Shown here piece after piece: positions 1-57,818 of a stretch of DNA of 57,818 nucleotides. The stretch's first letter is position 1; each line of letters starts with the position of its first letter. The stretch is taken from the IMG/VR virus record IMGVR_UViG_3300023214_000063, positions 1 through 57,818 of that record. The stretch is one strand, 5' to 3'. The notes beneath the pieces were generated by a model. It ran no database searches. It was not told the DNA's origin and was given only the letters and a program-made list of their open reading frames with translations. The stretch is from a virus. Lineage: Duplodnaviria; Caudoviricetes. The position numbers were made by a program, and so were the translations under genes.

Positions 1-149
1 GATGAACATGGGCCAGCTGTCGGCGTCGGAAGTCGAAGCAGCCTTCAATCAGGTGCTGGCCGCTGCCGTGGAAATGGGCCTGGAAGGGACCGACGCCCTG
101 GTCCAGCTCGCGGAGTCGGCCGGGCTATCGCTGGACGTCCTGGAGGAAT
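1..149. repeat. Terminal direct repeat (circular overlap), left copy
   Basis: 1-149 matches 57670-57818 except A127 vs G57796 (CTA/CTG, both Leu). Indicates a circular or circularly permuted genome of ~57,669 bp. Confidence 0.95.
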
Positions 150-1756
150 ACCCGCTGCTGGCGGACGGCGTCACGATGTCGCTGTCCGAAATGCGGGAAG
201 AAGCCGAACGCCTGCGCGGCGAAGTGGTCGACACGTCGCGGTCGGTCCTGGACGGGGTACAGGCCCTGATAGATGCCAGCCGGAAGGAAATCACGACCGT
301 GCTGGAAGACGGCACGGAGGAAGTGACGGAAGTCTTCCGCCTGACGAAGAACGAAGTGAACCTGGCGGCGTCCGGCGTGGTCGCTGCCTTCGGTGCGATG
401 CAGGCGGCCGGGGTTCCGATGCGGGACATTCTGGCAGAGCTGGGCGACGAATTCGTGGTCCTGTCGACTCGCGCCGCAGAGCTGGGAATCGAGCTGCCGG
501 AAGGCTTCAACCAGCTGGCCCGTATCGCCGAAGTGATGAACGAAGGCCCGATACAGCGGAGCCTGGAAAAGCTGGACGCGCTGACCCAGGTGACGCAGGG
601 GCTGGGGGAGCTGGGCCTGCTGACCGCAGAGCAGTTCGACACCTTCGGCGACACCGTCGATTCGAACTTCCGCAGGCTGGTCGAAGGCGGGCTGTCTTCG
701 GAAGAAGCGCTGGCGGCCCTGGGTCCGCAGCTCCAGCTGATTCACGACCTGTCGGTGGAACAGGGCCTGGAGCTGGACCGGAATACGCAGAAGCTGCTGG
801 ACCAGGCGATGGCCCAGGGGGTCGTGAAGGAAGCCGGGCTGTCCACCACCGACGCCCTGACCGCTGGCTTCGATGGCCTGTTCCAGCGGTTCGACGCCAT
901 GCTCCAGAACCTGGGCGTGGCCACCGACGGGTTCTTCAGCTTCGAGGAAGCCGGGGTGGGCTCCATCGGCCAGGTGACGATGGCCGCCGAAGCGGGCGGG
1001 GAGCAGATGCAGATGTCGTTCAGCGCCGCGACCGCTGCCATGGAGTCGGACGTCGACCAGGCCAGCAGCACCATCAAAGACCGCATCCGCCAGAAGATGG
1101 ACGAAAGCCAGCAGGCCGTCGAAGACCTGCAGACGAAGACCACCCAGGAAGCGGCCACGATGCAGGCCGAACTGACGACGCGGGTGGCGAACGCGACGGC
1201 TGCCATCAATGCGAACCTGGCGTCCATCCAGGCGAACGGGTCGGTGGCGTTCGGGTCGCTGCGAGAGTCCGCACGGGCGTCGGTCGATGGAGCCCTGGCC
1301 GAATACGAACGGATGCAGCGGGAGCTGGTCGGCGCGTCCATCATCCCGGACATGGTCGACATGTCTGGCGCGGAGCTGCTGCGCCTGCCGGAGTTCGCGG
1401 GCGAGTCCAGCGACGACATGCTGGCAGAGTTCGACCAGGCAGCGCAGGACATCGAACAGCGGAACAGGGAACTGGGCCTGGACGCCGAAGCGAACATCAG
1501 CGTGGACGGTGGCGGTCGTCGCGAGCGGGAAGAAGTCGCCATGCGCAGCTTCTTCGGCGATGATGGTGGCGGTTCCGGCTCCGGCGCTGGGATGGTGGTT
1601 CAGCAGCTGGTGGTGAACATCAACGGCGCGGACATCGGGCTGGATGCATCGGAAGAAGAACTGGACAAGTTCGCTCGCAAGATGACGGATAAAATTATGC
1701 GGAACATGATGGACAAGGCCCGGACTGAAAAGGGCATCGTGAAGAAGCCGCTGTAG
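2..1756 (+). CDS. Tail tape measure protein, C-terminal part (continues from 54797 across the junction)
   Basis: In frame with the ORF from 54797 via the terminal overlap. Ala/Glu-rich helical sequence with a GASIIPDMV-type C-terminal motif. Joined length ~1542 aa. Confidence 0.9.
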   Translation: MNMGQLSASEVEAAFNQVLAAAVEMGLEGTDALVQLAESAGLSLDVLEEYPLLADGVTMSLSEMREEAERLRGEVVDTSRSVLDGVQALIDASRKEITTVLEDGTEEVTEVFRLTKNEVNLAASGVVAAFGAMQAAGVPMRDILAELGDEFVVLSTRAAELGIELPEGFNQLARIAEVMNEGPIQRSLEKLDALTQVTQGLGELGLLTAEQFDTFGDTVDSNFRRLVEGGLSSEEALAALGPQLQLIHDLSVEQGLELDRNTQKLLDQAMAQGVVKEAGLSTTDALTAGFDGLFQRFDAMLQNLGVATDGFFSFEEAGVGSIGQVTMAAEAGGEQMQMSFSAATAAMESDVDQASSTIKDRIRQKMDESQQAVEDLQTKTTQEAATMQAELTTRVANATAAINANLASIQANGSVAFGSLRESARASVDGALAEYERMQRELVGASIIPDMVDMSGAELLRLPEFAGESSDDMLAEFDQAAQDIEQRNRELGLDAEANISVDGGGRREREEVAMRSFFGDDGGGSGSGAGMVVQQLVVNINGADIGLDASEEELDKFARKMTDKIMRNMMDKARTEKGIVKKPL

Positions 1757-1762
1757 GTAGCC

Positions 1763-4700
1763 ATGCCGCGAAAGTTCATAGCCAGCAGGTGGGGTCGCGC
1801 CGCGTTCCTGAACGGCGACGATGAATGGCTGCACATCGTGGACGCGAGCATCACCCCGTCCGACGGCCTGGACGTCGACGCGAGCGGCGCGGGTGGAGTG
1901 ACGTTCGGCCTGGTGTTTCGCCGGAACCCGCTGTCCCTGGGTACGCGCCAGGTGCTGATGGGGAAGCGCGACGACGCGACCACGTCGAACCTGGCGGGCT
2001 GGTATCTGGAGCTGACGGCGGACGACACGCTGCGGGCGTTCCTGGACGACGGAACGAACACGGTGGAAGTGGAGTCCAGCGCGGTCTTCGCAGCTGACGA
2101 CCACTGGCACCTGGCCCTGGTCACGGTCGACTTCGATGGCTCGACGATTTCGCTGTGGGGCTCGCGTGGAAAAGACATCGGTGAGCCGACGGAGCTGGCG
2201 ACGGGCTCCCTGGGCTCCGTAGGCGACTGTACGAACGCCGAAGCCTTCACCCTGGGCGCGCTCTACGACGGAGCCGCAGCGGCCACACACGCGAACGTAG
2301 CGGTCGACTGGGCGGGGTACTGGGACGAAGTCCTGCCGGACGACTACATCAAGGGTCCGGTGTCCAGGTTCCAGCTCGCTGACCCGTACGACCGGCGCGT
2401 GGTTTCGCTGTGGCACTTCACCCAGCAGGACGGCGACGACTGGAACCGGGTCAACGCGAACGACCTGACGGCGAACGGGCTGGCGTCGGCGAACTACATC
2501 TACGGCCAGGAACGATTCCTGGACCTGGACGACTTCAGCATCACCCCGCAGCTGGCGGACAAGGGTTCTTCGCTGGACATCAATACGCAGTTCTTCCGAC
2601 CGGCCGTCCTGCAGGAAGGGCACTTCCGCTACGTGGGGTCGCTTCCGGCTCCGGCGCTCCGAATCATGCGTAGCAATACGTCATCCCCCAGGTTCGTGCT
2701 GGGCCAGGTGGGCAGCGCTTCTATCGTCGGGCCGTACGCTCTGGCCGCCGACTCCGACAGCCCCGACGGAACGCTGTTCCTGTTCGCGGCGGACATAGAC
2801 GAACAGTTCGAGGGGGTCGCGGCGTGGGGTGTGCTCGACAGCGTCGGCACGTTCGGGAACGACATCAGCGAAGCGGATGGCGACATCCCTGGCGGCGTTC
2901 CGGACTACGTCTTCCTGGTAAGGGGAACTGGCGCAGGGACGGGCGAGCTGGTCGTGCTGGACGTGACGGACCCCACGAACATCAGCGTGGCTGGAACAGA
3001 AGCTGGAGCGGGCAACCCGGACACGACGACGATGGCCCTGTACGACGCGCGAGACAACGGCTACGTGTGGGTGAAGTCTCAATCGTCGGTGCTCGGGTTT
3101 GACGCCAGCACCAGGACGAACCCAGCCGCGCCGGTGTCGGTGTCCGACTCGAAGATGGACGGGACGACGCAGCGTTTTGTTCAGGTCGGCAGCTACCTTT
3201 TTGTGTGCGCGGACCTGGGTATCGCCGTGGTGGACATCAGCACGCCAGCCAGCCCGACGTTCGTCGACCGATTCGGAATCGACCAGGACGGAGACACGTT
3301 CGCGGACACCGACGCCAGCGTCATCGCGGTTCTGGACGACTCGAACTTCCTGGCCACGGTCGAAATCGAATCGGCCACCCTGGGGTGGCTTCGGATATGG
3401 GACATCGGCACGCCGACCAGTCCGGAAGTCGTCGCGTCGCTGCAGTTCACCCGGCCAGGTTCGGGTGGTGCCATGTTCCGCCTGTATCGGTACGGCCAGG
3501 CGCTCTACATGTACGAAGACGCAGACGCGGACCAGCGTGTAGCCATCTTCAACGTGGCGGACCCGTTGAATCCGAAGCACATGGCGGACTGGGATTTGTC
3601 GGACTACGTGCCGGACACTAACGGAGCCCACACCGACTACGCGCAGAACGGCCGCCATGTGCTAATCACTGGGAACTCTGCCGGTCCGGACGGTGGCTTC
3701 TACCTGGGGAAGATAGATGACGACGAAGGCTTCAGCGCGCTGCAGGTCGACTACGACGTCACGGGTGGGGTCGTCCAGAACCCGAAGCCTACGTACGAAA
3801 TCTACGAACTGTTCCACGACCTGTCAGACCTGGACTTCGAAACGGACGCGGACGGAACCGACCCGCCGAACGGGTGGACGCAGAACGGCTCCGGTACTAC
3901 GGAAGTCGACGATGCCGAAGGGCTATCCGGCGCGTCGCCGGGAGCGGGCGTCCCGCAGTCGGTGAAGATGAACACCAGTACCACCGTGCAGCTGCAGCGC
4001 GACGCGACCCCGTCACTGACCGCGGGCGAGCCGGTCATGCTCGAAGCCTGGGTGCTGGTGCGCGGCACGGCCACACTGAGCGCCAGCGACTTCAACATCC
4101 AGATAGTGGAGCGCGACGGTAGCGGCGACGTGTCGACGACTACGCAGGAGCTGTCGGCCGACCAGGTGGTGAAGGATCGGTGGCACCGACTGGAAGTGGT
4201 GGTGTGGGTGTCGACTGAAGACGTCACCACGATTCGGGTACAAATCAACTGGGAAGGCGATAGCGCCCTGGACGCCTACGTCGACGCGGTCCGGGTGGGT
4301 CGTGGACGGGTGCCGCTCCTGTTCGCTGGCCGTGTCATCGCGCCCACCGGAAACGGGGCGCAGCCGGGCTGCTATCACGCGCACAATTACCGCGTGCAGA
4401 TGGTCGACTGGGGCTGGGACTTCAACCGGCTGGACCTGGACGAACAGGAGATATCCGGAGCCGAAGCGGAGACGACCCTACCGACCGTCATCAGCGCGAA
4501 CACGCGGTCCCTGGATGGCTTCACGACGGTGAACGTGGAAGCCGAACTGGGTGCCCACGAAGAAATCGACGTGAAGAACGGCGACCGACTGGGCACCATC
4601 GTGAACCGGATAGTGGAACAGGCCGACGGGTACTGGTATCTGGACTTCTTCCGGGATGTGCACGCGCTCCCGCACGGGTACGAAGTGGCGGCCGTGGCCA

Positions 4701-5248
4701 TCAATGATGTGGAAGGCGTCCAGTCGTGGGTGCCGCGCTCGCTGCGGGACGCGGAAGACGGCGCGGACCTGGTGACGGAAGGGACCGTCGACGGCGACCA
4801 GTCGAAGTCGAACCGGCCCAGCGCGTCGTTCACCGACGACGCTGCGGAGTCCAGGTACGGGAAGCGTAAGAAGCGGTTTGATCCGGACGGCGACGTGAAG
4901 ACGGCGAGTCAGGCGACGTCCCAGGCCGACTACTACAAGTCGCTGCTGGCGGACCGGCAGCGGACGCTCCGGGTCGTGTTCTACGACGAAGTCCGAATCC
5001 GTCCGGGCATGCTGGTTCCGGTTCAAATCGACAACCGTGGATGGGACGCCGTCGGCCTGGTGGGCCGGGTCCAGTACCAGCCGGACACGGACGGGGCGCG
5101 GCTGCTGACGGCCGTGGAAATCGGGCTGCTGCAGGAAGACTTCCTGGACGTGATGCTGCGAGCGCGGGAAGATGCAGCGAACCAGCGCGGGAAGCGTCAG
5201 GTGCCCGAAGACGTGCGAGACATCGACTTCTGGACGGCGGGGGAATAG
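1763..5248 (+). CDS. Tail tip/hub protein with LamG-like, LVIVD-repeat and CBM-like modules
   Basis: Directly follows the TMP. N-terminal LamG-like segment (WYLELTADDTLRAFL...DDHWHLALVTVD), LVIVD-type repeats (LVVLDVTDPTN, IAVVDISTPASP, LRIWDIGTPTSP, VAIFNVADPLNP), CBM4/9-like segment (DFETD...PPNGWT), hub-like C-terminus (ESRYG...IRPGMLV). Confidence 0.7.
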   Translation: MPRKFIASRWGRAAFLNGDDEWLHIVDASITPSDGLDVDASGAGGVTFGLVFRRNPLSLGTRQVLMGKRDDATTSNLAGWYLELTADDTLRAFLDDGTNTVEVESSAVFAADDHWHLALVTVDFDGSTISLWGSRGKDIGEPTELATGSLGSVGDCTNAEAFTLGALYDGAAAATHANVAVDWAGYWDEVLPDDYIKGPVSRFQLADPYDRRVVSLWHFTQQDGDDWNRVNANDLTANGLASANYIYGQERFLDLDDFSITPQLADKGSSLDINTQFFRPAVLQEGHFRYVGSLPAPALRIMRSNTSSPRFVLGQVGSASIVGPYALAADSDSPDGTLFLFAADIDEQFEGVAAWGVLDSVGTFGNDISEADGDIPGGVPDYVFLVRGTGAGTGELVVLDVTDPTNISVAGTEAGAGNPDTTTMALYDARDNGYVWVKSQSSVLGFDASTRTNPAAPVSVSDSKMDGTTQRFVQVGSYLFVCADLGIAVVDISTPASPTFVDRFGIDQDGDTFADTDASVIAVLDDSNFLATVEIESATLGWLRIWDIGTPTSPEVVASLQFTRPGSGGAMFRLYRYGQALYMYEDADADQRVAIFNVADPLNPKHMADWDLSDYVPDTNGAHTDYAQNGRHVLITGNSAGPDGGFYLGKIDDDEGFSALQVDYDVTGGVVQNPKPTYEIYELFHDLSDLDFETDADGTDPPNGWTQNGSGTTEVDDAEGLSGASPGAGVPQSVKMNTSTTVQLQRDATPSLTAGEPVMLEAWVLVRGTATLSASDFNIQIVERDGSGDVSTTTQELSADQVVKDRWHRLEVVVWVSTEDVTTIRVQINWEGDSALDAYVDAVRVGRGRVPLLFAGRVIAPTGNGAQPGCYHAHNYRVQMVDWGWDFNRLDLDEQEISGAEAETTLPTVISANTRSLDGFTTVNVEAELGAHEEIDVKNGDRLGTIVNRIVEQADGYWYLDFFRDVHALPHGYEVAAVAINDVEGVQSWVPRSLRDAEDGADLVTEGTVDGDQSKSNRPSASFTDDAAESRYGKRKKRFDPDGDVKTASQATSQADYYKSLLADRQRTLRVVFYDEVRIRPGMLVPVQIDNRGWDAVGLVGRVQYQPDTDGARLLTAVEIGLLQEDFLDVMLRAREDAANQRGKRQVPEDVRDIDFWTAGE

Positions 5249-5251
5249 GCC

Positions 5252-5590
5252 ATGGCAGTCAGCGTCGGCGACCCGGTAAGGGTGAAGCTATCGGACAGCG
5301 AAACCACCATCATCGACACGCTGGGAACCGGCCTGGTGAAGCGAGTGTCGGTGTCTATCCGGAACGTCGGCACGGAGGAAGTGACGTTCGAGCTGCACGC
5401 CTACGAGCCCGGCAGCGAGTCGGCGGACACGTCGGCAGGAACGACGGCCAGGTGGTTCGGTCGGAAGCTGGGTCCGAACACGGAAGAAGTCATCGAAGAT
5501 TCGTTCTACCTGAAGGAAGGCTGGCGGCTGTCCGGGCTCGCGTCCGTGGCTGACAAGGTCGTGGTCTTCGTCGACGTTCTGGACGACTGA
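5252..5590 (+). CDS. Small putative virion/tail protein
   Basis: 112 aa beta-rich ORF tightly packed in the tail module. Confidence 0.55.
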   Translation: MAVSVGDPVRVKLSDSETTIIDTLGTGLVKRVSVSIRNVGTEEVTFELHAYEPGSESADTSAGTTARWFGRKLGPNTEEVIEDSFYLKEGWRLSGLASVADKVVVFVDVLDD

Positions 5591-5591
5591 C

Positions 5592-6188
5592 ATGGGGCTG
5601 CGCCAGGTAGTCAGGCCCAGGTTCATCGGGCTGCCGTCGTTACCGGCGACCGCAGCGGAGGAAGAAATCATGCAGTTCATCAGCGTGGAAGACATGGTGG
5701 AGCACGGGTCCGGGATGTCCCGCGCGAACGCCTTTGCCGTGAACAACATGGACGCGGCCACGTTCGACTGGGGTTCCATCGCCGACGACTTCTTCCACAT
5801 GGTGCCGATTCCCCCGGCGTGGCAGGGTGAGACTATCGAAGTGGCCATCCTGCTTCATCACCGGAAGGCTGGGCTGGCCGGAACCGGGAGCCCGCCCGAC
5901 GACCAGGTCCGGATGGAGCTGGGGTACGACCTGGGGGCAGACGATGCCATCGTGAACCTGGGTCCGAGCAATGACGGGACCGCGCCAAACGAACTGAACG
6001 TGGAACAGCAGCTGGGAACGACCGTCGACGCGCCGACGCTGGTGTCTCTGACCGGGGGTGCGGGCATCGCAGTGGGTGCGTCCGACACCTATCTGTGGCT
6101 GCGCTGCACGCGGAACGCTGGCCACGCTAACGACGGCTTGTCGGCGACGCTCTACAGCACCGGGGCGCTTATCTACAAGTCGGCGTAA
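5592..6188 (+). CDS. Putative tail-associated protein
   Basis: 198 aa, coupled to neighbours, typical codon usage. Confidence 0.55.
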   Translation: MGLRQVVRPRFIGLPSLPATAAEEEIMQFISVEDMVEHGSGMSRANAFAVNNMDAATFDWGSIADDFFHMVPIPPAWQGETIEVAILLHHRKAGLAGTGSPPDDQVRMELGYDLGADDAIVNLGPSNDGTAPNELNVEQQLGTTVDAPTLVSLTGGAGIAVGASDTYLWLRCTRNAGHANDGLSATLYSTGALIYKSA

Positions 6189-6190
6189 CC

Positions 6191-6529
6191 ATGAGAGTCG
6201 CCAGCGTCGTTCTACCTGGGGCCATCGGCGGGAAGGGCTGGCTGGAAGCAGTCGGCAACGTCGACGACACCATGTCGGCGTACGATATCGCCGACGACGA
6301 TGCCATCCTGTTCGTGGACGGCACGAACGGCGCTGTGACGCTGAACCTTCCGCTGGTGGCCGACTCGCAGCAGCGGGTGCTAGCCTTCGTGGTGGTCAGC
6401 GCGGCGAACACTCTGACGCTGCAGGCGCAGTCTGGTGAGAATGTCGACGGCTCGAACTCGAAGACGTTTACAGCTGCCCTGGTCATCGCTTGCGACGGGA
6501 CAGAGTGGCGCACGGTGGCCGCAGGGTAG
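6191..6529 (+). CDS. Putative tail-fibre-associated small beta domain protein
   Basis: DDAILFVDGTNGAVTLNLP...NTLTLQAQSGENVDG pattern is common in tail fibre modules. Confidence 0.55.
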   Translation: MRVASVVLPGAIGGKGWLEAVGNVDDTMSAYDIADDDAILFVDGTNGAVTLNLPLVADSQQRVLAFVVVSAANTLTLQAQSGENVDGSNSKTFTAALVIACDGTEWRTVAAG

Positions 6530-6603
6530 GGGAAGAACCATGAACCCGTTACACTGGACCAGCACCGGGAGCCAGAACCGGAAACTGAGTGGGGGAACGG
6601 GAC

Positions 6604-6843
6604 ATGTCCTGGCTGTTCGAAGGGGTCGGCTCGCTGCTGGAGTTCCGCGAGCTGGGACTAGCAGCGGTCGTCGTCGTGCTGTGGTTTCTGGACACCTGGT
6701 TCCAGCGCCGCGCCTACGCGAAGCTGTCGACGTCGGTCCTGGAAGTGGTCCAGGCGAACGCTGCTGCGATGGCCGCCCTGACGTCAGCCGTGAACCACAA
6801 TCATCCGGCGCGGGGGCCTAACGATGCTGCGCCTGATTCGTGA
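6604..6843 (+). CDS. Holin-like single-TM protein
   Basis: One hydrophobic helix (LGLAAVVVVLWFL) followed by a coiled segment, two genes upstream of the endolysin. Confidence 0.55.
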   Translation: MSWLFEGVGSLLEFRELGLAAVVVVLWFLDTWFQRRAYAKLSTSVLEVVQANAAAMAALTSAVNHNHPARGPNDAAPDS

Positions 6844-7054
6844 ACTAGTGCCGGGCCTGGACACGCGCTCGAACCAGCGGAAGCTGGACGACCTGGTGTG
6901 CGAAATCAAGCGTGACTCCAGGGCGGTCGTCGTCAACTGCCATAACTACATCCACGGGTCAGACCACAGCACGGTGGAAGACATCGAAGAAGCCGCGCCG
7001 AAGAAGAACGGCGACCGGAAGCTGACGGAGCATGCGGCAGGGGTTTCGCCGTGA
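6824..7054 (+). CDS. Hypothetical protein (lysis cassette)
   Basis: 76 aa, overlaps both neighbours. Confidence 0.5.
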   Translation: MLRLIRELVPGLDTRSNQRKLDDLVCEIKRDSRAVVVNCHNYIHGSDHSTVEDIEEAAPKKNGDRKLTEHAAGVSP

Positions 7055-7620
7055 AGAACGTGCAACCGCTGATGGACCTGCTACCGGTCATCACAGCGGC
7101 CGCAGAGCGCCACGGGCTCCGATCTACACTGGTGGCCGCGCTGGTCTATCAGGAGTCCGCAGCGTCCGCTGTGGGCGTCAGGGTGTACGCCTACAACCCG
7201 GAGCCCCGGTACGAATACCTGTGGGACGTGCGCGAAGGCCGTCCGTTCCGTCGCCTGACCGACGCGGAGTCCCTGTCGGAGTCGCCACCGTCCGATTTTC
7301 CGTCGATGCCTGGAGCGGACCGGGATGCGGAGTGGTGGGGGCAGCAGGCGTCCTGGGGCCTGGGCCAGCTGATGGGCGCTGTCGCCAGGGAACACGGGTT
7401 CGACGGTGTGGACATCCCGGAGCTGTGCGACCCGGAGCTGAACCTGCGCCTGGCGTGCCAGCATCTGGCCTGGAATCGAACGCGGACGGAAGATGAAACG
7501 TGCATGCTGGCGGCGTACAACGGCGGCCTATGGAAGAACCGGGAGCAGCCGTGTCGGAACGCGAGTTACGCGGCGTCTGTCCTGGAGCATGAACGAAGGT
7601 GGTTCGATGGGGAAGCGTGA
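7051..7620 (+). CDS. Endolysin, soluble lytic transglycosylase (SLT) domain
   Basis: SLT motifs: ALVYQES (catalytic Glu), SWGLGQLM, DPELNL, LAAYNGG, ASYAASVL. Confidence 0.88.
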   Translation: MKNVQPLMDLLPVITAAAERHGLRSTLVAALVYQESAASAVGVRVYAYNPEPRYEYLWDVREGRPFRRLTDAESLSESPPSDFPSMPGADRDAEWWGQQASWGLGQLMGAVAREHGFDGVDIPELCDPELNLRLACQHLAWNRTRTEDETCMLAAYNGGLWKNREQPCRNASYAASVLEHERRWFDGEA

Positions 7621-8623
7621 CCAGCGGCGCAAGCGGCAGCGGCAGAGACGGCAACGGCGACGGCAGAGACTGCGGTCGAACTGGTGGCGGACGGGAGCCC
7701 TGGACGAACGACGCTGGGCGCTTATCACCTTCGGCGGCGACCCCCGTGTCCGTGCCCTGGTCCGCGACTACATGCCGCTACTGACGGCCCTGCGAGTCCA
7801 GGTAGCGCCGTCGTTCTACGGGCAGGCCACGGCGTTCAGCGTGGACCGATATGTCGACTGGGCAGTCCGGTGTGTCGACGACGCCATCCATGACGGCTTC
7901 GACGTGCTTCCGTCGCTGAACGACAACGCGGCCGACATGCACCGGCCGGACTATCCAGAGCTGGCCGTGCGCTTCTGTGAAGGGATGGCCCAGCGCCAGG
8001 TGGAGCGGGACGAATTCGCACGCGGTCGGGTGGTAGGTCTGTGCCTGGATGCGGAGTGGGAAAACGACAAGTACGCGAGCGGGCCGGAAGGTTACGTGCG
8101 GTCCGCAGCAGCCGTCACGCGCGCCGTACGGGACAGCGAGCACCCGCTACCCATCGTCGGGCCGGGCGGAACCCATAGCGACGACAAGTCCCTGGGCGAC
8201 GTCCTGCGGGGCCTGGCCGCTGCGGACGCGAGCCCGGACCACGCCAGCTTCCACGCCTACAGCGACAAGGGCAGCGGCGACTGGTACGACGACCGGCTGC
8301 GGGAACTGCGCGACACCTTCCGGAGTCATGGCCACGACGTGGCGTCCATCACGGAATGCGGCGTCACCGGCGAAGAAGACTGGGGCGACTCCGACGACGA
8401 CGGAACGCCGCTGGAGCGGCAGGCCCGACGCATGGCCTGGATGAAGCAGCGCCTGGAGTCGGAAGACTGGCTGGGCTGGAAGGTGCTGTACCAGGTGACG
8501 GAGGGCCAGGCACCGGCAGGCGAGGAACACGGCTTCGGGTTCGGGCTATTCAAGCCGGGGTCCGGAACGAACAGCCCGGAGCACTGGACCCCATCACTGG
8601 CGACTCGATACTGGCGCGAGTAG
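7607..8623 (+). CDS. Glycoside hydrolase-like (clan GH-A TIM barrel) protein with Arg-rich N-terminus
   Basis: PIVGPGG, DHASFHAY, ITECGV (nucleophile-like) and FGFGLF motifs. ATG 7607 overlaps the endolysin end. Confidence 0.6.
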   Translation: MGKRDQRRKRQRQRRQRRRQRLRSNWWRTGALDERRWALITFGGDPRVRALVRDYMPLLTALRVQVAPSFYGQATAFSVDRYVDWAVRCVDDAIHDGFDVLPSLNDNAADMHRPDYPELAVRFCEGMAQRQVERDEFARGRVVGLCLDAEWENDKYASGPEGYVRSAAAVTRAVRDSEHPLPIVGPGGTHSDDKSLGDVLRGLAAADASPDHASFHAYSDKGSGDWYDDRLRELRDTFRSHGHDVASITECGVTGEEDWGDSDDDGTPLERQARRMAWMKQRLESEDWLGWKVLYQVTEGQAPAGEEHGFGFGLFKPGSGTNSPEHWTPSLATRYWRE

Positions 8624-8669
8624 GATAGGCGCGTACCCCACACATCACCCTTCAAAGGGAGCTGGCAAC

Positions 8670-8957
8670 ATGCCACGGATCGAAACCCACCCCCTGGACG
8701 AATCGAAGGTGCCTTTCAGCGAAGCGGAGCTGCAGGCGGCCCGCGACCTGGACACCATCATCCAGCACGCCAGCGACGGCATCGGGCCGGACGACATCGC
8801 GGCGCTGGACGACATCAACCGGCTGGTGACGTACCTGGTCGGCGACGGCGCGAACGGCCTGGTGGTCGGCGACCGTCTCATCAACGCGGGCATGGCCCTG
8901 AAGCGGGGCACCGTCGTCATCGTCGACGACCCCGCTCCGGAGTCGGACCCCACCTGA
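8670..8957 (+). CDS. Hypothetical protein
   Basis: 95 aa with upstream AGGGAG RBS. Confidence 0.6.
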   Translation: MPRIETHPLDESKVPFSEAELQAARDLDTIIQHASDGIGPDDIAALDDINRLVTYLVGDGANGLVVGDRLINAGMALKRGTVVIVDDPAPESDPT

Positions 8958-8964
8958 CGTCGCC

Positions 8965-9234
8965 ATGGACCTGATGGAAGCGCTGGTGGAGTCGGCCGGA
9001 CTGGTCGACGCCATCGCCGACATTCTGAAGTCGGACCCGGCCGCAGCTCGGAGACGGGCTGCGGCCGAAGTCCAGGAGGAAGTCGCCCGTGTCCGGAAGG
9101 AAGCTGCAGCGGCTGTCCAGGCTGTTGCTACTGCAGACCTGTCTGACTTGCACGCTCGCCTTCGTCGGTATCGCCAGCGGTATCGCGAGCAGCTGGACGC
9201 CGACCCAGGAGCCGGTGGAGCTGACGACGGGTGA
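8965..9234 (+). CDS. Hypothetical coiled-coil protein (possible i-spanin-like)
   Basis: 89 aa Ala-rich helix overlapped by the next ORF in another frame. Confidence 0.45.
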   Translation: MDLMEALVESAGLVDAIADILKSDPAAARRRAAAEVQEEVARVRKEAAAAVQAVATADLSDLHARLRRYRQRYREQLDADPGAGGADDG

Positions 9235-9505
9235 GCCTGCGCCGTTCCCTGGGGTGCTGCTGGCCGTCGAAGACTACCGGGCGCTGCACGCCATGGCCGC
9301 AGGGGGTGGCGGCCAGGACGAAACGGGCGAGCCTGTAAACCCGTTCGAACGTGGCTGGGAACGCTGCATCAGCATGCTGGACGACACGAAGCAGAAGCTG
9401 GCTGTGGCGGAAGCGAACAGGCGGAACAAGATGGTGGATACCCTGAAGGATGCGGCCATCCTGGGGCTATCGACCTGGGCGGCGAGTCGGAAGTGCGAGC
9501 AGTAG
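9089..9505 (+). CDS. Secreted/membrane protein (possible spanin-like), start uncertain
   Basis: Signal-like N-terminus, GEPAPFPGVLL motif, coiled coil and C-terminal hydrophobic stretch. Confidence 0.45.
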   Translation: MSGRKLQRLSRLLLLQTCLTCTLAFVGIASGIASSWTPTQEPVELTTGEPAPFPGVLLAVEDYRALHAMAAGGGGQDETGEPVNPFERGWERCISMLDDTKQKLAVAEANRRNKMVDTLKDAAILGLSTWAASRKCEQ

Positions 9506-9530
9506 GCAGGGAGCATCGGCGGGTGGGACG

Positions 9531-9815
9531 GTGGAGTCGACCAGGCCAGAGCGGAAGCTACTGTGCGACGTCATCGAACGCGCATGGGACGACCTGAAGC
9601 TGCTTCGCCGGTATGACCGGCTCGCCCGTCGCCGCGAGCTGACGAAGTCCGAACGCAAGCTCTATCGCCAGGTGATGAAAGACGGCGGCGAGCAGCACCC
9701 CGCAGACTGGCTCCTGGGGGAAGACTGCCGCGCGCTCTGTCGGCTACTCCGGGTGCCGCACTGGCCCATCCGGCAGGGTGTCGAAGACCTGATATCGGGG
9801 GTGGACGCGCAGTAA
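9531..9815 (+). CDS. Hypothetical phage protein (possible transcription regulator)
   Basis: LLCDVIERAWDD...DWLLGEDCRALCRLL pattern seen in small phage proteins; GTG start assumed. Confidence 0.45.
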   Translation: MESTRPERKLLCDVIERAWDDLKLLRRYDRLARRRELTKSERKLYRQVMKDGGEQHPADWLLGEDCRALCRLLRVPHWPIRQGVEDLISGVDAQ

Positions 9816-9830
9816 ACACCGTGTATACTT
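9802..9830 (+). promoter_or_regulatory. Putative sigma70-type early promoter overlapped by a palindromic operator
   Basis: TGGACG (9802) - 16 bp - TATACT (9824). GTAAACA-N3-TGTATAC imperfect palindrome, 17/19 identical to 34264-34282. Confidence 0.6.
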
Positions 9831-9872
9831 GTTCGGGACAGGGAACCAGCCACCGAACACAGGGGTTCAGAC

Positions 9873-10169
9873 ATGGAAATGACGTGGACAGTTGGCCGAC
9901 GCGGCGTCGACAGCGACGACAGCGACGGCCGCAAGGTGTGGGGTCGGTTCGAATCGAACCAGGACGCCATCGACTTCCTGTATCAGCATGCGCAGGAAGG
10001 CCACTACCGGACGCGCGGCGAGCACACCGACTACATCGTCCTGGGTTACGACGACGCAGAAATCCAGGCGCTGGGGCTCGACTTCCAGGACGCGGACAGC
10101 TTCGCCGCAGAGTGTGGTCACCGGTGGGTTCAGGGCGTGTCGATGTTCGACTGGCAGGGGGTGTCCTGA
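9873..10169 (+). CDS. Hypothetical early protein
   Basis: 98 aa, first gene after the putative promoter, preceded by ACAGGGGTTCAGA. Confidence 0.6.
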   Translation: MEMTWTVGRRGVDSDDSDGRKVWGRFESNQDAIDFLYQHAQEGHYRTRGEHTDYIVLGYDDAEIQALGLDFQDADSFAAECGHRWVQGVSMFDWQGVS

Positions 10170-10441
10170 TGCAGTACGAACCGCACACGGCGAACTTCTA
10201 CCCCGACGACTACGCGCGCCTTCAGGAACTCGCGAAGGAAAGCGGCGTCGGGGTTTCCACCATCATCCGAAGCATCGTCCACGATGCCCTGAAGGGTGAC
10301 GACGCGGTCGCCGACGCGACCATCCGGGCGGACAAGTTGCAGCGCGCCATCGACCGCGCTGTGGTCAGTCTTACGAAGCACGACCTGGACTACTCCGCTG
10401 CTGCTCGCCGCGCCATCCGTCGCCGGGAGTTGAAGCGATGA
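10169..10441 (+). CDS. Ribbon-helix-helix DNA-binding protein
   Basis: YARLQELAKESGVGVSTIIRSIV is RHH-like; TGATG coupling at 10167-10171. Confidence 0.6.
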   Translation: MQYEPHTANFYPDDYARLQELAKESGVGVSTIIRSIVHDALKGDDAVADATIRADKLQRAIDRAVVSLTKHDLDYSAAARRAIRRRELKR

Positions 10442-12774
10442 CGTACCCGGAACTGATGGAAGCCGTCCAGGCGCTCGCGACCGTGTGCGACGGAGCCGCG
10501 ACGGAAGACGCCCAGGGGTTCAACGGGCTGGATACGGCGTTTGGCCGCAGCCTGGCCCGACAGGGGAGCTGGTCGAAGGCCCAGGCCGTGGCCGCCTACA
10601 AGATGCTGCGTAAGTACCGGAACACCCAGCTGCCCGGATTCGGCATCGACTACGACGCCATCCCTGACCCAGCCGAAACCGACCCCGACGCCGGACCGGA
10701 TGGCCCGCGCCCGACGGGTCACATCGTCATGGACGGCGAGCGCCTGGCGCTGTCGTTCGACTACGACCGCGAGCTGGTCGACCAGGTCCGCGCGCTCCAG
10801 GGCAGGAACTGGGACAGCTCGAAGCGCTGCTGGCTAGTGGACCCGACGTTCACGAACGTGCACGCCGTCTTCGAGCTGGCGCAGAACTCCGGCTGGGAAA
10901 TCGACGACGACGCCATGGCCGTCATGGAGCGGGTGTCCGAAGCCGGACCCAGTGACGAAGACCTGCCGCAGCCGAACATCCAGGTGGACCGGGACGACGA
11001 CGGCGAGCCCACCGGGTTCGTCATCAAGTTCGACTACGACCCGGCGCGGGTGGCGGAAGTGAAGTCGAACGTGACCGGCCGACGGTGGGACGGCGAGCGG
11101 AAGGTGTGGACGGCTCCCCTGTCGGAGCTGGCGGCGCGCGAGCTGGTCGCCGTGGCGAAGGCTACCGGCATGACGTTCGACGACGAAGCCGAAGACGTGG
11201 CCCGCACGCTGGTCGACAAGGCGGAAGCGCTCCAGGTCGCGTCGCGGCTCGAAGACGCAGAGCTGGAAGTCGACGGCCTGGGTGGCGAAGGCATGACCCT
11301 GATGCCGTTTCAGCGGGCTGGCGTGGCGTACGCGGCCAGCACGAAGCGCTGCATCATCGGCGACGAAATGGGCCTGGGCAAGACGGTCCAGGCCCTGGCG
11401 GCCATCCAGTACACCGACGGCTTCCCGGCCCTGGTCCTGTGCCCGGCGTCGGTGAAGCTGAACTGGGTGCGGGAAATCCAGAAGTGGCTGCCGGGCCGGA
11501 GCGTCGACTACCTGGCCGCGAAGGGCGAGCCCATGGGAACCCAGCCGGACCTGCTGGTGGTGAACTACGACCTGCTGTCGAACCTGAAGGGGAAGAAGTC
11601 GCCCGCGCTGAAGTCGCTGATGGACGCTGACTTCCAGTCGCTGGTCATCGACGAAGTCCACTACGCGAAGAACCCGAAGGCGCAGCGCACGAAGGCCGTG
11701 GCGAAGCTGGCCGACAACGTGCCGGACGACGGCCTGGTCCTGGGGCTGTCCGGAACTCCGATTAAGAACCGGCCCGTGGAGCTGGTCACGCCGCTGAAAA
11801 TCCTGGGGCACTTTGACCGGATGTTCGGCAGCTGGGTGTCCTACGTCCGTCGCTACTGCGCCGGGTACAAAGACAACTTCGGGTGGCAGGTGAACGGGTC
11901 GTCGAACCTGACGGAGCTGAACGAACGCCTGCGCGGCACCTGCATGATTCGTCGCCTGAAGCGTGACGTGCAGAAGGAACTCCCGGAAAAGGCGCGGCGC
12001 AAGGTGGCCGTGCCGATGTCGGACGCCAGCGAGTACCGGCGCGCGGAAGCTGACGTGGTGTCCTACTTCGCAGACCGGAAGGCCGCCGACTCCGACTTCC
12101 TGGAGTCCATCGCCCACCTGTCGCCGACGGAACAGCAGGACGCGAAGAAGAAGCGGCGCGCAGAGAAGAAGGCGAGCGCGGAACAGGCCGAAGCGCTGGT
12201 CCGGATTAACACCCTGCGCGAGCTGGTCGGCCGCCTGAAGCTGGACGCGGTCGTGGACTGGGTCCGTGACTTCATCGACGGGACGGACTCGAAGCTGGTG
12301 CTGTTCGCGCACCACATCAACGTCCAGTCCGGGCTGCTCCGCGAGTTCGAAGACGTGGCCGTAGCCATCCGTGGCGGCGACGCGGCGACGGCTCGACAGG
12401 AAGCCATCGACCGGTTCGTGGAAGACGACGACATCCGCCTGTTCGTCGGCTCCATCGGTGCTGCTGGCACCGGCGTGGACCTGCTCCAGCGTGCGGCGTC
12501 GGACGTGGCGTTCGTGGAATTCGCGTGGACGCCGGGCGACATGCAGCAGGCGGAAGACAGGGTGCATCGGATGGGCCAGGATTCGGACGCTGTGACGGTC
12601 TGGCACCTGGTCGCGGATGACACCATCGACGACTACATGCAGGAGCAGCTGGCCGAAAAGCAGGCCGTGCTGGACGCTGCCCTGGGTGACGGTGACGAAG
12701 ACGCCGCAGCGAGCGCGCGCGGCCAGTCGGTCATGCGGGCCGTGGTCGGTTCGCTACTGCAGAAGGGAGCCTGA
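10438..12774 (+). CDS. SNF2-family helicase with two HARP-like domains
   Basis: DEMGLGKT, VIDEVH, LSGTP and QAEDRVHRMGQ motifs. Two F-D-Y-D...(N/R)WD..K/R.W HARP-like repeats in the N-terminal part. Confidence 0.9.
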   Translation: MTYPELMEAVQALATVCDGAATEDAQGFNGLDTAFGRSLARQGSWSKAQAVAAYKMLRKYRNTQLPGFGIDYDAIPDPAETDPDAGPDGPRPTGHIVMDGERLALSFDYDRELVDQVRALQGRNWDSSKRCWLVDPTFTNVHAVFELAQNSGWEIDDDAMAVMERVSEAGPSDEDLPQPNIQVDRDDDGEPTGFVIKFDYDPARVAEVKSNVTGRRWDGERKVWTAPLSELAARELVAVAKATGMTFDDEAEDVARTLVDKAEALQVASRLEDAELEVDGLGGEGMTLMPFQRAGVAYAASTKRCIIGDEMGLGKTVQALAAIQYTDGFPALVLCPASVKLNWVREIQKWLPGRSVDYLAAKGEPMGTQPDLLVVNYDLLSNLKGKKSPALKSLMDADFQSLVIDEVHYAKNPKAQRTKAVAKLADNVPDDGLVLGLSGTPIKNRPVELVTPLKILGHFDRMFGSWVSYVRRYCAGYKDNFGWQVNGSSNLTELNERLRGTCMIRRLKRDVQKELPEKARRKVAVPMSDASEYRRAEADVVSYFADRKAADSDFLESIAHLSPTEQQDAKKKRRAEKKASAEQAEALVRINTLRELVGRLKLDAVVDWVRDFIDGTDSKLVLFAHHINVQSGLLREFEDVAVAIRGGDAATARQEAIDRFVEDDDIRLFVGSIGAAGTGVDLLQRAASDVAFVEFAWTPGDMQQAEDRVHRMGQDSDAVTVWHLVADDTIDDYMQEQLAEKQAVLDAALGDGDEDAAASARGQSVMRAVVGSLLQKGA

Positions 12775-12962
12775 TGAAGAACTACGAACCGCACGACCAC
12801 ATGTGCCCGTACTGTCGGAAGCGGAAGCCGTGCCTGGCTCCGCAGCGTGGAGACTTCTGCATCTTCCCCAGCAGCGACGACATGACGTGTCCTGGGTGCG
12901 CTGTTCGCCACGCTCGACAGGTAGACGACACCGTGCATACTCCCGGCACTGCCGGTTCCTAG
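12774..12962 (+). CDS. Small Cys-rich (Zn-binding) protein
   Basis: CPYC...CPGC, coupled start. Confidence 0.5.
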   Translation: MKNYEPHDHMCPYCRKRKPCLAPQRGDFCIFPSSDDMTCPGCAVRHARQVDDTVHTPGTAGS

Positions 12963-12981
12963 CTGACAGGGGTTCAGATTC

Positions 12982-13878
12982 ATGCCGCGCATTCCGTACG
13001 TACCGAAGGATTTTCAGGACAAGTCGCTGGCCGTCATCGGGGCTGCGAATCGCATCATCGACGACTACCAGGCGCAGGGCATGCGCCTGACGCTCCGGCA
13101 GCTCTACTACAGGTTCGTGGCTGCGGACCTGCTGCCGAACAATCAGCGGAGCTACAACCGGCTGGGCTCCATCATCAATGACGCCCGGCTGGCTGGCCTG
13201 GTCGACTGGGACGCCATCGAAGACCGTGGCCGGAACCGGCTGGCGCTGCAGCACTGGAAGAACCCGCAGTCCATCCTGCGGTCCGCTGCGTCCGGCTTCG
13301 ACATGGACCACTGGGAAGACCAGGATGTCCGCGTGGAAGTGTGGGTCGAAAAGCAGGCCCTGGAGTCGGTCGTGTGGGACGCCGCGTCCGCCTGGGACGT
13401 GCCCGTCTTCGCGTGCAAGGGGTACACGTCGCAGTCCGAAATGTGGCGGGCGGCGCAGCGCTTCCGGCAGCACCGGCAGGCTGACCAGCGGGTCGTCATC
13501 CTTCACCTGGGTGACCACGACCCGTCCGGCATCGACATGACCCGCGACATCCGCGAGCGCCTGAACGACGTGTTCCGGGTCCGGGTCACCGTCGACCGCA
13601 TCGCGCTGAACATGGATCAAATCGAGCAGTACGACCCACCACCGAACCCGGCGAAGCTGTCGGACTCCAGGGCCAGGGACTACATCGCCAGGTACGGGCG
13701 GTCGTCCTGGGAGCTGGACGCGCTGGAGCCCGCCGTGATGCGCGAGCTGATCCAGGACCACATCATCGACCTGGTGGACGTGGGTAAGTACGAAGACGTG
13801 GACGAACAGGTCGCCGAAGACCAGAAGGCGCTGCGTCGCGTAGCGGACGACTGGGAAGACCTGACGGGCGAGCTGTAA
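12982..13878 (+). CDS. Topo VI-A/Spo11-like TOPRIM domain protein
   Basis: LTLRQLYY, VWVEK and LGDHDPSG motifs. Confidence 0.75.
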   Translation: MPRIPYVPKDFQDKSLAVIGAANRIIDDYQAQGMRLTLRQLYYRFVAADLLPNNQRSYNRLGSIINDARLAGLVDWDAIEDRGRNRLALQHWKNPQSILRSAASGFDMDHWEDQDVRVEVWVEKQALESVVWDAASAWDVPVFACKGYTSQSEMWRAAQRFRQHRQADQRVVILHLGDHDPSGIDMTRDIRERLNDVFRVRVTVDRIALNMDQIEQYDPPPNPAKLSDSRARDYIARYGRSSWELDALEPAVMRELIQDHIIDLVDVGKYEDVDEQVAEDQKALRRVADDWEDLTGEL

Positions 13879-13886
13879 GGGGGGGG

Positions 13887-14102
13887 GTGAAGTTGAAGCT
13901 GAACGCGGACGTTCTGCGGCGCTGGCGCTGCGAGCACCTACCGGAGCACCTGGGGCAAGAATCGGTCAGCCAGACCGAAGCCGCAGCGCGCGTCGGGGTG
14001 ACGAAGCAGAGCTGGTATCGCTGGGAAAAAGGCTGGACCATCAGCGAGCCGTACCAGCGGCTGATACTGATGGCCATGCAGGCAACGGGGTTCAAGGCAT
14101 GA
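13887..14102 (+). CDS. XRE-family HTH protein
   Basis: SQTEAAARVGVTKQSWYRWEKG. Confidence 0.8.
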   Translation: MKLKLNADVLRRWRCEHLPEHLGQESVSQTEAAARVGVTKQSWYRWEKGWTISEPYQRLILMAMQATGFKA

Positions 14103-14965
14103 ACGAACAGGGGTTCTTCAACTGGCTGGAACGGAGCGGGCAGTACAGCCCGAACACGGCGCGGTCCTACCGGACATCGGTGCAGCGCTTCCTGGACAAC
14201 GTGGGCGACCCGCTAGCCGTGACGCGAGACGACGTCCAGGCGTGGCTGCTTCAGCTGCAGGACGACGGCCTGACGGCCCGCAGTGCCATCGCCAGGCTGG
14301 CGGGCGTTCGGTGCCTGTACGACTGGCTGGTGAACGAAGCGTGCGAGCTGGACGTTAGCCCGGCCGCGCGCATCCGGAAGCCGAAGGTGGGCCAGCGCCT
14401 GCCGCACCCGCCGACGGTGGAACAGGTGGACGACCTGCTGTCGACCATGGCATCAGACCGGTCTGCGCTCGCGGCTCGCGACCTGGCGTTCTTCGAGCTG
14501 CTGTATGGGGCAGGGCTCCGCATCAGCGAAGCCATCGGCCTGAACACGGGCGACTACGACGGCGAGTCGGTGACGGTCATCGGGAAGGGTGACCGGGAGC
14601 GCATCGTGCCCACGGGGCAGTCCGCAGCCATGGCCCTGAACCGCTGGCTGAACGACAAGCCGTACGACCAGGCCGCGCCCATCTTCACGAACCAGCAGGG
14701 TGACCGGGTGACGGCGCGCACGATGCGGCGACGGCTCGCGGAATGGCTGGAGCTGGCCGGGCTCGACAGTGACGCCATCACGCCGCACACCCTGCGGCAC
14801 GCCTGCGCGACCCACATGCTGGAAGCGGGCGCGGACATCCGGGTGGTCCAGGAACAGCTGGGCCATCAGAGACTCGAAACTACAGCGCTCTACGCGCATG
14901 TCAGTAAGAAGCTGCTGCGCGAGCGGCACGCGAAGACACACCCCAGGGGCCGGGTGTCGAAATGA
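14099..14965 (+). CDS. XerC/D-like tyrosine recombinase
   Basis: SAM-like N-domain (SPNTARSY), GLRISE, GKGDRER, HTLRHACATH and LGH..LETTALY catalytic motifs. 288 aa with no arm-binding domain. Confidence 0.92.
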   Translation: MNEQGFFNWLERSGQYSPNTARSYRTSVQRFLDNVGDPLAVTRDDVQAWLLQLQDDGLTARSAIARLAGVRCLYDWLVNEACELDVSPAARIRKPKVGQRLPHPPTVEQVDDLLSTMASDRSALAARDLAFFELLYGAGLRISEAIGLNTGDYDGESVTVIGKGDRERIVPTGQSAAMALNRWLNDKPYDQAAPIFTNQQGDRVTARTMRRRLAEWLELAGLDSDAITPHTLRHACATHMLEAGADIRVVQEQLGHQRLETTALYAHVSKKLLRERHAKTHPRGRVSK

Positions 14966-15180
14966 TCGAAGCGACCAGGCCCGCCCACTGGACCGACGAC
15001 CCGACGCGGTACGACGTGGAGTGCGACAACTGCGGGACGGTGGAGTCCTACGACGTGGACGACTGGTCAGAGCTGATGGAAGCCATGAAGGCAGACGGCT
15101 GGCTGGTCAAGCCGAAGGAATCACAGGTGGCAGGTGAACAAACTTTCGTTCACATCTGCCAGGAATGCAGGGGGCAGTAA
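14962..15180 (+). CDS. Small Zn-ribbon-like protein
   Basis: CDNC...GW...HICQEC. Confidence 0.6.
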   Translation: MIEATRPAHWTDDPTRYDVECDNCGTVESYDVDDWSELMEAMKADGWLVKPKESQVAGEQTFVHICQECRGQ

Positions 15181-16173
15181 GTGACCGACGAACCAGATCG
15201 CGACGAAGAACAGCAGGTCGACAGCCTGGGCCTGACCCATCACCTGTCAGCGTCCCGCATGGGGATGTACCTGCGCTGTGGGATGCAGTACGCCTACCGC
15301 TACGTGGAAGGGCTGAAGGAACCGCCCGGTGTCAGCATGGCCTACGGCCGCGCCACCCACGAAACGCTGGCTTACGAACACAAGGAACAGATGCAGCGGG
15401 AGCTGCCATCAGCGGGGGAAGTCCGGGACTTCTTCGACAACCAGGTGGACCAGCACTTCGAGGAAATCGACCTGCGCCATCCGACGAACCAGGATTCACG
15501 CGGGAACCCGAAGTGGACGCGCGACGACGCGCACGACGCTGGCGGCCGGGCGCTCGCGGCGTACACGGAAAAGGTGGCTCCGGCTATCGAGCCGGTCACG
15601 GTCGAAGAACCGTTCAGCATCGACCTACCGGGCGGCGTGAAGCTGGTGGGGGCCATCGACCTGCGGGACAGCTCCCGCACCGTCATCGACCACAAGTCAG
15701 GGAAGAAGTCACCGATGGGGAACGCGGCTGCGTCGTCCGACCAGCTGACGATGTACGCCCTGCCGGACCTGGCCGACACAGCGCGCGAGCTGTACGAAGA
15801 CGGCATGACCGATGCCGACCTGGACGACGCGATGGGGAAGCACGGCCCGGTGGTCGAAGTGGCGCTGAACCACCTGACCGCGCTGAAGACGAAGTCGAAG
15901 CTGACGTGGCTTCCGTCAGCCCGGACGTGGCGCTCCTGGCGGACGCTCCAGCAGAAGGTCGTGCGGGTGGCGCACGGTATCCGGAATGAGAACTGGCACC
16001 CGGCACCGGAGTTCGCCTGGTGGTGCAGCGAGCGTAGCTGTGGGTTCTGGAACATCTGCCCACACGGCGCGAACGAAGTGCACCGGGTCATGTCGCCGCT
16101 GCATCAGATTGAAGTGGCGAAGCCGAAGGCGGCGAAGAAGAAGGCGGCGAAGAAGAAGGCGGCGAAGAAGTGA
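15181..16173 (+). CDS. PD-(D/E)XK RecB/Cas4-like exonuclease
   Basis: HLSASRM...C, GAID, IDHKSG, QLTMY and C-terminal C..C...C cluster; Lys/Ala tail. Confidence 0.85.
   Translation: MTDEPDRDEEQQVDSLGLTHHLSASRMGMYLRCGMQYAYRYVEGLKEPPGVSMAYGRATHETLAYEHKEQMQRELPSAGEVRDFFDNQVDQHFEEIDLRHPTNQDSRGNPKWTRDDAHDAGGRALAAYTEKVAPAIEPVTVEEPFSIDLPGGVKLVGAIDLRDSSRTVIDHKSGKKSPMGNAAASSDQLTMYALPDLADTARELYEDGMTDADLDDAMGKHGPVVEVALNHLTALKTKSKLTWLPSARTWRSWRTLQQKVVRVAHGIRNENWHPAPEFAWWCSERSCGFWNICPHGANEVHRVMSPLHQIEVAKPKAAKKKAAKKKAAKK
16126..16170 (+). repeat. Perfect 3x15 bp tandem repeat encoding KAAKK
   Basis: (AAGGCGGCGAAGAAG)3. Confidence 0.9.
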
Positions 16174-16493
16174 ACCTACGCGAGCCAGCCCAGGTCGTGG
16201 TTCCGGACCACGTACTGCCACGGCTGGAAGGGTGCATCGTCGTCGGCTGGTGGAACTTCCACCACCACACGGAGCTGCACATCATCCAGCGTGGCCGGTG
16301 CTGGCATCGCGACGCGCCCGACGTCGTCACTACTCGCGTCGTCAGGCACGTCAGGCTGAACAAGCTGACGGCCATGGACCGCGAGCGCTACGGCCTGGGC
16401 GACATGCGCAGGGCTATGAAGTACCTGGGAACCGACGACTACACATCGAAAATCACCATCTTGAAGTGGGGCACCGATGCCGAAGCGGACTGA
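16170..16493 (+). CDS. Hypothetical protein
   Basis: 107 aa, overlapping start/stop with neighbours. Confidence 0.55.
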   Translation: MNLREPAQVVVPDHVLPRLEGCIVVGWWNFHHHTELHIIQRGRCWHRDAPDVVTTRVVRHVRLNKLTAMDRERYGLGDMRRAMKYLGTDDYTSKITILKWGTDAEAD

Positions 16494-18183
16494 CTCTGGC
16501 GGCCTGAAGTTCACGGAAAAGGAAACGAAGATGATTCGCCGCAAGTGCGAGGAACGCGCGCGCGGCACCGTGTTCACAGACAGCCAGTTCGACGAATTCA
16601 TCTACGCGGCAGAGCAGAAGGGGCTGGACCCGCTGCTGAACCAGATTTACCTGGACGTCCGGACGTCGGACGGCAGGGTGTACGCGGCCCACATCACCGG
16701 CATCGACGGCTTCCGGATGCTCGCGGAGCGGACGGACAAGTACGCACCAGGGCGTGACCCGGAGTACACGTTCTACGACCTGGAAGACGCGCCCACGAAG
16801 AAGGTGCGCAGCGTTATCGAGTCGGGCGGCCAGGTGCCGAAGTCGGCCACGGTCTTCGCCATGAAGATGACCCCCGACGGGACGTGGCACGAATCCAGGT
16901 TCACGACCTACTGGACGGAGTATTACCCAGGCGACAATCGCTCCGGCTTCATGTATCGGAAGTTCCCCACGGTGATGCTGGCGAAGACGGCGGAAGCGCA
17001 GCTACTGCGCCGGATGTTCCCTGCAGAGACGGCCGGACTTTACGTTCCCGAAGAACTCATGCAGGACACGGCCGACGGTGGTGGTGCCGGTACGGGCTCG
17101 CGACCGGCCGCGCCTTCGATGCCCGGTGGAACCGGTGGGCTGGGGCTGGAAAAGTCGAGCACCAGGACCGGAGCGGAAGACGTGCCGGAAGTCGGCCGCT
17201 CGAAGAAGAAGAAGGAACAGGGGCCGGAGCCGGAGCCGGACGACCAGGCCAGCGACTTCGAACAGGTGGCCGGGGTGTCGGGCGACCGTCCCGCCATCGA
17301 CGTCGTCCGCGAGCTGGACGGGATGACCGGGAAGAACCTGCAGCAGCAGGCCATGTACGTGCTGCTGACGGTGCAGCTCGAAGTGGAGCGCCTGGCCCAC
17401 GAAAAGGATGTGGCGTCGAAGCTGGACGACGAAGCCTGGGTGGCCACGGCGATGTCGAAGCGCCTGCGGCACTGGTCGCGCATGGACAACGGCGACCCGT
17501 CAGTCCATAACGTCGACCACCTGGCAGAGCTGACGACGAAGGGAAGCAAAGCGGTCACCATCTGCTACGGGAAGCTGAAGAAGGCGGACCCGCTGGGGCT
17601 GCGTCCAGGCGACGACGAAGAAGAAACGCCTGAGACGGCCCAGGACGCGCCGGAGTCGGAAGACGACCAGACACCCGCGCAGGAGCCGGACGACGAAGCA
17701 GGCGACGCTGACGGGAACGACGCGGGCGCGGAAGACGACAGCGGCGACCTACAGCTGGAGCCCACGCCAGGCCCGGCTGACGAAGCTATCGAGCGCGCCG
17801 AAAAGGAAGGGGTGGGGGAAGACCTGCTGCGGTCAGCCATCCAGTACCAGTTCCGGGCGCGGAAGTGGGCGTCTTCGCTGTGGCAGCTGGCGCTCGAAAA
17901 CTGGGACGACGTCATCCGGGAAGCGCAGCGACGGATACCGACCGACGACGATGCGAAGTCAGCCGCCCGGTACAACGTGGAAGAAACCCGCGAAGCCGTC
18001 GCCGAAGAAGCGGAGCGGCTGGGCGTCAACCTGGGCGACTTCGTGGACGCCGCAAAGGAATTCTGCGGCCTGTCGGACCGGAAGAAGATGACGAAGGTGT
18101 ACTGCCTGCTGGCGGTCCGGATGTCGGAAGACATCGTGGACTGGGCCGGGCTCGCGGGTGACGCCGAAGACGAACAGGAGTAG
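16477..18183 (+). CDS. RecT/Bet-like single-strand annealing protein with long acidic extension
   Basis: GLDPLLNQIY, GIDGFRMLAERT, P.VMLAK.AE..LRRMFP and GLY..EE motifs; located near the exonuclease. Confidence 0.82.
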   Translation: MPKRTDSGGLKFTEKETKMIRRKCEERARGTVFTDSQFDEFIYAAEQKGLDPLLNQIYLDVRTSDGRVYAAHITGIDGFRMLAERTDKYAPGRDPEYTFYDLEDAPTKKVRSVIESGGQVPKSATVFAMKMTPDGTWHESRFTTYWTEYYPGDNRSGFMYRKFPTVMLAKTAEAQLLRRMFPAETAGLYVPEELMQDTADGGGAGTGSRPAAPSMPGGTGGLGLEKSSTRTGAEDVPEVGRSKKKKEQGPEPEPDDQASDFEQVAGVSGDRPAIDVVRELDGMTGKNLQQQAMYVLLTVQLEVERLAHEKDVASKLDDEAWVATAMSKRLRHWSRMDNGDPSVHNVDHLAELTTKGSKAVTICYGKLKKADPLGLRPGDDEEETPETAQDAPESEDDQTPAQEPDDEAGDADGNDAGAEDDSGDLQLEPTPGPADEAIERAEKEGVGEDLLRSAIQYQFRARKWASSLWQLALENWDDVIREAQRRIPTDDDAKSAARYNVEETREAVAEEAERLGVNLGDFVDAAKEFCGLSDRKKMTKVYCLLAVRMSEDIVDWAGLAGDAEDEQE

Positions 18184-18185
18184 CC

Positions 18186-18437
18186 ATGTCGGAAGGCGCG
18201 GTATTGAAATCAAAGCGCAGCGACGGGAGCGGTCTGGATGTCGTGGACCACCCGGAGCGTGGCGTGCTGGAAATCCAGGGCGTGAAGTACAGCTATCAGC
18301 TGTTCGCTGCCCTGGGCGTCGGGGGCCTGAATCCAGGCCGACTGTTCACCGTTCTGCAGCGTGAAGATGGAACCGTAACGCTGCTGGATTTCGCACAGCT
18401 GGACGACACGATGGTGTCCCGGCTGCGCGGCAAGTAG
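18186..18437 (+). CDS. Hypothetical protein
   Basis: 83 aa with AGGAG RBS. Confidence 0.55.
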   Translation: MSEGAVLKSKRSDGSGLDVVDHPERGVLEIQGVKYSYQLFAALGVGGLNPGRLFTVLQREDGTVTLLDFAQLDDTMVSRLRGK

Positions 18438-18486
18438 ATGAAGGGGGAGCCGATGAAGCGGAACATGTCCCCTGCCTTCGGTCAAC

Positions 18487-18750
18487 GTGACCGAAGCGAT
18501 GCTGTACGCAGTGCGCCCAGGGGAAAAGGTGCTGGTGCGCGAACTGCGGGACCACGTCGCGGAACGCATCGTGGACCTGATGCACGAACTGGACGCGGAA
18601 GGCCGAAAGGCCAGGAAGAAGACGGAGCTGGCGGAAGTCGAAGCGCTCGAACAGCGGCTGGCGGAACGCCGGAAGCAGCTGGAGCTGGACGACGGCGACC
18701 AGGAGCCGAAGCCGAAGAAGAAGACGAAGAAGAAGTCCACGAAGAAGTAG
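18487..18750 (+). CDS. Hypothetical coiled-coil protein with Lys-rich tail
   Basis: Ends in KPKKKTKKKSTKK. Confidence 0.55.
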   Translation: MTEAMLYAVRPGEKVLVRELRDHVAERIVDLMHELDAEGRKARKKTELAEVEALEQRLAERRKQLELDDGDQEPKPKKKTKKKSTKK

Positions 18751-18837
18751 GGATGGCCGCCCACGTCGGGAGCTAACACCCTGAGTCGCGCGCCTTACGG
18801 GCGTGCACCCCGCTGCCGACGTGTGGCGGCCTGTCCC
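18750..18837 (+). other. Long intergenic stem-loop (structured RNA or processing site)
   Basis: GGGAT-GGCCGCC-CACGTCGG pairs with CCGACGTG-T-GGCGGCC-T-GTCCC; apical stem GCGCGCC/GGGCGTGC. Confidence 0.6.
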
Positions 18838-18857
18838 GCTACTGCTGGAACAAAGGG

Positions 18858-19367
18858 ATGCGACGATGCATGGACTGCGGGATGGCGCTGGCTCGACAGG
18901 CACCCAGCCAGCCAGCGAAGCGATGCTGGCGATGTCACGTCCGCCATGTTCGGAAGCCAGAAGCCAGCCCGCGTATGACGGTCCTGCTGAACATCAAGGT
19001 GAACGGGGGCTGCTGGGACTGGACCGGAGCGTGGCACGGTCGATACGGCCAGCTGAACTACGAAGGCCAGCGCTTCCTGGCGCACCGGTTCAGCCTGCTG
19101 GCGTTCCGCCAGGGCTACGTCATCGACCAGGTGGGGGAGCCGGAGATACCCCCGGACCTGTGTGCGATGCACATGTGCGACCGGCCACCGTGCGTAAACC
19201 CATGGCACCTGGAGATAGGCACCCAGGCAGACAACGTCCGCGACATGATCCTGAAGGGTCGCGCGGCCTGGCAGGCGGAAGAAGAACGCGAAGCCTGGCT
19301 GTCGGTGGTGACGGGAACCACCTTGCGTTACGCCCAGCCATACAAACCGAACGAACGGAGTAGATGA
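18858..19367 (+). CDS. HNH (His-Me finger) endonuclease
   Basis: CWDWTG, YGQ, AHRFS and HMCDRPPCVNPWHLEIGTQADNVRDM. Confidence 0.88.
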   Translation: MRRCMDCGMALARQAPSQPAKRCWRCHVRHVRKPEASPRMTVLLNIKVNGGCWDWTGAWHGRYGQLNYEGQRFLAHRFSLLAFRQGYVIDQVGEPEIPPDLCAMHMCDRPPCVNPWHLEIGTQADNVRDMILKGRAAWQAEEEREAWLSVVTGTTLRYAQPYKPNERSR

Positions 19368-19368
19368 C

Positions 19369-19923
19369 ATGGCGCTACGACTACCGACCGGGGCGACGTT
19401 CCTGCATGTCCCGAAGACAGGGGGAACGTACGTCCGGAAGGCGCTGCAGGCCGCAGGAGTCTTCAGCGAGCCGTTCAAGGGGAAGCACGAACCGATAGCG
19501 TGGCAGGACATTCAGGGTCCGGTGTTCATGGTGGTACGACACCCCGTTGCGCTGCTGCGGTCGTACTGGCTGCACATGATGACGTACGGGTGGAGCGCGG
19601 AGCGGGAATTCGACGACTGCCAGCACACGGACCTGGTGGCGTTCCTTCAGCGCATCGCGGAGGAAGCGCCAGGTGCCGTCGGCAGGCTGTACAGCGCCTT
19701 CTACGACCCGGTGGAAGCGGAAGCCTGTGTCGGGCACACGGAGTCGCTGACGGCGGACCTGGTGGCGTTCCTGGATGAATGCGGTATCGACTACAACCGG
19801 GACCAGCTGTACCTGACGCCGATGGCGAACGTGGCGCAGATGGCACCCCCGGAACTGGACCACGAACATGTCGACATCATCCGGCAGTCGGAGCCGGAAA
19901 CCTTCGAGCTCTGGGGCTACTGA
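19369..19923 (+). CDS. Sulfotransferase-family protein
   Basis: FLHVPKTGGT (5'-PSB-like) and VRHP..LLRSYW (3'-PB-like) motifs. Confidence 0.75.
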   Translation: MALRLPTGATFLHVPKTGGTYVRKALQAAGVFSEPFKGKHEPIAWQDIQGPVFMVVRHPVALLRSYWLHMMTYGWSAEREFDDCQHTDLVAFLQRIAEEAPGAVGRLYSAFYDPVEAEACVGHTESLTADLVAFLDECGIDYNRDQLYLTPMANVAQMAPPELDHEHVDIIRQSEPETFELWGY

Positions 19924-19949
19924 CCCCGGCTAGAAACGGAGCGAACAGC

Positions 19950-21167
19950 ATGGCACTGACAGACCAGCAGGTGATGGAGCTACGACAGCAGCACGCGACC
20001 GGCGAGTGGAGCCACAGGCAGCTGGCAGAGCTGCACGACATCGCCCAGTCGAGCGTGACCGACCTGGTGAACGGGAAGACCAGGCTGGAAGCCGGTGGCC
20101 CGGTGAACGGCAGTCGGCACTACTCGCCGGACCTGCCGAACGACCCGCCCGATGACCGGTGTGAAGTCTTCGGGGCGGTCGTGTTCCGCGTGGTGGGCCA
20201 GTGGCCGGACGGCTCGCCGCGCACCGTTATCGAGCTGGCGGACCCGGAAGCGGGCGGCAAGTGCGGCCGCTCGAACAGGTCGGCGGAACACCACCTGGTC
20301 TTCCGTGGGGCAGGGGGTGTCGACGACCCGACGAACACGGCTCGCGTGTGCCAGTGGCACCACGACCGAATCCACCTGGAAGTGGACGAAGACAGCGAGC
20401 AGCCGCGCTGGTTCTGGAATCCGGACCTGCGCATCCTGACGGACCCGAAGATGAAGCAGTACGTGCTGACGCGGGACATCGTCCAGGAGCTGGAGCAGAC
20501 GTTCCGCGAGTGTTCCGAAGGGCTCGAAGGCTCCATCCAGGGCCTGAACGCGCACGCCATCGGCATCGTCTGGTGGCTGTACCGGTTCCTGGTGACCGGG
20601 GCGTGGCAGGCCGGTGACGGCTACAGCTCCGTGTACGAACTCGCGGCCGAACACGGCATGACGAACCAGTCGACGGTGAAGGGGTATCTGTCGACGGCAC
20701 ACGCCTACTTCGACCACCTGGGCCTGGACATCAACGCCCTGGTGGACAGGCGCTTCAGCTACCGCGACCTGAAGAACGCGGCCGCCAGCGTGAAGAAGCT
20801 GCCGCGTGAACGGGCGCTGCAGCTGCTGGACGATGCCCTGGACCCGCAGGGCCACGCCATTCCCGGCGCTCTGGTCGACCAGGCGCGCGAGCTGGTGGCG
20901 CTCCCGGAGAAAACGGGCATGACTCGCGTGCACGTCAGCGGGAACTTCAATGTGGCCGTGGACTGCGACATCGCCGTGGAAGACGGGCAGAGCGGCGCTG
21001 AAGAACTCCTGCGGCGCTTCCGTGGCCACCAGTGGGTGACCGGTACGGACGACATCGACGAAGCGAACCTGGTGACGTCACCGGCGAAGAAGAAGCCGGA
21101 GCCCGCGCCCGACACCCCGGACAACGTGCGCGACCTGGACGAAGCCAGGAAGAAGGCGAAGTCGTGA
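19950..21167 (+). CDS. HTH plus HNH domain protein
   Basis: N-terminal SHRQLAELHDIAQSSVTDLVNG HTH; HHLVFR..GG.DDPTN...VC..HH..IH HNH motif. Confidence 0.7.
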   Translation: MALTDQQVMELRQQHATGEWSHRQLAELHDIAQSSVTDLVNGKTRLEAGGPVNGSRHYSPDLPNDPPDDRCEVFGAVVFRVVGQWPDGSPRTVIELADPEAGGKCGRSNRSAEHHLVFRGAGGVDDPTNTARVCQWHHDRIHLEVDEDSEQPRWFWNPDLRILTDPKMKQYVLTRDIVQELEQTFRECSEGLEGSIQGLNAHAIGIVWWLYRFLVTGAWQAGDGYSSVYELAAEHGMTNQSTVKGYLSTAHAYFDHLGLDINALVDRRFSYRDLKNAAASVKKLPRERALQLLDDALDPQGHAIPGALVDQARELVALPEKTGMTRVHVSGNFNVAVDCDIAVEDGQSGAEELLRRFRGHQWVTGTDDIDEANLVTSPAKKKPEPAPDTPDNVRDLDEARKKAKS

Positions 21168-21331
21168 CGTGGACGACGGCCCATGTCTGGCTGGTGTGGC
21201 TCCGAGATTTCGCGTGGGACGCGGCGAAGTTCCTGGCGATGTTCTACGGCGCTGCGTACGGAGTCGGCCTGTTCATCGGCCTGGCCCGCCGTCAATACTC
21301 GCGCATCTACTACGACGGCAGGTGGTACTGA
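21164..21331 (+). CDS. Small membrane protein
   Basis: 55 aa hydrophobic ORF with GTGA and TGATG coupling. Confidence 0.5.
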   Translation: MTWTTAHVWLVWLRDFAWDAAKFLAMFYGAAYGVGLFIGLARRQYSRIYYDGRWY

Positions 21332-21894
21332 TGGACCCCGTAGCGATAGTCGGTGTGGACCCCGGCCTGGCGAACCTGGGCCTGTGCGAAGTCGTGGTGG
21401 ACCAGGACGTCAGCCTGGGGTCGTACCGTGCCGTAAAGACGAAGCCGGCACCGAAGAAGCGTAGGCCCTACGCACACGACGACCTGATGCGGCGATGGTT
21501 CGAGCTGCACACGGCGTTCCTGGAGTTCATCGCCGGGCTGGACCATGACGTCGTCGCCGTCGTTCTGGAGTCGGTCAGCTGGGTGCGTAACAGCTCCACC
21601 ATGGCCGGAATCGGTGGCACGTACGGGCTGCTAATCGGTCATGCTCGATTTCGGGGGTGGCCGGTGCTCCAGGTGCGGCCGCAGGAGCTGAAGCAGCACC
21701 TGACGGACGGGGCGAACACGAACAAGGGGGCCGTGTTCGATGGACTGCAGGAGCGCATGGGCTACCCGCCCGTCATGGACGAAAACGACTTCTGCACCAG
21801 TGACCACGTCGTCGATGCGGCAGCGGTCGCCATCACGGCGCTGGACACGTCGGAGATTCTAAGGGCCGCGCTGAAGGCCAGGGGGGTTCTGTGA
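21331..21894 (+). CDS. RuvC-like Holliday junction resolvase
   Basis: IVGVDPGL, VVLE, K....G...K..V and DHVVDAAAVA. Confidence 0.85.
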   Translation: MDPVAIVGVDPGLANLGLCEVVVDQDVSLGSYRAVKTKPAPKKRRPYAHDDLMRRWFELHTAFLEFIAGLDHDVVAVVLESVSWVRNSSTMAGIGGTYGLLIGHARFRGWPVLQVRPQELKQHLTDGANTNKGAVFDGLQERMGYPPVMDENDFCTSDHVVDAAAVAITALDTSEILRAALKARGVL

Positions 21895-22115
21895 GTCCGG
21901 GTGACACGGTCATCGTGACCATGGTTAGCAAGGTCTTCAGGTGGCAGCGTGGACCGGTTTTCCAGGCGAAGCTGGTGTCTATGCCGCGCGGTGCTGGAGA
22001 CTGCTACGTCATCGACGTGAAAGGCCAGCTGGTCCACCTGAACGGGAACTGCTCTGAGTTCGTCGGCATGCAGCGCGACCCGGTGGTGCACCCCGGAAGG
22101 GAGCGGCGAGAGTGA
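21891..22115 (+). CDS. Hypothetical protein
   Basis: 74 aa, coupled start. Confidence 0.5.
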   Translation: MSPGDTVIVTMVSKVFRWQRGPVFQAKLVSMPRGAGDCYVIDVKGQLVHLNGNCSEFVGMQRDPVVHPGRERRE

Positions 22116-22136
22116 CCCCACTAACCGGGCTGGATC

Positions 22137-22994
22137 ATGGCTAACAACGTCAGCGGCAGGATGGTGCATCGGAAGCTGGCCATGTCGCAGAAGTGGACGG
22201 ATCTGCGCGACCCGTGGACCCGGCTGCTGTACGTCATGCTGGTCATCTTCGTGGACAACCTGGGGCGCATGCACGCCGACCCCTGGATTGTGAAGTCGAC
22301 CGTGTTCCCGCGTGACCGGGACGTCACCCCTGACCAGGTCGAAGACTGGCTCCAGCGACTCCACGAAGCAGAGCTAATCCGACTCTACGACGCCGACGGA
22401 GACTCTTATTTGTACTTGGTTGGACACGAAGACAACCAGACGCTACGTTCGGAGCATTCCAAGTCTTCAGATTTCCCGCCACCACCAGCACTTACGGAAG
22501 AAGTCGAAGTAGACGGGGCAGGTACGGAACAGCACTTACACACCCCTGACGCAGATACGTCTCCTGAAGTAGAAGTAGAAGAAGAAGAAGAAAAGAAGAA
22601 GAAGGGCGACTCCGGTTCACGGGTGAACCTCCGGGAAGCACGCGCGGATGTCGTCGCTGCCTGGAACTCTGTGGCAGACGAATTCGAGTTCCCGAACATC
22701 AGGGGGGTGAACTCCGGCACCCAGCGCCACCGGCACCTGAAGGCGCGGCTGGACGAAGACGGCTTCCACGTCTTCATGGTCAGCGAGCTACGGGAGCGGA
22801 TAGCGGAGTCGCCGTTTCTGAAAGGGGAAGTGGCTGGCCGGGATGGCCGTGACCCGTTCCAGCTGCGGTTCGACTGGCTGGTGGCGAACGGCGACAACTG
22901 GGTCAAGGTGGCCGAAGGGTCGTACTACAGCGGGAAGCCGAAGCCGAAGCAGAAGCAGTCGCTGGAAGAACGACTGGGCGAAAAGGAAGTCTGA
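22137..22994 (+). CDS. Phage replication initiator/replisome organizer
   Basis: N-terminal RLLY...DNLGR..AD wHTH-like domain, low-complexity linker with short repeats, C-terminal FDWL...NW.KV.EG.Y; upstream of DnaB. Confidence 0.75.
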   Translation: MANNVSGRMVHRKLAMSQKWTDLRDPWTRLLYVMLVIFVDNLGRMHADPWIVKSTVFPRDRDVTPDQVEDWLQRLHEAELIRLYDADGDSYLYLVGHEDNQTLRSEHSKSSDFPPPPALTEEVEVDGAGTEQHLHTPDADTSPEVEVEEEEEKKKKGDSGSRVNLREARADVVAAWNSVADEFEFPNIRGVNSGTQRHRHLKARLDEDGFHVFMVSELRERIAESPFLKGEVAGRDGRDPFQLRFDWLVANGDNWVKVAEGSYYSGKPKPKQKQSLEERLGEKEV

Positions 22995-23266
22995 TGCCGA
23001 TAGCGGTCACACACCACGCCTATCAGCGAGCCTGGAAGCGGTTTCGCATCACTCGCGACCGGCTGGACGCGGAGCTGGCGCGACCGGGGTTCGTTCAGGC
23101 CGCGAACGCGCAGGCCCTGGTGGGCATCGACGAACTGCACATCAAGGCGGGCAAGTTCGTCTACGTGTGCCGGGTGAAGGAAAACGGCGACCTGGTGGTG
23201 GTCACCGTCGCCAGGGCTGGGCTGGCACCAGGCCGGACCCAGGCTGCACCCCGTGGCAGGTCGTGA
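22994..23266 (+). CDS. Hypothetical protein
   Basis: 90 aa, VTHHAYQR...VVVTV (RelE-like fold possible). Confidence 0.5.
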   Translation: MPIAVTHHAYQRAWKRFRITRDRLDAELARPGFVQAANAQALVGIDELHIKAGKFVYVCRVKENGDLVVVTVARAGLAPGRTQAAPRGRS

Positions 23267-23269
23267 CCG

Positions 23270-24604
23270 ATGCGCTTCTACCCTTACGACCGGGACACGG
23301 AGCGCGCAGTGCTCTACTACCTGACAGAGCACCCAGCAGACCTGCAGGCGTCAGGGCTCGAAGCCATCGACTTCCACGAAGAAGTCGACCGGAAGTGGTG
23401 GAACATCCTGTGGGGCCGCTACCAGGACGGCGAGCCGATACCGGGCATCCTGCCGCTGGTGGACCTGCTGAAGTCGCGGGAAGACCACGACGAACTAACG
23501 AAGGCCGTGCGCGGAGTCGACGTCACCGACTGGGAATTTTGGGCGATGACGGACCGTGGCCGGTTTCTGAACCGGTGCCAGCGCTTGCGGCAGCTGACGT
23601 ACCAGCGCCATCTGGCGGACGCCGGGAACCAGATGGTGGAACACGCGGACGATGTCGAGCGCTGCGAAGAAGTCTGGTTTGCGAGCCAGGACGAACTGGC
23701 CGCGCTACAGCAGCGCATCGGCATCCGGGAGCCAGTGTCCCTGGTGGAGCTGTACCGGCAGGAACAGGAGCGCGGCAGGGTCGAAACGACGTGGCGTCGA
23801 ATCGACGGCCGGGTGAAGGGTGGCGTGCCGCGTGGTGGCCTGCTGTTCGCTATCGCCCGTCCCGGCGTCGGGAAGACCACCTGGGCGACGAATCTGATTC
23901 GGAGGGTGGCGGACTCGAAGCCGGACGAACACGTCGTCTTCGTCACGCTGGAGCAGCCAGCAGGGACCATCGTGGAAAAGCTGATGATGGCGTACCTGCA
24001 GCTGACGGACGAAGGGCTGGCGACGGCCGTGAACGACCCGGAAGCGGCGAAGTGGCCCGCTGGGCTCGCCCTGGACGACTTCGAGACGGCCACAGGGAAC
24101 CTGCATGTGTGGGACGACGTGCGGTCGGTAGAAGCCATCCACCGGCGCGTCGGAGCGCTGGACGGCCAGGTGGCCATGGTCTGCATCGACTACATCCAGC
24201 AGATGCAGCACGAAAAGGCGCGGGACGAATACCAGCTGGTGACGAACATCTGCCGGGAGCTGCGGCCGCTGGCAGTGGATACGAAATCGGCCGTGGTTGC
24301 CCTGTCGCAGCTGTCGCGGTCCGGGAAGAAGGATCGGTGCCCGAAGCTGGAAGACGCCAGGGGCTCCGGAGCCATCGAAGAAGTCGGCGACATCGTCCTG
24401 GGCCTGTGGCGGCCGGACTGGGACGAAGAACAGGCCCAGGAGCGTCGGGTGTGCGACTTGCGCGCCACCATCCTGAAGCAGAAGTGGGGCTACCTGGGCA
24501 CGGTGCCGTTCCGGTTCGACCTGTGGCTCCAGCGCATGACGGAAGTGCGCTGGGGTGACTCCGTGAAGGAAGAAGACGATGCGGACGAAGGGGTGTTGTT
24601 CTGA
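23270..24604 (+). CDS. dnaB: DnaB-like replicative helicase
   Basis: ARPGVGKT, TLE, IDYIQ, LSQLSR and GSGAIEE..D. Confidence 0.9.
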   Translation: MRFYPYDRDTERAVLYYLTEHPADLQASGLEAIDFHEEVDRKWWNILWGRYQDGEPIPGILPLVDLLKSREDHDELTKAVRGVDVTDWEFWAMTDRGRFLNRCQRLRQLTYQRHLADAGNQMVEHADDVERCEEVWFASQDELAALQQRIGIREPVSLVELYRQEQERGRVETTWRRIDGRVKGGVPRGGLLFAIARPGVGKTTWATNLIRRVADSKPDEHVVFVTLEQPAGTIVEKLMMAYLQLTDEGLATAVNDPEAAKWPAGLALDDFETATGNLHVWDDVRSVEAIHRRVGALDGQVAMVCIDYIQQMQHEKARDEYQLVTNICRELRPLAVDTKSAVVALSQLSRSGKKDRCPKLEDARGSGAIEEVGDIVLGLWRPDWDEEQAQERRVCDLRATILKQKWGYLGTVPFRFDLWLQRMTEVRWGDSVKEEDDADEGVLF

Positions 24605-25182
24605 TGGCTGAACCGCGCACGCGCCGACCGTACACCGACGACGAAAAGCGCCAGGTGCTCGCCGAAGTCGCGAAGTATCCGACCATCCGGGAAGGGTGCG
24701 AGCGCCAGGACATGCGGCCGCAGACGGTCTACCAGTGGCTGAAGCAGGCTCGCTGGCGTCGGTACTACGACGACATGTGCACGCTGGCCGGTGAAGACGA
24801 CCAGGTCCGGATGCTCCAGCCGGTGCTGGCGAAGCTGCACGCGCAGCTGCAGCGGGCCGCCCACGGTGACCAGGAGCCGTCGGCCTATGTCCCGGTGCTT
24901 CTGCAGCTCGCCCAGGACGCCTTCAGGCGCGGCATGCAGGCCGACCAGGGCGTGGACCCGGAGGAAGCGTCCCTGGACGACCTGGTGGACTCTGGAGCCG
25001 AAGACGTGGCCGTCATCGGTGGCCGCATGAAGCTGACGGACATGCAGAAGCTGCTGACGCTGATTCAGCAGACGAACGCGACCATACGGGCGCTGAAAAA
25101 GGATGCGCCGAAGGGGGAGTCCGAAAACGACGAAGAAGAATCGCCTGACATGGATTCGGGGTCGCCGCTGGGGCTCGACTGA
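24604..25182 (+). CDS. HTH protein (possible terminase small subunit)
   Basis: RRPYTDDEKRQVL...QTVYQW HTH followed by a helical region. Confidence 0.5.
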   Translation: MAEPRTRRPYTDDEKRQVLAEVAKYPTIREGCERQDMRPQTVYQWLKQARWRRYYDDMCTLAGEDDQVRMLQPVLAKLHAQLQRAAHGDQEPSAYVPVLLQLAQDAFRRGMQADQGVDPEEASLDDLVDSGAEDVAVIGGRMKLTDMQKLLTLIQQTNATIRALKKDAPKGESENDEEESPDMDSGSPLGLD

Positions 25183-25266
25183 CGTGGCCGGAGCCAGCAC
25201 GTCGGTCAGTTCCAGCGAGCGGCCCTGTTATCAGACGTAGGCCCGAAAACGTGGTGTAGAAACTCA

Positions 25267-25378
25267 TCCTGGCGCGTGTCGCCCGGAGCCCAGGGGATTG
25301 TTCCCACTGTTGTTCACGTAAGCGTGGAAACCCACCCCAAACACCCCCTGGGCTCCGTGGGGCACGCGCCACCCAGGA
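25267..25378 (+). other. Long intergenic stem-loop
   Basis: CGGAGCCCAGGGG (25284-25296) pairs with CCCCTGGGCTCCG (25345-25357); TGGCGCGTGTC pairs with GGCACGCGCCA. Confidence 0.6.
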
Positions 25379-25400
25379 AACCTAAAGGCAGAAGGCTGAC

Positions 25401-25631
25401 ATGACCATCGACGCGAACGACCTGCAGCAGCGCTTTCAGCATCACCCGCCCAGGAACGACGCCGACATCAAGGCGCACGAAGCCATCCGCGAGACGTGCC
25501 GTCAGGCGGCCGTCACCATCATGGGCCAGACTCCGGCGAGCCGGGAACAGTCCCTGGCCGTCACGAAGCTGGAAGAAGCCATGATGTGGGCGAACGCGGC
25601 CCTGGCGCGGAACCGGAGCGACGCCGACTGA
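25401..25631 (+). CDS. Acb2/Tad1-like hairpin protein (putative immune-signal sponge)
   Basis: RF.HHPP...SREQSLAVTKLEEAMMWANAALAR motif. Confidence 0.65.
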   Translation: MTIDANDLQQRFQHHPPRNDADIKAHEAIRETCRQAAVTIMGQTPASREQSLAVTKLEEAMMWANAALARNRSDAD

Positions 25632-25706
25632 GTCCAGGGGGTCCAGCGGGGCCACTAGCTGGTGCGGACCCACCCGCTGGACCCACACTGGAAAGCAAGG
25701 GGAGCC

Positions 25707-25892
25707 ATGAAAGTCACCATCGAACTCGAAGTGGAGTCGGTAGGCGAAATCGACTGCAGCGCAGACGACGCGGTCGAAGAAGTCTTCCAGGAACTCCACC
25801 ACATGACGGTAGGAAGCCTGCATGTGGACGTGGGGAAGCACCTGGCCATCAGGTCGCTTCTGGTCCGCTGTGGAGACGCCGTCAGGGACTGA
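25707..25892 (+). CDS. Hypothetical protein
   Basis: GGGGAG RBS, 61 aa. Confidence 0.5.
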   Translation: MKVTIELEVESVGEIDCSADDAVEEVFQELHHMTVGSLHVDVGKHLAIRSLLVRCGDAVRD

Positions 25893-25897
25893 CCGAT

Positions 25898-26059
25898 ATG
25901 AAGAACCCGCTAGCACAGCTCTGGAACCGTCGCCGCGTCGGAGGGACGGCGCAGACGTCCGTGAAGATGAAGATGCGGGCCACGAAGCCGAAGTATGACT
26001 GGCGCAAGGTGAAGAAGCGCCGCCAGATGGCGAAGGCGTCCAGGAAGGCGAACCGCTGA
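25898..26059 (+). CDS. Small basic protein
   Basis: Ends KKRRQMAKASRKANR, coupled to the next gene. Confidence 0.5.
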   Translation: MKNPLAQLWNRRRVGGTAQTSVKMKMRATKPKYDWRKVKKRRQMAKASRKANR

Positions 26060-26544
26060 TGGTCCGGGTGCCGATAATCGGTCAGCGTGAGTACCGATAC
26101 GACCTGCTGCTGGTGCTCTATGCAGATGGGCCGTTCGAAGGCCGGTTCTACACGGTCGGCGAAGAAAGGCACCCCGGTTCGCGCCATTTCGGCGGACGTG
26201 ATTCGCGGCACTACCCAGGGGGCCTGTTCGTGGCCGGACAGCTGGACGTCTGGCTCGAAGACGATGAAACGGCCCGCTGGAAACAGGAGTACAGCCAGCC
26301 GCGCATCATCGCGAAGGGGTGGCTGCTGACCCAGGTGACCAGGCCCATGACGGCGCACCAGAGAATCAAGGTTACGCGCAGCGCGCTTCGCGGGTCCGTG
26401 ATGTCTTCCCAGGAGCTGCTGCGGATGGCCGTAGAACACGCCCTGGGACGCCTTCGAGCTGGAGTCGGGTGCCTACCGCCTGGACAGCTCGCACTTCCAC
26501 CACACAGGGGTTCAGATGCTCGACATGGAGTGGATGCCGGATAG
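26059..26544 (+). CDS. Hypothetical protein
   Basis: 161 aa, coupled start. Confidence 0.5.
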   Translation: MVRVPIIGQREYRYDLLLVLYADGPFEGRFYTVGEERHPGSRHFGGRDSRHYPGGLFVAGQLDVWLEDDETARWKQEYSQPRIIAKGWLLTQVTRPMTAHQRIKVTRSALRGSVMSSQELLRMAVEHALGRLRAGVGCLPPGQLALPPHRGSDARHGVDAG

Positions 26545-26770
26545 GACACCACCTACCGGCTACCGGTATGGCCGAAGCGCCCGGATGTACCACGCGAAGC
26601 GCAGGCGCTACGTGCAGCTCCGGAATCATCTGCTGAAGCTGCCCTACTGGGTGAAGCCGTATCCGGCCAGGTCGTCATCCAGACTTCCGCAGCTGGCGAA
26701 GCTGTTGGTCCAGGAGTTGCACGCGCTACAGCGGCAGCTCCAGGACTTCAGGGGTGTGCGCGATGTCTGA
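26516..26770 (+). CDS. Hypothetical basic protein
   Basis: Preceded by ACACAGGGGTTCAGA. Confidence 0.5.
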   Translation: MLDMEWMPDRTPPTGYRYGRSARMYHAKRRRYVQLRNHLLKLPYWVKPYPARSSSRLPQLAKLLVQELHALQRQLQDFRGVRDV

Positions 26771-26996
26771 TGTCGCTCGCCGACCGGAATGCTGGTGCTG
26801 GAACACGGTGGACGGTGAACTAGCCATGCTGCAGGGCGAGCCACCCCACAATACGCCCGGCAACATCTGCTTTGCGGCCGGGTATTTCGCGAAGTCCCTG
26901 GAGCGGAAATACGGGGTGTCGGTAGCAGAGCTGAACCGGTGGCGCGATTCGAACGGCCCGAACAAGGGGCCAGGCCGAAGCCAGGGGGGTTCCTGA
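26763..26996 (+). CDS. Hypothetical protein
   Basis: Overlapping chain of small ORFs. Confidence 0.45.
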   Translation: MSDVARRPECWCWNTVDGELAMLQGEPPHNTPGNICFAAGYFAKSLERKYGVSVAELNRWRDSNGPNKGPGRSQGGS

Positions 26997-27202
26997 TGGG
27001 CGGGTGGAAGCCGGACGAAAAGCTGGGATACGCAGAAGGGGAACCGTCCCGGCTGACGAAGCTGCGATGCGCCCTGTTCGGGCACGACTGGAAGTGCCTG
27101 TATCGGCACCGGCTGGAGCGTGGCCCGTTCACGTCGTCGGAAGTCGGGGGCTGGGGGTGTACCCGATGCGGGGGTCAGCGCATGACCCAGTGGGACGGGT
27201 AG
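26996..27202 (+). CDS. Small Cys/His protein
   Basis: LRCALFGHDW...CTRCG (DUF1660-like pattern). Confidence 0.55.
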   Translation: MGGWKPDEKLGYAEGEPSRLTKLRCALFGHDWKCLYRHRLERGPFTSSEVGGWGCTRCGGQRMTQWDG

Positions 27203-27208
27203 GCTGCC

Positions 27209-27451
27209 ATGACGCTTCCAGAGCAGCCGGTGCTGTCCCTGATGGTTCCGTTCTGGTGTCCGGGCTGCAGGTCGGTCACGGGTAACGAACACATGCGGAC
27301 GACGACCGACGCGCCGTACGCGACCGTGTTCTGCGCGACCTGTCAGACCATCAAGCTGTCGCCCGGCCAGATGAAGCGCCTACACCAGCGGCAGCCAGGC
27401 GACTTCGGAAGGGAGTACAGGGGCAGCTCTGGACCGTGGGGTGGGCCATGA
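27209..27451 (+). CDS. Small Zn-binding protein
   Basis: CPGC...CATC. Confidence 0.5.
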   Translation: MTLPEQPVLSLMVPFWCPGCRSVTGNEHMRTTTDAPYATVFCATCQTIKLSPGQMKRLHQRQPGDFGREYRGSSGPWGGP

Positions 27452-27885
27452 ACTGGGGCCTGGTCGGCATCGTGTGGGTAGCGGCATCACTCGCCTTCTG
27501 CCTGGGCTGGTTCTTCGGCTGGCAGGTGAAGGTGGGCCAGTACGCCACGGATGTAGCAGAGCGCACGGGCGAGCGCTGGGCACAGGACCGGGAGCTGCGC
27601 GAGCGTGATGTAGAGCGCCAGGTACAGGAGCTGTGCGACGCGACCATGGCCATCCTGCAGGACGTCGCAGCGCGGGAACCAGAGCTGCACGAATTCGGGT
27701 GGCGTCAGTTCATCAGGGCCAAGTTAGGGGCCTGGTGGAAGGGCTCCCGCGTGAACCCACGTAGATCCAGGAATGGCCGGGTTTCCTTGCCTTCCCACAC
27801 ACACCAGGAAGCAGACACACAGATAGATCCGCCTATAGACCAGACACCAGAAGACCAGGGGAGCGATGGCGCGCCCAGGAGATAG
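27448..27885 (+). CDS. Membrane-anchored hypothetical protein
   Basis: N-terminal TM helix followed by a coiled coil. Confidence 0.5.
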   Translation: MNWGLVGIVWVAASLAFCLGWFFGWQVKVGQYATDVAERTGERWAQDRELRERDVERQVQELCDATMAILQDVAAREPELHEFGWRQFIRAKLGAWWKGSRVNPRRSRNGRVSLPSHTHQEADTQIDPPIDQTPEDQGSDGAPRR

Positions 27886-28138
27886 CGGGCACAGGCCCAC
27901 GCTGCGCCAGATAGTGGCCGCTCACGGTGTAGTCGTAGACCTGCTATCGCATGTGGACACAGGCACGCTGACGAAGCTGCTCTACCAGGGGCTGCCCAGG
28001 CAGGAGCCCAGGCACAGGTACAGGCACCAGTCCATGCGAGCTGTCAGGTTCGAGCGCAGCAGAGCGCTGACCGAAGACGGCAAGCTGTCACAGCCCTGCG
28101 ACATACCAGGGGCAGAGCTGCCACGGGGTAGTAGCTGA
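27866..28138 (+). CDS. Hypothetical protein (atypical codon usage)
   Basis: GGGGAG RBS, 90 aa. Confidence 0.35.
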   Translation: MARPGDSGHRPTLRQIVAAHGVVVDLLSHVDTGTLTKLLYQGLPRQEPRHRYRHQSMRAVRFERSRALTEDGKLSQPCDIPGAELPRGSS

Positions 28139-28226
28139 TGGGCAGGAGTGACGGAGTAGGGGTAGGTACTCGCGGGTGGTCGTGCAGTGATAGAAGGAAA
28201 ATGGTTCTTCGGCTCGACAAGGGGTG

Positions 28227-28254
28227 GCGTCTGATAACAGGGGTTATCGGACGG
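28227..28254. other. Symmetric dif-like tyrosine recombinase site
   Basis: GCGTCTGATAA-CAGGGG-TTATCGGACGG has 11-6-11 architecture with ATAA-N6-TTAT core; arms are 9/10 inverted. Confidence 0.7.
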
Positions 28255-28699
28255 GGTGCTCTAAGCCAGGGGTACGGTCATGGAGCCAGGCCAGGGCAGG
28301 AGCTGCTGACGTGTAAGCGACTGCGCTGCCTACTGATGGACGCTTCTGTCGATGTGAGTCGCGACGTGATGCAGCTCGAAAGACAAACCGAAACGTGGTC
28401 GAACAGGAATCGGAACCGCTCCAGCAGCAGCCCTGTGACGCCGCAGCACCACCCCCGGCAGATTCGAAATTCCCGGAAGCCAGCTGGACCCCGCACTGAG
28501 TACCCACGCAAACTAAAAACCGAAACGGGGGGGGTGTGGGGATAGACGTGGCTGGCGATGGCCCAGCGCTCCGCTCGCGCCAGCGGATGGGGGGACGCGG
28601 GTAGTGGGGCAGGTGGGCAGGCGCAGAGCGGCAGAGACAGGCAGGGGGGTTCACGCGGGAACCGGCGTAGGCAAGGTGCGCGGCAAGGGGGTCAGGGTG

Positions 28700-29007
28700 A
28701 TGGAGTACCAGGAAGCGGTGGAGCAGTCGGCGCGGGCGGCGAAGATGGCGATGGAAGGCGAGCTGCGCGACGTGGCCATGGCGCTGTCGTGTCACTTCAG
28801 GGAAGCCACGAAGTTCAGCGACGGGTGGCGGCGACGAAGGTACTGGAAGCGGGGCTGCGGGGCGCGGTAGAGCGTGGACGTCGCGAGACGGCGGCGCAGC
28901 TGGTGGAGCTGGTGGAGCGGTACGGCGACAGGACGCAGAATCGGACGGCGATGCAGGAGCTGGTGGTAGGCCTGAAGCGGCTGGCCGGTGAAGGCAAGGG
29001 GAGCTGA
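28700..29007 (+). pseudogene. Hypothetical gene apparently split by a frameshift near 28790
   Basis: MEYQEAVE...MALS looks coding in one frame and ...EVQRRVAATKVLE...GKGS in the -1 frame. Confidence 0.35.
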
Positions 29008-29014
29008 AAAAAGA

Positions 29015-29308
29015 ATGGCAAAACAAACGAACAAGAATCAGGGCGACGGCAAGCGGCCGCGCTGTCCGATTCACGGTGCTGTGATGGTGGCCGACCAGGA
29101 GCGCCGTGGAAGCTGGTGGTGTTATCCGTGCGCCTGCTGCGGCCACGGCCATCAGGTCGACGACTGCCCGCACTGCCCGAAGCCGGAATGGCCCGCGACG
29201 GTGTACGACCACCTGGACCCGCGCGACGTTCGGGCGTCAGGGTGCGAGCCCAGCCCGAAGCCGCTACTGAAGCGCCTGGGGCTCGCGCTCCGCATCGCCA
29301 GGGGGTGA
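29015..29308 (+). CDS. Cys-rich Zn-binding protein
   Basis: CPIH, CACC and CPHC motifs; GGGGAG RBS. Confidence 0.55.
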   Translation: MAKQTNKNQGDGKRPRCPIHGAVMVADQERRGSWWCYPCACCGHGHQVDDCPHCPKPEWPATVYDHLDPRDVRASGCEPSPKPLLKRLGLALRIARG

Positions 29309-29309
29309 C

Positions 29310-29573
29310 ATGGACAATCGACTGCTGCGCGCGTACCTGGTGGCGATGGCGTCGGAAGCCGGTGGGACGACGACGCTGTCCCAGCTGTGGAAGAAGACGC
29401 GGGGATGGTACGGCGACGTGGTGGCGGCGCTACTCGCGCTCCGGCGTATGGGCATGGTGAAGTTCGACGGCGAGCTACCGACACTCCAGGAGTTGAACGA
29501 AGGAAGCGACGTCGAAGTAACGCTGGCGCGTCGCGAAGACTGGCTGACGCCAGGGGAGCCACAGGAACGATGA
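29310..29573 (+). CDS. Hypothetical (wHTH-like) protein
   Basis: 87 aa. Confidence 0.5.
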   Translation: MDNRLLRAYLVAMASEAGGTTTLSQLWKKTRGWYGDVVAALLALRRMGMVKFDGELPTLQELNEGSDVEVTLARREDWLTPGEPQER

Positions 29574-29917
29574 CGACAGAGACGATGGAACCGAAGTCCG
29601 CGCCGGGTGAAGACGCCTTCGCCGACGACGACTACCGGGTGGTGTGGAAGTTCGGGCCGCTCCGGCTGGGTCCGAACGACCTGGAAATGCAGGAAGGCGC
29701 GCGGCTGCTGAAGTTCGACTGGCAGAAGTCGGCGGACGGCGAGTACAACCGCACGTTCGTGTGGGCGCTGGTGGACCCGACCGCGCCGCTGGTCACCCGT
29801 CGGCTGGCCATTCTCGCCACCGGCACACCGATGACCCAGCCGGGCATCTACGTCGGGACGATTCTGGACGACGACCGACGGCACGTCTGGCACCTGTTCG
29901 ACAAGGGGATGGTCTGA
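29570..29917 (+). CDS. Conserved phage hypothetical protein
   Basis: VWKF...VWALVDP...ATG...YVGT...VWHLF pattern. Confidence 0.6.
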   Translation: MTTETMEPKSAPGEDAFADDDYRVVWKFGPLRLGPNDLEMQEGARLLKFDWQKSADGEYNRTFVWALVDPTAPLVTRRLAILATGTPMTQPGIYVGTILDDDRRHVWHLFDKGMV

Positions 29918-31023
29918 TGGAACGCGAAGCTACGGTCACCGTGTACGTGGAGCCCGGACGCTGGAGCGAAGGCGACCAACTGGCCGCGATGGTGCACGGT
30001 CAGCACCTGGTCGTCCGGCTCGAACGTTGCACCAGCACGGCGGCGAGCGGCTACGGGCCGGAAGGCTGGTCGGCGACAGCGCTGGGCAGGGGGAATCACC
30101 AGTCGAACCCACAGGCGTACGGCCCGCTGTCGAAGACGCCGGAGTCGTGGCGCGATGGGTCGTTCCGGCGCGAGTCTGCGGACGTCATCGACGCGGAAGT
30201 CATCGACGAAGACGAACCCGAAGGCCAGGCTGAAGTCAAGTACAGCCACGCGGATGACGACACCGGCGTGGACGTGGCGACCGTCGCGGGCACACCGGTT
30301 AGCGCTGCGCTGCGGTACGAAGGCCAGGAAGCCATCCTGAAGGCGATGGGTGTCGAGCTGGAAGATTTCCGGGACGAACACGTCGAAGGTGAAGGCGGCA
30401 GGCACGTCATCACGATGGCGGGCTGGGAAGAACTGGGCGACAAGGTGCGCGAGTACCACCACCGGGAGCGCGATTTCGAGTGGTTCACTCTGGTGGCCGC
30501 GCACATCGGCCAGCGCCCGCAGTCGTTCGACCACGCGAAGGCGATACTGCTTCGGACTGGGCATCGGCTGGGAACACTGGAGCGGTCAGAAGGGCTCGAA
30601 CAGCTCCGGCAGGGTATCGACCTGGACACCACTGGCGCGCGGGACAAGCTGGAACCGCCGACGCCGGACGAACCGGACGAAGAAGCGGTGCAGCACGACG
30701 CGACCGGAGCTGCCCGCACCCTTCGCGGCGTGTTCGGGATATCAGAAGGCCAGGCGGAAGCGCAGGCAGCGTTCCAGCGCGGCATGGAGCCGATGTACGC
30801 GAAGCTGGCGCAACTCGCCCAGGGTCAGGGCCGCGAGCTGCTACAGCGCCTGAACTGCGCGGGGCCATGCCCGAAGTGCGGCACGACCAGCGGCGAAGCG
30901 AGCCAGTACACGGACGGCGGCCAGCTGTGGCTGCTGAAGTACCTGGACGTCGCGGACGTCATCGCGCGGCAGTGCGTCGTGTGCGGGTACACTGTTCTGG
31001 AACTTCCGGAAGACGCCGCATAG
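29917..31023 (+). CDS. Hypothetical protein with C-terminal Zn ribbon
   Basis: CPKC...CVVCGY, coupled start. Confidence 0.6.
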   Translation: MEREATVTVYVEPGRWSEGDQLAAMVHGQHLVVRLERCTSTAASGYGPEGWSATALGRGNHQSNPQAYGPLSKTPESWRDGSFRRESADVIDAEVIDEDEPEGQAEVKYSHADDDTGVDVATVAGTPVSAALRYEGQEAILKAMGVELEDFRDEHVEGEGGRHVITMAGWEELGDKVREYHHRERDFEWFTLVAAHIGQRPQSFDHAKAILLRTGHRLGTLERSEGLEQLRQGIDLDTTGARDKLEPPTPDEPDEEAVQHDATGAARTLRGVFGISEGQAEAQAAFQRGMEPMYAKLAQLAQGQGRELLQRLNCAGPCPKCGTTSGEASQYTDGGQLWLLKYLDVADVIARQCVVCGYTVLELPEDAA

Positions 31024-31043
31024 GCGGCAAGGGGAACACGGCT

Positions 31044-32591
31044 ATGGACTGGACACAGCTACTGAAAGACGCGCGCCTGGCGAACCTGACGGACCCCAGG
31101 GGCTGGCCGATGCAGGGAAGCATCGTCGACGTGGAGTGGACACAGCACGGGCTCTGTATGCGGTACACGGGAACCAACGCCTGGCAGTCGAAGAAGCAGC
31201 AGTCCGGGCGCTTCATCTACGGCAACTTCGTGGCCGTGGTGATGATCCAGGGCGAGCCGGTTATGGGCACGTTCGAGTGGGCCGCCGACGGGCCGGACGG
31301 AACGCTCCAGGAGTGCAAGGGCCAGGCGGGCGACACCGTCGACGCCGTGAACTTCGTACCCCGGTTCGAGGAATCCGGCCAGCCGTCGAAGGTGATGCAG
31401 CCGGGCGAAGAACTGCTGCTGGCGGTCGCCGCGCCCTGCCGCTACCACACCACCCCGGCGAAGCACGGCCTGACGCCCGTGCGGACGTCCTGGGCCATCG
31501 TGAAGTGGGGTCAGAACGGCGTGCTGGGCCAGGTCGACGAAACGGGTGGCGCTCCGGAGACGGTCCCGGCCCATGGACCGATGCTGGACCTGATGGCGTT
31601 CCGCCGTCGTGATTCGCTGCGACTCGCGGGCGAGTTCATCGACCTGGGCGCGACGGCCATCGGGTTCGGTGCGCTGCCGCTGGGAACGAACTGGACGATT
31701 CCCGAAGCCAGGAACAACCCGGTGCCGTTCCAGGGCCACGACGTCGACCGGCTGAAGCCGTGGTACAGGAAGACCATGGACGATGTCGTCGACGCGCTGG
31801 TGGCGGCAGGAGCCCGTCCGGTCATCTACGGCATGGGGTTCCCCATCGTCCGGCGCGGGTTCGTTCCGGACATCCACCGGGGCGGCACCACGTTCACGAA
31901 CCTGGACTGGAGCCTGTGGCGTCCGGACGGCGAGCTGGTGAAGTGGTATCAGGAGTTCTGGCGCGACCAGGTCGTGGAGCCGTACGCGGATGTGGCCGAC
32001 TTCGTCGACGGTGTCGAGCCGTTCACGAACCAGATGGCCCAGCCACCGAACCGGTTTACGGAGTCCGTCCAGGCCGTCACGCCCGGCGTTATGCGCGCGG
32101 GTGTGGACGAACTGCACTACGACCCCGGCGTGGAACCCATCTTCGGCAGCGAGCGCGCCCGCGTGTTCGACGGCTGGGGCCAGGGCACCGACCGCAGGTG
32201 GAAGTTCACCGACGCGGACGGGAACAGGGTGCGGCTGAACCTGGCCGGGCTGTCGGGAGCCGGGAACGACCGCGACTCCGAAGGCCGTCTGGTGCTGAAC
32301 CAGGTGGAAGCCGAAAAGAAGGAAGCCACGTACTTCGCCCAGCGCTTCCGGGAGTCGGCGGCGCAGGGCGTGGAGTTCTTCCTGTACCTGTACACGCTCC
32401 CCTGGCCTGTCGGTACGCACGCCGACGCGGTCAACCAGAACACCAGGCCGGGACTGTTCTGGAGCGACGACGGGCCGTTTACGCGCATCCAGAAGCGTCT
32501 GTCGAACGTGGCGGACCGGCTGCGCGAGCGCCTGAACGGCGACGATGGTGGAGACGATGACGACGACGGACACACCGACGACTGCGAGTGA
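31044..32591 (+). CDS. Hypothetical protein, C-terminal half possibly glycoside-hydrolase-like
   Basis: AAGGGG RBS; aromatic-rich alternating pattern (GARPVIY, DGVEP, DELHY, FFLYLY). Confidence 0.5.
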   Translation: MDWTQLLKDARLANLTDPRGWPMQGSIVDVEWTQHGLCMRYTGTNAWQSKKQQSGRFIYGNFVAVVMIQGEPVMGTFEWAADGPDGTLQECKGQAGDTVDAVNFVPRFEESGQPSKVMQPGEELLLAVAAPCRYHTTPAKHGLTPVRTSWAIVKWGQNGVLGQVDETGGAPETVPAHGPMLDLMAFRRRDSLRLAGEFIDLGATAIGFGALPLGTNWTIPEARNNPVPFQGHDVDRLKPWYRKTMDDVVDALVAAGARPVIYGMGFPIVRRGFVPDIHRGGTTFTNLDWSLWRPDGELVKWYQEFWRDQVVEPYADVADFVDGVEPFTNQMAQPPNRFTESVQAVTPGVMRAGVDELHYDPGVEPIFGSERARVFDGWGQGTDRRWKFTDADGNRVRLNLAGLSGAGNDRDSEGRLVLNQVEAEKKEATYFAQRFRESAAQGVEFFLYLYTLPWPVGTHADAVNQNTRPGLFWSDDGPFTRIQKRLSNVADRLRERLNGDDGGDDDDDGHTDDCE

Positions 32592-32733
32592 AGTGGCCGT
32601 CCGGGTCCGCGACTTCTGCCGGGCGCTGAAGGCGCGGGTGGTGTCGGTGTCGGGTCCGGGCGCTCGCGACCTGCTGGAGCGCCTGGACCTGCCGTACGAA
32701 GTGAAGGTGGACGATGAACAGCCAGTCAGCTGA
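32557..32733 (+). CDS. Hypothetical protein
   Basis: GGAG RBS, overlaps neighbours. Confidence 0.4.
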   Translation: MTTTDTPTTASEVAVRVRDFCRALKARVVSVSGPGARDLLERLDLPYEVKVDDEQPVS

Positions 32734-33130
32734 AGTCTTCTGCTCGAAGTGCGGCCGCCAGCTTGCGACCCATCGCCACCGGGACGGCCAGAACGGTCAG
32801 CAGCGTCACTACGTCGGGCCGTGCCCGAACTGTCAGGGTGAAGGCGTCCACCAGCTCGACATCCGCGAAGAAGTCCGGTGCTCGGATTGTGGCGGGGTCG
32901 TTCACCTGGTTCCGGGTGACGTGCTGGTCATCGAAGTCAGGGGCACCGTTACGAACGACCAGGCGGCCGCGCTCGCGTATGCGCTTCACAAGGTGACCAG
33001 CGCGGGCGTTACGGTCCTGCTGCAGCATGAAGGCTGGAACATCGAAAAGGCGGACGAAGACTTCATGCAGATGTGCGGCTGGGTTCGCGACCCGAAGTGG
33101 GTCAGGCCCGACAACGAACGACCCATGTAG
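32714..33130 (+). CDS. Zn-binding hypothetical protein
   Basis: CSKC, CPNC and CSDC motifs. Confidence 0.55.
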   Translation: MNSQSAEVFCSKCGRQLATHRHRDGQNGQQRHYVGPCPNCQGEGVHQLDIREEVRCSDCGGVVHLVPGDVLVIEVRGTVTNDQAAALAYALHKVTSAGVTVLLQHEGWNIEKADEDFMQMCGWVRDPKWVRPDNERPM

Positions 33131-33139
33131 GGGGAGTCA

Positions 33140-33550
33140 ATGACCATCGAAGCAGGTGTGGACCACGGCGACGACGACCGGACCGTGGTCGAAATCACGC
33201 TGACGTGCGAGCCCGAAGACGTCTTCCGGATGTTGATGGGCGCGATACTGAAGTCCGCGCAGGAGCTGGACCCGGACCTGGCCGACCAGGTGACCGACGG
33301 GTGGACGGAGCGCGATGCGCTGCAGGCGGCGCTGCGGGCGGCCCAGCGAACCAGCGACCACTTCCAGTCGGAGCTGCGGGAAGAACGTGCCCTGGCGAAC
33401 CATGGCGCGGAGCTGGTGGGACGCCTGGCGGACCTGCTGTTCCCGGAGTGGCGGAAGTATGGGTGGCTCGACTACGACGAAGTCCTGGACGACGACCAGC
33501 GCGAACTGCTGCGCGCGGTCCAGGAGTTCACCGGCCAGCCCGAAGACTGA
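33140..33550 (+). CDS. Hypothetical acidic protein
   Basis: GGGGAG RBS, 136 aa. Confidence 0.6.
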   Translation: MTIEAGVDHGDDDRTVVEITLTCEPEDVFRMLMGAILKSAQELDPDLADQVTDGWTERDALQAALRAAQRTSDHFQSELREERALANHGAELVGRLADLLFPEWRKYGWLDYDEVLDDDQRELLRAVQEFTGQPED

Positions 33551-33819
33551 TGTGGAAGCCGCTGTGGCTCCGGAAGCGCGACGCCGTAAACCTGCTACGT
33601 TCGCGCCAGGCGAAGCTGCATGGCCTGCTGATGCTGAAGGCGCTGCAGGAGTATCGGCACTTCAGTAGGATGCCTGGCGCGGAGTGGAAGGCCATGGCCC
33701 AGGTCGCCCAGGCGAAGCGCGAGCTACGGAGCGCCGCGAAGCTGGCGATACCGCTGGTCTGGCCCTGGCGACGATTCTTCGACTTGACGATGCGACGACT
33801 ACGGGAGCGCTCGAAGTGA
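33550..33819 (+). CDS. Hypothetical basic protein
   Basis: TGATG coupling. Confidence 0.45.
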   Translation: MWKPLWLRKRDAVNLLRSRQAKLHGLLMLKALQEYRHFSRMPGAEWKAMAQVAQAKRELRSAAKLAIPLVWPWRRFFDLTMRRLRERSK

Positions 33820-34250
33820 TAAACGAACACACCATCATCGGGAACCTGGGCCGTGACGCCGAAGTCCGCTACACGGCTTCAGGGACGGCCGTGGTGAACT
33901 TCACCGTGGCCACCAGGCGCAGCTGGAAAGACCGCGACTCCGGCGAGTGGAAGGAAGAAACCCAGTGGCACCGGGTCGTGGCCTGGGGTCGGCTCGCGGA
34001 GCGCATCGGGCAGAAGTGGTCGAAAGGCGACCTGGTGTACGTCAAGGGCGAGCACCAGTATTCCCAGTGGGAAGACCGCGAAGGGAACACGCGCGACCAG
34101 TCGGAGATTCGCGCCGACGTGTGCCGGATGCTGAAGCCGAAGAACCCGGACCAGCAGCCGCGCCAGAACGACCCGCGAACCGGCAACCAGGGTCAGACGA
34201 AGGGCCAGGCGGGCGGCGCACCGTACACGGATGACGACATCCCGTTCTAG
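33816..34250 (+). CDS. ssb: Single-stranded DNA-binding protein
   Basis: IIGNLGRDAEVRYT, TQWHRVVAWG, KGDLVYVKG and C-terminal DDIPF. Confidence 0.95.
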   Translation: MINEHTIIGNLGRDAEVRYTASGTAVVNFTVATRRSWKDRDSGEWKEETQWHRVVAWGRLAERIGQKWSKGDLVYVKGEHQYSQWEDREGNTRDQSEIRADVCRMLKPKNPDQQPRQNDPRTGNQGQTKGQAGGAPYTDDDIPF

Positions 34251-34251
34251 C

Positions 34252-34282
34252 TTGTCTGGAGCCGTAAACACTCTGTATACTT
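34252..34282 (+). promoter_or_regulatory. Putative late-region promoter overlapped by the same operator as 9812-9830
   Basis: TTGTCT (34252) - 18 bp - TATACT (34276); GTAAACACTCTGTATACTT. Confidence 0.6.
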
Positions 34283-34321
34283 CGCCGTGTCGCCACCTTC
34301 CCGACGACATGGGGTTCACAG

Positions 34322-34474
34322 ATGTTCGAGCTGGTCGCGTTCACGGTCGTGCTGGTGGCGGTTCCTTTCATCATGCTGGAGCTGGAGTCCCGCGCGTGGC
34401 GCACGACGGCCCAGGAAGTGCTGCAGGTGCTGGATGACGCGGCCCGGCAGTGTGCTACCATCAGGCCGCGCTGA
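34322..34474 (+). CDS. Small membrane protein (50 aa, not in ORF track)
   Basis: MFELVAFTVVLVAVPFIMLE..., preceded by GGGGTTCA. Confidence 0.5.
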   Translation: MFELVAFTVVLVAVPFIMLELESRAWRTTAQEVLQVLDDAARQCATIRPR

Positions 34475-34524
34475 CGTTCGGGGCTACTCCCGACAGCCAT
34501 TCCCAGCCTGAACCCCTGGAAGGG

Positions 34525-34562
34525 GAACGGCCCGGAGTCTCACGGCTCCGGGCCGTTCTTTT
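34525..34562 (+). terminator. Intrinsic terminator immediately upstream of terL
   Basis: 13 bp stem GAACGGCCCGGAG/CTCCGGGCCGTTC followed by TTTT. Confidence 0.75.
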
Positions 34563-34564
34563 GT

Positions 34565-35887
34565 ATGCTGTCGGACATGAAGCCGACGCCGCGACCAGAC
34601 CAGCGCCCCATCCTCGAAGCGCCCGAACGCTTCCTGGTCATCAACGCGGGTCGCCGTTACGGCAAAGACTGGATGGCGTCCTACAGGCTCGCGCGGCAGG
34701 TCGACAAATACTGGGGCGGCCGCGACCTGAAGTGGGACGGTCGACGGCTCTACTGGATCATTGCGCCGACGAAAGACCAGGCGGCCATCTGTCGAAACGA
34801 ACTGCTGCGGCTCCTGCCGGACGGCACGTTCAAGACCTGGCGCACCACCCGTAAAATCATGTTCCGGGACAACGCACCAGGAACCCCGTTCGACGAAAAC
34901 CACTGCACGGTTATCGACATCAAGTCGGCGAAAGATGACCGGATTCTTCGCGGCCCGGACCTGTGCGGCCTGGTGTTCAGCGAGTTCGCCCACATCATGG
35001 GGAATCAGGATTTATGGGCGAGCCTTCGGCCGACGCTCGCGCTGCCACATGCGTCCGACCCTGGCGTCCTGGGGTGGGGCTGGTTCTACTCGAACCCGAA
35101 CAAGGTGGGCCGGGAATACTTCGCGACCCTGGCCGACGTCGCGCAGGACAAGCAGCAGCGGAACTGGGTGTACTTCCACCGGACGTCGCTGGACAATCCG
35201 AACTTCGACCCGCAGGAAATCGACGATGCCCAGTCCGAAGGGATGTCGAACAGGGACGTGCGGGTGGAGTATTTCGCGGAGTTCCTGGACGAAGGCTGGG
35301 GCGCTCTGCCGCCGTGGTCGTCCGTCCTGATTCCTGACGCGGAAGAATGGGAACCGTACGACGAACACGGGTACTACGTCTTCGGTGTCGACCTGGCGCG
35401 AGTGAAAGACTATACGGCCATCGTGGGCCTACGTATCGACGTTCAGCCGTGGCGCATGGTCTACTATCGCCGCATCCAGCAGATGGACTGGCAGGGCCAG
35501 GTGGACGAAATCACCCAGCTGCTTCAGCGGTACGGTGATGCGCCCTGCAGCGTTGACCAGTCCGGCGTCGGCGACCCTATCTACGAACTGCTGGTGAAGG
35601 CAGGCTGTCGCGTGTATGGGGTCAACATGCACAGCATCCAGTCACGGAACGCGCTGGTGGAGCGCCTGATAGCTGAAGCCGAACAGAAGAAGTTTCAGAT
35701 ACCAGAGCGCGCGGAACAGGTCGACCAGCTCCGGCGCGAGTGGCAGGCGTTCGGCGGCCAGCCGACACCGTCGGGTCGGATACGATACGCCGGGGTGAAC
35801 AACCAGAACGATGACTCCGTCTTCGCGCTCGCGCTTGCGGTCGACCGGGCGATGGGCATGGGACAGCCGAACGTATGGGTGGTATGA
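34565..35887 (+). CDS. terL: Terminase large subunit
   Basis: AGRRYGKD Walker A, IIAPT, LRG, FSEFAH Walker B, SNP, FGVDLAR..DYT and NDDSVFALAL nuclease motifs. Confidence 0.93.
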   Translation: MLSDMKPTPRPDQRPILEAPERFLVINAGRRYGKDWMASYRLARQVDKYWGGRDLKWDGRRLYWIIAPTKDQAAICRNELLRLLPDGTFKTWRTTRKIMFRDNAPGTPFDENHCTVIDIKSAKDDRILRGPDLCGLVFSEFAHIMGNQDLWASLRPTLALPHASDPGVLGWGWFYSNPNKVGREYFATLADVAQDKQQRNWVYFHRTSLDNPNFDPQEIDDAQSEGMSNRDVRVEYFAEFLDEGWGALPPWSSVLIPDAEEWEPYDEHGYYVFGVDLARVKDYTAIVGLRIDVQPWRMVYYRRIQQMDWQGQVDEITQLLQRYGDAPCSVDQSGVGDPIYELLVKAGCRVYGVNMHSIQSRNALVERLIAEAEQKKFQIPERAEQVDQLRREWQAFGGQPTPSGRIRYAGVNNQNDDSVFALALAVDRAMGMGQPNVWVV

Positions 35888-35903
35888 ACATGGGGGAGCC
35901 GAC

Positions 35904-36125
35904 ATGCTGACACCGACGCTCGCGGGCCTGGTGGCACTGACGTACCTGGTCTTCGCGGTCTTCAGCGCCGTCATCGCGTGGTTCACGCGGACTCGAGCTA
36001 ACAGCACATGGCTGGCGCGGTTCGTCTGGTGGCACGGCGCGCTGTTCGTCGTCCTGGTGCTAGGTGGCGGGACGCTGGCGCTGGTAGCATGGGTCGCGAC
36101 CTGGATAGGCAACCTACTGGTGTAG
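35904..36125 (+). CDS. Small two-TM membrane protein
   Basis: GGGGAG RBS, two hydrophobic helices. Confidence 0.55.
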   Translation: MLTPTLAGLVALTYLVFAVFSAVIAWFTRTRANSTWLARFVWWHGALFVVLVLGGGTLALVAWVATWIGNLLV

Positions 36126-36129
36126 CTGA

Positions 36130-39100
36130 ATGGGATTCCTGGACCGAATCACCGGAGCGCAGAACCTTCGTACCCCGTCGTCTTCGGGGCGCGTCCAGAA
36201 GGAAAGCCGCGTCTGGCCGGACATCTTCCTGCCGTACTGGCAGGAACGTGGAGCGCCGCGCGACGCGCAGGAACCAGAGCTGCGCGACTTCGTCGAAACG
36301 TACAACGTGGACGTGTGGGTCCGGCGCTGCGTTGAAATCCTGGCCGACTCCATCAGCCAGGTGCCGTTGCGCGTGAAGCGCCTGAAGGGCGACAAGCTGC
36401 TGCCGCCTGACCACCCGGCCGCGAAGGTGACCAGGAAGCCGAACCCGTTTCAGTCGTGGCCGGAGTTCGTGGCCGACTGGATGACGTTTATCGGACTGAC
36501 GGGCGATTCGTACGTGGAGCTGGTGCCGGACCCGCAGCAGCGCGCGTTCGAAGATGAACGCGGCAAGCGGCTACCGTCAGGTCCAGCGGAGCTGTACAAC
36601 CTGCGGCCAGACCGCGTGATGATTGTCCCCGACGCCCGAACCTTCATCGCTGGGTACTTCTACTTCGTGGAGCACAAAGGTAGCGCCGACCCCATCACGT
36701 TCAACGCCGACGACGTGTGGCACATGCGCTACCCGAACCCGCAGAACGACTACTACGGGGCATCGCCGCTCCGGGCTGCCACCAGGCCAGTAGTCACCGA
36801 TATCGAACAGGACAAGTACAGCACGTCGTTTTTTAAAAACAGCGCCATCCCGAACTGGATTCTGGAGACGGACAAGCAGCTGCGGAAGCAGGACACGGAA
36901 CGGCTGCGAAGCCAGATTGAGAGTGGGCACCAGCGCGAACCTGGATGGCACCGTCTGCTGATAGTCGATGACGGCATGAAGGCGAAGCAGCTGGGGCTGG
37001 GTCAGCAGGACATGGAGTTCACGAAGCAGCGCCGCTGGACGATGGGACAGATAGCCGGAGCCTTCGGTATCCCGCTGCCGTACCTGTCCACGGACGAACT
37101 GGGCGACACGAACTTCCGGGAAATCACCCTGATGTTCTGGAACATCACGCTGATTCCCAGGCTGCTGAAAATCGAAGCAGCCCTAAACTGCTTCGTCATG
37201 CCCAGGTTCGGACCCGACGTTCGAGCCGAATTCGACCTGGCCGACATCCGTGCCCTGAAGGCCGATGAAGCCGAAAAGGCACAGATGGGTGAAATTCTGA
37301 TCCGCTCTGGCCAGATGTCGCAGAACGAAGTCAGGCGGCGACTATGGAGCATGCCCGACACCCCGGACGGAGACATCGTCTACCTGCCGCTGTCCATCGC
37401 TCCGGCAGCTGGCCGTGGGATGGAGTCGGAAGCGGCCGAAGGCGCGGGAGCCGACCCGGAAGACGCGCCGGACGACGACGAACCCGACGACGAAGACCAG
37501 GACGACGAAGGCCAGGACGACACCCGCGACGACGACGAAGCCGAAGCGGGGCGCGCGAACGACGACCGACAGCGGGAACGAAAATCGGGAAAAGTCCCAG
37601 CCCCGGCGAGTGACCGGGGCGCGCGGGTCAAGGGACTGGACGACGGCGCGCTGTGGAAGTTCCTAGACGCCAGGCTCCAGGAACAGGAGCGCCGGGTCGA
37701 ACAGGTCGTCTTCCGGATGTTGGCGACCCAGGCGCAGAGCGTCAGCCAGCGCATCAGGCAGCTGGTCCAGAAGGGCGTCGGCGACCAGGTCGAAGCCGTC
37801 CTGTTCAACGTGGAAGAAGACGTGGCGGTCTTCGCGCCGCGCATGACCCAGGTGCTGACGGATACGTACAGCATTGTCCAGGGGGAAGTCTTCGCGGACC
37901 TGGGCGTCGGTGTGGAAATCGACACGACCCCAGGGCCGGAAGAACTCGAACGGCTCCGGAAGGTCGCGGCCGCCGATGTGCGGAGAATTTCAGAGACGAC
38001 GCGCGGGGCGCTCCGCGATTCGCTCCTGGAAGGCTTCGGGAACGGTGAAGACAGGGACGCGCTGCTGGGCCGTGTCTCTAGCGTCATCGGCGACATGGGA
38101 CCACGGGTCGCGCTGATAGCGCAGCAGGAAGCGGGCACGGCCATGTCCGTCGCCACTAACGACGGATTCCAGCGTGCGGGCATCGCGAAGTCCAGGTGGC
38201 TGACCCAGCGCGACGCCAGGGTCAGCGACGGGTCGAACAGCCCGCGCAACCATCGTCGACTGCACGGCGAAGTCCGGAAGGTGGGCGAGCGCTTCAGTAA
38301 CGGGCTGCTGTACCCGCGCGAGCCTAGTTCGTCGGCCGATGAAGCTGTCGGCTGTCGCTGCTTCCAGGCTCCGGTTCTAACGGGCGACCGTGGCGACCTA
38401 CCATCCGGTGGCGGGACCGTCACGCCGACGCCTGCGGAGCCGTTGCCGCCTGACCAGCCACTGCGACCACAGCGTCCGGAGCGCGAAGGCGAGCGCGCAG
38501 AGCGCCTGACGTGGGAACAGTTCGGCGGGAGCCTTCCGAGGGACGAAGCCAGGCGCGAACTGTTAGAAGACGCGCTGAATCGCCTGAACGTGATGGACCC
38601 GGCCGCCCGTGCGAAGTTCGTGGACGCTCTGGAGAAAATCCCGGACTTTAAATTCCGTGTGGCGACGAAGTCTACGAAGTCGCTGTCGGTCATGGGCAGG
38701 ATGAACGCGACGAAGCGGCGTGGCTACCCGCCAGACCTGAAGCGCCTGGACCTGCAGTTGATGCGGGAAAACCTGGAGTGGGGCGACTGGGTCACCGAAC
38801 ACAATGCAGAGTTCCGGTCCCTGCGGGAGCTGGTGAAGGCAGGCGACATCGACGAACAGGACTTCAATAACGCCATGAAGTTCTGGAAGCGAACGCACCC
38901 GGAGCCCGCGAAGTGGCGTCTAGCATCAGTCGACGAACTCGAAGAAGTCCTGGTCCACGAACTAGGCCATGCGCTCGACATGGACGCGGCAGTGGGTGAC
39001 CAGACGTTCGGCCTGGCGCAGCGCTTCCGCGACGATGGGATGCTGGGCGAGTGGCAGAAGGCGTACTGGAACGGCGACGTGACGGAGGTTTCGCCAGGCG

Positions 39101-39324
39101 TGTTTAAGCCGAACCGTGGGGCGACGCGGGAAGGGGCGTTCGCCTACGGAACCACGAAGCCGGAAGAAGCCGTAGCAGAAGCATTCCGCATGTACTTCAC
39201 CGGGAACATCGACAGCGTCGGATATGATGGCGTCATCAGCGCCACCCGCATGACTGCGGAGGAATGGCGCGAGCGATACCCACAGCTGGCCCAGTGGATC
39301 GAAAACGTCCTGGGTGTGAACTGA
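36130..39324 (+). CDS. HK97-type portal fused to MuF (gp7-like) and a C-terminal HEXXH metallopeptidase domain
   Basis: Portal motifs (PNPFQ, LRPDRV, YYGASP), acidic linker, MuF motif (WLT..D.RV...H..L.GE...NGL.YP...GCRC), then HELGHALD...EAVAEAF. Confidence 0.88.
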   Translation: MGFLDRITGAQNLRTPSSSGRVQKESRVWPDIFLPYWQERGAPRDAQEPELRDFVETYNVDVWVRRCVEILADSISQVPLRVKRLKGDKLLPPDHPAAKVTRKPNPFQSWPEFVADWMTFIGLTGDSYVELVPDPQQRAFEDERGKRLPSGPAELYNLRPDRVMIVPDARTFIAGYFYFVEHKGSADPITFNADDVWHMRYPNPQNDYYGASPLRAATRPVVTDIEQDKYSTSFFKNSAIPNWILETDKQLRKQDTERLRSQIESGHQREPGWHRLLIVDDGMKAKQLGLGQQDMEFTKQRRWTMGQIAGAFGIPLPYLSTDELGDTNFREITLMFWNITLIPRLLKIEAALNCFVMPRFGPDVRAEFDLADIRALKADEAEKAQMGEILIRSGQMSQNEVRRRLWSMPDTPDGDIVYLPLSIAPAAGRGMESEAAEGAGADPEDAPDDDEPDDEDQDDEGQDDTRDDDEAEAGRANDDRQRERKSGKVPAPASDRGARVKGLDDGALWKFLDARLQEQERRVEQVVFRMLATQAQSVSQRIRQLVQKGVGDQVEAVLFNVEEDVAVFAPRMTQVLTDTYSIVQGEVFADLGVGVEIDTTPGPEELERLRKVAAADVRRISETTRGALRDSLLEGFGNGEDRDALLGRVSSVIGDMGPRVALIAQQEAGTAMSVATNDGFQRAGIAKSRWLTQRDARVSDGSNSPRNHRRLHGEVRKVGERFSNGLLYPREPSSSADEAVGCRCFQAPVLTGDRGDLPSGGGTVTPTPAEPLPPDQPLRPQRPEREGERAERLTWEQFGGSLPRDEARRELLEDALNRLNVMDPAARAKFVDALEKIPDFKFRVATKSTKSLSVMGRMNATKRRGYPPDLKRLDLQLMRENLEWGDWVTEHNAEFRSLRELVKAGDIDEQDFNNAMKFWKRTHPEPAKWRLASVDELEEVLVHELGHALDMDAAVGDQTFGLAQRFRDDGMLGEWQKAYWNGDVTEVSPGVFKPNRGATREGAFAYGTTKPEEAVAEAFRMYFTGNIDSVGYDGVISATRMTAEEWRERYPQLAQWIENVLGVN

Positions 39325-39530
39325 TGGCTAACGACCTAGCGGAACGGCTCGAAGAACTCCGCGAGCTAGCTGCGCGTGAAGGTGTCGACGACAGCGACTG
39401 GGATGTGCCGAACCTGCCGATGGCGGTTCAGGCGTACGCTGATGCGCTGGGTATCAGCACGGCCCTGGCGGTGGACCCGCGAATCACGATGGACGAACTA
39501 CTCGAAGCGCGCGATTTGGGCATCCAGTAG
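39324..39530 (+). CDS. Small acidic protein, candidate immunity partner of the MuF toxin domain
   Basis: 68 aa, TGATG-coupled to the portal-MuF gene. Confidence 0.5.
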   Translation: MANDLAERLEELRELAAREGVDDSDWDVPNLPMAVQAYADALGISTALAVDPRITMDELLEARDLGIQ

Positions 39531-39572
39531 GGTGTCGCATACTCTTGGAACGGGAGCTGGGGGAACTTCACG

Positions 39573-40841
39573 ATGTCTACGCCGGTAACGAAAACAGCCA
39601 GAGTCCTGAAGGTGGGCGGCGATGACGGGCGCTTCGTAGCGCGCGCCAGCGAAGCCACCGTGGACCGTGATGGCGACATCGTCCACCCGGAAGGCTTCCT
39701 GAAAGGGATGCCCGACTACATGGCCGGGGGTGGCGTCATTTCGGCGTTCCACAATTGGCACGACTTCGCCATCGGGAAGATGGTGGATTTCGAAATCGAC
39801 CAGCAGCGGTTCGACTTCGAAGGGATGTGGGCACCGACCGCACGCGGCCAGGAAGCGCGGGTGCTCTACGACGGTGGTTTCCAGCGGTCGTTTTCCGTCG
39901 GCATGGACCCCCTGCGAGCGGAGCCCAGGTTCGACGACGATACGGGCCAGCTGATGGGGTTCGAGTTCTTCGAGCAGAACCTACTGGAAGTTGCGGCTGT
40001 CCTGGTGCCCGCCCACGCCGGTGCCCATCTGCTGGGCTACGGGATGAAGAACTACGGCCTGATTCCGACGATGAAGCGGGCCGGGCTCCTGAAGGGCGCG
40101 GACATCCAGTCGGTGCTGGTGCCCAGGCGGAAGATGAACCGGGAACAGGCGCAGCTGTTCGTGCGCGAACACGGATTCACGCCGGACTCCTGTAAGCACG
40201 TCGGCGATGAGTTCTACCGGTTCGAGCAGTTCGAAGCGCCGGAAGGTTCGGAGCTGAAGACCATTCCATGGCTGGACGAATCGAAGCTGGTCATGGTCGT
40301 TCCGAAGTCGGAAGGTGTGGAGCCCCAGGAAACACGGCCGCCAGGAATCGACCAGCGCCAGGCGCGAGCCGGGTACGCCGCGAGCACCGACCGACCGACC
40401 GACCGACCGGACTGCCTGGTCGTCACCACGAAGGCCACGGGGCTGTCGGATCGGGACATCCGGGACATGCTCGAAATGGCCGTGAAGGATGTGGAGCCGG
40501 AATTCGACTGGCTGTGGGTCGTGGCCGTCTTCGATGACGTCGTGGTCTACGAACTGGGCCAGAAGGGCGAGCGGGACCGGCTGTTCGAGCGCGGATATGA
40601 ACTGGACGCAGATGTGGTCACGATGGATTCAGCACGGCAGGAAGTTCGACGCCGTGTCGTGTTCGAGCCGGTGACCAGCAGCAGTGGCCCGATTAGGATG
40701 CAGGCCGCGCAGGAGCTACAATCCGGCGTCAAGCGGCTGGGTGGTATGGTGACCCGGCTGGAGCAGAAGTTATTGACCGACGAACTGGGACAGACCATCA
40801 GGCGCGCTCGCCGCGTCACTGACAGGCTGGAGCGCCAGTAG
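39573..40841 (+). CDS. HK97-family prohead protease with C-terminal extension
   Basis: DRDGDIV, FHN..AIG, SFSVG and LLEVAAV..PA; lies between portal and capsid. Confidence 0.88.
   Translation: MSTPVTKTARVLKVGGDDGRFVARASEATVDRDGDIVHPEGFLKGMPDYMAGGGVISAFHNWHDFAIGKMVDFEIDQQRFDFEGMWAPTARGQEARVLYDGGFQRSFSVGMDPLRAEPRFDDDTGQLMGFEFFEQNLLEVAAVLVPAHAGAHLLGYGMKNYGLIPTMKRAGLLKGADIQSVLVPRRKMNREQAQLFVREHGFTPDSCKHVGDEFYRFEQFEAPEGSELKTIPWLDESKLVMVVPKSEGVEPQETRPPGIDQRQARAGYAASTDRPTDRPDCLVVTTKATGLSDRDIRDMLEMAVKDVEPEFDWLWVVAVFDDVVVYELGQKGERDRLFERGYELDADVVTMDSARQEVRRRVVFEPVTSSSGPIRMQAAQELQSGVKRLGGMVTRLEQKLLTDELGQTIRRARRVTDRLERQ
40386..40409 (+). repeat. (ACCG)6 tetranucleotide microsatellite inside the protease gene
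   Basis: Six perfect units encoding TDRPTDRP. Confidence 0.9.
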
Positions 40842-40879
40842 TTTCTACCCTGCGGGGGAGCCAGGAAACGGGACGGGCA

Positions 40880-42454
40880 ATGAGTGATTCGACGCAAGTC
40901 GACCACACGCCGCAGGAGCTTCAGGACGCGGTACGCGAGCTGAAGTCCCTGACGGGTCGTATCGAGCAGCTGGAAGCGAGTTACGACGAACGCAACGGGA
41001 AGGGCGCGTCCGACGACGCGAAGCGCAAGGGCGACCCCATGGCACCGTTCGCGGAGCAGATGGAGTCGCTGGGCGAGCAGCTGAAGGATGTGCAGCAGAA
41101 GCTGCTGGACGGCGACAAGGCGCGGCGGACGAACGACGACGGCAGCCCGAAGGAACCGCAGCGCAAGGGCGAGCCGAATACCGACGACGCGCTGAAGGCG
41201 GCAGCCGACCGCATCGCAGGCGAGGGTGGCGGATTCAATCCGTTCGCCATCCGGGGGAAGAAGTACGGCTGGGCGAACAAGCCGGCGCTGAAGCAGCTGG
41301 CGGCGATGCCCACGGAGGAAGTCCGGCAGATCATGTCGGACGGCGAGTATGACGAGTTCAAGTCCGTCATGGAGCTGTCCGACCGCGTGTACCTGCTGGG
41401 CGCGCTCCTGAACGCCGATCCGCGCGACCCGACGGACGTGCGGACCACGAAGCTGTACGCCCAGCTGGACCGGAAGCTGAAGGCGCTGGACACGGCAGAG
41501 TCGGGTGGCGGTGCGGAGTGGATTCCCACCGGCTTCAGCTCGCAGCTGATCGACCGTATCGACCTGGAACTGGTCGTCGCCCAGGTCTTCCCGCGATTCA
41601 CGATGCCGACGAACCCCTACACCCTGCCGGTGGAAGGCGGGCACGTCGAAGCGTATCTGACCGGGGAGTCGACCGGAGACGGTGACGACGACAAGGTGAC
41701 GGCGGACGACGCCGGTACGCAGAAGGTGACGTACGACGCGGAGAAGCTGGCCGTGCGGTCGCTCGCGTCGTACGAAATCGAGGAAGACAGCATCATTCCG
41801 GTGCTGCCCTACATGCAGCGGAAGCTGGTGACGGGCCTGGCGCGGGGTGTCGACGACGCCATCATCAACGGCGACACGTCGGGCGCCCACCAGGACTCCG
41901 ACGTGACGGCCCCGACGGATCGGCGGAAGGCGTGGGACGGGCTCCGTGCGCTCGCGCTCGCGGACGCGAAAATCGACCTGTCCACCTTCAACGTCGAAAA
42001 CATCCGCAGCATCCGCAGCGCGATGGGCAAGTACGCCGCGCAGCCGATGGACAACGTGTGGTTCTTCGGCGTCCAGGGTCACATCCTGCTGCTGTCGCTG
42101 AAGGACAGCCAGAACAATCCGGTGGTCATCACCCTGGACAAGCTGGGGCCGCAGGCCACCATCCTGACCGGGATGCTGGGTTCGCTGGACGGTTCGCCGG
42201 TTCTCATTTCGGAGTTCGTCCGGGAGAACCTGAACGCCAGCGGCGTGTACGACGGGACGACCACCACGAAGAAGGTGGCTCTGAACGTCAACCGCCAGTG
42301 CTACAGCATGGGCGACCGTCGCCGCGTGATGGTGGAGACGGACCGCGACATCGAGCGCCAGCAGCACATCATCGTCGCGTCGTGGCGCGGCGACTTCCAG
42401 TGCTACTTCGACACCACGTCGGAAGACTGCGTCGGCCTGGGGTACAACTTCTAA
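40880..42454 (+). CDS. Major capsid protein (HK97 fold) with N-terminal scaffold/delta region
   Basis: Coiled-coil N-terminus, GGGAEWIPTGFS, AIINGD and GSLDGSPV. Confidence 0.92.
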   Translation: MSDSTQVDHTPQELQDAVRELKSLTGRIEQLEASYDERNGKGASDDAKRKGDPMAPFAEQMESLGEQLKDVQQKLLDGDKARRTNDDGSPKEPQRKGEPNTDDALKAAADRIAGEGGGFNPFAIRGKKYGWANKPALKQLAAMPTEEVRQIMSDGEYDEFKSVMELSDRVYLLGALLNADPRDPTDVRTTKLYAQLDRKLKALDTAESGGGAEWIPTGFSSQLIDRIDLELVVAQVFPRFTMPTNPYTLPVEGGHVEAYLTGESTGDGDDDKVTADDAGTQKVTYDAEKLAVRSLASYEIEEDSIIPVLPYMQRKLVTGLARGVDDAIINGDTSGAHQDSDVTAPTDRRKAWDGLRALALADAKIDLSTFNVENIRSIRSAMGKYAAQPMDNVWFFGVQGHILLLSLKDSQNNPVVITLDKLGPQATILTGMLGSLDGSPVLISEFVRENLNASGVYDGTTTTKKVALNVNRQCYSMGDRRRVMVETDRDIERQQHIIVASWRGDFQCYFDTTSEDCVGLGYNF

Positions 42455-42471
42455 GCCGCTGCGGCTGGGGA

Positions 42472-42522
42472 ACGACGGCGGGGTGGCCCGGACTTGCAGG
42501 ACGGGCCACCCCGGACCGTCGT
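42472..42522 (+). other. Stem-loop after the capsid gene (no U-tract)
   Basis: GGGGTGGCCCG/CGGGCCACCCC with an outer ACGACGG/CCGTCGT stem. Confidence 0.65.
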
Positions 42523-42542
42523 AACAAGGGGAGTCAAAGCTG

Positions 42543-43196
42543 ATGGGGGGAGCCACCCGCATCGTGGGATGCATGACCGCGTACGGCGACGACGTGTCGC
42601 TGCTGACGCGGTCTTTGTCGTCTCTGGCGGAATTCGCGGACCGGGTCGTCGTCGGTGTCGGTCGATACCGGGGTCACGAATCGGTCCCGGAAGAAGCGGT
42701 CGTCCAGACCATCGTTAACGCGCGCAAGTTCGACGCGGACGTCATCGTCGAAGACGTGTGGGACGAACGCGAAGCACGTACGCGAGTTGCGGCCGAAGCG
42801 TCGCCTGGCGACTGGTGTTTATGGGCAGACGCGGATGAAGTCTGGACGGGTGACCCGGCCCGGCTGCGGGCGCTGCTACCGGAGTTCGACCCCTGCGTCT
42901 TCGTGCGCTCGAAGCGCCCGCTGCGTCCGGACCTGTTCCCGCTGTGGGTGCCGAAGATGTATCGGTACGAAGTCGGCCACAGGTTCGTACACGACTACCT
43001 GGTGGTGAATGCCCACGGGCAGGCGGTTACCTACGTGCACGGGTCGCCACCGAAGAACAGGCCGCACGGAGATGGCTGCGAGCTGGACCCAGCCGTCGGC
43101 CAGATAGAGCACTACCGGGAAGAACGCGACCAGGTCCGCACGTCCATGACGGGCCGCTACCAGGTGAAGCGCCTTGACGATGGATACCCAGCCTGA
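42543..43196 (+). CDS. Glycosyltransferase, GT2/GT-A fold
   Basis: RSLSSL..FADRVVV, WCLWADADE (DxD) and IEHY. Confidence 0.75.
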   Translation: MGGATRIVGCMTAYGDDVSLLTRSLSSLAEFADRVVVGVGRYRGHESVPEEAVVQTIVNARKFDADVIVEDVWDEREARTRVAAEASPGDWCLWADADEVWTGDPARLRALLPEFDPCVFVRSKRPLRPDLFPLWVPKMYRYEVGHRFVHDYLVVNAHGQAVTYVHGSPPKNRPHGDGCELDPAVGQIEHYREERDQVRTSMTGRYQVKRLDDGYPA

Positions 43197-43860
43197 CGTC
43201 GCTGCCATCATCAGCGCGTACCGGCCACACCCGGCACAGCTCGCGCGGCAGCTCCGAAGCCTGAAGGCCCAGGAAGGCGTGGTCGTCCACCCGTTCATCC
43301 TCGAAGTCGGAGCCGAAGGTCCGTCCGGATGGCAGCTACCACCGGACGTCGACACCTGGTCGGAAGTCCACGTCTGCAGTTCCCGCGTGAACCTTCCGAT
43401 GGCGTGGAACTATCTGTGCATGGTGGCGTGGCCGGACTGGTGCGTCATCGCGAACACGGACGACTGGTGGGAGCCGGACGGCATCCGAAAGCTGGTGGAC
43501 CTGGCCGAAGACCAGGGCTCCAGCTTTGCTTATGGCGACGTCATGTGCCACGACGGGGAGCGGAACCCCTACAGCGGGGTGACGAAGCCGCACACGGTCA
43601 GCTCGATACGCGAGTCCGTGGACATCGGCTGCTGCGCCCTGTTCGCTCGCGAACGTCTGCTGGAGTTAGGCGGGTTCGACACCACCCTGGAAATCGCAGC
43701 CGACTGGGACGCATGGATTAAGCTGTCCGCCGACGGCATCGCCTACACGGCGGATATCGTCGGTCACTTCACTGTTCGTTCGGAGTCGCTATCGCACGCT
43801 GATCCGGCTGCACTTCGGGGCGAGCTGGCCAGAGTCCGGAGACGGTATAGGCATGGGTAA
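43180..43860 (+). CDS. Glycosyltransferase family 2
   Basis: IISAY, AWN, IANTDD and GGFDTTL..AADWDAWIKL. Confidence 0.82.
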   Translation: MDTQPDVAAIISAYRPHPAQLARQLRSLKAQEGVVVHPFILEVGAEGPSGWQLPPDVDTWSEVHVCSSRVNLPMAWNYLCMVAWPDWCVIANTDDWWEPDGIRKLVDLAEDQGSSFAYGDVMCHDGERNPYSGVTKPHTVSSIRESVDIGCCALFARERLLELGGFDTTLEIAADWDAWIKLSADGIAYTADIVGHFTVRSESLSHADPAALRGELARVRRRYRHG

Positions 43861-45916
43861 AAAGCTGCGCTACATGGGGCCGTTCCCGAAGTACCGTGGT
43901 CACCGGATGGTGGTGGAGCGTGGCGGCACATGCACCGTCGACGACGACCTGGCTGCGCAGCTGGTCGAAAAGAACCCCGGCTGGTGGGAAGACCTGACCA
44001 GCCCGGCCTACCAGGACGACGGGAAGCTGGAGCGATGGAATCCCGGTCCGACCCCGACGCGGAAGAAGGGGAGTGCCATAGACGCCCTGGTCGTCATCGT
44101 CCTGACGTGGAACCAGTGGAGCTACACGCGCCGCTGCCTGCCGTCTATCGAGTCAGAGCGACCCATGCGGGTCATCGTGGTGGACAACAACTCCACAGAC
44201 GGGACGCGCGAGCTGCTGGAACAGCTCCCTGTGGACGTAGAGCAGCCCCAGGGCCGCGTCGGCGTGGCTGCAGCCCTGAACGTAGGGCTGGAAGCTGCGC
44301 GAAGCTACACGCCGCGCTACGTGGCCATCCTGAACAATGACGTGGTGCTGCCGAAGGGCTATCTGGACGGCCTGGTCGCGATGCTGGAAGCCGACCCCAG
44401 CATGGGCATGGCGACCGGACTGCAGAGCATCCCAGGCGGACGGGGGGTGTCGAAGCCGGAGCTGGTGAAGAACCAGCAGGGCGAGCCCATCGACGACCGC
44501 GTCATCAGCGGCGACATGTCTGCCTTTGTTCTGGACTGGCGCGCTGTCCTGAAGGTGGGCACGTTCGACGAACGGTTCCGGCCGCGCTACATCGAAGACA
44601 ATGACTACGTGCACCGTCTGACCGTCGCGGGGTTCGAGCCGTACCGCACGGGCAGGTTCGTTTACGAACACTTCCACATGACGACCTATCGGGAGAATCC
44701 ACACCTAGCGAAGCGCCGGGAGCTGGAGCTGCGACGGAACGTGGAACGGTACGTGGAGAAATGGGGCGCGGCTCCGACGTCGTGCCAGCAGTGGCGTGAA
44801 GTGAAGACGTACCCTGACGACTGGACGTACGACGGGGGAGCCGACGAACCCCTGTGCGAGCCGGAGCCGGTGAAGGCCCGGCACGTAGCCATCGTTCAGC
44901 CGGGGCGACTGGGTGACATCGTCGCGACGCTCCCGCTGGCCCGCGTCCTGGGTCGCCGTAAGTTCAGGGTTCACTGGTACGCCCGCGAGCACTACGCCAG
45001 CATCTTCGAGCATGCGCAGTCGGTGCACGAAGTTCACGCCCTGCCGATGACGGGGGAGTCACCGTTCGACGGACTGGACGAACTCCGGGACCAGGTAGAA
45101 GCGGAGCGCTACGAATACGTCTTCAACCCGTGCATATCTGACGGGAAGTTCCAGGAGTTCGAGCGGTCGCCGTTGCCCTACGCGGATTTCCTGCAGGCGT
45201 CCGTAGGCGTCCAGTGGCCGAAGCGTCCGGAGTTCAAATACAAGCGCGACGACCGGGCGCTGGCGCGGCAGCTCGCCGGACGTGACGAACGGCCCGGCAT
45301 CCTGGTGGCTCCGTTCGGAATCAGCACGCCGGTCGTCCTGTCCGGCGAGCATAAGCAGGCCCTGAAGCGGATGTCGGAAGACTACGACCTGGCCATCTGC
45401 ACGGACGGGCAGACGTGGCCGGACCTACCTGGTGCCCGCAAAATCGGCAGGGTTCGCCCGCTGTCTCTGCTGGGGGCCATCGTCGGGGAATTCGACCTGG
45501 TCATCTGTGTGTCGACCAGCATTGTCTGGTTTGCCTACGCTGCTCGCGTTCCGACCATCCAGCTGCTGCCGTCGAAACCGTGGCGCTCCGGCATCAAGGT
45601 GGAACACGACTTCCAGAAGTACGGCGCGCACCAGTGGCATGACACGGACTTCGACGTGGTCGACTTCTTCCCGAACCACCAGACCGGAGACGCCTTCGAA
45701 GCGCTCGCGCGCGGCAGGCTCGAACACGCGGCGTTCGACGAACTGTTCCTGCGGGACTTTCCATTCCCAAAGCGGGAACCGGGTAAGGTTGCCGTGTTCT
45801 ACCCCGGACCCAGCAGCATCCATCCGGACGCAGGCATGCTGGCTACCGGCGTTAACATGCTGCCCAGGAAAACCGCCCGGCAGCTGATAGAAAAGGGAGT
45901 CGTGTTCGATGTATGA
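43853..45916 (+). CDS. GT2-GT9 fusion glycosyltransferase with small terminal domains
   Basis: GT2 part (VVDNNSTDGT, ILNNDV, FDERF..YIEDND) and GT9-like part (RLGDIV.TLP, DLVICVST..VW.A.A..VPT). Confidence 0.85.
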   Translation: MGKKLRYMGPFPKYRGHRMVVERGGTCTVDDDLAAQLVEKNPGWWEDLTSPAYQDDGKLERWNPGPTPTRKKGSAIDALVVIVLTWNQWSYTRRCLPSIESERPMRVIVVDNNSTDGTRELLEQLPVDVEQPQGRVGVAAALNVGLEAARSYTPRYVAILNNDVVLPKGYLDGLVAMLEADPSMGMATGLQSIPGGRGVSKPELVKNQQGEPIDDRVISGDMSAFVLDWRAVLKVGTFDERFRPRYIEDNDYVHRLTVAGFEPYRTGRFVYEHFHMTTYRENPHLAKRRELELRRNVERYVEKWGAAPTSCQQWREVKTYPDDWTYDGGADEPLCEPEPVKARHVAIVQPGRLGDIVATLPLARVLGRRKFRVHWYAREHYASIFEHAQSVHEVHALPMTGESPFDGLDELRDQVEAERYEYVFNPCISDGKFQEFERSPLPYADFLQASVGVQWPKRPEFKYKRDDRALARQLAGRDERPGILVAPFGISTPVVLSGEHKQALKRMSEDYDLAICTDGQTWPDLPGARKIGRVRPLSLLGAIVGEFDLVICVSTSIVWFAYAARVPTIQLLPSKPWRSGIKVEHDFQKYGAHQWHDTDFDVVDFFPNHQTGDAFEALARGRLEHAAFDELFLRDFPFPKREPGKVAVFYPGPSSIHPDAGMLATGVNMLPRKTARQLIEKGVVFDV

Positions 45917-46859
45917 CCGCATCGTCGTTACGGGTGGCGCTGGCTACGTCGGCCGCGTCACCGTGCCGCTGATCCTGCGCACCTTCCCAGGCGCACAGGT
46001 CGTCGTCATCGACAACTTCTGGCAGCGCCAGGAACCGCCGTTCGACTGGTTCAGTGATGCGTCGTGGCGTGACCGAATCGAGCTGCGCCAGGGCAACGTG
46101 GTGGAGTCCATCGACGACAGCTGGGGCGGCACGGATATCGTCGTCCACCTGGCCGGACTGGTCGGCGCTCCTGCCTGCGAAGCGAACCCGGAGCTGGCGG
46201 AATCCTGGAACTACGACAGCGCCTACAACCTCGCCTACAACTGGCGGCCGAAGCGGGTGGTGAACGCGAGCACCGGCAGCGTGTACGGGGCCATTGAAGG
46301 CGTGTGCACGGAGGAAAGCGACACGAACCCGCTGTCCATCTACGGGAAGTCGAAGCTGGCAGCGGAGCGCGTGCTGTGGGAACGCCTGGGTGGCATTCAC
46401 CTTCGGTTCGCCACGGGGTACGGGTGCAGCCCGAAGATGCGGCTGGATACGCTGCCGAACACCTTTGCCTGGGAAGCGCTCGCCGAAGGAAACCTGGTCC
46501 TGTACCAGCGTGACGCCCGGCGAACCTTCGTCCACGTCGAAGACATGGCGCGAGCCCTGGTTCACGCGATGGTCAACTATGAAAAGATGCAGCCGGGCGT
46601 GTTCAACGTCGGCAGCCATGACGGGAACATGACGAAGCAGGAGCTGGCGGACCTGGTCGCCGCGCACGCTCCGGACGGGCTGCGCATCTTTCACGGAGAC
46701 GGGGCTGACCCGGACCAGCGGGACTACGAAGTCAGCTACGGCAAGTTCACGGACACCGGCTGGGCTCCGGTGTGGACGATGGAGCGCGGGGTCCGGTCGC
46801 TGCTCGCGGCGCTGTCGTCGCTTCGGATTCGTGACCGGTATCGGAACAGTGGGGGATGA
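45909..46859 (+). CDS. NAD-dependent NDP-sugar epimerase/dehydratase (extended SDR)
   Basis: VTGGAGYVG, HLAGLVGAPAC, ASTGSVYG, YGKSK and RTFVHVED. Confidence 0.9.
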   Translation: MYDRIVVTGGAGYVGRVTVPLILRTFPGAQVVVIDNFWQRQEPPFDWFSDASWRDRIELRQGNVVESIDDSWGGTDIVVHLAGLVGAPACEANPELAESWNYDSAYNLAYNWRPKRVVNASTGSVYGAIEGVCTEESDTNPLSIYGKSKLAAERVLWERLGGIHLRFATGYGCSPKMRLDTLPNTFAWEALAEGNLVLYQRDARRTFVHVEDMARALVHAMVNYEKMQPGVFNVGSHDGNMTKQELADLVAAHAPDGLRIFHGDGADPDQRDYEVSYGKFTDTGWAPVWTMERGVRSLLAALSSLRIRDRYRNSGG

Positions 46860-46860
46860 C

Positions 46861-47853
46861 GTGGAGCTGAAGGGGAAGTCGGTAGCCGTCACTGGTGCTA
46901 CGGGATTCGTGGGTCGCCACCTGATCCAGCGCCTACTGGAAGCTGACGTGGAAAGCATCCATGTGGTGACGCGGAATGTGTCGCAGGCTGCGGCAGTGCT
47001 TCACGACGCCGTGGGGGTGGACCGCAGGCTGCTCGCGGTTCACTGCGACATCGAACGCCAGCTGGGACTGCTGGGCGCGCTGAAGGGGCTGCAGGTTGAT
47101 GTCCTGTTTCATCTGGCCGCGTACTACGGTGGCCTGGGCATCACGCTGGCCGAACCGGCTTCCATTTTCACGAAGAATGTGCGCATGGGCCTGAACGTCC
47201 TGGAAGCCAGCGCGGCCGCTGAAGTGGACAAGGTCGTGTTCTGCGGGACGGCATGTAGCTACCCTGGCGGCCTAGCGCCGGAGCCGATGGCGGAAGGCGA
47301 CTTCTGGTCTGGCCAGGTGCACGGCAGCGTGGAAGCGTACGGGGTGGCGAAGAAGGCGATGGAAGCCGGAGCCCGTGCCTTCGCGAACCAGCACGACATG
47401 CGAGCTGTGCACGTCGTACCGGCGAACCTTTACGGCCCGCACGACGACTTCGGCGACTATCGCAGTCACGTCGTAGCGGCGCTGGTCGCGAAGGCCGTGG
47501 CCGCATCGGAGTCCGGGAAGCCGATGAAGGTGTGGGGCTCCGGAGCGCCGGTCCGTGAGTTCATGTACGTGGATGACTGTGCGGCCGGTCTGGTGGCGGC
47601 AGCGGAGTCGTACGACGACATGGACGCGCCGTTGAACATCGGCACTGGCGTAGGCACGTCGATTCGCGAGCTGGTCGACGCCATCGCGGACGCTGTCGGC
47701 GGGCTCGAAGTGGAGTGGGAGTCGGACAAGCCGGACGGAGCGCCGCATAAGGTTCTGGACGTGACGAAGGCGAACGACCTGGGGTGGGCCGCAGGCGTGT
47801 CGCTCCAGGACGGAATCCGAAGCACGGTCAACTGGTACAGGGTGAACCGATGA
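46861..47853 (+). CDS. GDP-L-fucose synthase-like epimerase/reductase
   Basis: VTGATGFVG, HLAA..GG, GTACSYP, YGVAK, NLYGPHD, SHVVAAL, VWGSG.P.REF.YVDD and KPDG. Confidence 0.88.
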   Translation: MELKGKSVAVTGATGFVGRHLIQRLLEADVESIHVVTRNVSQAAAVLHDAVGVDRRLLAVHCDIERQLGLLGALKGLQVDVLFHLAAYYGGLGITLAEPASIFTKNVRMGLNVLEASAAAEVDKVVFCGTACSYPGGLAPEPMAEGDFWSGQVHGSVEAYGVAKKAMEAGARAFANQHDMRAVHVVPANLYGPHDDFGDYRSHVVAALVAKAVAASESGKPMKVWGSGAPVREFMYVDDCAAGLVAAAESYDDMDAPLNIGTGVGTSIRELVDAIADAVGGLEVEWESDKPDGAPHKVLDVTKANDLGWAAGVSLQDGIRSTVNWYRVNR

Positions 47854-49088
47854 AGCCGTACGTGACGATGTCGACATGCCGAAGGTGTGGCGGCGAAGAC
47901 CTGGTCCGGCAGTTCCGGATGGACGACGTGGCGATGACGGGGTACTTCCCCCTGCCGGGCGAGTCCGTCGCATCGGGTCCGCTGACCGTCATGCTGTGCG
48001 CGGACTGCATGCTGATGCAGCTGCGCGAGTCCTACCAGGTAGAGCTGATGTACACCGACACCTACGGCTACCACAGCTCGCTGAACGGGGCGATGGTGCG
48101 TCACCTGCAGGGACTGGCCGCAGAAGCGCTGCAGTCCTGCCACCTAGTTCCCGGCGACGTCGTGGTGGACGTGGGTGGAAACGACGGCACGCTACTGGAA
48201 GCGTTCCCGTCCTGGCTCGAACGCTGGAACGTCGACCCGCTGGCGGACCGATTCATGCCGAAGGAAACCGACATCCGGTGCCTGCCGGAGTTCTTCGACG
48301 ACAACGCAGTGGAAGCCATCGGTGAAGGCCGTGTGTCCGTTCTGACGTCCGTCGCGATGTTCTACGACCTGGACGACCCGGTAGCCTTTGCGCGCTCTGT
48401 GCGGCGACTCCTGCGCCCTGGTGGGGCATGGTTCTGCCAGGTCCAGGACACCGAACGGATGATGCGGGACGGGTTCTACGACACGCTCTGTCACGAACAC
48501 ATCGACTACTACCTGGTCCGCGACCTGGTCGACATCGCACGGCGGGCGGGCATGGAAGTGGTGTCGGTCAGGCGGAACGACTCGAACGGTGGCAGCTTCC
48601 GGGTGGAGATTCGAAACCACGAATCTCCGTCCCACGCGGTAGAGCGTGTCTGCATCGCAGAAGCGAAGCGTGTGGGCTCCACGTTCGACGACTACGTGAA
48701 GACCTGCCAGACGTACTTCGCGCGGGTCGTTCGCCACCGGGAAATCGTCCGTAACTTCCTGAATGCGGCGAAGGCAGAAGGGAAGACCGTCGCGGCCCTG
48801 GGTGCATCGACCAGGGGGAACGTCGTTCTGCAGTGGTGCGGGGTGACGCCGGACGACATCGTCGGAGTGGGGGAAATCAATCGAGACAAGTTCGGGCGCG
48901 TCACGCCTGGAACCGGAATCGGAATCAAGCCGGAAGGTGACATCATCGCCGCGCAGCCGGACTACCTGATGGTCCTGCCGTGGCACTTCCGCGCTGGGTT
49001 CGAGCGGCTGCACGGCCGTCTGTGTACCGACGACTGGAAGCCGCAGCTGGTCTTCCCGCTACCGGAGTTCGAGCTGTGGCCCGCATGA
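47850..49088 (+). CDS. NDP-hexose C-methyltransferase (Zn-binding N-domain, SAM domain, C-domain)
   Basis: CRRCG...CADC..MQL, YGYHSS, DVGGNDGTLL, YDTLCHEH, NGGS, GASTRGN and PDYLMVLPWHF. Confidence 0.88.
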   Translation: MKPYVTMSTCRRCGGEDLVRQFRMDDVAMTGYFPLPGESVASGPLTVMLCADCMLMQLRESYQVELMYTDTYGYHSSLNGAMVRHLQGLAAEALQSCHLVPGDVVVDVGGNDGTLLEAFPSWLERWNVDPLADRFMPKETDIRCLPEFFDDNAVEAIGEGRVSVLTSVAMFYDLDDPVAFARSVRRLLRPGGAWFCQVQDTERMMRDGFYDTLCHEHIDYYLVRDLVDIARRAGMEVVSVRRNDSNGGSFRVEIRNHESPSHAVERVCIAEAKRVGSTFDDYVKTCQTYFARVVRHREIVRNFLNAAKAEGKTVAALGASTRGNVVLQWCGVTPDDIVGVGEINRDKFGRVTPGTGIGIKPEGDIIAAQPDYLMVLPWHFRAGFERLHGRLCTDDWKPQLVFPLPEFELWPA

Positions 49089-49717
49089 CGAACGAACGGG
49101 CGTACGAATACGCCTTCACCTTTCGGGCTGTCGCTGACCACCTGGCCGGGCTCGAACCGGACGAACCCGTGCGGCTGCTGGATGTGGGCACGGCAGGCAG
49201 CCAGCTGCCGAACAACCTGGCCGACGTGTGGGTGGACCAGGTCGTCTGCTGCGACCCTGACTGCCGTGGGTTCGTCCGGATGCCCTGGCAGAACATCACG
49301 TACGTGGAAGCGACGGTCCAGGACTACGCGATGACGGAGCCGGAGCCGTTCGACATCGTTACCTGTGTCAGCACCCTGGAGCATGCGGAAGACGTGGAGT
49401 CGGCGATAGCTGCCATCGTCGACTTGATGAAGCCAGCCGGGCTACTGGTGGTGACGGTTCCTTACCACCCGCAGCGCACGCGGCTGTTCCCGGACCAGCA
49501 GGAGTTCACAGACCTGCGCCCGCTCCACGCCTGGTCGCGCATGTTCGAACGCCACGAACTGCTGCATGACCAGGAAGACGAACTGTACCTGCGGGCCTGG
49601 CGCTGGGTGAACGACGAAGATGGGGTGCCGGTGACGTTCGAGCGCGAGCGATGCCGGGCCGTAGACGACGACGCCCAGGACGACAACATCATCTGCATGA
49701 CATGGACGAGGCCATGA
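49085..49717 (+). CDS. Class I SAM-dependent methyltransferase
   Basis: NERAYEY, LLDVGTAG, FDIVTCVSTLEH and MKPAGLLVVTVP. Confidence 0.82.
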   Translation: MTNERAYEYAFTFRAVADHLAGLEPDEPVRLLDVGTAGSQLPNNLADVWVDQVVCCDPDCRGFVRMPWQNITYVEATVQDYAMTEPEPFDIVTCVSTLEHAEDVESAIAAIVDLMKPAGLLVVTVPYHPQRTRLFPDQQEFTDLRPLHAWSRMFERHELLHDQEDELYLRAWRWVNDEDGVPVTFERERCRAVDDDAQDDNIICMTWTRP

Positions 49718-49953
49718 AGAAGTCACTGGGGGAGCTGGTCGACGAACTGGCCATCACGAATTTGAAGATGTGGCACTTGGAAGACCGACGCCGCGACACG
49801 ACGCTGCCGGATTCGGAGCGCCTGAAGGCAGCGGACGCGCTGTCGCCGCTGAACGCGAAGCGCCATCGTCTGATGGAAGCTATCGACGCCCTGGTGCCAC
49901 AGGAAGATGCGCACCAGAAGGTGCCCGTGTACGAAGGCGAGCCGGTCGGCTAG
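49714..49953 (+). CDS. DUF4254-like small helical protein
   Basis: LVDELAITNLKMWHLED..R...LN.KR..L..AID; this pattern is associated with GT9/sugar loci. Confidence 0.6.
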   Translation: MKKSLGELVDELAITNLKMWHLEDRRRDTTLPDSERLKAADALSPLNAKRHRLMEAIDALVPQEDAHQKVPVYEGEPVG

Positions 49954-49997
49954 GACGGCCAGGGGCTCGCCGCTACTATAGGCGCGGAGGTAACACC

Positions 49998-50258
49998 ATG
50001 GCGAAAGTCAGCATGAAGACCGTGTACTACGACGGCGACAGCGCGCAGGTTCACCCGGCCGGGTTCACCCTGCAGCCAGGGAAGAACGTGCTGTCGAAGC
50101 CGATGGCAGAGCTGGCGTGCAAGCTGGTGGAAGGCTGCACGATGGGCACCGGCCCGAAGGGGGTCACGTCGTCGAAGAAGAAGAAGGCGACGAAGAAGTC
50201 CGCCAGCTCGAAGTCCACGAAGAAGAAGAAGTCCACGAAAAAGAAGAAGAAGAAGTAG
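49998..50258 (+). CDS. Small head-module protein with Lys/Ser/Thr-rich tail
   Basis: GGAGG RBS; N-domain similar to the GT fusion C-terminus; tail SSKKKKATKKSASSKSTKKKKSTKKKKKK. Confidence 0.65.
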   Translation: MAKVSMKTVYYDGDSAQVHPAGFTLQPGKNVLSKPMAELACKLVEGCTMGTGPKGVTSSKKKKATKKSASSKSTKKKKSTKKKKKK

Positions 50259-50267
50259 GGGGCATCG

Positions 50268-50837
50268 GTGGCGCTGGTCACGCTGGAAAAGACGCTGCAG
50301 TACCTGAAGGAATCGGAAGACCGCGACGACGTGGTCCAGGCGATTCTGGATGGTGTCTCTGCGGAGTTCGAGTCCCGAACTAACCGTGTGTTTGCCCAAG
50401 CGAACTACACGGACGCGCTGGACGGTGGGTGCAGCTACGTGCTGGTAGAGAACCCGCCCATCATCAGCGTGACGTCGGTGCACGAATCGAACTCGATACC
50501 CGCCGTCTTCAACGCGACGACCCTGGTGGACGCCGACACGTACGTCAGCTACGCAGGCGAAGGTCGCGTCCAGCTCCTGGGCGCTCGCGCACGGTTCGCT
50601 CGCGGTTATCAGAACGTCCAGGTGATTTACTCCGGTGGCTGGGTGACGATTCCTGCGGACGTCCAGCTGGCGGTCATGCGCTGGGTGGGGCACATCTGGA
50701 AGGAAGAAGATACGGCGCGCTTCGGCCTGCAGGGTCGGTCGTTCGAGGGGCAGCAGGCCCAGTTCGTCCCGCCACCGGAAGTTCCACCCCAAATCATGCG
50801 GGTCATCCGGCTGTATCGCCGACCGTCGACGGGGTAG
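50268..50837 (+). CDS. Head-tail connector (gp6/gp15-like)
   Basis: ALVTLE...YLK...D..., PPIISVTSV and Y.GGW..IPADVQLAV. Confidence 0.82.
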   Translation: MALVTLEKTLQYLKESEDRDDVVQAILDGVSAEFESRTNRVFAQANYTDALDGGCSYVLVENPPIISVTSVHESNSIPAVFNATTLVDADTYVSYAGEGRVQLLGARARFARGYQNVQVIYSGGWVTIPADVQLAVMRWVGHIWKEEDTARFGLQGRSFEGQQAQFVPPPEVPPQIMRVIRLYRRPSTG

Positions 50838-50840
50838 CGC

Positions 50841-51353
50841 ATGCCGGTCCCAATAGTTCGAATCCGGATCATCGGCGACGACGCTATGCGCCTGATCCAG
50901 CGATACCCGAACGTGGTTGCGGCGACGCTTCAGGCCACCACCCTGACGGTCATGCGCGACATCGTCTGGTCCCGCGTCAAAGCGAACCTGATGGGCGCGG
51001 TCCTGAACCGACGGTCCGGTAACCTGCTGCGCGACGTAGAGTCCAGCATCCAGGTCCGGCGCACGTTCAAGGGCGTACAGGGAACTATCGGGACCAGCCT
51101 GGACTATGGAATCGCGTGGGAGCTGGGCGCGCAGTTCCCGGCGTATAACATCACCCCGAAGAAGGCGACATTTCTGCGGTTCATCGGAGCGCGGGACGGG
51201 GCAGTGGTGTTCACGAAGCTGGTGGAGCGAAAGCCGCGACGGCAGGAAAAGCGTTCGTTCATCGTCGAAGCCTTCGAAGCGCGGATGGTGGATATCGAAC
51301 GCAAGTACGTCGCGGACCTGAACAGGCTTCACGACCAGATAGGGGTGGCCTGA
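50841..51353 (+). CDS. HK97 gp10-like neck/tail completion protein
   Basis: RSGNL..., YGIAWELG and RSFI..AFE. Confidence 0.7.
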   Translation: MPVPIVRIRIIGDDAMRLIQRYPNVVAATLQATTLTVMRDIVWSRVKANLMGAVLNRRSGNLLRDVESSIQVRRTFKGVQGTIGTSLDYGIAWELGAQFPAYNITPKKATFLRFIGARDGAVVFTKLVERKPRRQEKRSFIVEAFEARMVDIERKYVADLNRLHDQIGVA

Positions 51354-51823
51354 TGCCTGATCCGACCATCAGTCACCGGCAGGAAATCCGGGACGACATC
51401 GTCGCGAACCTGAAGGCGATAGCCCAGGTGGACGGCTACTTCTACGACATTAACGACGACTACGTCAGCACGGAGCTGACCCACTGGGAAGCCTGGTCGT
51501 CGTCGAAGACTCCGGCCCTGTTCGTGGTGGGCGGCGATGAAGCGCCGGACCCCAGGACGAACCAGACCTACGAATCAGAAATGACGGTCGTGGTGTGGGG
51601 GTACGTGCACGAACCAGGCAGCTCGCAGGACGCGCTGGACAAGCTGGTGCACGATGTCATCAAGAAATTGATGGAAGATATCCAGCGGAACTGCTGGGCG
51701 GACTTCACCCAGCTGGGGCAGCTGACGACGGACGAAGGGAACATCAACGTGGTGGCGAAGGGCTGGGCGCTGTTCCGGATGGAGATTCTGGTGCAATACG
51801 ACTTCTTCACGAACAATCCGTAG
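51353..51823 (+). CDS. Tail terminator protein
   Basis: RQEIRDDIVANL...PALFV..GDE...LD.L..DV.K.L; position in the neck module. Confidence 0.7.
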   Translation: MPDPTISHRQEIRDDIVANLKAIAQVDGYFYDINDDYVSTELTHWEAWSSSKTPALFVVGGDEAPDPRTNQTYESEMTVVVWGYVHEPGSSQDALDKLVHDVIKKLMEDIQRNCWADFTQLGQLTTDEGNINVVAKGWALFRMEILVQYDFFTNNP

Positions 51824-51851
51824 GGCGGCAAGGGGGAGCTGGGGGGGAGCC

Positions 51852-52835
51852 GTGCACGTTGACTTCTACACGCCACATAGCGGCGCGGGCCGCGAGTTCG
51901 GGTACAGCACCTTCACCGACGCCGTCCGACGTCACTGGCTGGAGCTGGGCCACACCATCGGTGACGATGCGCCGGTCCGCGTAGCGTTCTGCCACCCGAA
52001 GTCGTTTCAGCGCGACGAACGGCCTACGGCGTTGTTCAGCATGTACGAAGCGCCGGACATGCCACGGGAGTATGTGGAGCCGCTGAACCAGGCTGACGCG
52101 GTCATCGTGCCCACGAAGTTCTGCCGGGATATCTTCAAACGGAACGGAGTCACCAGGCCCATCCACCTGTGCCCGTTAGGTATCGACGGCGACCTGTTCT
52201 ACCCTGACCCGGCGAAGACGCCACCGGCTCCCCCGTACCGGCTGCTATGGCTAGGGGCTCCGGACTTGCGCAAGGGGTGGGACATCTTCGCGCGTGGCTT
52301 CATGGCCGCGTTCAGTCACAGCGACGACGACGTCAGGGTCACGTTCAAAACGTCGGCGAAGCACACAGAGCAATTCGAAGAATTGGTGCCGGGGGTCACG
52401 TTCGACTGCCGACGCCTGCCGCGTGAAGAACTCGCCGACCTGTATCGACGTCACCACATCTTCGTGACGACGACGCGCGGCGAAGGATATGGGCTCCCCC
52501 CACTGGAAGCGATGGGAACTGGCTCCCTCGTCATCGCTCCAGTGGCGGGGGGCCTGTCTGATTTCGTAGTGCCGGGCCGCGCGCTGACGTTGAAGACGAA
52601 GAAGCGTCGCGTACACTTCGGGGTGCCGACCACGGCCGATGAAGTGAAGCACGGTAGCCTGGTGTCGCAGCTGAAGCGGGCCGTGCGAAACTACGACCAG
52701 TTTAGGGGCACGCGGGAGCGGGCAGTAGAATGGGTGCACGCGAATCGAACGTGGAGCCACACAGCGCGGAGACTTCAAGAAATAACGGGAGCTATTTTCG
52801 GTCCAACTGGGGGAGCCGGTAGGGACGCGAAATGA
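51852..52835 (+). CDS. Glycosyltransferase family 4 (GT-B)
   Basis: PLGID, RKGWD, LADLY and EGYGLPPLEAMG (E-X7-E). Confidence 0.88.
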   Translation: MHVDFYTPHSGAGREFGYSTFTDAVRRHWLELGHTIGDDAPVRVAFCHPKSFQRDERPTALFSMYEAPDMPREYVEPLNQADAVIVPTKFCRDIFKRNGVTRPIHLCPLGIDGDLFYPDPAKTPPAPPYRLLWLGAPDLRKGWDIFARGFMAAFSHSDDDVRVTFKTSAKHTEQFEELVPGVTFDCRRLPREELADLYRRHHIFVTTTRGEGYGLPPLEAMGTGSLVIAPVAGGLSDFVVPGRALTLKTKKRRVHFGVPTTADEVKHGSLVSQLKRAVRNYDQFRGTRERAVEWVHANRTWSHTARRLQEITGAIFGPTGGAGRDAK

Positions 52836-53914
52836 GTTGCGGAAGCGGCGTAGGCGCGACAGCGCTGGCTGGGTTCCAGAAGAACACGAACGGCTGGGAC
52901 GACGGCACGGCCGAACAGGTGGATGCCGGGTTCGGCTTCGAGTACCTGTCGGAGTCCATCAGCTACGATGTCCCGCACATCCGGGACGAATCGAACGCGG
53001 GCAGCGTCCAGCAGGGACGCGGCGAGCGCGGGAACGAACGACACGACGGCGGCATCACGGCGTACGCGAAGTACGAAGGTCTGGACGAAATCATCGCCCA
53101 GGCGTTCGGCAGCGTGGAGTCCGGACCGGCCCAGCAGGCCAGTTCGGCGGCCTATCAGACCGTCTACCGCATCAACGATTGTCCGGACGGCATCTTCGGC
53201 ACCCTGGTGTTCGAGAAGCGGAAGGACAACCGGGTGTGGGAATACGACTGCGTCAAGGTCGTGGGGCTCCGCATCAGCGGCGAAGCCGGGCAGCCTGTCC
53301 AGGTGGAGTTCACCGTAGCCGGGCGTCGGCTGAAGCGGAACGCGGGCACGGGCGTGAACACCACCACGACCATCGACAGCGTGACCATCCCGGCGAACCG
53401 GAAGAAGGTGCATTTCAACCACCTTCAGCTGCTGATCGCGGCGCAGTCCGACAGCACGGCTCTGGACGCGGAAGACGAGTCGTACCCGTCGCGGTTCGAG
53501 CTGACGATGGAAGGCCAGTTCGACACGGACATCTTCACCACGAAGAACAAGCCGTACCGTGACGAGCCGAAGCGTAACGGCCATGTGCTGACCACGCTGA
53601 CGCTGGAGTACCCGGAGTATGACGGGGAAGACTGGCTGGACCGTCATTCCGCCGACCCGAAGACGCTGCTGATGGCGCAGATGACGTTCGACAGCGCGCT
53701 GGACGCGGGTGGCGGTAACAACTTCAGCTGGGTGTTCGACATGGCCCAGCTGGAAGTCAGCGAAGCGGCCGCGAACATCGCGGGCGCGGGCCTGATCCGT
53801 CACCCCATCACCCTTATCGCCACGAAGGCGGATAGCGCCCCGCAGGGGTTCAGCTTCGCCGACCAGCTGGTGATGACGGTGGTAAACCAGATGAGCACCG
53901 ATCCGCTGGCGTAA
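52832..53914 (+). CDS. Major tail tube protein
   Basis: 360 aa, YLSESI motif, upstream of the chaperone and TMP, followed by a stem-loop. Confidence 0.75.
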   Translation: MSCGSGVGATALAGFQKNTNGWDDGTAEQVDAGFGFEYLSESISYDVPHIRDESNAGSVQQGRGERGNERHDGGITAYAKYEGLDEIIAQAFGSVESGPAQQASSAAYQTVYRINDCPDGIFGTLVFEKRKDNRVWEYDCVKVVGLRISGEAGQPVQVEFTVAGRRLKRNAGTGVNTTTTIDSVTIPANRKKVHFNHLQLLIAAQSDSTALDAEDESYPSRFELTMEGQFDTDIFTTKNKPYRDEPKRNGHVLTTLTLEYPEYDGEDWLDRHSADPKTLLMAQMTFDSALDAGGGNNFSWVFDMAQLEVSEAAANIAGAGLIRHPITLIATKADSAPQGFSFADQLVMTVVNQMSTDPLA

Positions 53915-53943
53915 AGCCAGCTACAACTGACGACGAAGGCGAC

Positions 53944-53974
53944 GGGCTCCTGGCCGATGGTCGGTCGGGAGCCC
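53944..53974 (+). other. Stem-loop after the major tail gene
   Basis: GGGCTCCTGGCCGA/TCGGTCGGGAGCCC. Confidence 0.6.
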
Positions 53975-54010
53975 TAGCCGGTAACACCCCACGGGGGAGC
54001 AGGAGCAAAC

Positions 54011-54445
54011 ATGTCCCGATTCATGGTAGGTGCGACGGAGGGTGGCCGGAAGTTTCAGATTCCGGGCACCACCACGTTCGTTCACATCAAGCCGCTGTCA
54101 CCCCAGCGCGAGCTGGAAATCCGCGACAAGTGCACGACGTTCGAGCGTCGCGGTGGGCAGCAGGTGGAGCGACTGGACCAGGTGAAGCAGATGCGGCTGC
54201 TGGCGGCCGACGTCATCGTGGACTGGGGCCAGCTCCGCGTGGACGATGACGGCACCGTCGTGCAGCCGCTGGACCCGACGGACGACCGCACCATGGACTT
54301 CCCGGACGGCAAGCGTCCGGCGACGCTGGAGAACAAGGCGGAAGCCATGCTGCGGTCCAGCGCCTTCCTGAACTTCACGCTGGACAAGGCCCGCGAGCTG
54401 AACGGCGAGGAGTGGTCCAGGACGGAAGCCGAGGGGGAAATCTAG
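54011..54445 (+). CDS. Tail assembly chaperone (gpG-like)
   Basis: Between tail tube and TMP; ends at slippery GGGGGAA. Confidence 0.78.
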   Translation: MSRFMVGATEGGRKFQIPGTTTFVHIKPLSPQRELEIRDKCTTFERRGGQQVERLDQVKQMRLLAADVIVDWGQLRVDDDGTVVQPLDPTDDRTMDFPDGKRPATLENKAEAMLRSSAFLNFTLDKARELNGEEWSRTEAEGEI

Positions 54446-54789
54446 CAGCGTGGGCGGAATTCCGTTACCGGTATCCGCAGGGCATCTGCACCCGTTGCGC
54501 GAAAGTCGAGCAGCGCAGCGGGGAACGACCCCCGGTAGAGGAATGCCCGCGCTGTGTAGAACCGATGCGGGGGAACCAGCTGGCCTGTGCCGTGTACCTG
54601 CAGATGTGCAGGGGTGGCGACAGGCTGGCTGGGCTCCGGCTCGAACAGCAGATGGCCCGACTCGACAGCGACGAACAGGACAGACTGCTACGAAAACTCG
54701 AAACGATTAACAGCCAGATTCAGCAGCTCGATATAGAGCAGCAGCGGAAGCGCGAGCAGGTACGCCAGGCAGGGGGAGCCAGGCGATAG
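54433..54789 (+). CDS. Tail assembly chaperone -1 frameshift extension (gpGT-like)
   Basis: G GGG GAA at 54433-54439; the -1 frame stays open to 54789. Confidence 0.72.
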   Translation, partial: GGNLAAWAEFRYRYPQGICTRCAKVEQRSGERPPVEECPRCVEPMRGNQLACAVYLQMCRGGDRLAGLRLEQQMARLDSDEQDRLLRKLETINSQIQQLDIEQQRKREQVRQAGGARR

Positions 54790-54796
54790 GTCGCCC

Positions 54797-57700
54797 GTGG
54801 CGACGCGGTTTCAGGTCGTCTTCGATGTGGAGACGCGCGAAGGTCTGCAGAAGGCCAATGAATTCGCGAACTCCATCGGCGCGACCCTTCAAAAAGTAGA
54901 GTCGGCGAACAGCAAGCTGGAGCAGACCGGTTCCAGCTCGCTGTCCCGTCTCAATTCGTTCTACCGGCAGAACCAGCAGGTAGTCGAATCGACCGCGCGT
55001 TCCGCAGGTGTGGCGCTGGGTGCCATCAGTGCCGCCATCACCGGCGTGGCAGTCGTCGCCACGTCCACGGCCGTCAGCTTCGAAAGCGCCTTCCTGGGCG
55101 TTGTAAAGACGGTCGACGCAACCGAAGCGCAGCTGGCTGGCCTGCGCGTCGAACTCGCGGGGATGACCCGTGAAGTACCCCTGGCCGCTGAAGAAATCTT
55201 CGGCATCGCGGAAGCAGCCGGTCAGCTAGGAATCCGCGCGGAGAATGTCACCGAATTCACGCGCGTGATGGCGGACCTGGGTGCCACCACGAACCTGTCC
55301 GCCCAGGACGCGGCCGTCCAGCTCGCCCGGCTGGACGCCATCACCGGGGGAACCCAGGCGAACTTCGACAGGCTGGGTGCGACCGTCGTCGACCTGGGCA
55401 ACAACATGGAGACGACGGAAGCCGAAATCGTCTCCTTCGCGCTACGCATCGCGGGCGCTGGGCAGACCGTCGGACTGAGCCAGGACCAAATCCTAGCCTT
55501 CGCGGCCACCCTGTCGTCGGTGGGGCTGAAGGCAGAGTCGGCCGGAACGTCCATCAGTCGGGTCATGCTGGAGCTGAACAGCGCTGTGATTTCCGGGGGT
55601 GAATCCCTGCAGCTGTTCGCGGACATCGCTGGCCAGTCCACGGACGACTTCGCGCAGCTGTTCCGTGACGACGCGGCCATGGCCGTAAACGAATTCATCA
55701 TGGGCCTGGGCCGGGTCATCGAATCAGGCGAAGACGTCACGGTCGTGCTGGAAGCGCTGGGCCTGGACGGGCTCCGGGTGCTCGACACCATGCAGCGAAC
55801 GGCGAACGCCGGTGAAAAGCTGGGTGGTGCCCTGGACCGGGCGTCGGAAGCATGGGAATCGAACTCTGCTCTGGCGCAGGAAGCGGCCATCCGCTACGGC
55901 TCCGCAGAGTCCCAGCTACAGCTGTTCCAGAACATCGTGCGGCTGCTCGCGGATGAAATCGGTCAGGCCTTGATTCCGATTCTCATAAGCATGTTGGACA
56001 CAGCGCGCCCGGTCCTGGACTGGGCTATCGGCATGGCACAGACGTTCCGCCGTCTGCCGCAGCCGATCCAGACGGTAGCCATCGCCGTCGGTGGGCTGGG
56101 CACTGCCCTGGCCGGGATGTCCGGCACGGCGCTTATCTTCCTGCCGCAAATCCTGAACATCGTGAAGACGGTGAAGGCCCTGGGTGGGGTGTCCGCTATA
56201 ACGACCGGTGCCGTCTCCGGGCTCGCGGCCGTGTTCACCCCCCTGACCATCGCCGTAGCGGCTGCAGGAGCCGCTGTGCTGGCCCTGACCAGTGCCTGGA
56301 TTTCGTACCGGGATGCGCAGGACACGGCGAACATAGCTGCAGCCGACGCGGAGTCGGTGAACATGGCCCTGGGACGGGCCGTGAACTGGAGCGGCGACCA
56401 GCTGACGAACTTCCTGGGCACCGTCGACGAAGTCCGCATCCAGCAGATTCGAGCCGAAGCCGTGACGCGGGCGATGTCGGAAGCGACCCAGGAACAGCGG
56501 GACCGATACCGCGACATCGTCGAAACCATCGACCAGTTCACGGCGGGAACCGACGACGCGAACGAATCGGCGAACACCCTGGCGGACGACGGGCTCCCGA
56601 ACCTGGGCACCAGCACCGACGACACGAAGGAAAAGATAGAAGACCTGTTCGTCTCCGTGTCCGACGTCGCCGACGTCATGGGCGAGCTGGACGCAGCTAT
56701 CACCAGGGAAGGCCCGACGGCGTCCCAGGCGTCATCGGCGCTCGAAGACCTGGTCAACCAGCACGGCGAGCTGATCCGCCAGTCTCCGGAGCTGCAGCAG
56801 GAGCTGCTGGGCCTGGTGAATCGGGTGATGGAAATGGGTGGCAGCGTGGACATGGCGACGCTGTCGCTGCTCCCCTACGCGGATGCCCAGCGCCTGTCCG
56901 CTGAAGCTGCAGCGGCACACGCGGAGGAACTGGAGCGCGTCCACGCCCGCGTCCTGGAAGTCCTGGCCGTCACGTCGGACCCGGATGCGCTCGCGCTCGA
57001 CTTCAGCGATGACGCCTTCACGGTGCCGGACCTGGAGTTCGTCATCAGCCCACCGGACCCGGACGACATCCCGGACCCCAGGAACTTCCTGCAGAAGTTC
57101 GGCGACCAGCTAAGCGGCTTCTTCAAGCGCGATTTCGGGGCCATCATGTCCGACGTCACGGACATCGCGCAGAACGTCTTTGGGGTGGAAATCCCAGCCG
57201 TTGCACAGGCTGGTCTGAATGCCGTGGTGAAGTTCGTACAGGGCGACTTCATCGGCGCGTTCCTGTCGGCGGGTTCCGCCATCGTAGGTCTGTTCAAGGG
57301 GCTGTTCGGGAAGACCAGTGCCGTCGACGAAATTACAAAGCAGTTCGGGCTAGAGCTGTCGGATTCCCTGACGCAGAAAATCCAGGAAATCGGCGACCAG
57401 CACGGCCGTGACTATGGGGCAGCCTTCCGCCTGGCGCTGGGCGACGTCATCGAAGAAGTGGGGGTCGATACCCGCGCGGACCTGGACCGGTTCCTGGGCG
57501 ACACCCGCAACCTGTTCGCCGACTTCGACCGGGGCACCATCAGCGCGGCCGAAGCGGTCGGTTCCATCGGTGACAACGTCGTCGCCCTGCTACCTGCCTT
57601 CGATGAACTGGGCGTCAGCCTGGACGTTCTGAGCGGGCCGGGTGGCGTGCTGGCCGACATGGTCAACCGGATGAACATGGGCCAGCTGTCGGCGTCGGAA

Positions 57701-57818
57701 GTCGAAGCAGCCTTCAATCAGGTGCTGGCCGCTGCCGTGGAAATGGGCCTGGAAGGGACCGACGCCCTGGTCCAGCTCGCGGAGTCGGCCGGGCTGTCGC
57801 TGGACGTCCTGGAGGAAT
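54797..57818 (+). CDS. Tail tape measure protein (TP901-like), N-terminal part
   Basis: GTG 54797; translation gives FESAFLGVVKTVD...AEAAGQLGI...LGATTNL...LGNN..TTEAEI; in frame with ATG 57671, which corresponds to position 2. Absent from the ORF track because it has no stop in the window. Confidence 0.9.
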   Translation, partial: MATRFQVVFDVETREGLQKANEFANSIGATLQKVESANSKLEQTGSSSLSRLNSFYRQNQQVVESTARSAGVALGAISAAITGVAVVATSTAVSFESAFLGVVKTVDATEAQLAGLRVELAGMTREVPLAAEEIFGIAEAAGQLGIRAENVTEFTRVMADLGATTNLSAQDAAVQLARLDAITGGTQANFDRLGATVVDLGNNMETTEAEIVSFALRIAGAGQTVGLSQDQILAFAATLSSVGLKAESAGTSISRVMLELNSAVISGGESLQLFADIAGQSTDDFAQLFRDDAAMAVNEFIMGLGRVIESGEDVTVVLEALGLDGLRVLDTMQRTANAGEKLGGALDRASEAWESNSALAQEAAIRYGSAESQLQLFQNIVRLLADEIGQALIPILISMLDTARPVLDWAIGMAQTFRRLPQPIQTVAIAVGGLGTALAGMSGTALIFLPQILNIVKTVKALGGVSAITTGAVSGLAAVFTPLTIAVAAAGAAVLALTSAWISYRDAQDTANIAAADAESVNMALGRAVNWSGDQLTNFLGTVDEVRIQQIRAEAVTRAMSEATQEQRDRYRDIVETIDQFTAGTDDANESANTLADDGLPNLGTSTDDTKEKIEDLFVSVSDVADVMGELDAAITREGPTASQASSALEDLVNQHGELIRQSPELQQELLGLVNRVMEMGGSVDMATLSLLPYADAQRLSAEAAAAHAEELERVHARVLEVLAVTSDPDALALDFSDDAFTVPDLEFVISPPDPDDIPDPRNFLQKFGDQLSGFFKRDFGAIMSDVTDIAQNVFGVEIPAVAQAGLNAVVKFVQGDFIGAFLSAGSAIVGLFKGLFGKTSAVDEITKQFGLELSDSLTQKIQEIGDQHGRDYGAAFRLALGDVIEEVGVDTRADLDRFLGDTRNLFADFDRGTISAAEAVGSIGDNVVALLPAFDELGVSLDVLSGPGGVLADMVNRMNMGQLSASEVEAAFNQVLAAAVEMGLEGTDALVQLAESAGLSLDVLEE
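57670..57818. repeat. Terminal direct repeat, right copy
   Basis: 148/149 identical to 1-149. Confidence 0.95.

Follow-up and report, generated by a model that had tools for sequence, protein, structure and literature searches.

What does a set of sugar enzymes do inside the head and tail operon of a phage, and to which molecule would their product be attached? This question is raised by a 57,818-nt viral contig (IMGVR_UViG_3300023214_000063; the whole stretch analyzed, hereafter the window), in which an eight-gene sugar island on the + strand separates the major capsid gene from the head-tail adaptor gene.

A sugar-gene island between capsid and connector

The major capsid gene (40880..42454, + strand; PF05065, E 1e-13; phrog_10, E 1.5e-18) encodes a 524-aa HK97/T5-like protein with an N-terminal scaffold-like region and 23–31% identity to T5-like capsids. 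The island that follows encodes three GT-A glycosyltransferases (GTs), two SDR-type enzymes, a C-methyltransferase, a SAM methyltransferase, and a DUF4254 protein. An 86-aa ORF (49998..50258, +) with GGAGG in front, a Lys/Ser/Thr-rich C-terminal tail, and no Pfam or PHROG match separates it from the head-tail adaptor gene (50268..50837, +; phrog_442, E 4e-27; PF24163, E 1e-4). Further downstream are the genes for the tail terminator (51353..51823, +; PF23818 and PF23840, E 2e-4 to 8e-4; phrog_4204, E 6e-6) and the 360-aa tail tube protein (52832..53914, +; PF18906, E 1e-6). A preliminary description of this DNA had proposed both the eight co-oriented genes and their capsid and connector flanks; matches to Pfam, NCBIfam, and PDB bear out the former, and the family matches given above the latter.

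Consecutive island genes are separated by −17, −8, −8, +1, −4, −4, and −4 nt, and thus mostly overlap. A ninth gene, encoding a GT4 enzyme, overlaps the start of the tail tube gene by 4 nt. The late, co-oriented, translationally coupled placement claimed earlier is supported, as is the combination of donor-sugar tailoring enzymes with several GT domains. A scan of the + strand from 39 to 55 kb yielded no promoter-like site and no U-tract terminator beyond chance. Codon usage does not differ between the island and the remainder of the phage (GC3 0.81 versus 0.82 and 0.85; r 0.95–0.96), indicating that the island has long belonged to the operon.

The preliminary description also stated that no U-tract terminator follows the capsid gene. 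A terminator scan of 42454–42543 indeed found no U-tract site, but a very stable GC-rich hairpin without a U tract (42472..42522, +) had been overlooked in this gap. The 94-nt intergenic fold that holds it has a predicted energy of −51.7 kcal/mol (z −4.75), and none of 200 shuffles was as stable. The hairpin is possibly an attenuator or an RNA-stabilizing element. The island would share transcripts with the flanking head and tail genes, although the hairpin might keep its expression below that of the capsid gene.

Glycosyltransferases and donor-sugar tailoring enzymes

The locus encodes five GT domains in all: one each in GT_a, GT_b, and the GT4 enzyme, and two in GT_c. GT_a (42543..43196, +; 217 aa) is a small GT-A (GT2-like) enzyme with a marginal Pfam match (PF13704, E 0.0046) and a match to phrog_7009 (E 7e-6). 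Its GT-A fold is assigned from ESM Atlas structure neighbors, which are GT2 clusters (TM 0.71–0.79), and from a WADAD (DxD) motif at residues 94–98. GT_b (43180..43860, +; 226 aa from the ATG, the longest ORF beginning at TTG 43174) is a GT2 enzyme (PF00535, E 4e-6; PF13641, E 1e-3) with no PHROG match. GT_c (43853..45916, +; 687 aa; PF00535, E 9e-18) consists of an N-terminal GT2 domain (∼residues 80–315), which belongs to phrog_29879 (E 2e-12), and a C-terminal GT-B, GT9-like domain (∼residues 336–683). The GT9-like half matches TIGR02193 over 55 residues (345–399; E 2e-7) and, by Atlas structure (TM 0.64), a cluster that is 100% PF01075; residues 320–687 alone have no Pfam match, even at E 5. 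Sequence relatives of GT_c are nearly absent, with three weak matches in 5.8e9 proteins and seven in 1.8e9 representatives. The GT4 (GT-B) enzyme (51852..52835, +; 327 aa; PF20706, 5e-10; PF13692, 7e-10; phrog_2170, 2e-26) has homologs in 130 phage records (127 Streptomyces and three Rhodococcus). The GT assignments made earlier hold for GT_b and the GT2 domain of GT_c and are weaker for GT_a and for the half of GT_c labeled GT9; the count of four GT domains is correct within the island but missed GT4 as a fifth.

SDR1 (45909..46859, +; 316 aa; PF01370, E 1e-25) is an extended SDR that aligns over its full length with PDB 6vo6 (E 8e-58; next best match 4e-13), which we take to be Cj1427. It carries YGKSK at the YxxxK motif, and its ASTGSVYG motif lacks the acidic pair at the position that presumably marks dehydratases. 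We propose from these sequence features that SDR1 is a Cj1427-like NDP(GDP)-sugar C4-dehydrogenase. SDR2 (46861..47853, +; 330 aa from GTG 46861, the longest ORF beginning at 46831; PF01370, E 4e-51) is a GDP-L-fucose-synthase-like 3,5-epimerase/4-reductase. It matches the E. coli GDP-fucose synthetase GMER (1bsv/1e6u) at E about 2e-48 to 3e-48, scores 207.7 bits against NF047922 (under the 500-bit cutoff), and has T, C, Y, K, and H at the positions of GMER S107, C109, Y136, K140, and H179.

The ATG start of the NDP-4-keto-sugar 3-C-methyltransferase gene (47850..49088, +; 412 aa; PF08421, PF13489, and PF08484) overlaps the SDR2 stop. PDB matches of the enzyme include 4rv9, annotated as 'D-mycarose 3-C-methyltransferase' (3e-42), TcaB9 (5e-34), and 5t64 (2e-28). 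At least 6956 homologs were found at E ≤ 1e-30, the best with 44–45% identity, and relatives also occur on GVMAG contigs. The class I SAM methyltransferase (49085..49717, +; 210 aa; PF13489, E 2e-12; PF08241, E 3e-9) matches UbiG-type PDB entries over 50 residues only; we propose that it may be a sugar O-methyltransferase. The last gene (49714..49953, +) encodes a 79-aa DUF4254 protein (PF14063, E 2e-7), a putative accessory of C-methyl-sugar modules. A DUF4254 ORF lies immediately upstream of the C-methyltransferase in three of 80 viral loci, and another lies within a branched-sugar cluster of the megaphage LR756501.

Judged by its sequences, the enzyme set is chemically coherent, comprising a C4 oxidase-like SDR, a 3-C-methyltransferase, and a GMER-like enzyme with T/C/Y/K/H kept. 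Contrary to the earlier suggestion, the system is not self-contained. No sugar-1-P nucleotidyltransferase (PF00483) was found within the window, nor was a 4,6-dehydratase; because PF00483 is absent from the window and the acid pair of dehydratases is missing from SDR1, NDP-sugars must come from the host. The enzyme families suggest a route in which three soluble enzymes would take up a nucleotide sugar from the host pool (probably GDP-hexose or GDP-heptose) and turn it into a donor with a methyl branch. In this route, SDR1 would oxidize C4 in the manner of Cj1427, the TcaB9/MtmC-type enzyme would then methylate C3 of the 4-keto intermediate, and the GMER-like SDR2 would epimerize the product and reduce C4. 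The five GT domains could assemble a short glycan, to which the SAM methyltransferase might add O-methyl groups. To our knowledge, no C-methyl branched sugar has been described on DNA, which counts against DNA as the acceptor.

Candidate acceptors of the glycan

On positional and comparative grounds, the island is best read as a late-expressed, phage-encoded module for glycosylating the virion, with a probability of about 0.55. The glycan would be assembled in the cytoplasm directly on nascent virion proteins, most likely capsid and tail tube subunits. We presume that the major capsid protein is one acceptor and the tail tube protein a second; the glycan may serve in shielding or adhesion. One point against this reading comes from the mycobacteriophages, whose glycans are reported at the C-termini of capsid and tube: the capsid protein here lacks a C-terminal extension, and its end is conserved in an alignment of relatives with and without GTs.

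The preliminary description had looked to synteny in related phages, and siphophages both related and unrelated, Corndog included, do repeatedly carry GT cassettes in their capsid-to-tail block. Of 44 capsid relatives from IMG/VR that have 4 kb or more of downstream sequence, six carry GT genes within this block (L022, L024/L002, L025, L052/L004, L080, and L090, the last on weaker evidence). Their cassettes are not orthologous to that of the window; the position is recurrent, the sequence is not. L002 has a GT_a homolog between portal and protease (phmmer 1e-7; same PHROG). The block lacks GTs in the other 38 relatives, so the trait is dispensable.

Alternatively, soluble GTs and a branched-sugar donor could act at the cytoplasmic face on a glycolipid or wall polymer of the host (LPS core or O-antigen, a teichoic acid or arabinogalactan-like polymer, or capsule), hiding receptors on infected cells and on debris, or converting the serotype of lysogens. 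GT9-like and GT4/GT2 enzymes are characteristic of loci for LPS and the cell wall, and GT_c and the relatives' GTs weakly match 'GtrB-like O-antigen conversion' PHROGs (E 0.003 to 2e-7). A tyrosine recombinase gene (14099–14965) suggests that the phage may be temperate, and comparable GT clusters in cyanophages are usually ascribed by their authors to host-surface or DNA modification. Nonetheless, we consider envelope remodeling unlikely. The island encodes no membrane protein of any kind and no flippase, polyprenyl-phosphate GT, polymerase, or exporter; no membrane segment is predicted in any island protein. Because GTs of the LPS core, GT9 among them, are peripheral proteins, the absence of membrane segments is compatible with lipid-linked acceptors. 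However, the genes are translationally coupled within a late structural operon and do not form a separately oriented moron. Moreover, placement inside this block recurs in unrelated phages and, in the report on Corndog, serves virion glycosylation.

A distinctly smaller chance attaches to another soluble acceptor, either a non-structural phage or host protein or a small molecule (a natural-product-like aglycone), for which the late operon would supply timing only. C-methyltransferases of the TcaB9/MtmC/KijD1 type are familiar chiefly from pathways that make antibiotic deoxysugars, and viral loci pair the C-methyltransferase with an Fcl-like gene in 46 of 80 cases and with a capsid gene of this lineage in none. 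However, the ORFs scanned include no aglycone-forming genes (PKS, NRPS, and the like), the five GT domains point to an oligosaccharide on a macromolecule, and the recurrent position in structural operons would be left unexplained. Glycosylation of hydroxymethylated phage bases against restriction is very improbable: phage GTs that place diverse glycans on DNA have been described (Pyle et al. 2024) and base-modifying genes could lie outside a contig that is ∼56% complete, but no thymidylate-synthase-like hydroxymethylase (PF00303) was found within the window and the island sits in the structural operon, apart from the replication genes at 10–34 kb.

Comparison with known systems

Virion glycosylation by the phage's own enzymes is best compared with Corndog and Che8, whose enzymes are reported to O-glycosylate the capsid and tail tube, with the glycans located at the C-termini of both (Freeman et al. 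2023). Like the island, Che8 gp108–110 and Corndog gp35–38 comprise a methyltransferase and several GTs; in Corndog, a co-oriented MT-GT-GT-GT cassette lies among the head genes, two genes before that for the capsid. The relation is one of analogy, not membership, because the window GTs share no PHROG family with these enzymes. None of five window proteins shares a PHROG with the seven mycobacteriophage proteins scanned, and the window GTs have no BLASTP match to Corndog proteins. The island is also larger (8+1 genes, five GT domains), the mycobacteriophage cassettes listed here lack SDR and C-methyltransferase genes, and no Mycobacterium phage record is among the matches listed for the C-methyltransferase, SDR1, and SDR2. 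The complex virion glycan proposed earlier finds partial support in gene content, placement, and comparative pattern, but not in PHROG-level homology to proven enzymes.

The slot itself, previously said to hold small head proteins as a rule, is already occupied by GTs in deposited phages. Pontimonas phage phiPsal1 (MG835450) has the order capsid, group 1 GT, SAM methyltransferase, GT2, neck, tail completion, and tube, and Synechococcus siphophage S-CBS4 (NC_016766) has portal, hypothetical protein, GT, 'galactosyl transferase', and SAM methyltransferase genes upstream of protease and capsid. These cassettes have three genes each and lack donor-sugar tailoring enzymes. By tblastn, their GT2s match that of an unrelated siphophage contig, L139 (IMGVR_UViG_3300050501_000417), whose GT2 belongs to phrog_29879, the family of the GT_c N-terminal domain. 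L139 encodes MT-GT2-C-methyltransferase-GT4 between connector and tail-completion/terminator genes, with a SAM methyltransferase, a C-methyltransferase of 38% identity (best segment), and a GT4 of phrog_2170, a family also found in the L004 cassette. It differs from the window in portal family (PF06381 versus PF04860), GC content (54% versus 65%), and gene order; it has no SDR or DUF4254 genes, and its cassette lies in the neck region, not beside the capsid gene.

Branched-sugar clusters closer in content occur in Synechococcus myophage DSL-LC02 (GDP-mannose dehydratase, C-methyltransferase with 33% identity, and a GDP-fucose synthase-like enzyme, then seven GTs and an FkbM methyltransferase) and in LR756501 (SDR, DUF4254, FkbM methyltransferase, and two C-methyltransferases). 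DSL-LC02 has a true 4,6-dehydratase where the window has the Cj1427-like SDR. Unlike the island, both clusters lie outside the structural operon, which by analogy we count against a virion acceptor.

The pathway logic resembles that described for capsular heptose modification in Campylobacter jejuni, in which Cj1427 is the C4-dehydrogenase, Cj1430 the epimerase, and Cj1428 the GMER-like C4-reductase: a GDP-sugar is oxidized at C4 and a GMER-like reductase acts last. The island differs in having no cupin epimerase and in placing a C3-methyltransferase between oxidation and reduction. Giant viruses (chloroviruses and mimivirus) encode their own nucleotide-sugar tailoring enzymes and GTs and glycosylate their particles independently of host machinery; these are eukaryotic viruses, with capsids and enzymes unrelated to those of this phage. 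Among phages, virus-encoded virion glycosylation has so far been shown only in a few mycobacteriophages, and the island would extend it. The capsid-GT-connector arrangement is already known; what is new is a putative route for tailoring the donor sugar (C4 oxidation, C3 methylation, and epimerization/reduction) inside a structural operon.

The structural gene block and its sugar island

The window is an entire IMG/VR virus record of 57,818 bases. It is linear, about 56% complete by CheckV, and has a G+C content of about 65% throughout; all of its recognisable genes lie on the + strand. Replication and recombination genes (an SNF2 helicase, a tyrosine recombinase, RecT, a RuvC-like protein, DnaB and SSB) are upstream of the structural block. 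The latter comprises the large terminase, TerL (34565–35887), a portal–MuF fusion (36130–39324), a protein with an N-terminal protease-like part (39573–40841), the major capsid protein (40880–42454) and, beyond the island (42543–49953), an 86-aa basic ORF (49998–50258), the head–tail adaptor (50268–50837), a 170-aa ORF, the tail terminator (51353–51823), a further glycosyltransferase (GT) gene termed GT4 (51852–52835), the tail tube (52832–53914), two chaperone-like ORFs and the tape measure (from 54797). The portal–MuF fusion is a single 1064-aa ORF with portal and MuF-like head-morphogenesis domains; its last ∼300 residues, beyond about residue 755, lack a family match. Two very large ORFs of 584 and 1161 aa occupy the contig start (2–5248). 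The 584-aa ORF has an open 5′ end and is in another frame, and the 1161-aa ORF matches the LVIVD beta-propeller repeat; should the genome be circularly permuted, both could be distal tail proteins or receptor-binding ones.

The window has no near relative among isolated phages: a megablast search of 50,697 phage records found no near-identity match to the 13-kb block, and the capsid protein shares 23–31% identity with T5-like capsids. TerL was rejected as a guide to the host, as its best isolated-phage matches fall below 30% identity and infect unrelated hosts. The MAG labels of capsid-bearing GTDB loci (Thermotogae, Acidimicrobiaceae, Thermomicrobiales, Bacteroidales) were likewise set aside as unreliable. 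In the phage-record search, GT4 relatives are restricted to Streptomyces and Rhodococcus phages, no more than a hint of an actinobacterial host. Three DNA runs from one study, one of them possibly the source, contain a 9.4-kb stretch of the window, and no RNA run was found to contain it.

All eight island genes of the preliminary description are present where it placed them. Six have firm Pfam assignments: GT_b (PF00535), the two short-chain dehydrogenase/reductases SDR1 and SDR2, the C-methyltransferase, the SAM methyltransferase and DUF4254. The first gene, GT_a, is marginal in Pfam (E 0.0046); it carries a WADAD motif, and the ESM Atlas model of its exact sequence has GT2 clusters as neighbours (TM 0.71–0.79), many of them viral. 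An AlphaFold2 model of GT_a built without an alignment reached a mean pLDDT of 40 and was discarded. GT_c had been described as a GT2–GT9 fusion. Its N-terminal GT2 half is secure (PF00535, E 9e-18) and its GT9 half less so: residues 320–687 have no Pfam match at E ≤ 5, and a short TIGR02193 match scores 30 bits against a GT9 heptosyltransferase cutoff of 185. At TM 0.64, the Atlas model (whole-protein pTM 0.44) matches a cluster composed 100% of PF01075 members, and virus-dominated clusters are also among its neighbours. Together the TIGR02193 match and these structural neighbours provide a lead, and a lead only, to a GT9-like C-terminal half. Among 5.8e9 proteins GT_c has matches at the level of the GT2 domain only, and among 1.8e9 representatives its C-terminal half has seven (E 8e-5 to 6e-4). 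Four GT domains were originally counted in the island; a fifth, GT4 (PF20706, PF13692; phrog_2170, E 2e-26), had been overlooked beside the tail tube, where its gene runs 4 nt into the start of the tube gene. Against PDB, GT4 and the SAM methyltransferase have generic partial matches only.

With the likeliest starts, the island junctions measure −17, −8, −8, +1, −4, −4 and −4 nt, and ATGA overlaps join SDR2 to the C-methyltransferase, the C-methyltransferase to the SAM methyltransferase, and the latter to DUF4254. Codon usage in the island is indistinguishable from that of the structural and early genes, so the island is not an assembly chimera, nor did it arrive recently. The reported lack of a U-tract terminator behind the capsid gene was borne out, though the 88-nt spacer contains a very stable hairpin. 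This GC-rich, U-tract-less element (42472–42522) lies right after the capsid stop codon, and the 94-nt capsid–island fold has −51.7 kcal/mol and a z of −4.75. Terminator-like sites between 39 and 55 kb are not above chance (12 observed, 8.8 ± 2.8 expected). A role as attenuator, or in stabilising the capsid mRNA, would be consistent with the hairpin, which could set the ratio of capsid to downstream expression. Behind the island, the 86-aa ORF (49998–50258) has a GGAGG ribosome-binding site and no family match, and its last ∼30 residues are nearly all Lys, Ser and Thr; its product might bind DNA, be an internal protein of the head or serve as an extra glycosylation substrate.

Donor-sugar enzymes and a candidate route

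The C-methyltransferase has the complete three-part architecture of NDP-hexose 3-C-methyltransferases (TcaB9, MtmC, KijD1), with an N-terminal Zn-binding domain (PF08421, 5e-8), a class I SAM domain (PF13489, 2e-12) and a C-terminal PF08484 domain (1e-31). It aligns end-to-end with solved 3-C-methyltransferases (4rv9, 3e-42 over residues 29–419; TcaB9, 5e-34; 5t64, 2e-28) and has thousands of bacterial homologues at 40–45% identity. TcaB9-type 3-C-methyltransferases act on NDP-4-keto sugars.

SDR1 matches PDB 6vo6 at E 8e-58 over residues 3–311, the next best solved relative reaching 4e-13. Its YxxxK motif is kept, YGKSK aligning with YGIDK of 6vo6. That entry is titled 'Putative sugar-nucleotide epimerase/dehydratease', and we take it to be Cj1427, an alpha-ketoglutarate-recycling enzyme that acts as the C4-dehydrogenase of GDP-D-glycero-D-manno-heptose. 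The 4,6-dehydratases bear an acidic pair at the position equivalent to ASTGSVYG of SDR1, which has no such pair. Cj1427 chemistry is treated in PMC10680097 and PMC7949155. We propose that SDR1 is a Cj1427-like GDP-sugar C4-dehydrogenase, which would oxidise without dehydration; the missing acidic pair is the one indirect sign of this.

SDR2 matches E. coli GDP-fucose synthetase (Fcl, GMER) at E 3e-48. In NF047922 it scores 207.7 bits over residues 72–337, under the 500-bit equivalog cutoff, and by sequence it is best described as Fcl-like, not an Fcl equivalog. Cys109 and His179 of GMER are its epimerisation residues. At the positions of GMER Ser107/Cys109/Tyr136/Lys140/His179, SDR2 has T/C/Y/K/H; PMC7949155 names Ser/Thr107-Tyr136-Lys140 as the catalytic triad.

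Given these enzyme families, C4 oxidation followed by C3 methylation and epimerisation/reduction is the simplest coherent route. SDR1 would oxidise C4 of a host GDP-sugar, the C-methyltransferase would add a methyl group at C3, and SDR2 would epimerise and reduce this intermediate, giving a 3-C-methyl sugar, not necessarily a 6-deoxy one. We infer GDP as the nucleotide and a hexose or heptose as the sugar. The 210-aa SAM methyltransferase, whose matches are generic only, could O-methylate this sugar. The window has no NTP_transferase-type sugar-1-phosphate nucleotidyltransferase and no dehydratase, so the island is not self-contained, contrary to what had been suggested.

Single-protein IMG/VR scans with the C-methyltransferase or GT_c gave no pattern match. 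An alignment-based scan with the C-methyltransferase returned 508 viral stretches; among the best 80, three, all of them large viral contigs, have the C-methyltransferase directly preceded by a DUF4254 ORF (L105, 9685–11212; L108, 9394–11197; L110, 9694–11221). In a 735-kb megaphage (L102, LR756501.1 308000–330000), DUF4254 (10304–10555 of the locus) lies between an SDR and an FkbM methyltransferase, near two C-methyltransferases. These contexts suggest that DUF4254, 79 aa long in the window, is an accessory of C-methyl-sugar synthesis. The megaphage sugar cluster spans roughly 18 kb. Besides the two C-methyltransferases it encodes TPP-dependent E1/transketolase-like pieces, a radical-SAM/SPASM enzyme, FkbM and other methyltransferases, STELLO-like and Fringe-like GTs and a NusG homologue.

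Just six of the 50,697 phage records carry the C-methyltransferase: one is from a cyanomyophage, four are from huge phages and one is a faecal contig. SDR2-like genes occur in 121 records, mostly from cyanophages, and SDR1-like genes in 78. No Mycobacterium phage is among the organism names listed for SDR2 (all but seven), the lone 'Mycobacterium' row being a bacterial M. avium record, and no Mycobacterium is among those listed for SDR1 (all but one).

In its fullest form, the proposal is a dehydratase-free phage route (Cj1427-like C4 oxidation, TcaB9-type C3 methylation, GMER-like epimerisation/reduction, DUF4254 as its dedicated accessory) leading to a GDP-linked 3-C-methyl hexose or heptose, undescribed for any virus particle, that five GT domains would put on the capsid and tail tube. 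We offer this full scheme tentatively and consider it doubtful as a whole. It gives DUF4254 a testable context, and the three-enzyme route could be reconstituted in vitro from synthetic genes.

Glyco-cassettes in the structural genes of other phages

A single-protein IMG/VR scan found capsid relatives at 35–39% identity in five loci, and in two of them the capsid-to-tail block includes sugar genes. Those of L002, straight after the capsid gene, are two GT2 genes, two methyltransferase genes and a UDP-glucose-dehydrogenase-like gene; in L004, three GT1-type genes stand ahead of the adaptor. An alignment-based scan then returned 224 capsid relatives. The best 80 were retained, and in 44 of these the sequence downstream of the capsid gene extends for at least 4 kb. 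These loci were screened by phmmer with known sugar proteins and by Pfam on 147 ORFs of 190–650 aa (plus one of 824 aa) from 39 previously unannotated loci. GT genes lie inside the block in six of the 44 loci. Several of the 44 are near-duplicates and hence not independent. The Pfam screen excluded 16 ORFs >650 aa and all ORFs <190 aa, and where small genes are concerned the count is a minimum. The survey of relatives suggested in the preliminary description has recovered capsid–GT–connector synteny. The six are L022 (a sulfatase and a double GT2), L024 (= L002), L025 (whose GT9+GT1 fusion begins 56 nt past the capsid stop), L052 (= L004), L080 (a GT2-TPR gene, 10651–11880, directly after the capsid gene) and L090, counted solely because of its resemblance to the L004 GTs, which are themselves weakly supported. 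In L002, L004, L025 and L080 the cassette comes before the phrog_442 adaptor, and in L022 it comes after it. Because the relatives' cassettes are not orthologous to that of the window, the slot has been filled repeatedly.

L022 is the closest capsid relative of the window (45% identity). Its sulfatase-family gene (12136–13419) sits beside the double-GT2 gene inside the structural block, a hint that the glycans may be sulfated or that another chemistry operates. An insertion of six residues in a capsid loop (KDSQNN-type, residues ∼410–418 of the window capsid) occurs in three of seven GT-bearing loci (the window, L024 and L025) and in three of 38 in which no GT was found (L030, L043 and L073). 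We dropped it as a glycosylation-linked feature; its distribution probably reflects phylogeny. A GTDB capsid-alignment scan gave 12 loci, and no GTs were found in the best four, which were annotated. In three of these four the capsid gene has an apparently non-phage or remnant context. On three MAG contigs, capsid genes of this lineage are followed by HTH regulators and an integrase (L010, 1979–7388) or by cellular genes (L012 and L013), in place of connector and tail genes; such loci could be satellite-like elements or the remnants of prophages.

Phages of other lineages have cassettes in comparable places. No capsid gene of the window's lineage lies near a C-methyltransferase in the best 80 of the 508 viral stretches. 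One of these 80, L139, comes from a siphophage of another lineage, with a portal of family PF06381 and GC 54%. It has a SAM-methyltransferase fusion, a GT2 (phrog_29879), a C-methyltransferase and a GT4 (phrog_2170), flanked by head–tail adaptor/connector genes on one side and by tail-completion and terminator genes on the other. Its GT2 and GT4 belong to the same PHROGs as the GT_c N-terminal domain and the window GT4. A tblastn search with the L139 GT2 led to two GenBank phages. Pontimonas phage phiPsal1 has the order terminase, portal, protease, capsid, group 1 GT, SAM methyltransferase (on the opposite strand), GT2, neck, tail completion and tube. In Synechococcus siphophage S-CBS4, the portal is followed by a hypothetical gene, a GT, a 'galactosyl transferase' and a SAM methyltransferase, then protease and capsid. 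The deposit of phiPsal1 came with the remark that this phage 'will not be further discussed' (PMC6106888).

With capsid–GT–connector synteny already in GenBank phages, the structural slot is not the unusual placement it had been thought to be. Since virion glycosylation by phage GTs is also known, the finding is not categorically new. In the literature searched, which did not cover Freeman et al. 2023, no sugar C-methyltransferase or donor-tailoring pathway was found linked with the structural operon of a phage or with glycosylation of virions. The window island is the largest and chemically most elaborate structural-operon glyco-cassette in this survey. Together, the window, L139, phiPsal1, S-CBS4 and the six of 44 relatives suggest that cassette swapping into the block is a general siphophage habit across several host phyla, and that some siphophages produce their own exotic branched sugars. 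If the 3-C-methyl-sugar reading is true, glyco-cassettes in structural operons would be a widespread, modular and exchangeable source of particle-surface variation for environmental siphophages. Cassette swapping and branched sugars of this kind would bear on the shielding and targeting of phage particles in nature, on phage-surface engineering for therapy and on the search for new sugar-tailoring enzymes.

The acceptor, and comparison with known systems

We favour the reading that the island is a virion glycosylation module, with a probability of roughly 0.55. Of the original virion-glycan interpretation, placement and comparative pattern stand, and self-containment and the unusual slot do not. 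TPR modules bind proteins, and the TPR part of the L080 GT2-TPR gene would fit a protein acceptor, as would that of the GT2-TPR proteins of Bacillota seen among the Atlas neighbours of GT_a.

The island products might instead remodel the host envelope, which we think improbable. No membrane component of the serotype-converting Gtr/O-antigen type (flippase, bactoprenol-linked GT, integral membrane GT/acetylase) was found in the island by hydropathy: the maximum 19-residue Kyte-Doolittle value of its proteins is ≤1.91, with peaks inside Rossmann-type domains. This argument is tempered by the GT9, GT4 and GT2 enzymes that act in LPS and wall pathways, which are themselves soluble or peripheral. 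The phage also possesses a recombinase, GT_c and GTs of the relatives have weak GtrB-like PHROG matches, and the authors of cyanophage studies prefer an envelope role for their own clusters. Coupling of the island to late structural genes weighs against envelope remodelling, and the Corndog precedent points the opposite way. A soluble, non-virion acceptor is possible but less probable still. Glycosylation of DNA is unlikely, even with 44% of the genome unseen, given the location of the island and zero matches to the PF00303 hydroxymethylase (thymidylate-synthase fold) in the 57.8-kb record; the control was positive in 10 of 14 genomes.

Two known systems bear comparison with the island. Cyanomyophage DSL-LC02 combines a GDP-mannose dehydratase, a C-methyltransferase and a GDP-fucose-synthase-like gene with seven GTs and an FkbM methyltransferase. 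Unlike the window island, this cluster adjoins hli and nucleotide-metabolism genes, not structural genes.

The second is that of the mycobacteriophages, the only phages in which, to our knowledge, virion glycosylation has been shown, and in a few of them only; it reportedly relies on simple GT/methyltransferase cassettes and host-made donor sugars. Published work reports that the Corndog and Che8 enzymes modify both the capsid and the tail tube, with glycans at the C-termini of the capsid and tube subunits. A PHROG scan of seven mycobacteriophage, five window and eight related-locus proteins placed Corndog gp35–38 and Che8 gp108–110 in PHROGs 6608/8858, 4447, 1721 and 854 and the window proteins in 7009, 29879/2456, 2170 and 4752, with GT_b in none. 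As the families differ, the window is not a member of the Che8/Corndog enzyme set. Corndog gp34–39 gave no BLASTP match to window proteins at E ≤ 1e-3, and no SDR or C-methyltransferase was found in the Che8 and Corndog stretches viewed. In Corndog, gp35 (a methyltransferase) and gp36–38 (GTs) are co-oriented between gp34 and gp39, upstream of capsid gp41; the window cassette is likewise co-oriented within the head gene block, between capsid and adaptor. The resemblance to Che8 and Corndog is one of organisation and presumed function.

Follow-up and report, generated by a model that had tools for sequence, protein, structure and literature searches.

The window analyzed here (the whole 57,818-nucleotide stretch of the viral record IMGVR_UViG_3300023214_000063) encodes a 687-aa multidomain glycosyltransferase (GT), recognized as an ORF with domain matches at 43853..45916, whose N-terminal module we read as a phage head-module domain that would hold the enzyme on the capsid, with the sugar island around it glycosylating the virion. 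All features described below lie on the + strand. In this reading, to which we assign a probability of about 0.45 from purely computational evidence such as profile matches and one complex model, the likeness between the GT C-terminus and an 86-aa Lys-rich protein (49998..50258) is most likely chance. A preliminary description of this DNA had located both open reading frames correctly.

The 687-aa GT consists of four parts: an N-terminal domain of ~50 residues of the DUF7302 / phrog_748 kind, a flexible linker, a GT2 domain, and a divergent GT-B half. The N-terminal module (residues 1-52, 43853..44008), a DUF7302-like domain and the candidate capsid-docking tag, is followed by a Pro/Gly/Thr-rich linker that reaches residue 78 and then by the GT2 catalytic domain (residues ~79-300, 44087..44752; PF00535, E 8.7e-18). 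When the protein was searched with Pfam profiles, PF00535 matched residues 81-197 at 65.2 bits against a gathering score of 23.3, and the columns of D111, N112, S114, D116, N161, and D163 were invariant in 7 aligned GT2 proteins. On sequence, the 687-aa GT is a member of glycosyltransferase family 2, and its GT2 domain is the sole part that AlphaFold2 modeled confidently.

The preliminary description had labeled this enzyme "GT2-GT9," a label that holds for its first half. The match to family 9 is a heptosyltransferase N-terminal motif at residues 345-399 (44885..45049), which aligns with positions 2-58 of the 320 in TIGR02193 (heptosyltransferase I) at E 4.8e-8 and 32.6 bits, against a cut-off of 185.3. 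Pfam gave no match to this half at E <= 10, searches for homologs of the C-terminal half found none, leaving it an orphan apart from the GT9-like motif, and the AlphaFold2 model of the GT9-like half (pLDDT below 50) is too poor for a judgment of its fold. Family 9 membership implies a match across the whole GT-B fold, which was not found, and the GT9 label would apply to a 55-residue motif only. No search that we ran returned a full-length relative of the 687-aa GT.

In profile searches, GT residues ~20-52 are the record's only match to DUF7302, phrog_3101, and phrog_748, and they align with the strand-helix-strand core of all three profiles. DUF7302 (PF23976, gathering score 24.9) scored 22.7 bits on a 68-aa fragment (E 1.3e-4), 19.4 bits on the whole 687-aa protein, and 22 bits in a search of the record itself (E 1e-5 per record); the corresponding E-values were 6.6e-5 for phrog_3101 and 1.9e-4 for phrog_748, which is annotated as a "head-tail connector protein." Since a single family probably underlies all three libraries, these matches are not independent. 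Every one of them is near or below its threshold, and the module appears to be like DUF7302 while falling short of the score that certifies a member. These profiles represent small (~60-70 aa) stand-alone phage proteins, whereas here the domain leads a 687-aa enzyme.

It is improbable, in our judgment, that these matches are noise produced by a short leader of ordinary composition and that the enzyme is a plain fused GT. The finding that all GT N-terminal matches lie under curated cut-offs would fit such noise, as would the failure of a leave-one-out profile to recover the GT N-module and the matches at E <= 10 that control genomes also give with these short models, but all three libraries single out the same 30 residues as the record's one match (E 1e-5 to 2e-4 per record). 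The register agrees when an alignment of the proteins from related phages is compared with the GT N-module by hhalign (29 columns, E 0.0015, probability 17%), the complex runs described below fold this segment with a pLDDT of 81-83, and the linker sets the N-terminal extension apart from the GT2 domain, as it does in a fused GT2 protein from one of these relatives (L004). The preliminary description had treated the N-terminus as a looser version of a segment shared with the 86-aa protein; BLAST found no alignment of the GT N-terminus to that protein, yet it is the N-terminus that gains the better support, by way of families of small phage-head proteins.

Comparison loci (L004, L006, L007, L008, L011, and L012) were gathered through a search with the capsid protein. 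Small head-module proteins with an N-terminal domain and a basic tail are encoded in L007 (4615-5010), L008 (12240-12452), L006 (18166-18540), and L012 (7802-8032); in L006 and L012 the adaptor gene comes next. In these capsid-related phages, the stand-alone domain precedes a Lys-rich tail, and its gene either follows closely on the capsid genes or comes shortly ahead of the adaptor gene. DUF7302 matched the small proteins of L007 and L008 at 14 bits and matched none of the L004, L006, or L012 proteins, which makes their relatedness a transitive one. With family members that were chosen partly by eye ahead of testing, leave-one-out HMMs returned five of six as the top non-training match among 1735 ORFs (E 4e-8 to 5e-3), the one missed being the GT N-module.

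When a profile was built from the stand-alone proteins only, its first match was the N-terminus of the L004 GT2 protein (E 3.9e-4). This fusion protein (PF00535, E 2.3e-20) is encoded by the first gene after the capsid gene, and its GT2 domain is only 25% identical to that of the 687-aa GT. By these profile matches, a domain of the N-module kind is fused to a GT2 enzyme a second, separate time in L004. The module is carried by none of the six nearest GT2 relatives of the 687-aa GT (P0002-P0007).

An AlphaFold2 model of the family (6 rows) had a pLDDT of 76, with values of 80-88 over residues 1-50, and consisted of four strands, a helix, and a final strand. No clear match to a known structure was found for this model (best Z 5.3; Foldseek without a match at E <= 0.001), and its look-alikes are small uncharacterized viral proteins, including one with the name lamina-associated polypeptide 2-like. 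The small domain of Bacillus subtilis skin-prophage YqbF (PDB 2HJQ) aligned with the family model at Z 3.8 (rmsd 5.4 A, 54 residues, 20% identity); it is absent from the Foldseek results for this model against the PDB, the Pfam YqbF profile (PF14553) had no match in the 5 records searched, and we treat this weak match of a predicted structure as a lead only. The yqbF gene lies after the capsid gene, and the YqbF domain is succeeded by a Rho_N/HeH-type part. The same build, a domain and then a Rho_N-type part, is shared by the Atlas structure look-alikes of the 86-aa protein, which are viral ~110-aa "Rho_N family" proteins (TM about 0.5).

When two copies of the capsid protein (residues 195-524) were modeled together with the GT N-module (residues 1-56), the complex scores were 0.63, 0.57, and 0.63, compared with 0.00 for the best of three controls. 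The runs agreed in at least 97% of contacts, and the GT N-module had a pLDDT of 81-83. This score is the model's own confidence for the one pair folded. The mark against which it is read is attained by 116 out of 157 solved complexes and by 2 out of 215 mismatched pairs; these counts are only a rough guide here, since the runs relied on our own alignments and on a capsid protein supplied twice. The predicted docking site on the capsid protein comprises residues 334-338, 357-364, 453-456, and 511-514; since the capsid protein was truncated and present as two free copies, this site may be buried or occupied in the real lattice. From the profile searches and this one model, a capsid-addressing tag is plausible at the GT N-terminus and not at its C-terminus. 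The earlier proposal of a capsid-docking module on the GT gains support for the N-module (family matches, L004 fusion, complex score of 0.63 versus 0.00), to which the modeling result is confined, and is not supported for the C-terminus or by way of the 86-aa protein.

Phage T5 pb10 and lambda gpFI each combine a small capsid-binding domain, a linker, and a second functional part, and the T5 decoration protein pb10 anchors on a T5-type capsid. These proteins serve as working analogies only: the capsid protein here is distantly T5-like, and the cargo would be an enzyme. The major capsid protein (40880..42454) is a 524-aa HK97-fold protein with a long N-terminal extension (Pfam Phage_capsid, E 1.4e-13). 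By tblastn it is 31% identical to a protein of Microcystis phage Mvi-JY20 and about 25% identical to those of T5-like phages, and such comparisons place it nearest, among named proteins, to the T5-like capsid proteins.

The capsid gene (40880) and the head-tail adaptor gene (50268..50837; phrog_442, E 4.3e-27) flank the sugar island, so that GT genes are embedded among virion structural genes. It begins with a weak GT2-like protein of 217 aa (42543..43196; Glyco_tranf_2_4 at 17.9 bits, below cut-off; phrog_7009 glycosyltransferase, E 6.6e-6) and a 228-aa GT2 glycosyltransferase (43174..43860; PF00535 at 27.2 bits, above the 23.3 cut-off). The 687-aa GT is followed by two NAD-dependent sugar-nucleotide epimerase/reductase genes (45909..47853; PF01370, E 1e-25 and 3.8e-51), the second of which resembles GDP-L-fucose synthase (NF047922 at 207.7 bits, below the 500-bit cut-off), by a 434-aa sugar C-methyltransferase and a second, 245-aa SAM methyltransferase (47784..49717; Methyltransf_14, _13, and _23 for the former, Methyltransf_11 and _23 for the latter), and by a small DUF4254 protein (49651..49953; PF14063 at 31.2 bits, above the 27 cut-off). 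A GT4 glycosyltransferase gene lies between the tail-terminator and tail-tube genes (51852..52835; PF20706, PF13692, and PF00534; phrog_2170, E 2.2e-26) and is presumed to be part of the same virion-glycosylation system.

Sets of GT genes occupy the same place in L004 (two GT2, two methyltransferases, and a UDP-glucose dehydrogenase), in L006 (three GT1/GT4 genes directly before the Lys-tailed protein), and in L011 (a GT2-GT2-TPR protein). The presence of different GT islands at the same place in three relatives fits the previous suggestion that this island is phage-adapted. Virion glycosylation has been described in mycobacteriophages (Freeman et al. 2023, Cell Host Microbe 31:1216, as cited in PMC12582341). 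The enzymes here are unrelated to those of that system, the host is different, and the phage examined here is an uncultured one from IMG/VR. In mycobacteriophages Che8, Corndog, and Myrna, glycosyltransferase and methyltransferase genes reportedly lie among virion structural genes, with capsid and tail proteins as the presumed acceptors; a placement of GT genes among virion structural genes is also seen here. To our knowledge, no docking module has been described for the mycobacteriophage system.

The mechanism that we propose is that the small domain is a portable module that would sit on the major capsid protein, as predicted by the one controlled model, and that its fusion to the 687-aa GT would keep the transferase attached to proheads or capsids, with the capsid as the putative glycan acceptor. 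If the module tethers the transferase in this way, the island (three GT genes, two epimerases, and two methyltransferases, with the GT4 by the tail tube gene) would build a glycan, probably of a methylated deoxyhexose type, on the virion. A broader and more tentative proposal is that the DUF7302-type domain could be a portable capsid-docking tag of tailed phages, alone with a polybasic tail or fused to GTs of capsid-adjacent islands in at least two lineages. If this were true, the 687-aa GT would be a capsid-tethered, possibly virion-associated glycosylation machine; it would reveal, for the first time, a rule by which phage virion glycosylation is targeted, and would show that enzyme display on capsids has a precedent in nature.

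Somewhat unlikely, but less so than noise, is that the N-module is a true relative of the head-module domains without a role in capsid addressing. It could then be a fusion relic, an oligomerization or chaperone-type piece, or a partner of DNA, terminase, portal, or neck, and the sugar island would act elsewhere, for example on the host envelope or on another virion protein. The stand-alone forms carry polybasic tails, which suggest DNA contact, their genes adjoin the adaptor gene in 3 phages, and gene position alone is no proof of a virion acceptor. Full-text literature searches for DUF7302, DUF2635, DUF7443, DUF7444, DUF7092, and DUF7210 returned no papers and thus no published function for the DUF7302 / phrog_748 proteins. 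However, the model of the GT N-module with the capsid protein passes its controls, the two separate fusions in GT2 enzymes that are only 25% identical argue for selection, and GT islands have been kept beside capsid genes in relatives. Based on these results, we prefer capsid docking by the N-module.

The alignment stressed in the preliminary description joins the C-terminal 45 residues of the GT (643-687, 45779..45913), whose match is a pairwise one to the 86-aa protein only, with the N-terminal domain of that protein; both were held to be homologous capsid-binding modules, with the GT N-terminal segment as a third, looser copy. We consider this quite unlikely. The alignment itself exists: BLASTP gave 13/37 identities with 4 gaps (E 8e-4 for this single pair), and the local score of 44 was equaled in 1 of 2000 shuffles. 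When a 48-aa query was run over the 72 proteins of the window (17,600 aa), however, it scored 46 on a "DGD..VHPEGF" stretch of an unrelated 422-aa protein at 39573, compared with 44 on the GT. Among the 1735 six-frame ORFs, phmmer placed the 86-aa protein level with decoys when the GT C-terminus was the query (E 0.26) and the GT as the fifth non-self match in the reverse search (E 3.1). Since an unrelated match is equal or better once the search space is counted, the stressed alignment is no better than chance, and the likeness that it records is most likely fortuitous.

Profile comparisons gave a similar picture. By hhalign, the relatives' family aligned with the GT C-terminus over 14 columns in the expected register (E 0.062), a result that favors homology; its comparison with the 86-aa protein covered 5 columns (E 0.11) with no meaningful link, and a profile of the GT C-terminus/86-aa pair aligned with the family profile in the wrong register (E 0.051). 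When 1.84 billion proteins were searched exhaustively by HMMER with a three-segment profile, only the GT itself and short pieces of three repetitive proteins were returned, and thus no third member. In these comparisons, neither the 86-aa protein nor the GT C-terminal tail appears to belong to the relatives' Lys-tailed family, and homology between the two is not upheld. Both segments are terminal, and AlphaFold2 places a low-confidence strand-strand-helix at GT residues 645-680, as homology would allow, but the stretch from residue 345 to residue 687 of the GT (343 residues) is nearly the length of the heptosyltransferase model (320 positions), so the tail may belong to the GT-B fold. This tail could be the plain end of that fold or a small added unit of the strand-strand-helix type.

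The further points in favor of homology concern the 86-aa protein and its surroundings. Its gene is immediately upstream of the head-tail adaptor gene, and the protein consists of a ~50-residue N-terminal domain and a 36-residue Lys/Ser/Thr tail, with 18 Lys in its last 36 residues. In place and build, it is the counterpart of the relatives' DUF7302-like Lys-tailed proteins, with no sequence link to them; Pfam and PHROG profile searches gave it no family, and the look-alikes of its Atlas model and of the family model are both small viral proteins. The ORF has a GC3 of 0.93 and is preceded by a GGAGG Shine-Dalgarno site.

All genes called in the window (57.8 kb, 65% G+C, an IMG/VR virus record estimated to be 56% complete) lie on the + strand. 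The terminase gene of the late region (at 34565) is followed by a single ORF of 1064 aa that joins the portal protein to a MuF-like domain (36130-39324), a 422-aa protein without a family match between the portal and capsid genes (39573-40841), the major capsid protein with HK97 fold (40880-42454), the sugar island (42543-49953), the 86-aa Lys-rich protein (49998-50258), a head-tail adaptor (at 50268), a tail terminator (at 51353), a GT4 glycosyltransferase (51852-52835), and the tail tube (at 52832). The nearest named relatives of the capsid protein are from Microcystis phage Mvi-JY20 (31% identity) and T5-like phages (∼25%), and no prophage relatives of it were found in prokaryote genomes. 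At the position of the 422-aa protein, L004, one of the loci found through the capsid protein, has a Peptidase_S78 prohead protease.

The preliminary description aligned the C-terminus of the 687-aa multidomain glycosyltransferase of the island (GT, 43853-45916) with the N-terminus of the 86-aa protein and read the shared segment as a capsid-addressing tag. Both segments are where it placed them, and the alignment is present as letters: BLASTP of this one pair matches GT residues 648-680 to residues 9-45 of the 86-aa protein (13 of 37 identities, 4 gaps, E = 8e-4), and the local score of 44 for the pair was matched by 1 of 2000 shuffles. When the same 48 residues were scanned against 72 window proteins (17,600 aa), the unrelated 422-aa protein scored 46 versus 44 for GT, its "DGD..VHPEGF" stretch being the highest-scoring chance match to that of the 86-aa protein. 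In phmmer searches of 1735 six-frame ORFs from the window and six related loci, the last 45 residues of GT (643-687, the C-tail) found the 86-aa protein at E = 0.26, tied with decoys, and the 86-aa protein found GT fifth among non-self matches (E = 3.1). In a search of 1.84 billion proteins, a three-segment profile matched only GT itself and short pieces of three repetitive proteins; tblastn on phages gave only E ≥ 6 for the C-tail and E ≥ 0.6 for the 86-aa protein. Against the relatives' small-protein family described below, the C-tail aligned over 14 columns at E = 0.062. Because the whole window was open to choice and the scan scores an unrelated protein at 46 against 44, the alignment is, on these sequence comparisons, no better than chance expectation. 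That the C-tail and the N-domain of the 86-aa protein are related modules thus appears improbable. The part of GT from residue 345 to 687 is 343 residues long and the heptosyltransferase model has 320 positions; given this similar length, the C-tail may instead be part of a GT-B fold. The most persuasive-looking alignment of the preliminary description is the unreliable one, which bears on annotation.

The GT N-terminus, which had been presented as a looser copy of the same pattern, could not be aligned with the 86-aa protein by BLAST and is nonetheless the better-supported segment through its matches to small phage-protein families. Residues ∼20-52 match Pfam DUF7302 (PF23976; 22.7 bits, E = 1.3e-4, below the gathering score of 24.9), phrog_3101 (E = 0.0016), and phrog_748 ("head-tail connector protein", E = 0.011). 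When the whole record was searched in six frames, this region was the only match of DUF7302 (E = 1e-5), phrog_3101 (E = 6.6e-5), and phrog_748 (E = 1.9e-4). A Pro/Gly/Thr-rich stretch lies between this N-module (residues 1-52) and the GT2 domain, which runs from residue 79.

A capsid protein search identified five viral and eight metagenome loci with 33-43% identity, some of which duplicate one another, so that six distinct relatives with usable flanks were available. Their head modules contain small proteins in which an N-domain of ∼50 residues precedes a basic tail, namely a 131-aa protein in L007 (4615-5010), a 70-aa protein in L008 (12240-12452), a 124-aa protein in L006 (18166-18540), and a 76-aa protein in L012 (7802-8032; identical in L005), with the adaptor gene directly downstream in L006 and L012. 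DUF7302 scored 14 bits against the proteins of L007 and L008. The first gene past the capsid gene of L004 encodes a 329-aa GT2 (PF00535, E = 2.3e-20) whose N-terminus is extended by ∼55 residues; this extension ranked top among 1735 ORFs (E = 3.9e-4) with a profile made from the four stand-alone proteins only. The six distinct relatives therefore include four with the stand-alone protein, one with the fused form (L004), and one with neither (L011). Searches for further members of this family gave only self matches, tblastn with the L012 protein as query had no matches, and the literature searched contained nothing on DUF7302, DUF7092, DUF7443, or DUF7444.

Leave-one-out profiles recovered the L007, L008, L012, L006, and L004 members (E = 4e-8 to 5e-3) and did not recover the GT N-module of the window among the 1735 ORFs. 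With hhalign, the five relatives aligned to the N-module in the expected register across 29 columns (E = 0.0015, probability 17%). Because leave-one-out recovery fails for the N-module, its link to the family depends on the profiles from Pfam and PHROG together with the hhalign alignment and is partly transitive. The failed recovery is what might be expected if GT had no such module at all; given the agreement of Pfam, PHROG, and hhalign on the same residues, we regard that reading as unlikely. None of the six nearest GT2 relatives carries the N-module.

Two further features of the relatives were observed. L006, a complete 63-kb relative, has a NUMOD3/Vsr-type homing-endonuclease-like gene directly 3' of its capsid gene (11111-11965). 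Paralogous ∼120-150-aa proteins encoded past the capsid region in L006 (13127-13905), L007 (5014-5786), and L008 (12453-12908) share "...NVV.R.EGS.DN..WF...SE.GGT..." with a weak F5/8 type C match, and are candidate decoration proteins.

The small-protein family was modeled with AlphaFold2 as the L008 protein, using an alignment of six rows (mean pLDDT 76; 80-88 for residues 1-50), giving four short strands followed by a helix at 36-45 and one last strand. Foldseek of this model against viral models found nothing at E ≤ 0.001; at probability 0.8-1.0 it returned many small uncharacterised phage proteins, including one of DUF7443, one named "lamina-associated polypeptide 2-like", and, from Achromobacter phage AchV4, a "virion structural protein" of 114 aa. 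Among solved structures, the best Z was 5.3 (a primase subdomain), the B. subtilis prophage protein YqbF had a Z of 3.8, and neither Foldseek nor structure comparison found a clear fold relative in the PDB. DUF7444 and YqbF profile searches gave no matches, Pfam YqbF having none in the five records searched. As modeled, the domain is without an established fold relative among the structures compared.

The full-length GT model (pLDDT 44) was usable only in the GT2 domain, and docking was modeled with GT residues 1-56 (6-row alignment) and two capsid copies (residues 195-524, 7-row alignment). This complex scored 0.63, 0.57, and 0.63, compared with 0.00 in all three controls, with at least 97% of contacts in agreement between runs and a partner pLDDT of 81-83. 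Of 157 complexes of known structure, 116 attain the score mark, as do 2 of 215 mismatched pairs; these counts are only a rough guide here because our own alignments and two capsid copies were used. GT residues 10-22 and 40-41 contact capsid residues 334-338, 357-364, 453-456, and 511-514. Complex modeling, proposed earlier as a check, thus supports binding of the N-module to the capsid protein, as modeled with a shortened capsid protein outside its lattice. In direct comparisons with their own capsid proteins, the N-domain of the 86-aa protein, the L006 protein, and the GT N-module had shuffle-level scores, reached by 168, 361, and 462 of 500 shuffles, respectively, so that they do not look like copies of the capsid N-arm. 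A module with another partner, or without a role, would agree with the profile matches and leaves the capsid complex model to be explained; we consider it doubtful. The most likely reading, with a probability of roughly 45%, is that the N-module belongs to the DUF7302 type of head-module domain and tethers GT to the capsid protein. The idea of capsid-addressing modules on GT is accordingly narrowed to the N-module, where the profile matches and the complex model favor it, and is not supported for the C-tail.

The 86-aa ORF is a real-looking gene, with a Shine-Dalgarno site and a GC3 of 0.93, and its last 36 residues contain 18 Lys, 7 Ser, and 5 Thr. It has the same place and the same build as the L006 and L012 small proteins. 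Its N-domain had no profile link to the relatives' small proteins, DUF7092 matched it at 14-17 bits only and matched nothing in the relatives, and no homologues of near length were found. The low-confidence Atlas model (mean pLDDT of 0.51) is similar to the N-terminal portion of viral "Rho_N family" proteins of ∼110 aa (TM ∼0.5), a weak hint of the same architecture.

The earlier "GT2-GT9" label was confirmed for GT2, and its GT9 part depends on residues 345-399 only. Megablast and tblastn on phages, viral contigs, and metagenome contigs found no close relatives of GT, a word-index search gave only GT2-domain matches, and the C-terminal half has no homologues and no Pfam family in these searches. 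The other island genes encode two epimerase/reductases (one GDP-fucose synthase-like, below cut-off), a sugar C-methyltransferase, for which a locus search returned no loci, a second methyltransferase, and, as the last gene, a DUF4254 protein (49651-49953); DUF4254 accompanies GT9 genes in bacteria. Because the relatives hold different GT sets at the same place, the island fits a swappable, phage-maintained virion-glycosylation island, consistent with the earlier view that it is phage-adapted. L011 encodes a 798-aa GT2-GT2-TPR fusion in its neck region (4260-6656), which would be another way of giving a virion-island GT a protein-binding part. The GT4 gene between the tail-terminator and tail-tube genes (best Pfam match PF20706, "GT4 in conflict systems", E = 5e-10) suggests that the tail could be glycosylated too.

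To our knowledge, phage virion glycosylation has been measured in mycobacteriophages only, and we know of no explanation for how virion-glycosylating phage enzymes find their acceptor. T5 pb10 and lambda gpFI, in which a capsid-binding domain is joined to a second part, are analogies for GT. If the N-module is a docking module, it would offer a testable targeting mechanism for virion glycosylation, give a first function to the very small proteins of this widespread family encoded after the capsid gene, and supply a short natural tag for loading cargo onto capsids. Of the known systems, virion glycosylation in mycobacteriophages comes closest (Freeman et al. 2023, cited in PMC12582341).

Elsewhere in the window, a tyrosine recombinase (Phage_integrase, E = 2e-41; 14099-14965) indicates that the phage may be temperate, and a PD-(D/E)XK nuclease followed by a 568-aa RecT-domain protein (15181-18183) forms the phage's own recombination pair. 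The 76-aa product of 25401-25631 contains an Acb2/Tad1 hairpin domain (PF24729, E = 1.9e-17) and is a candidate sponge for cyclic-nucleotide defense signals.
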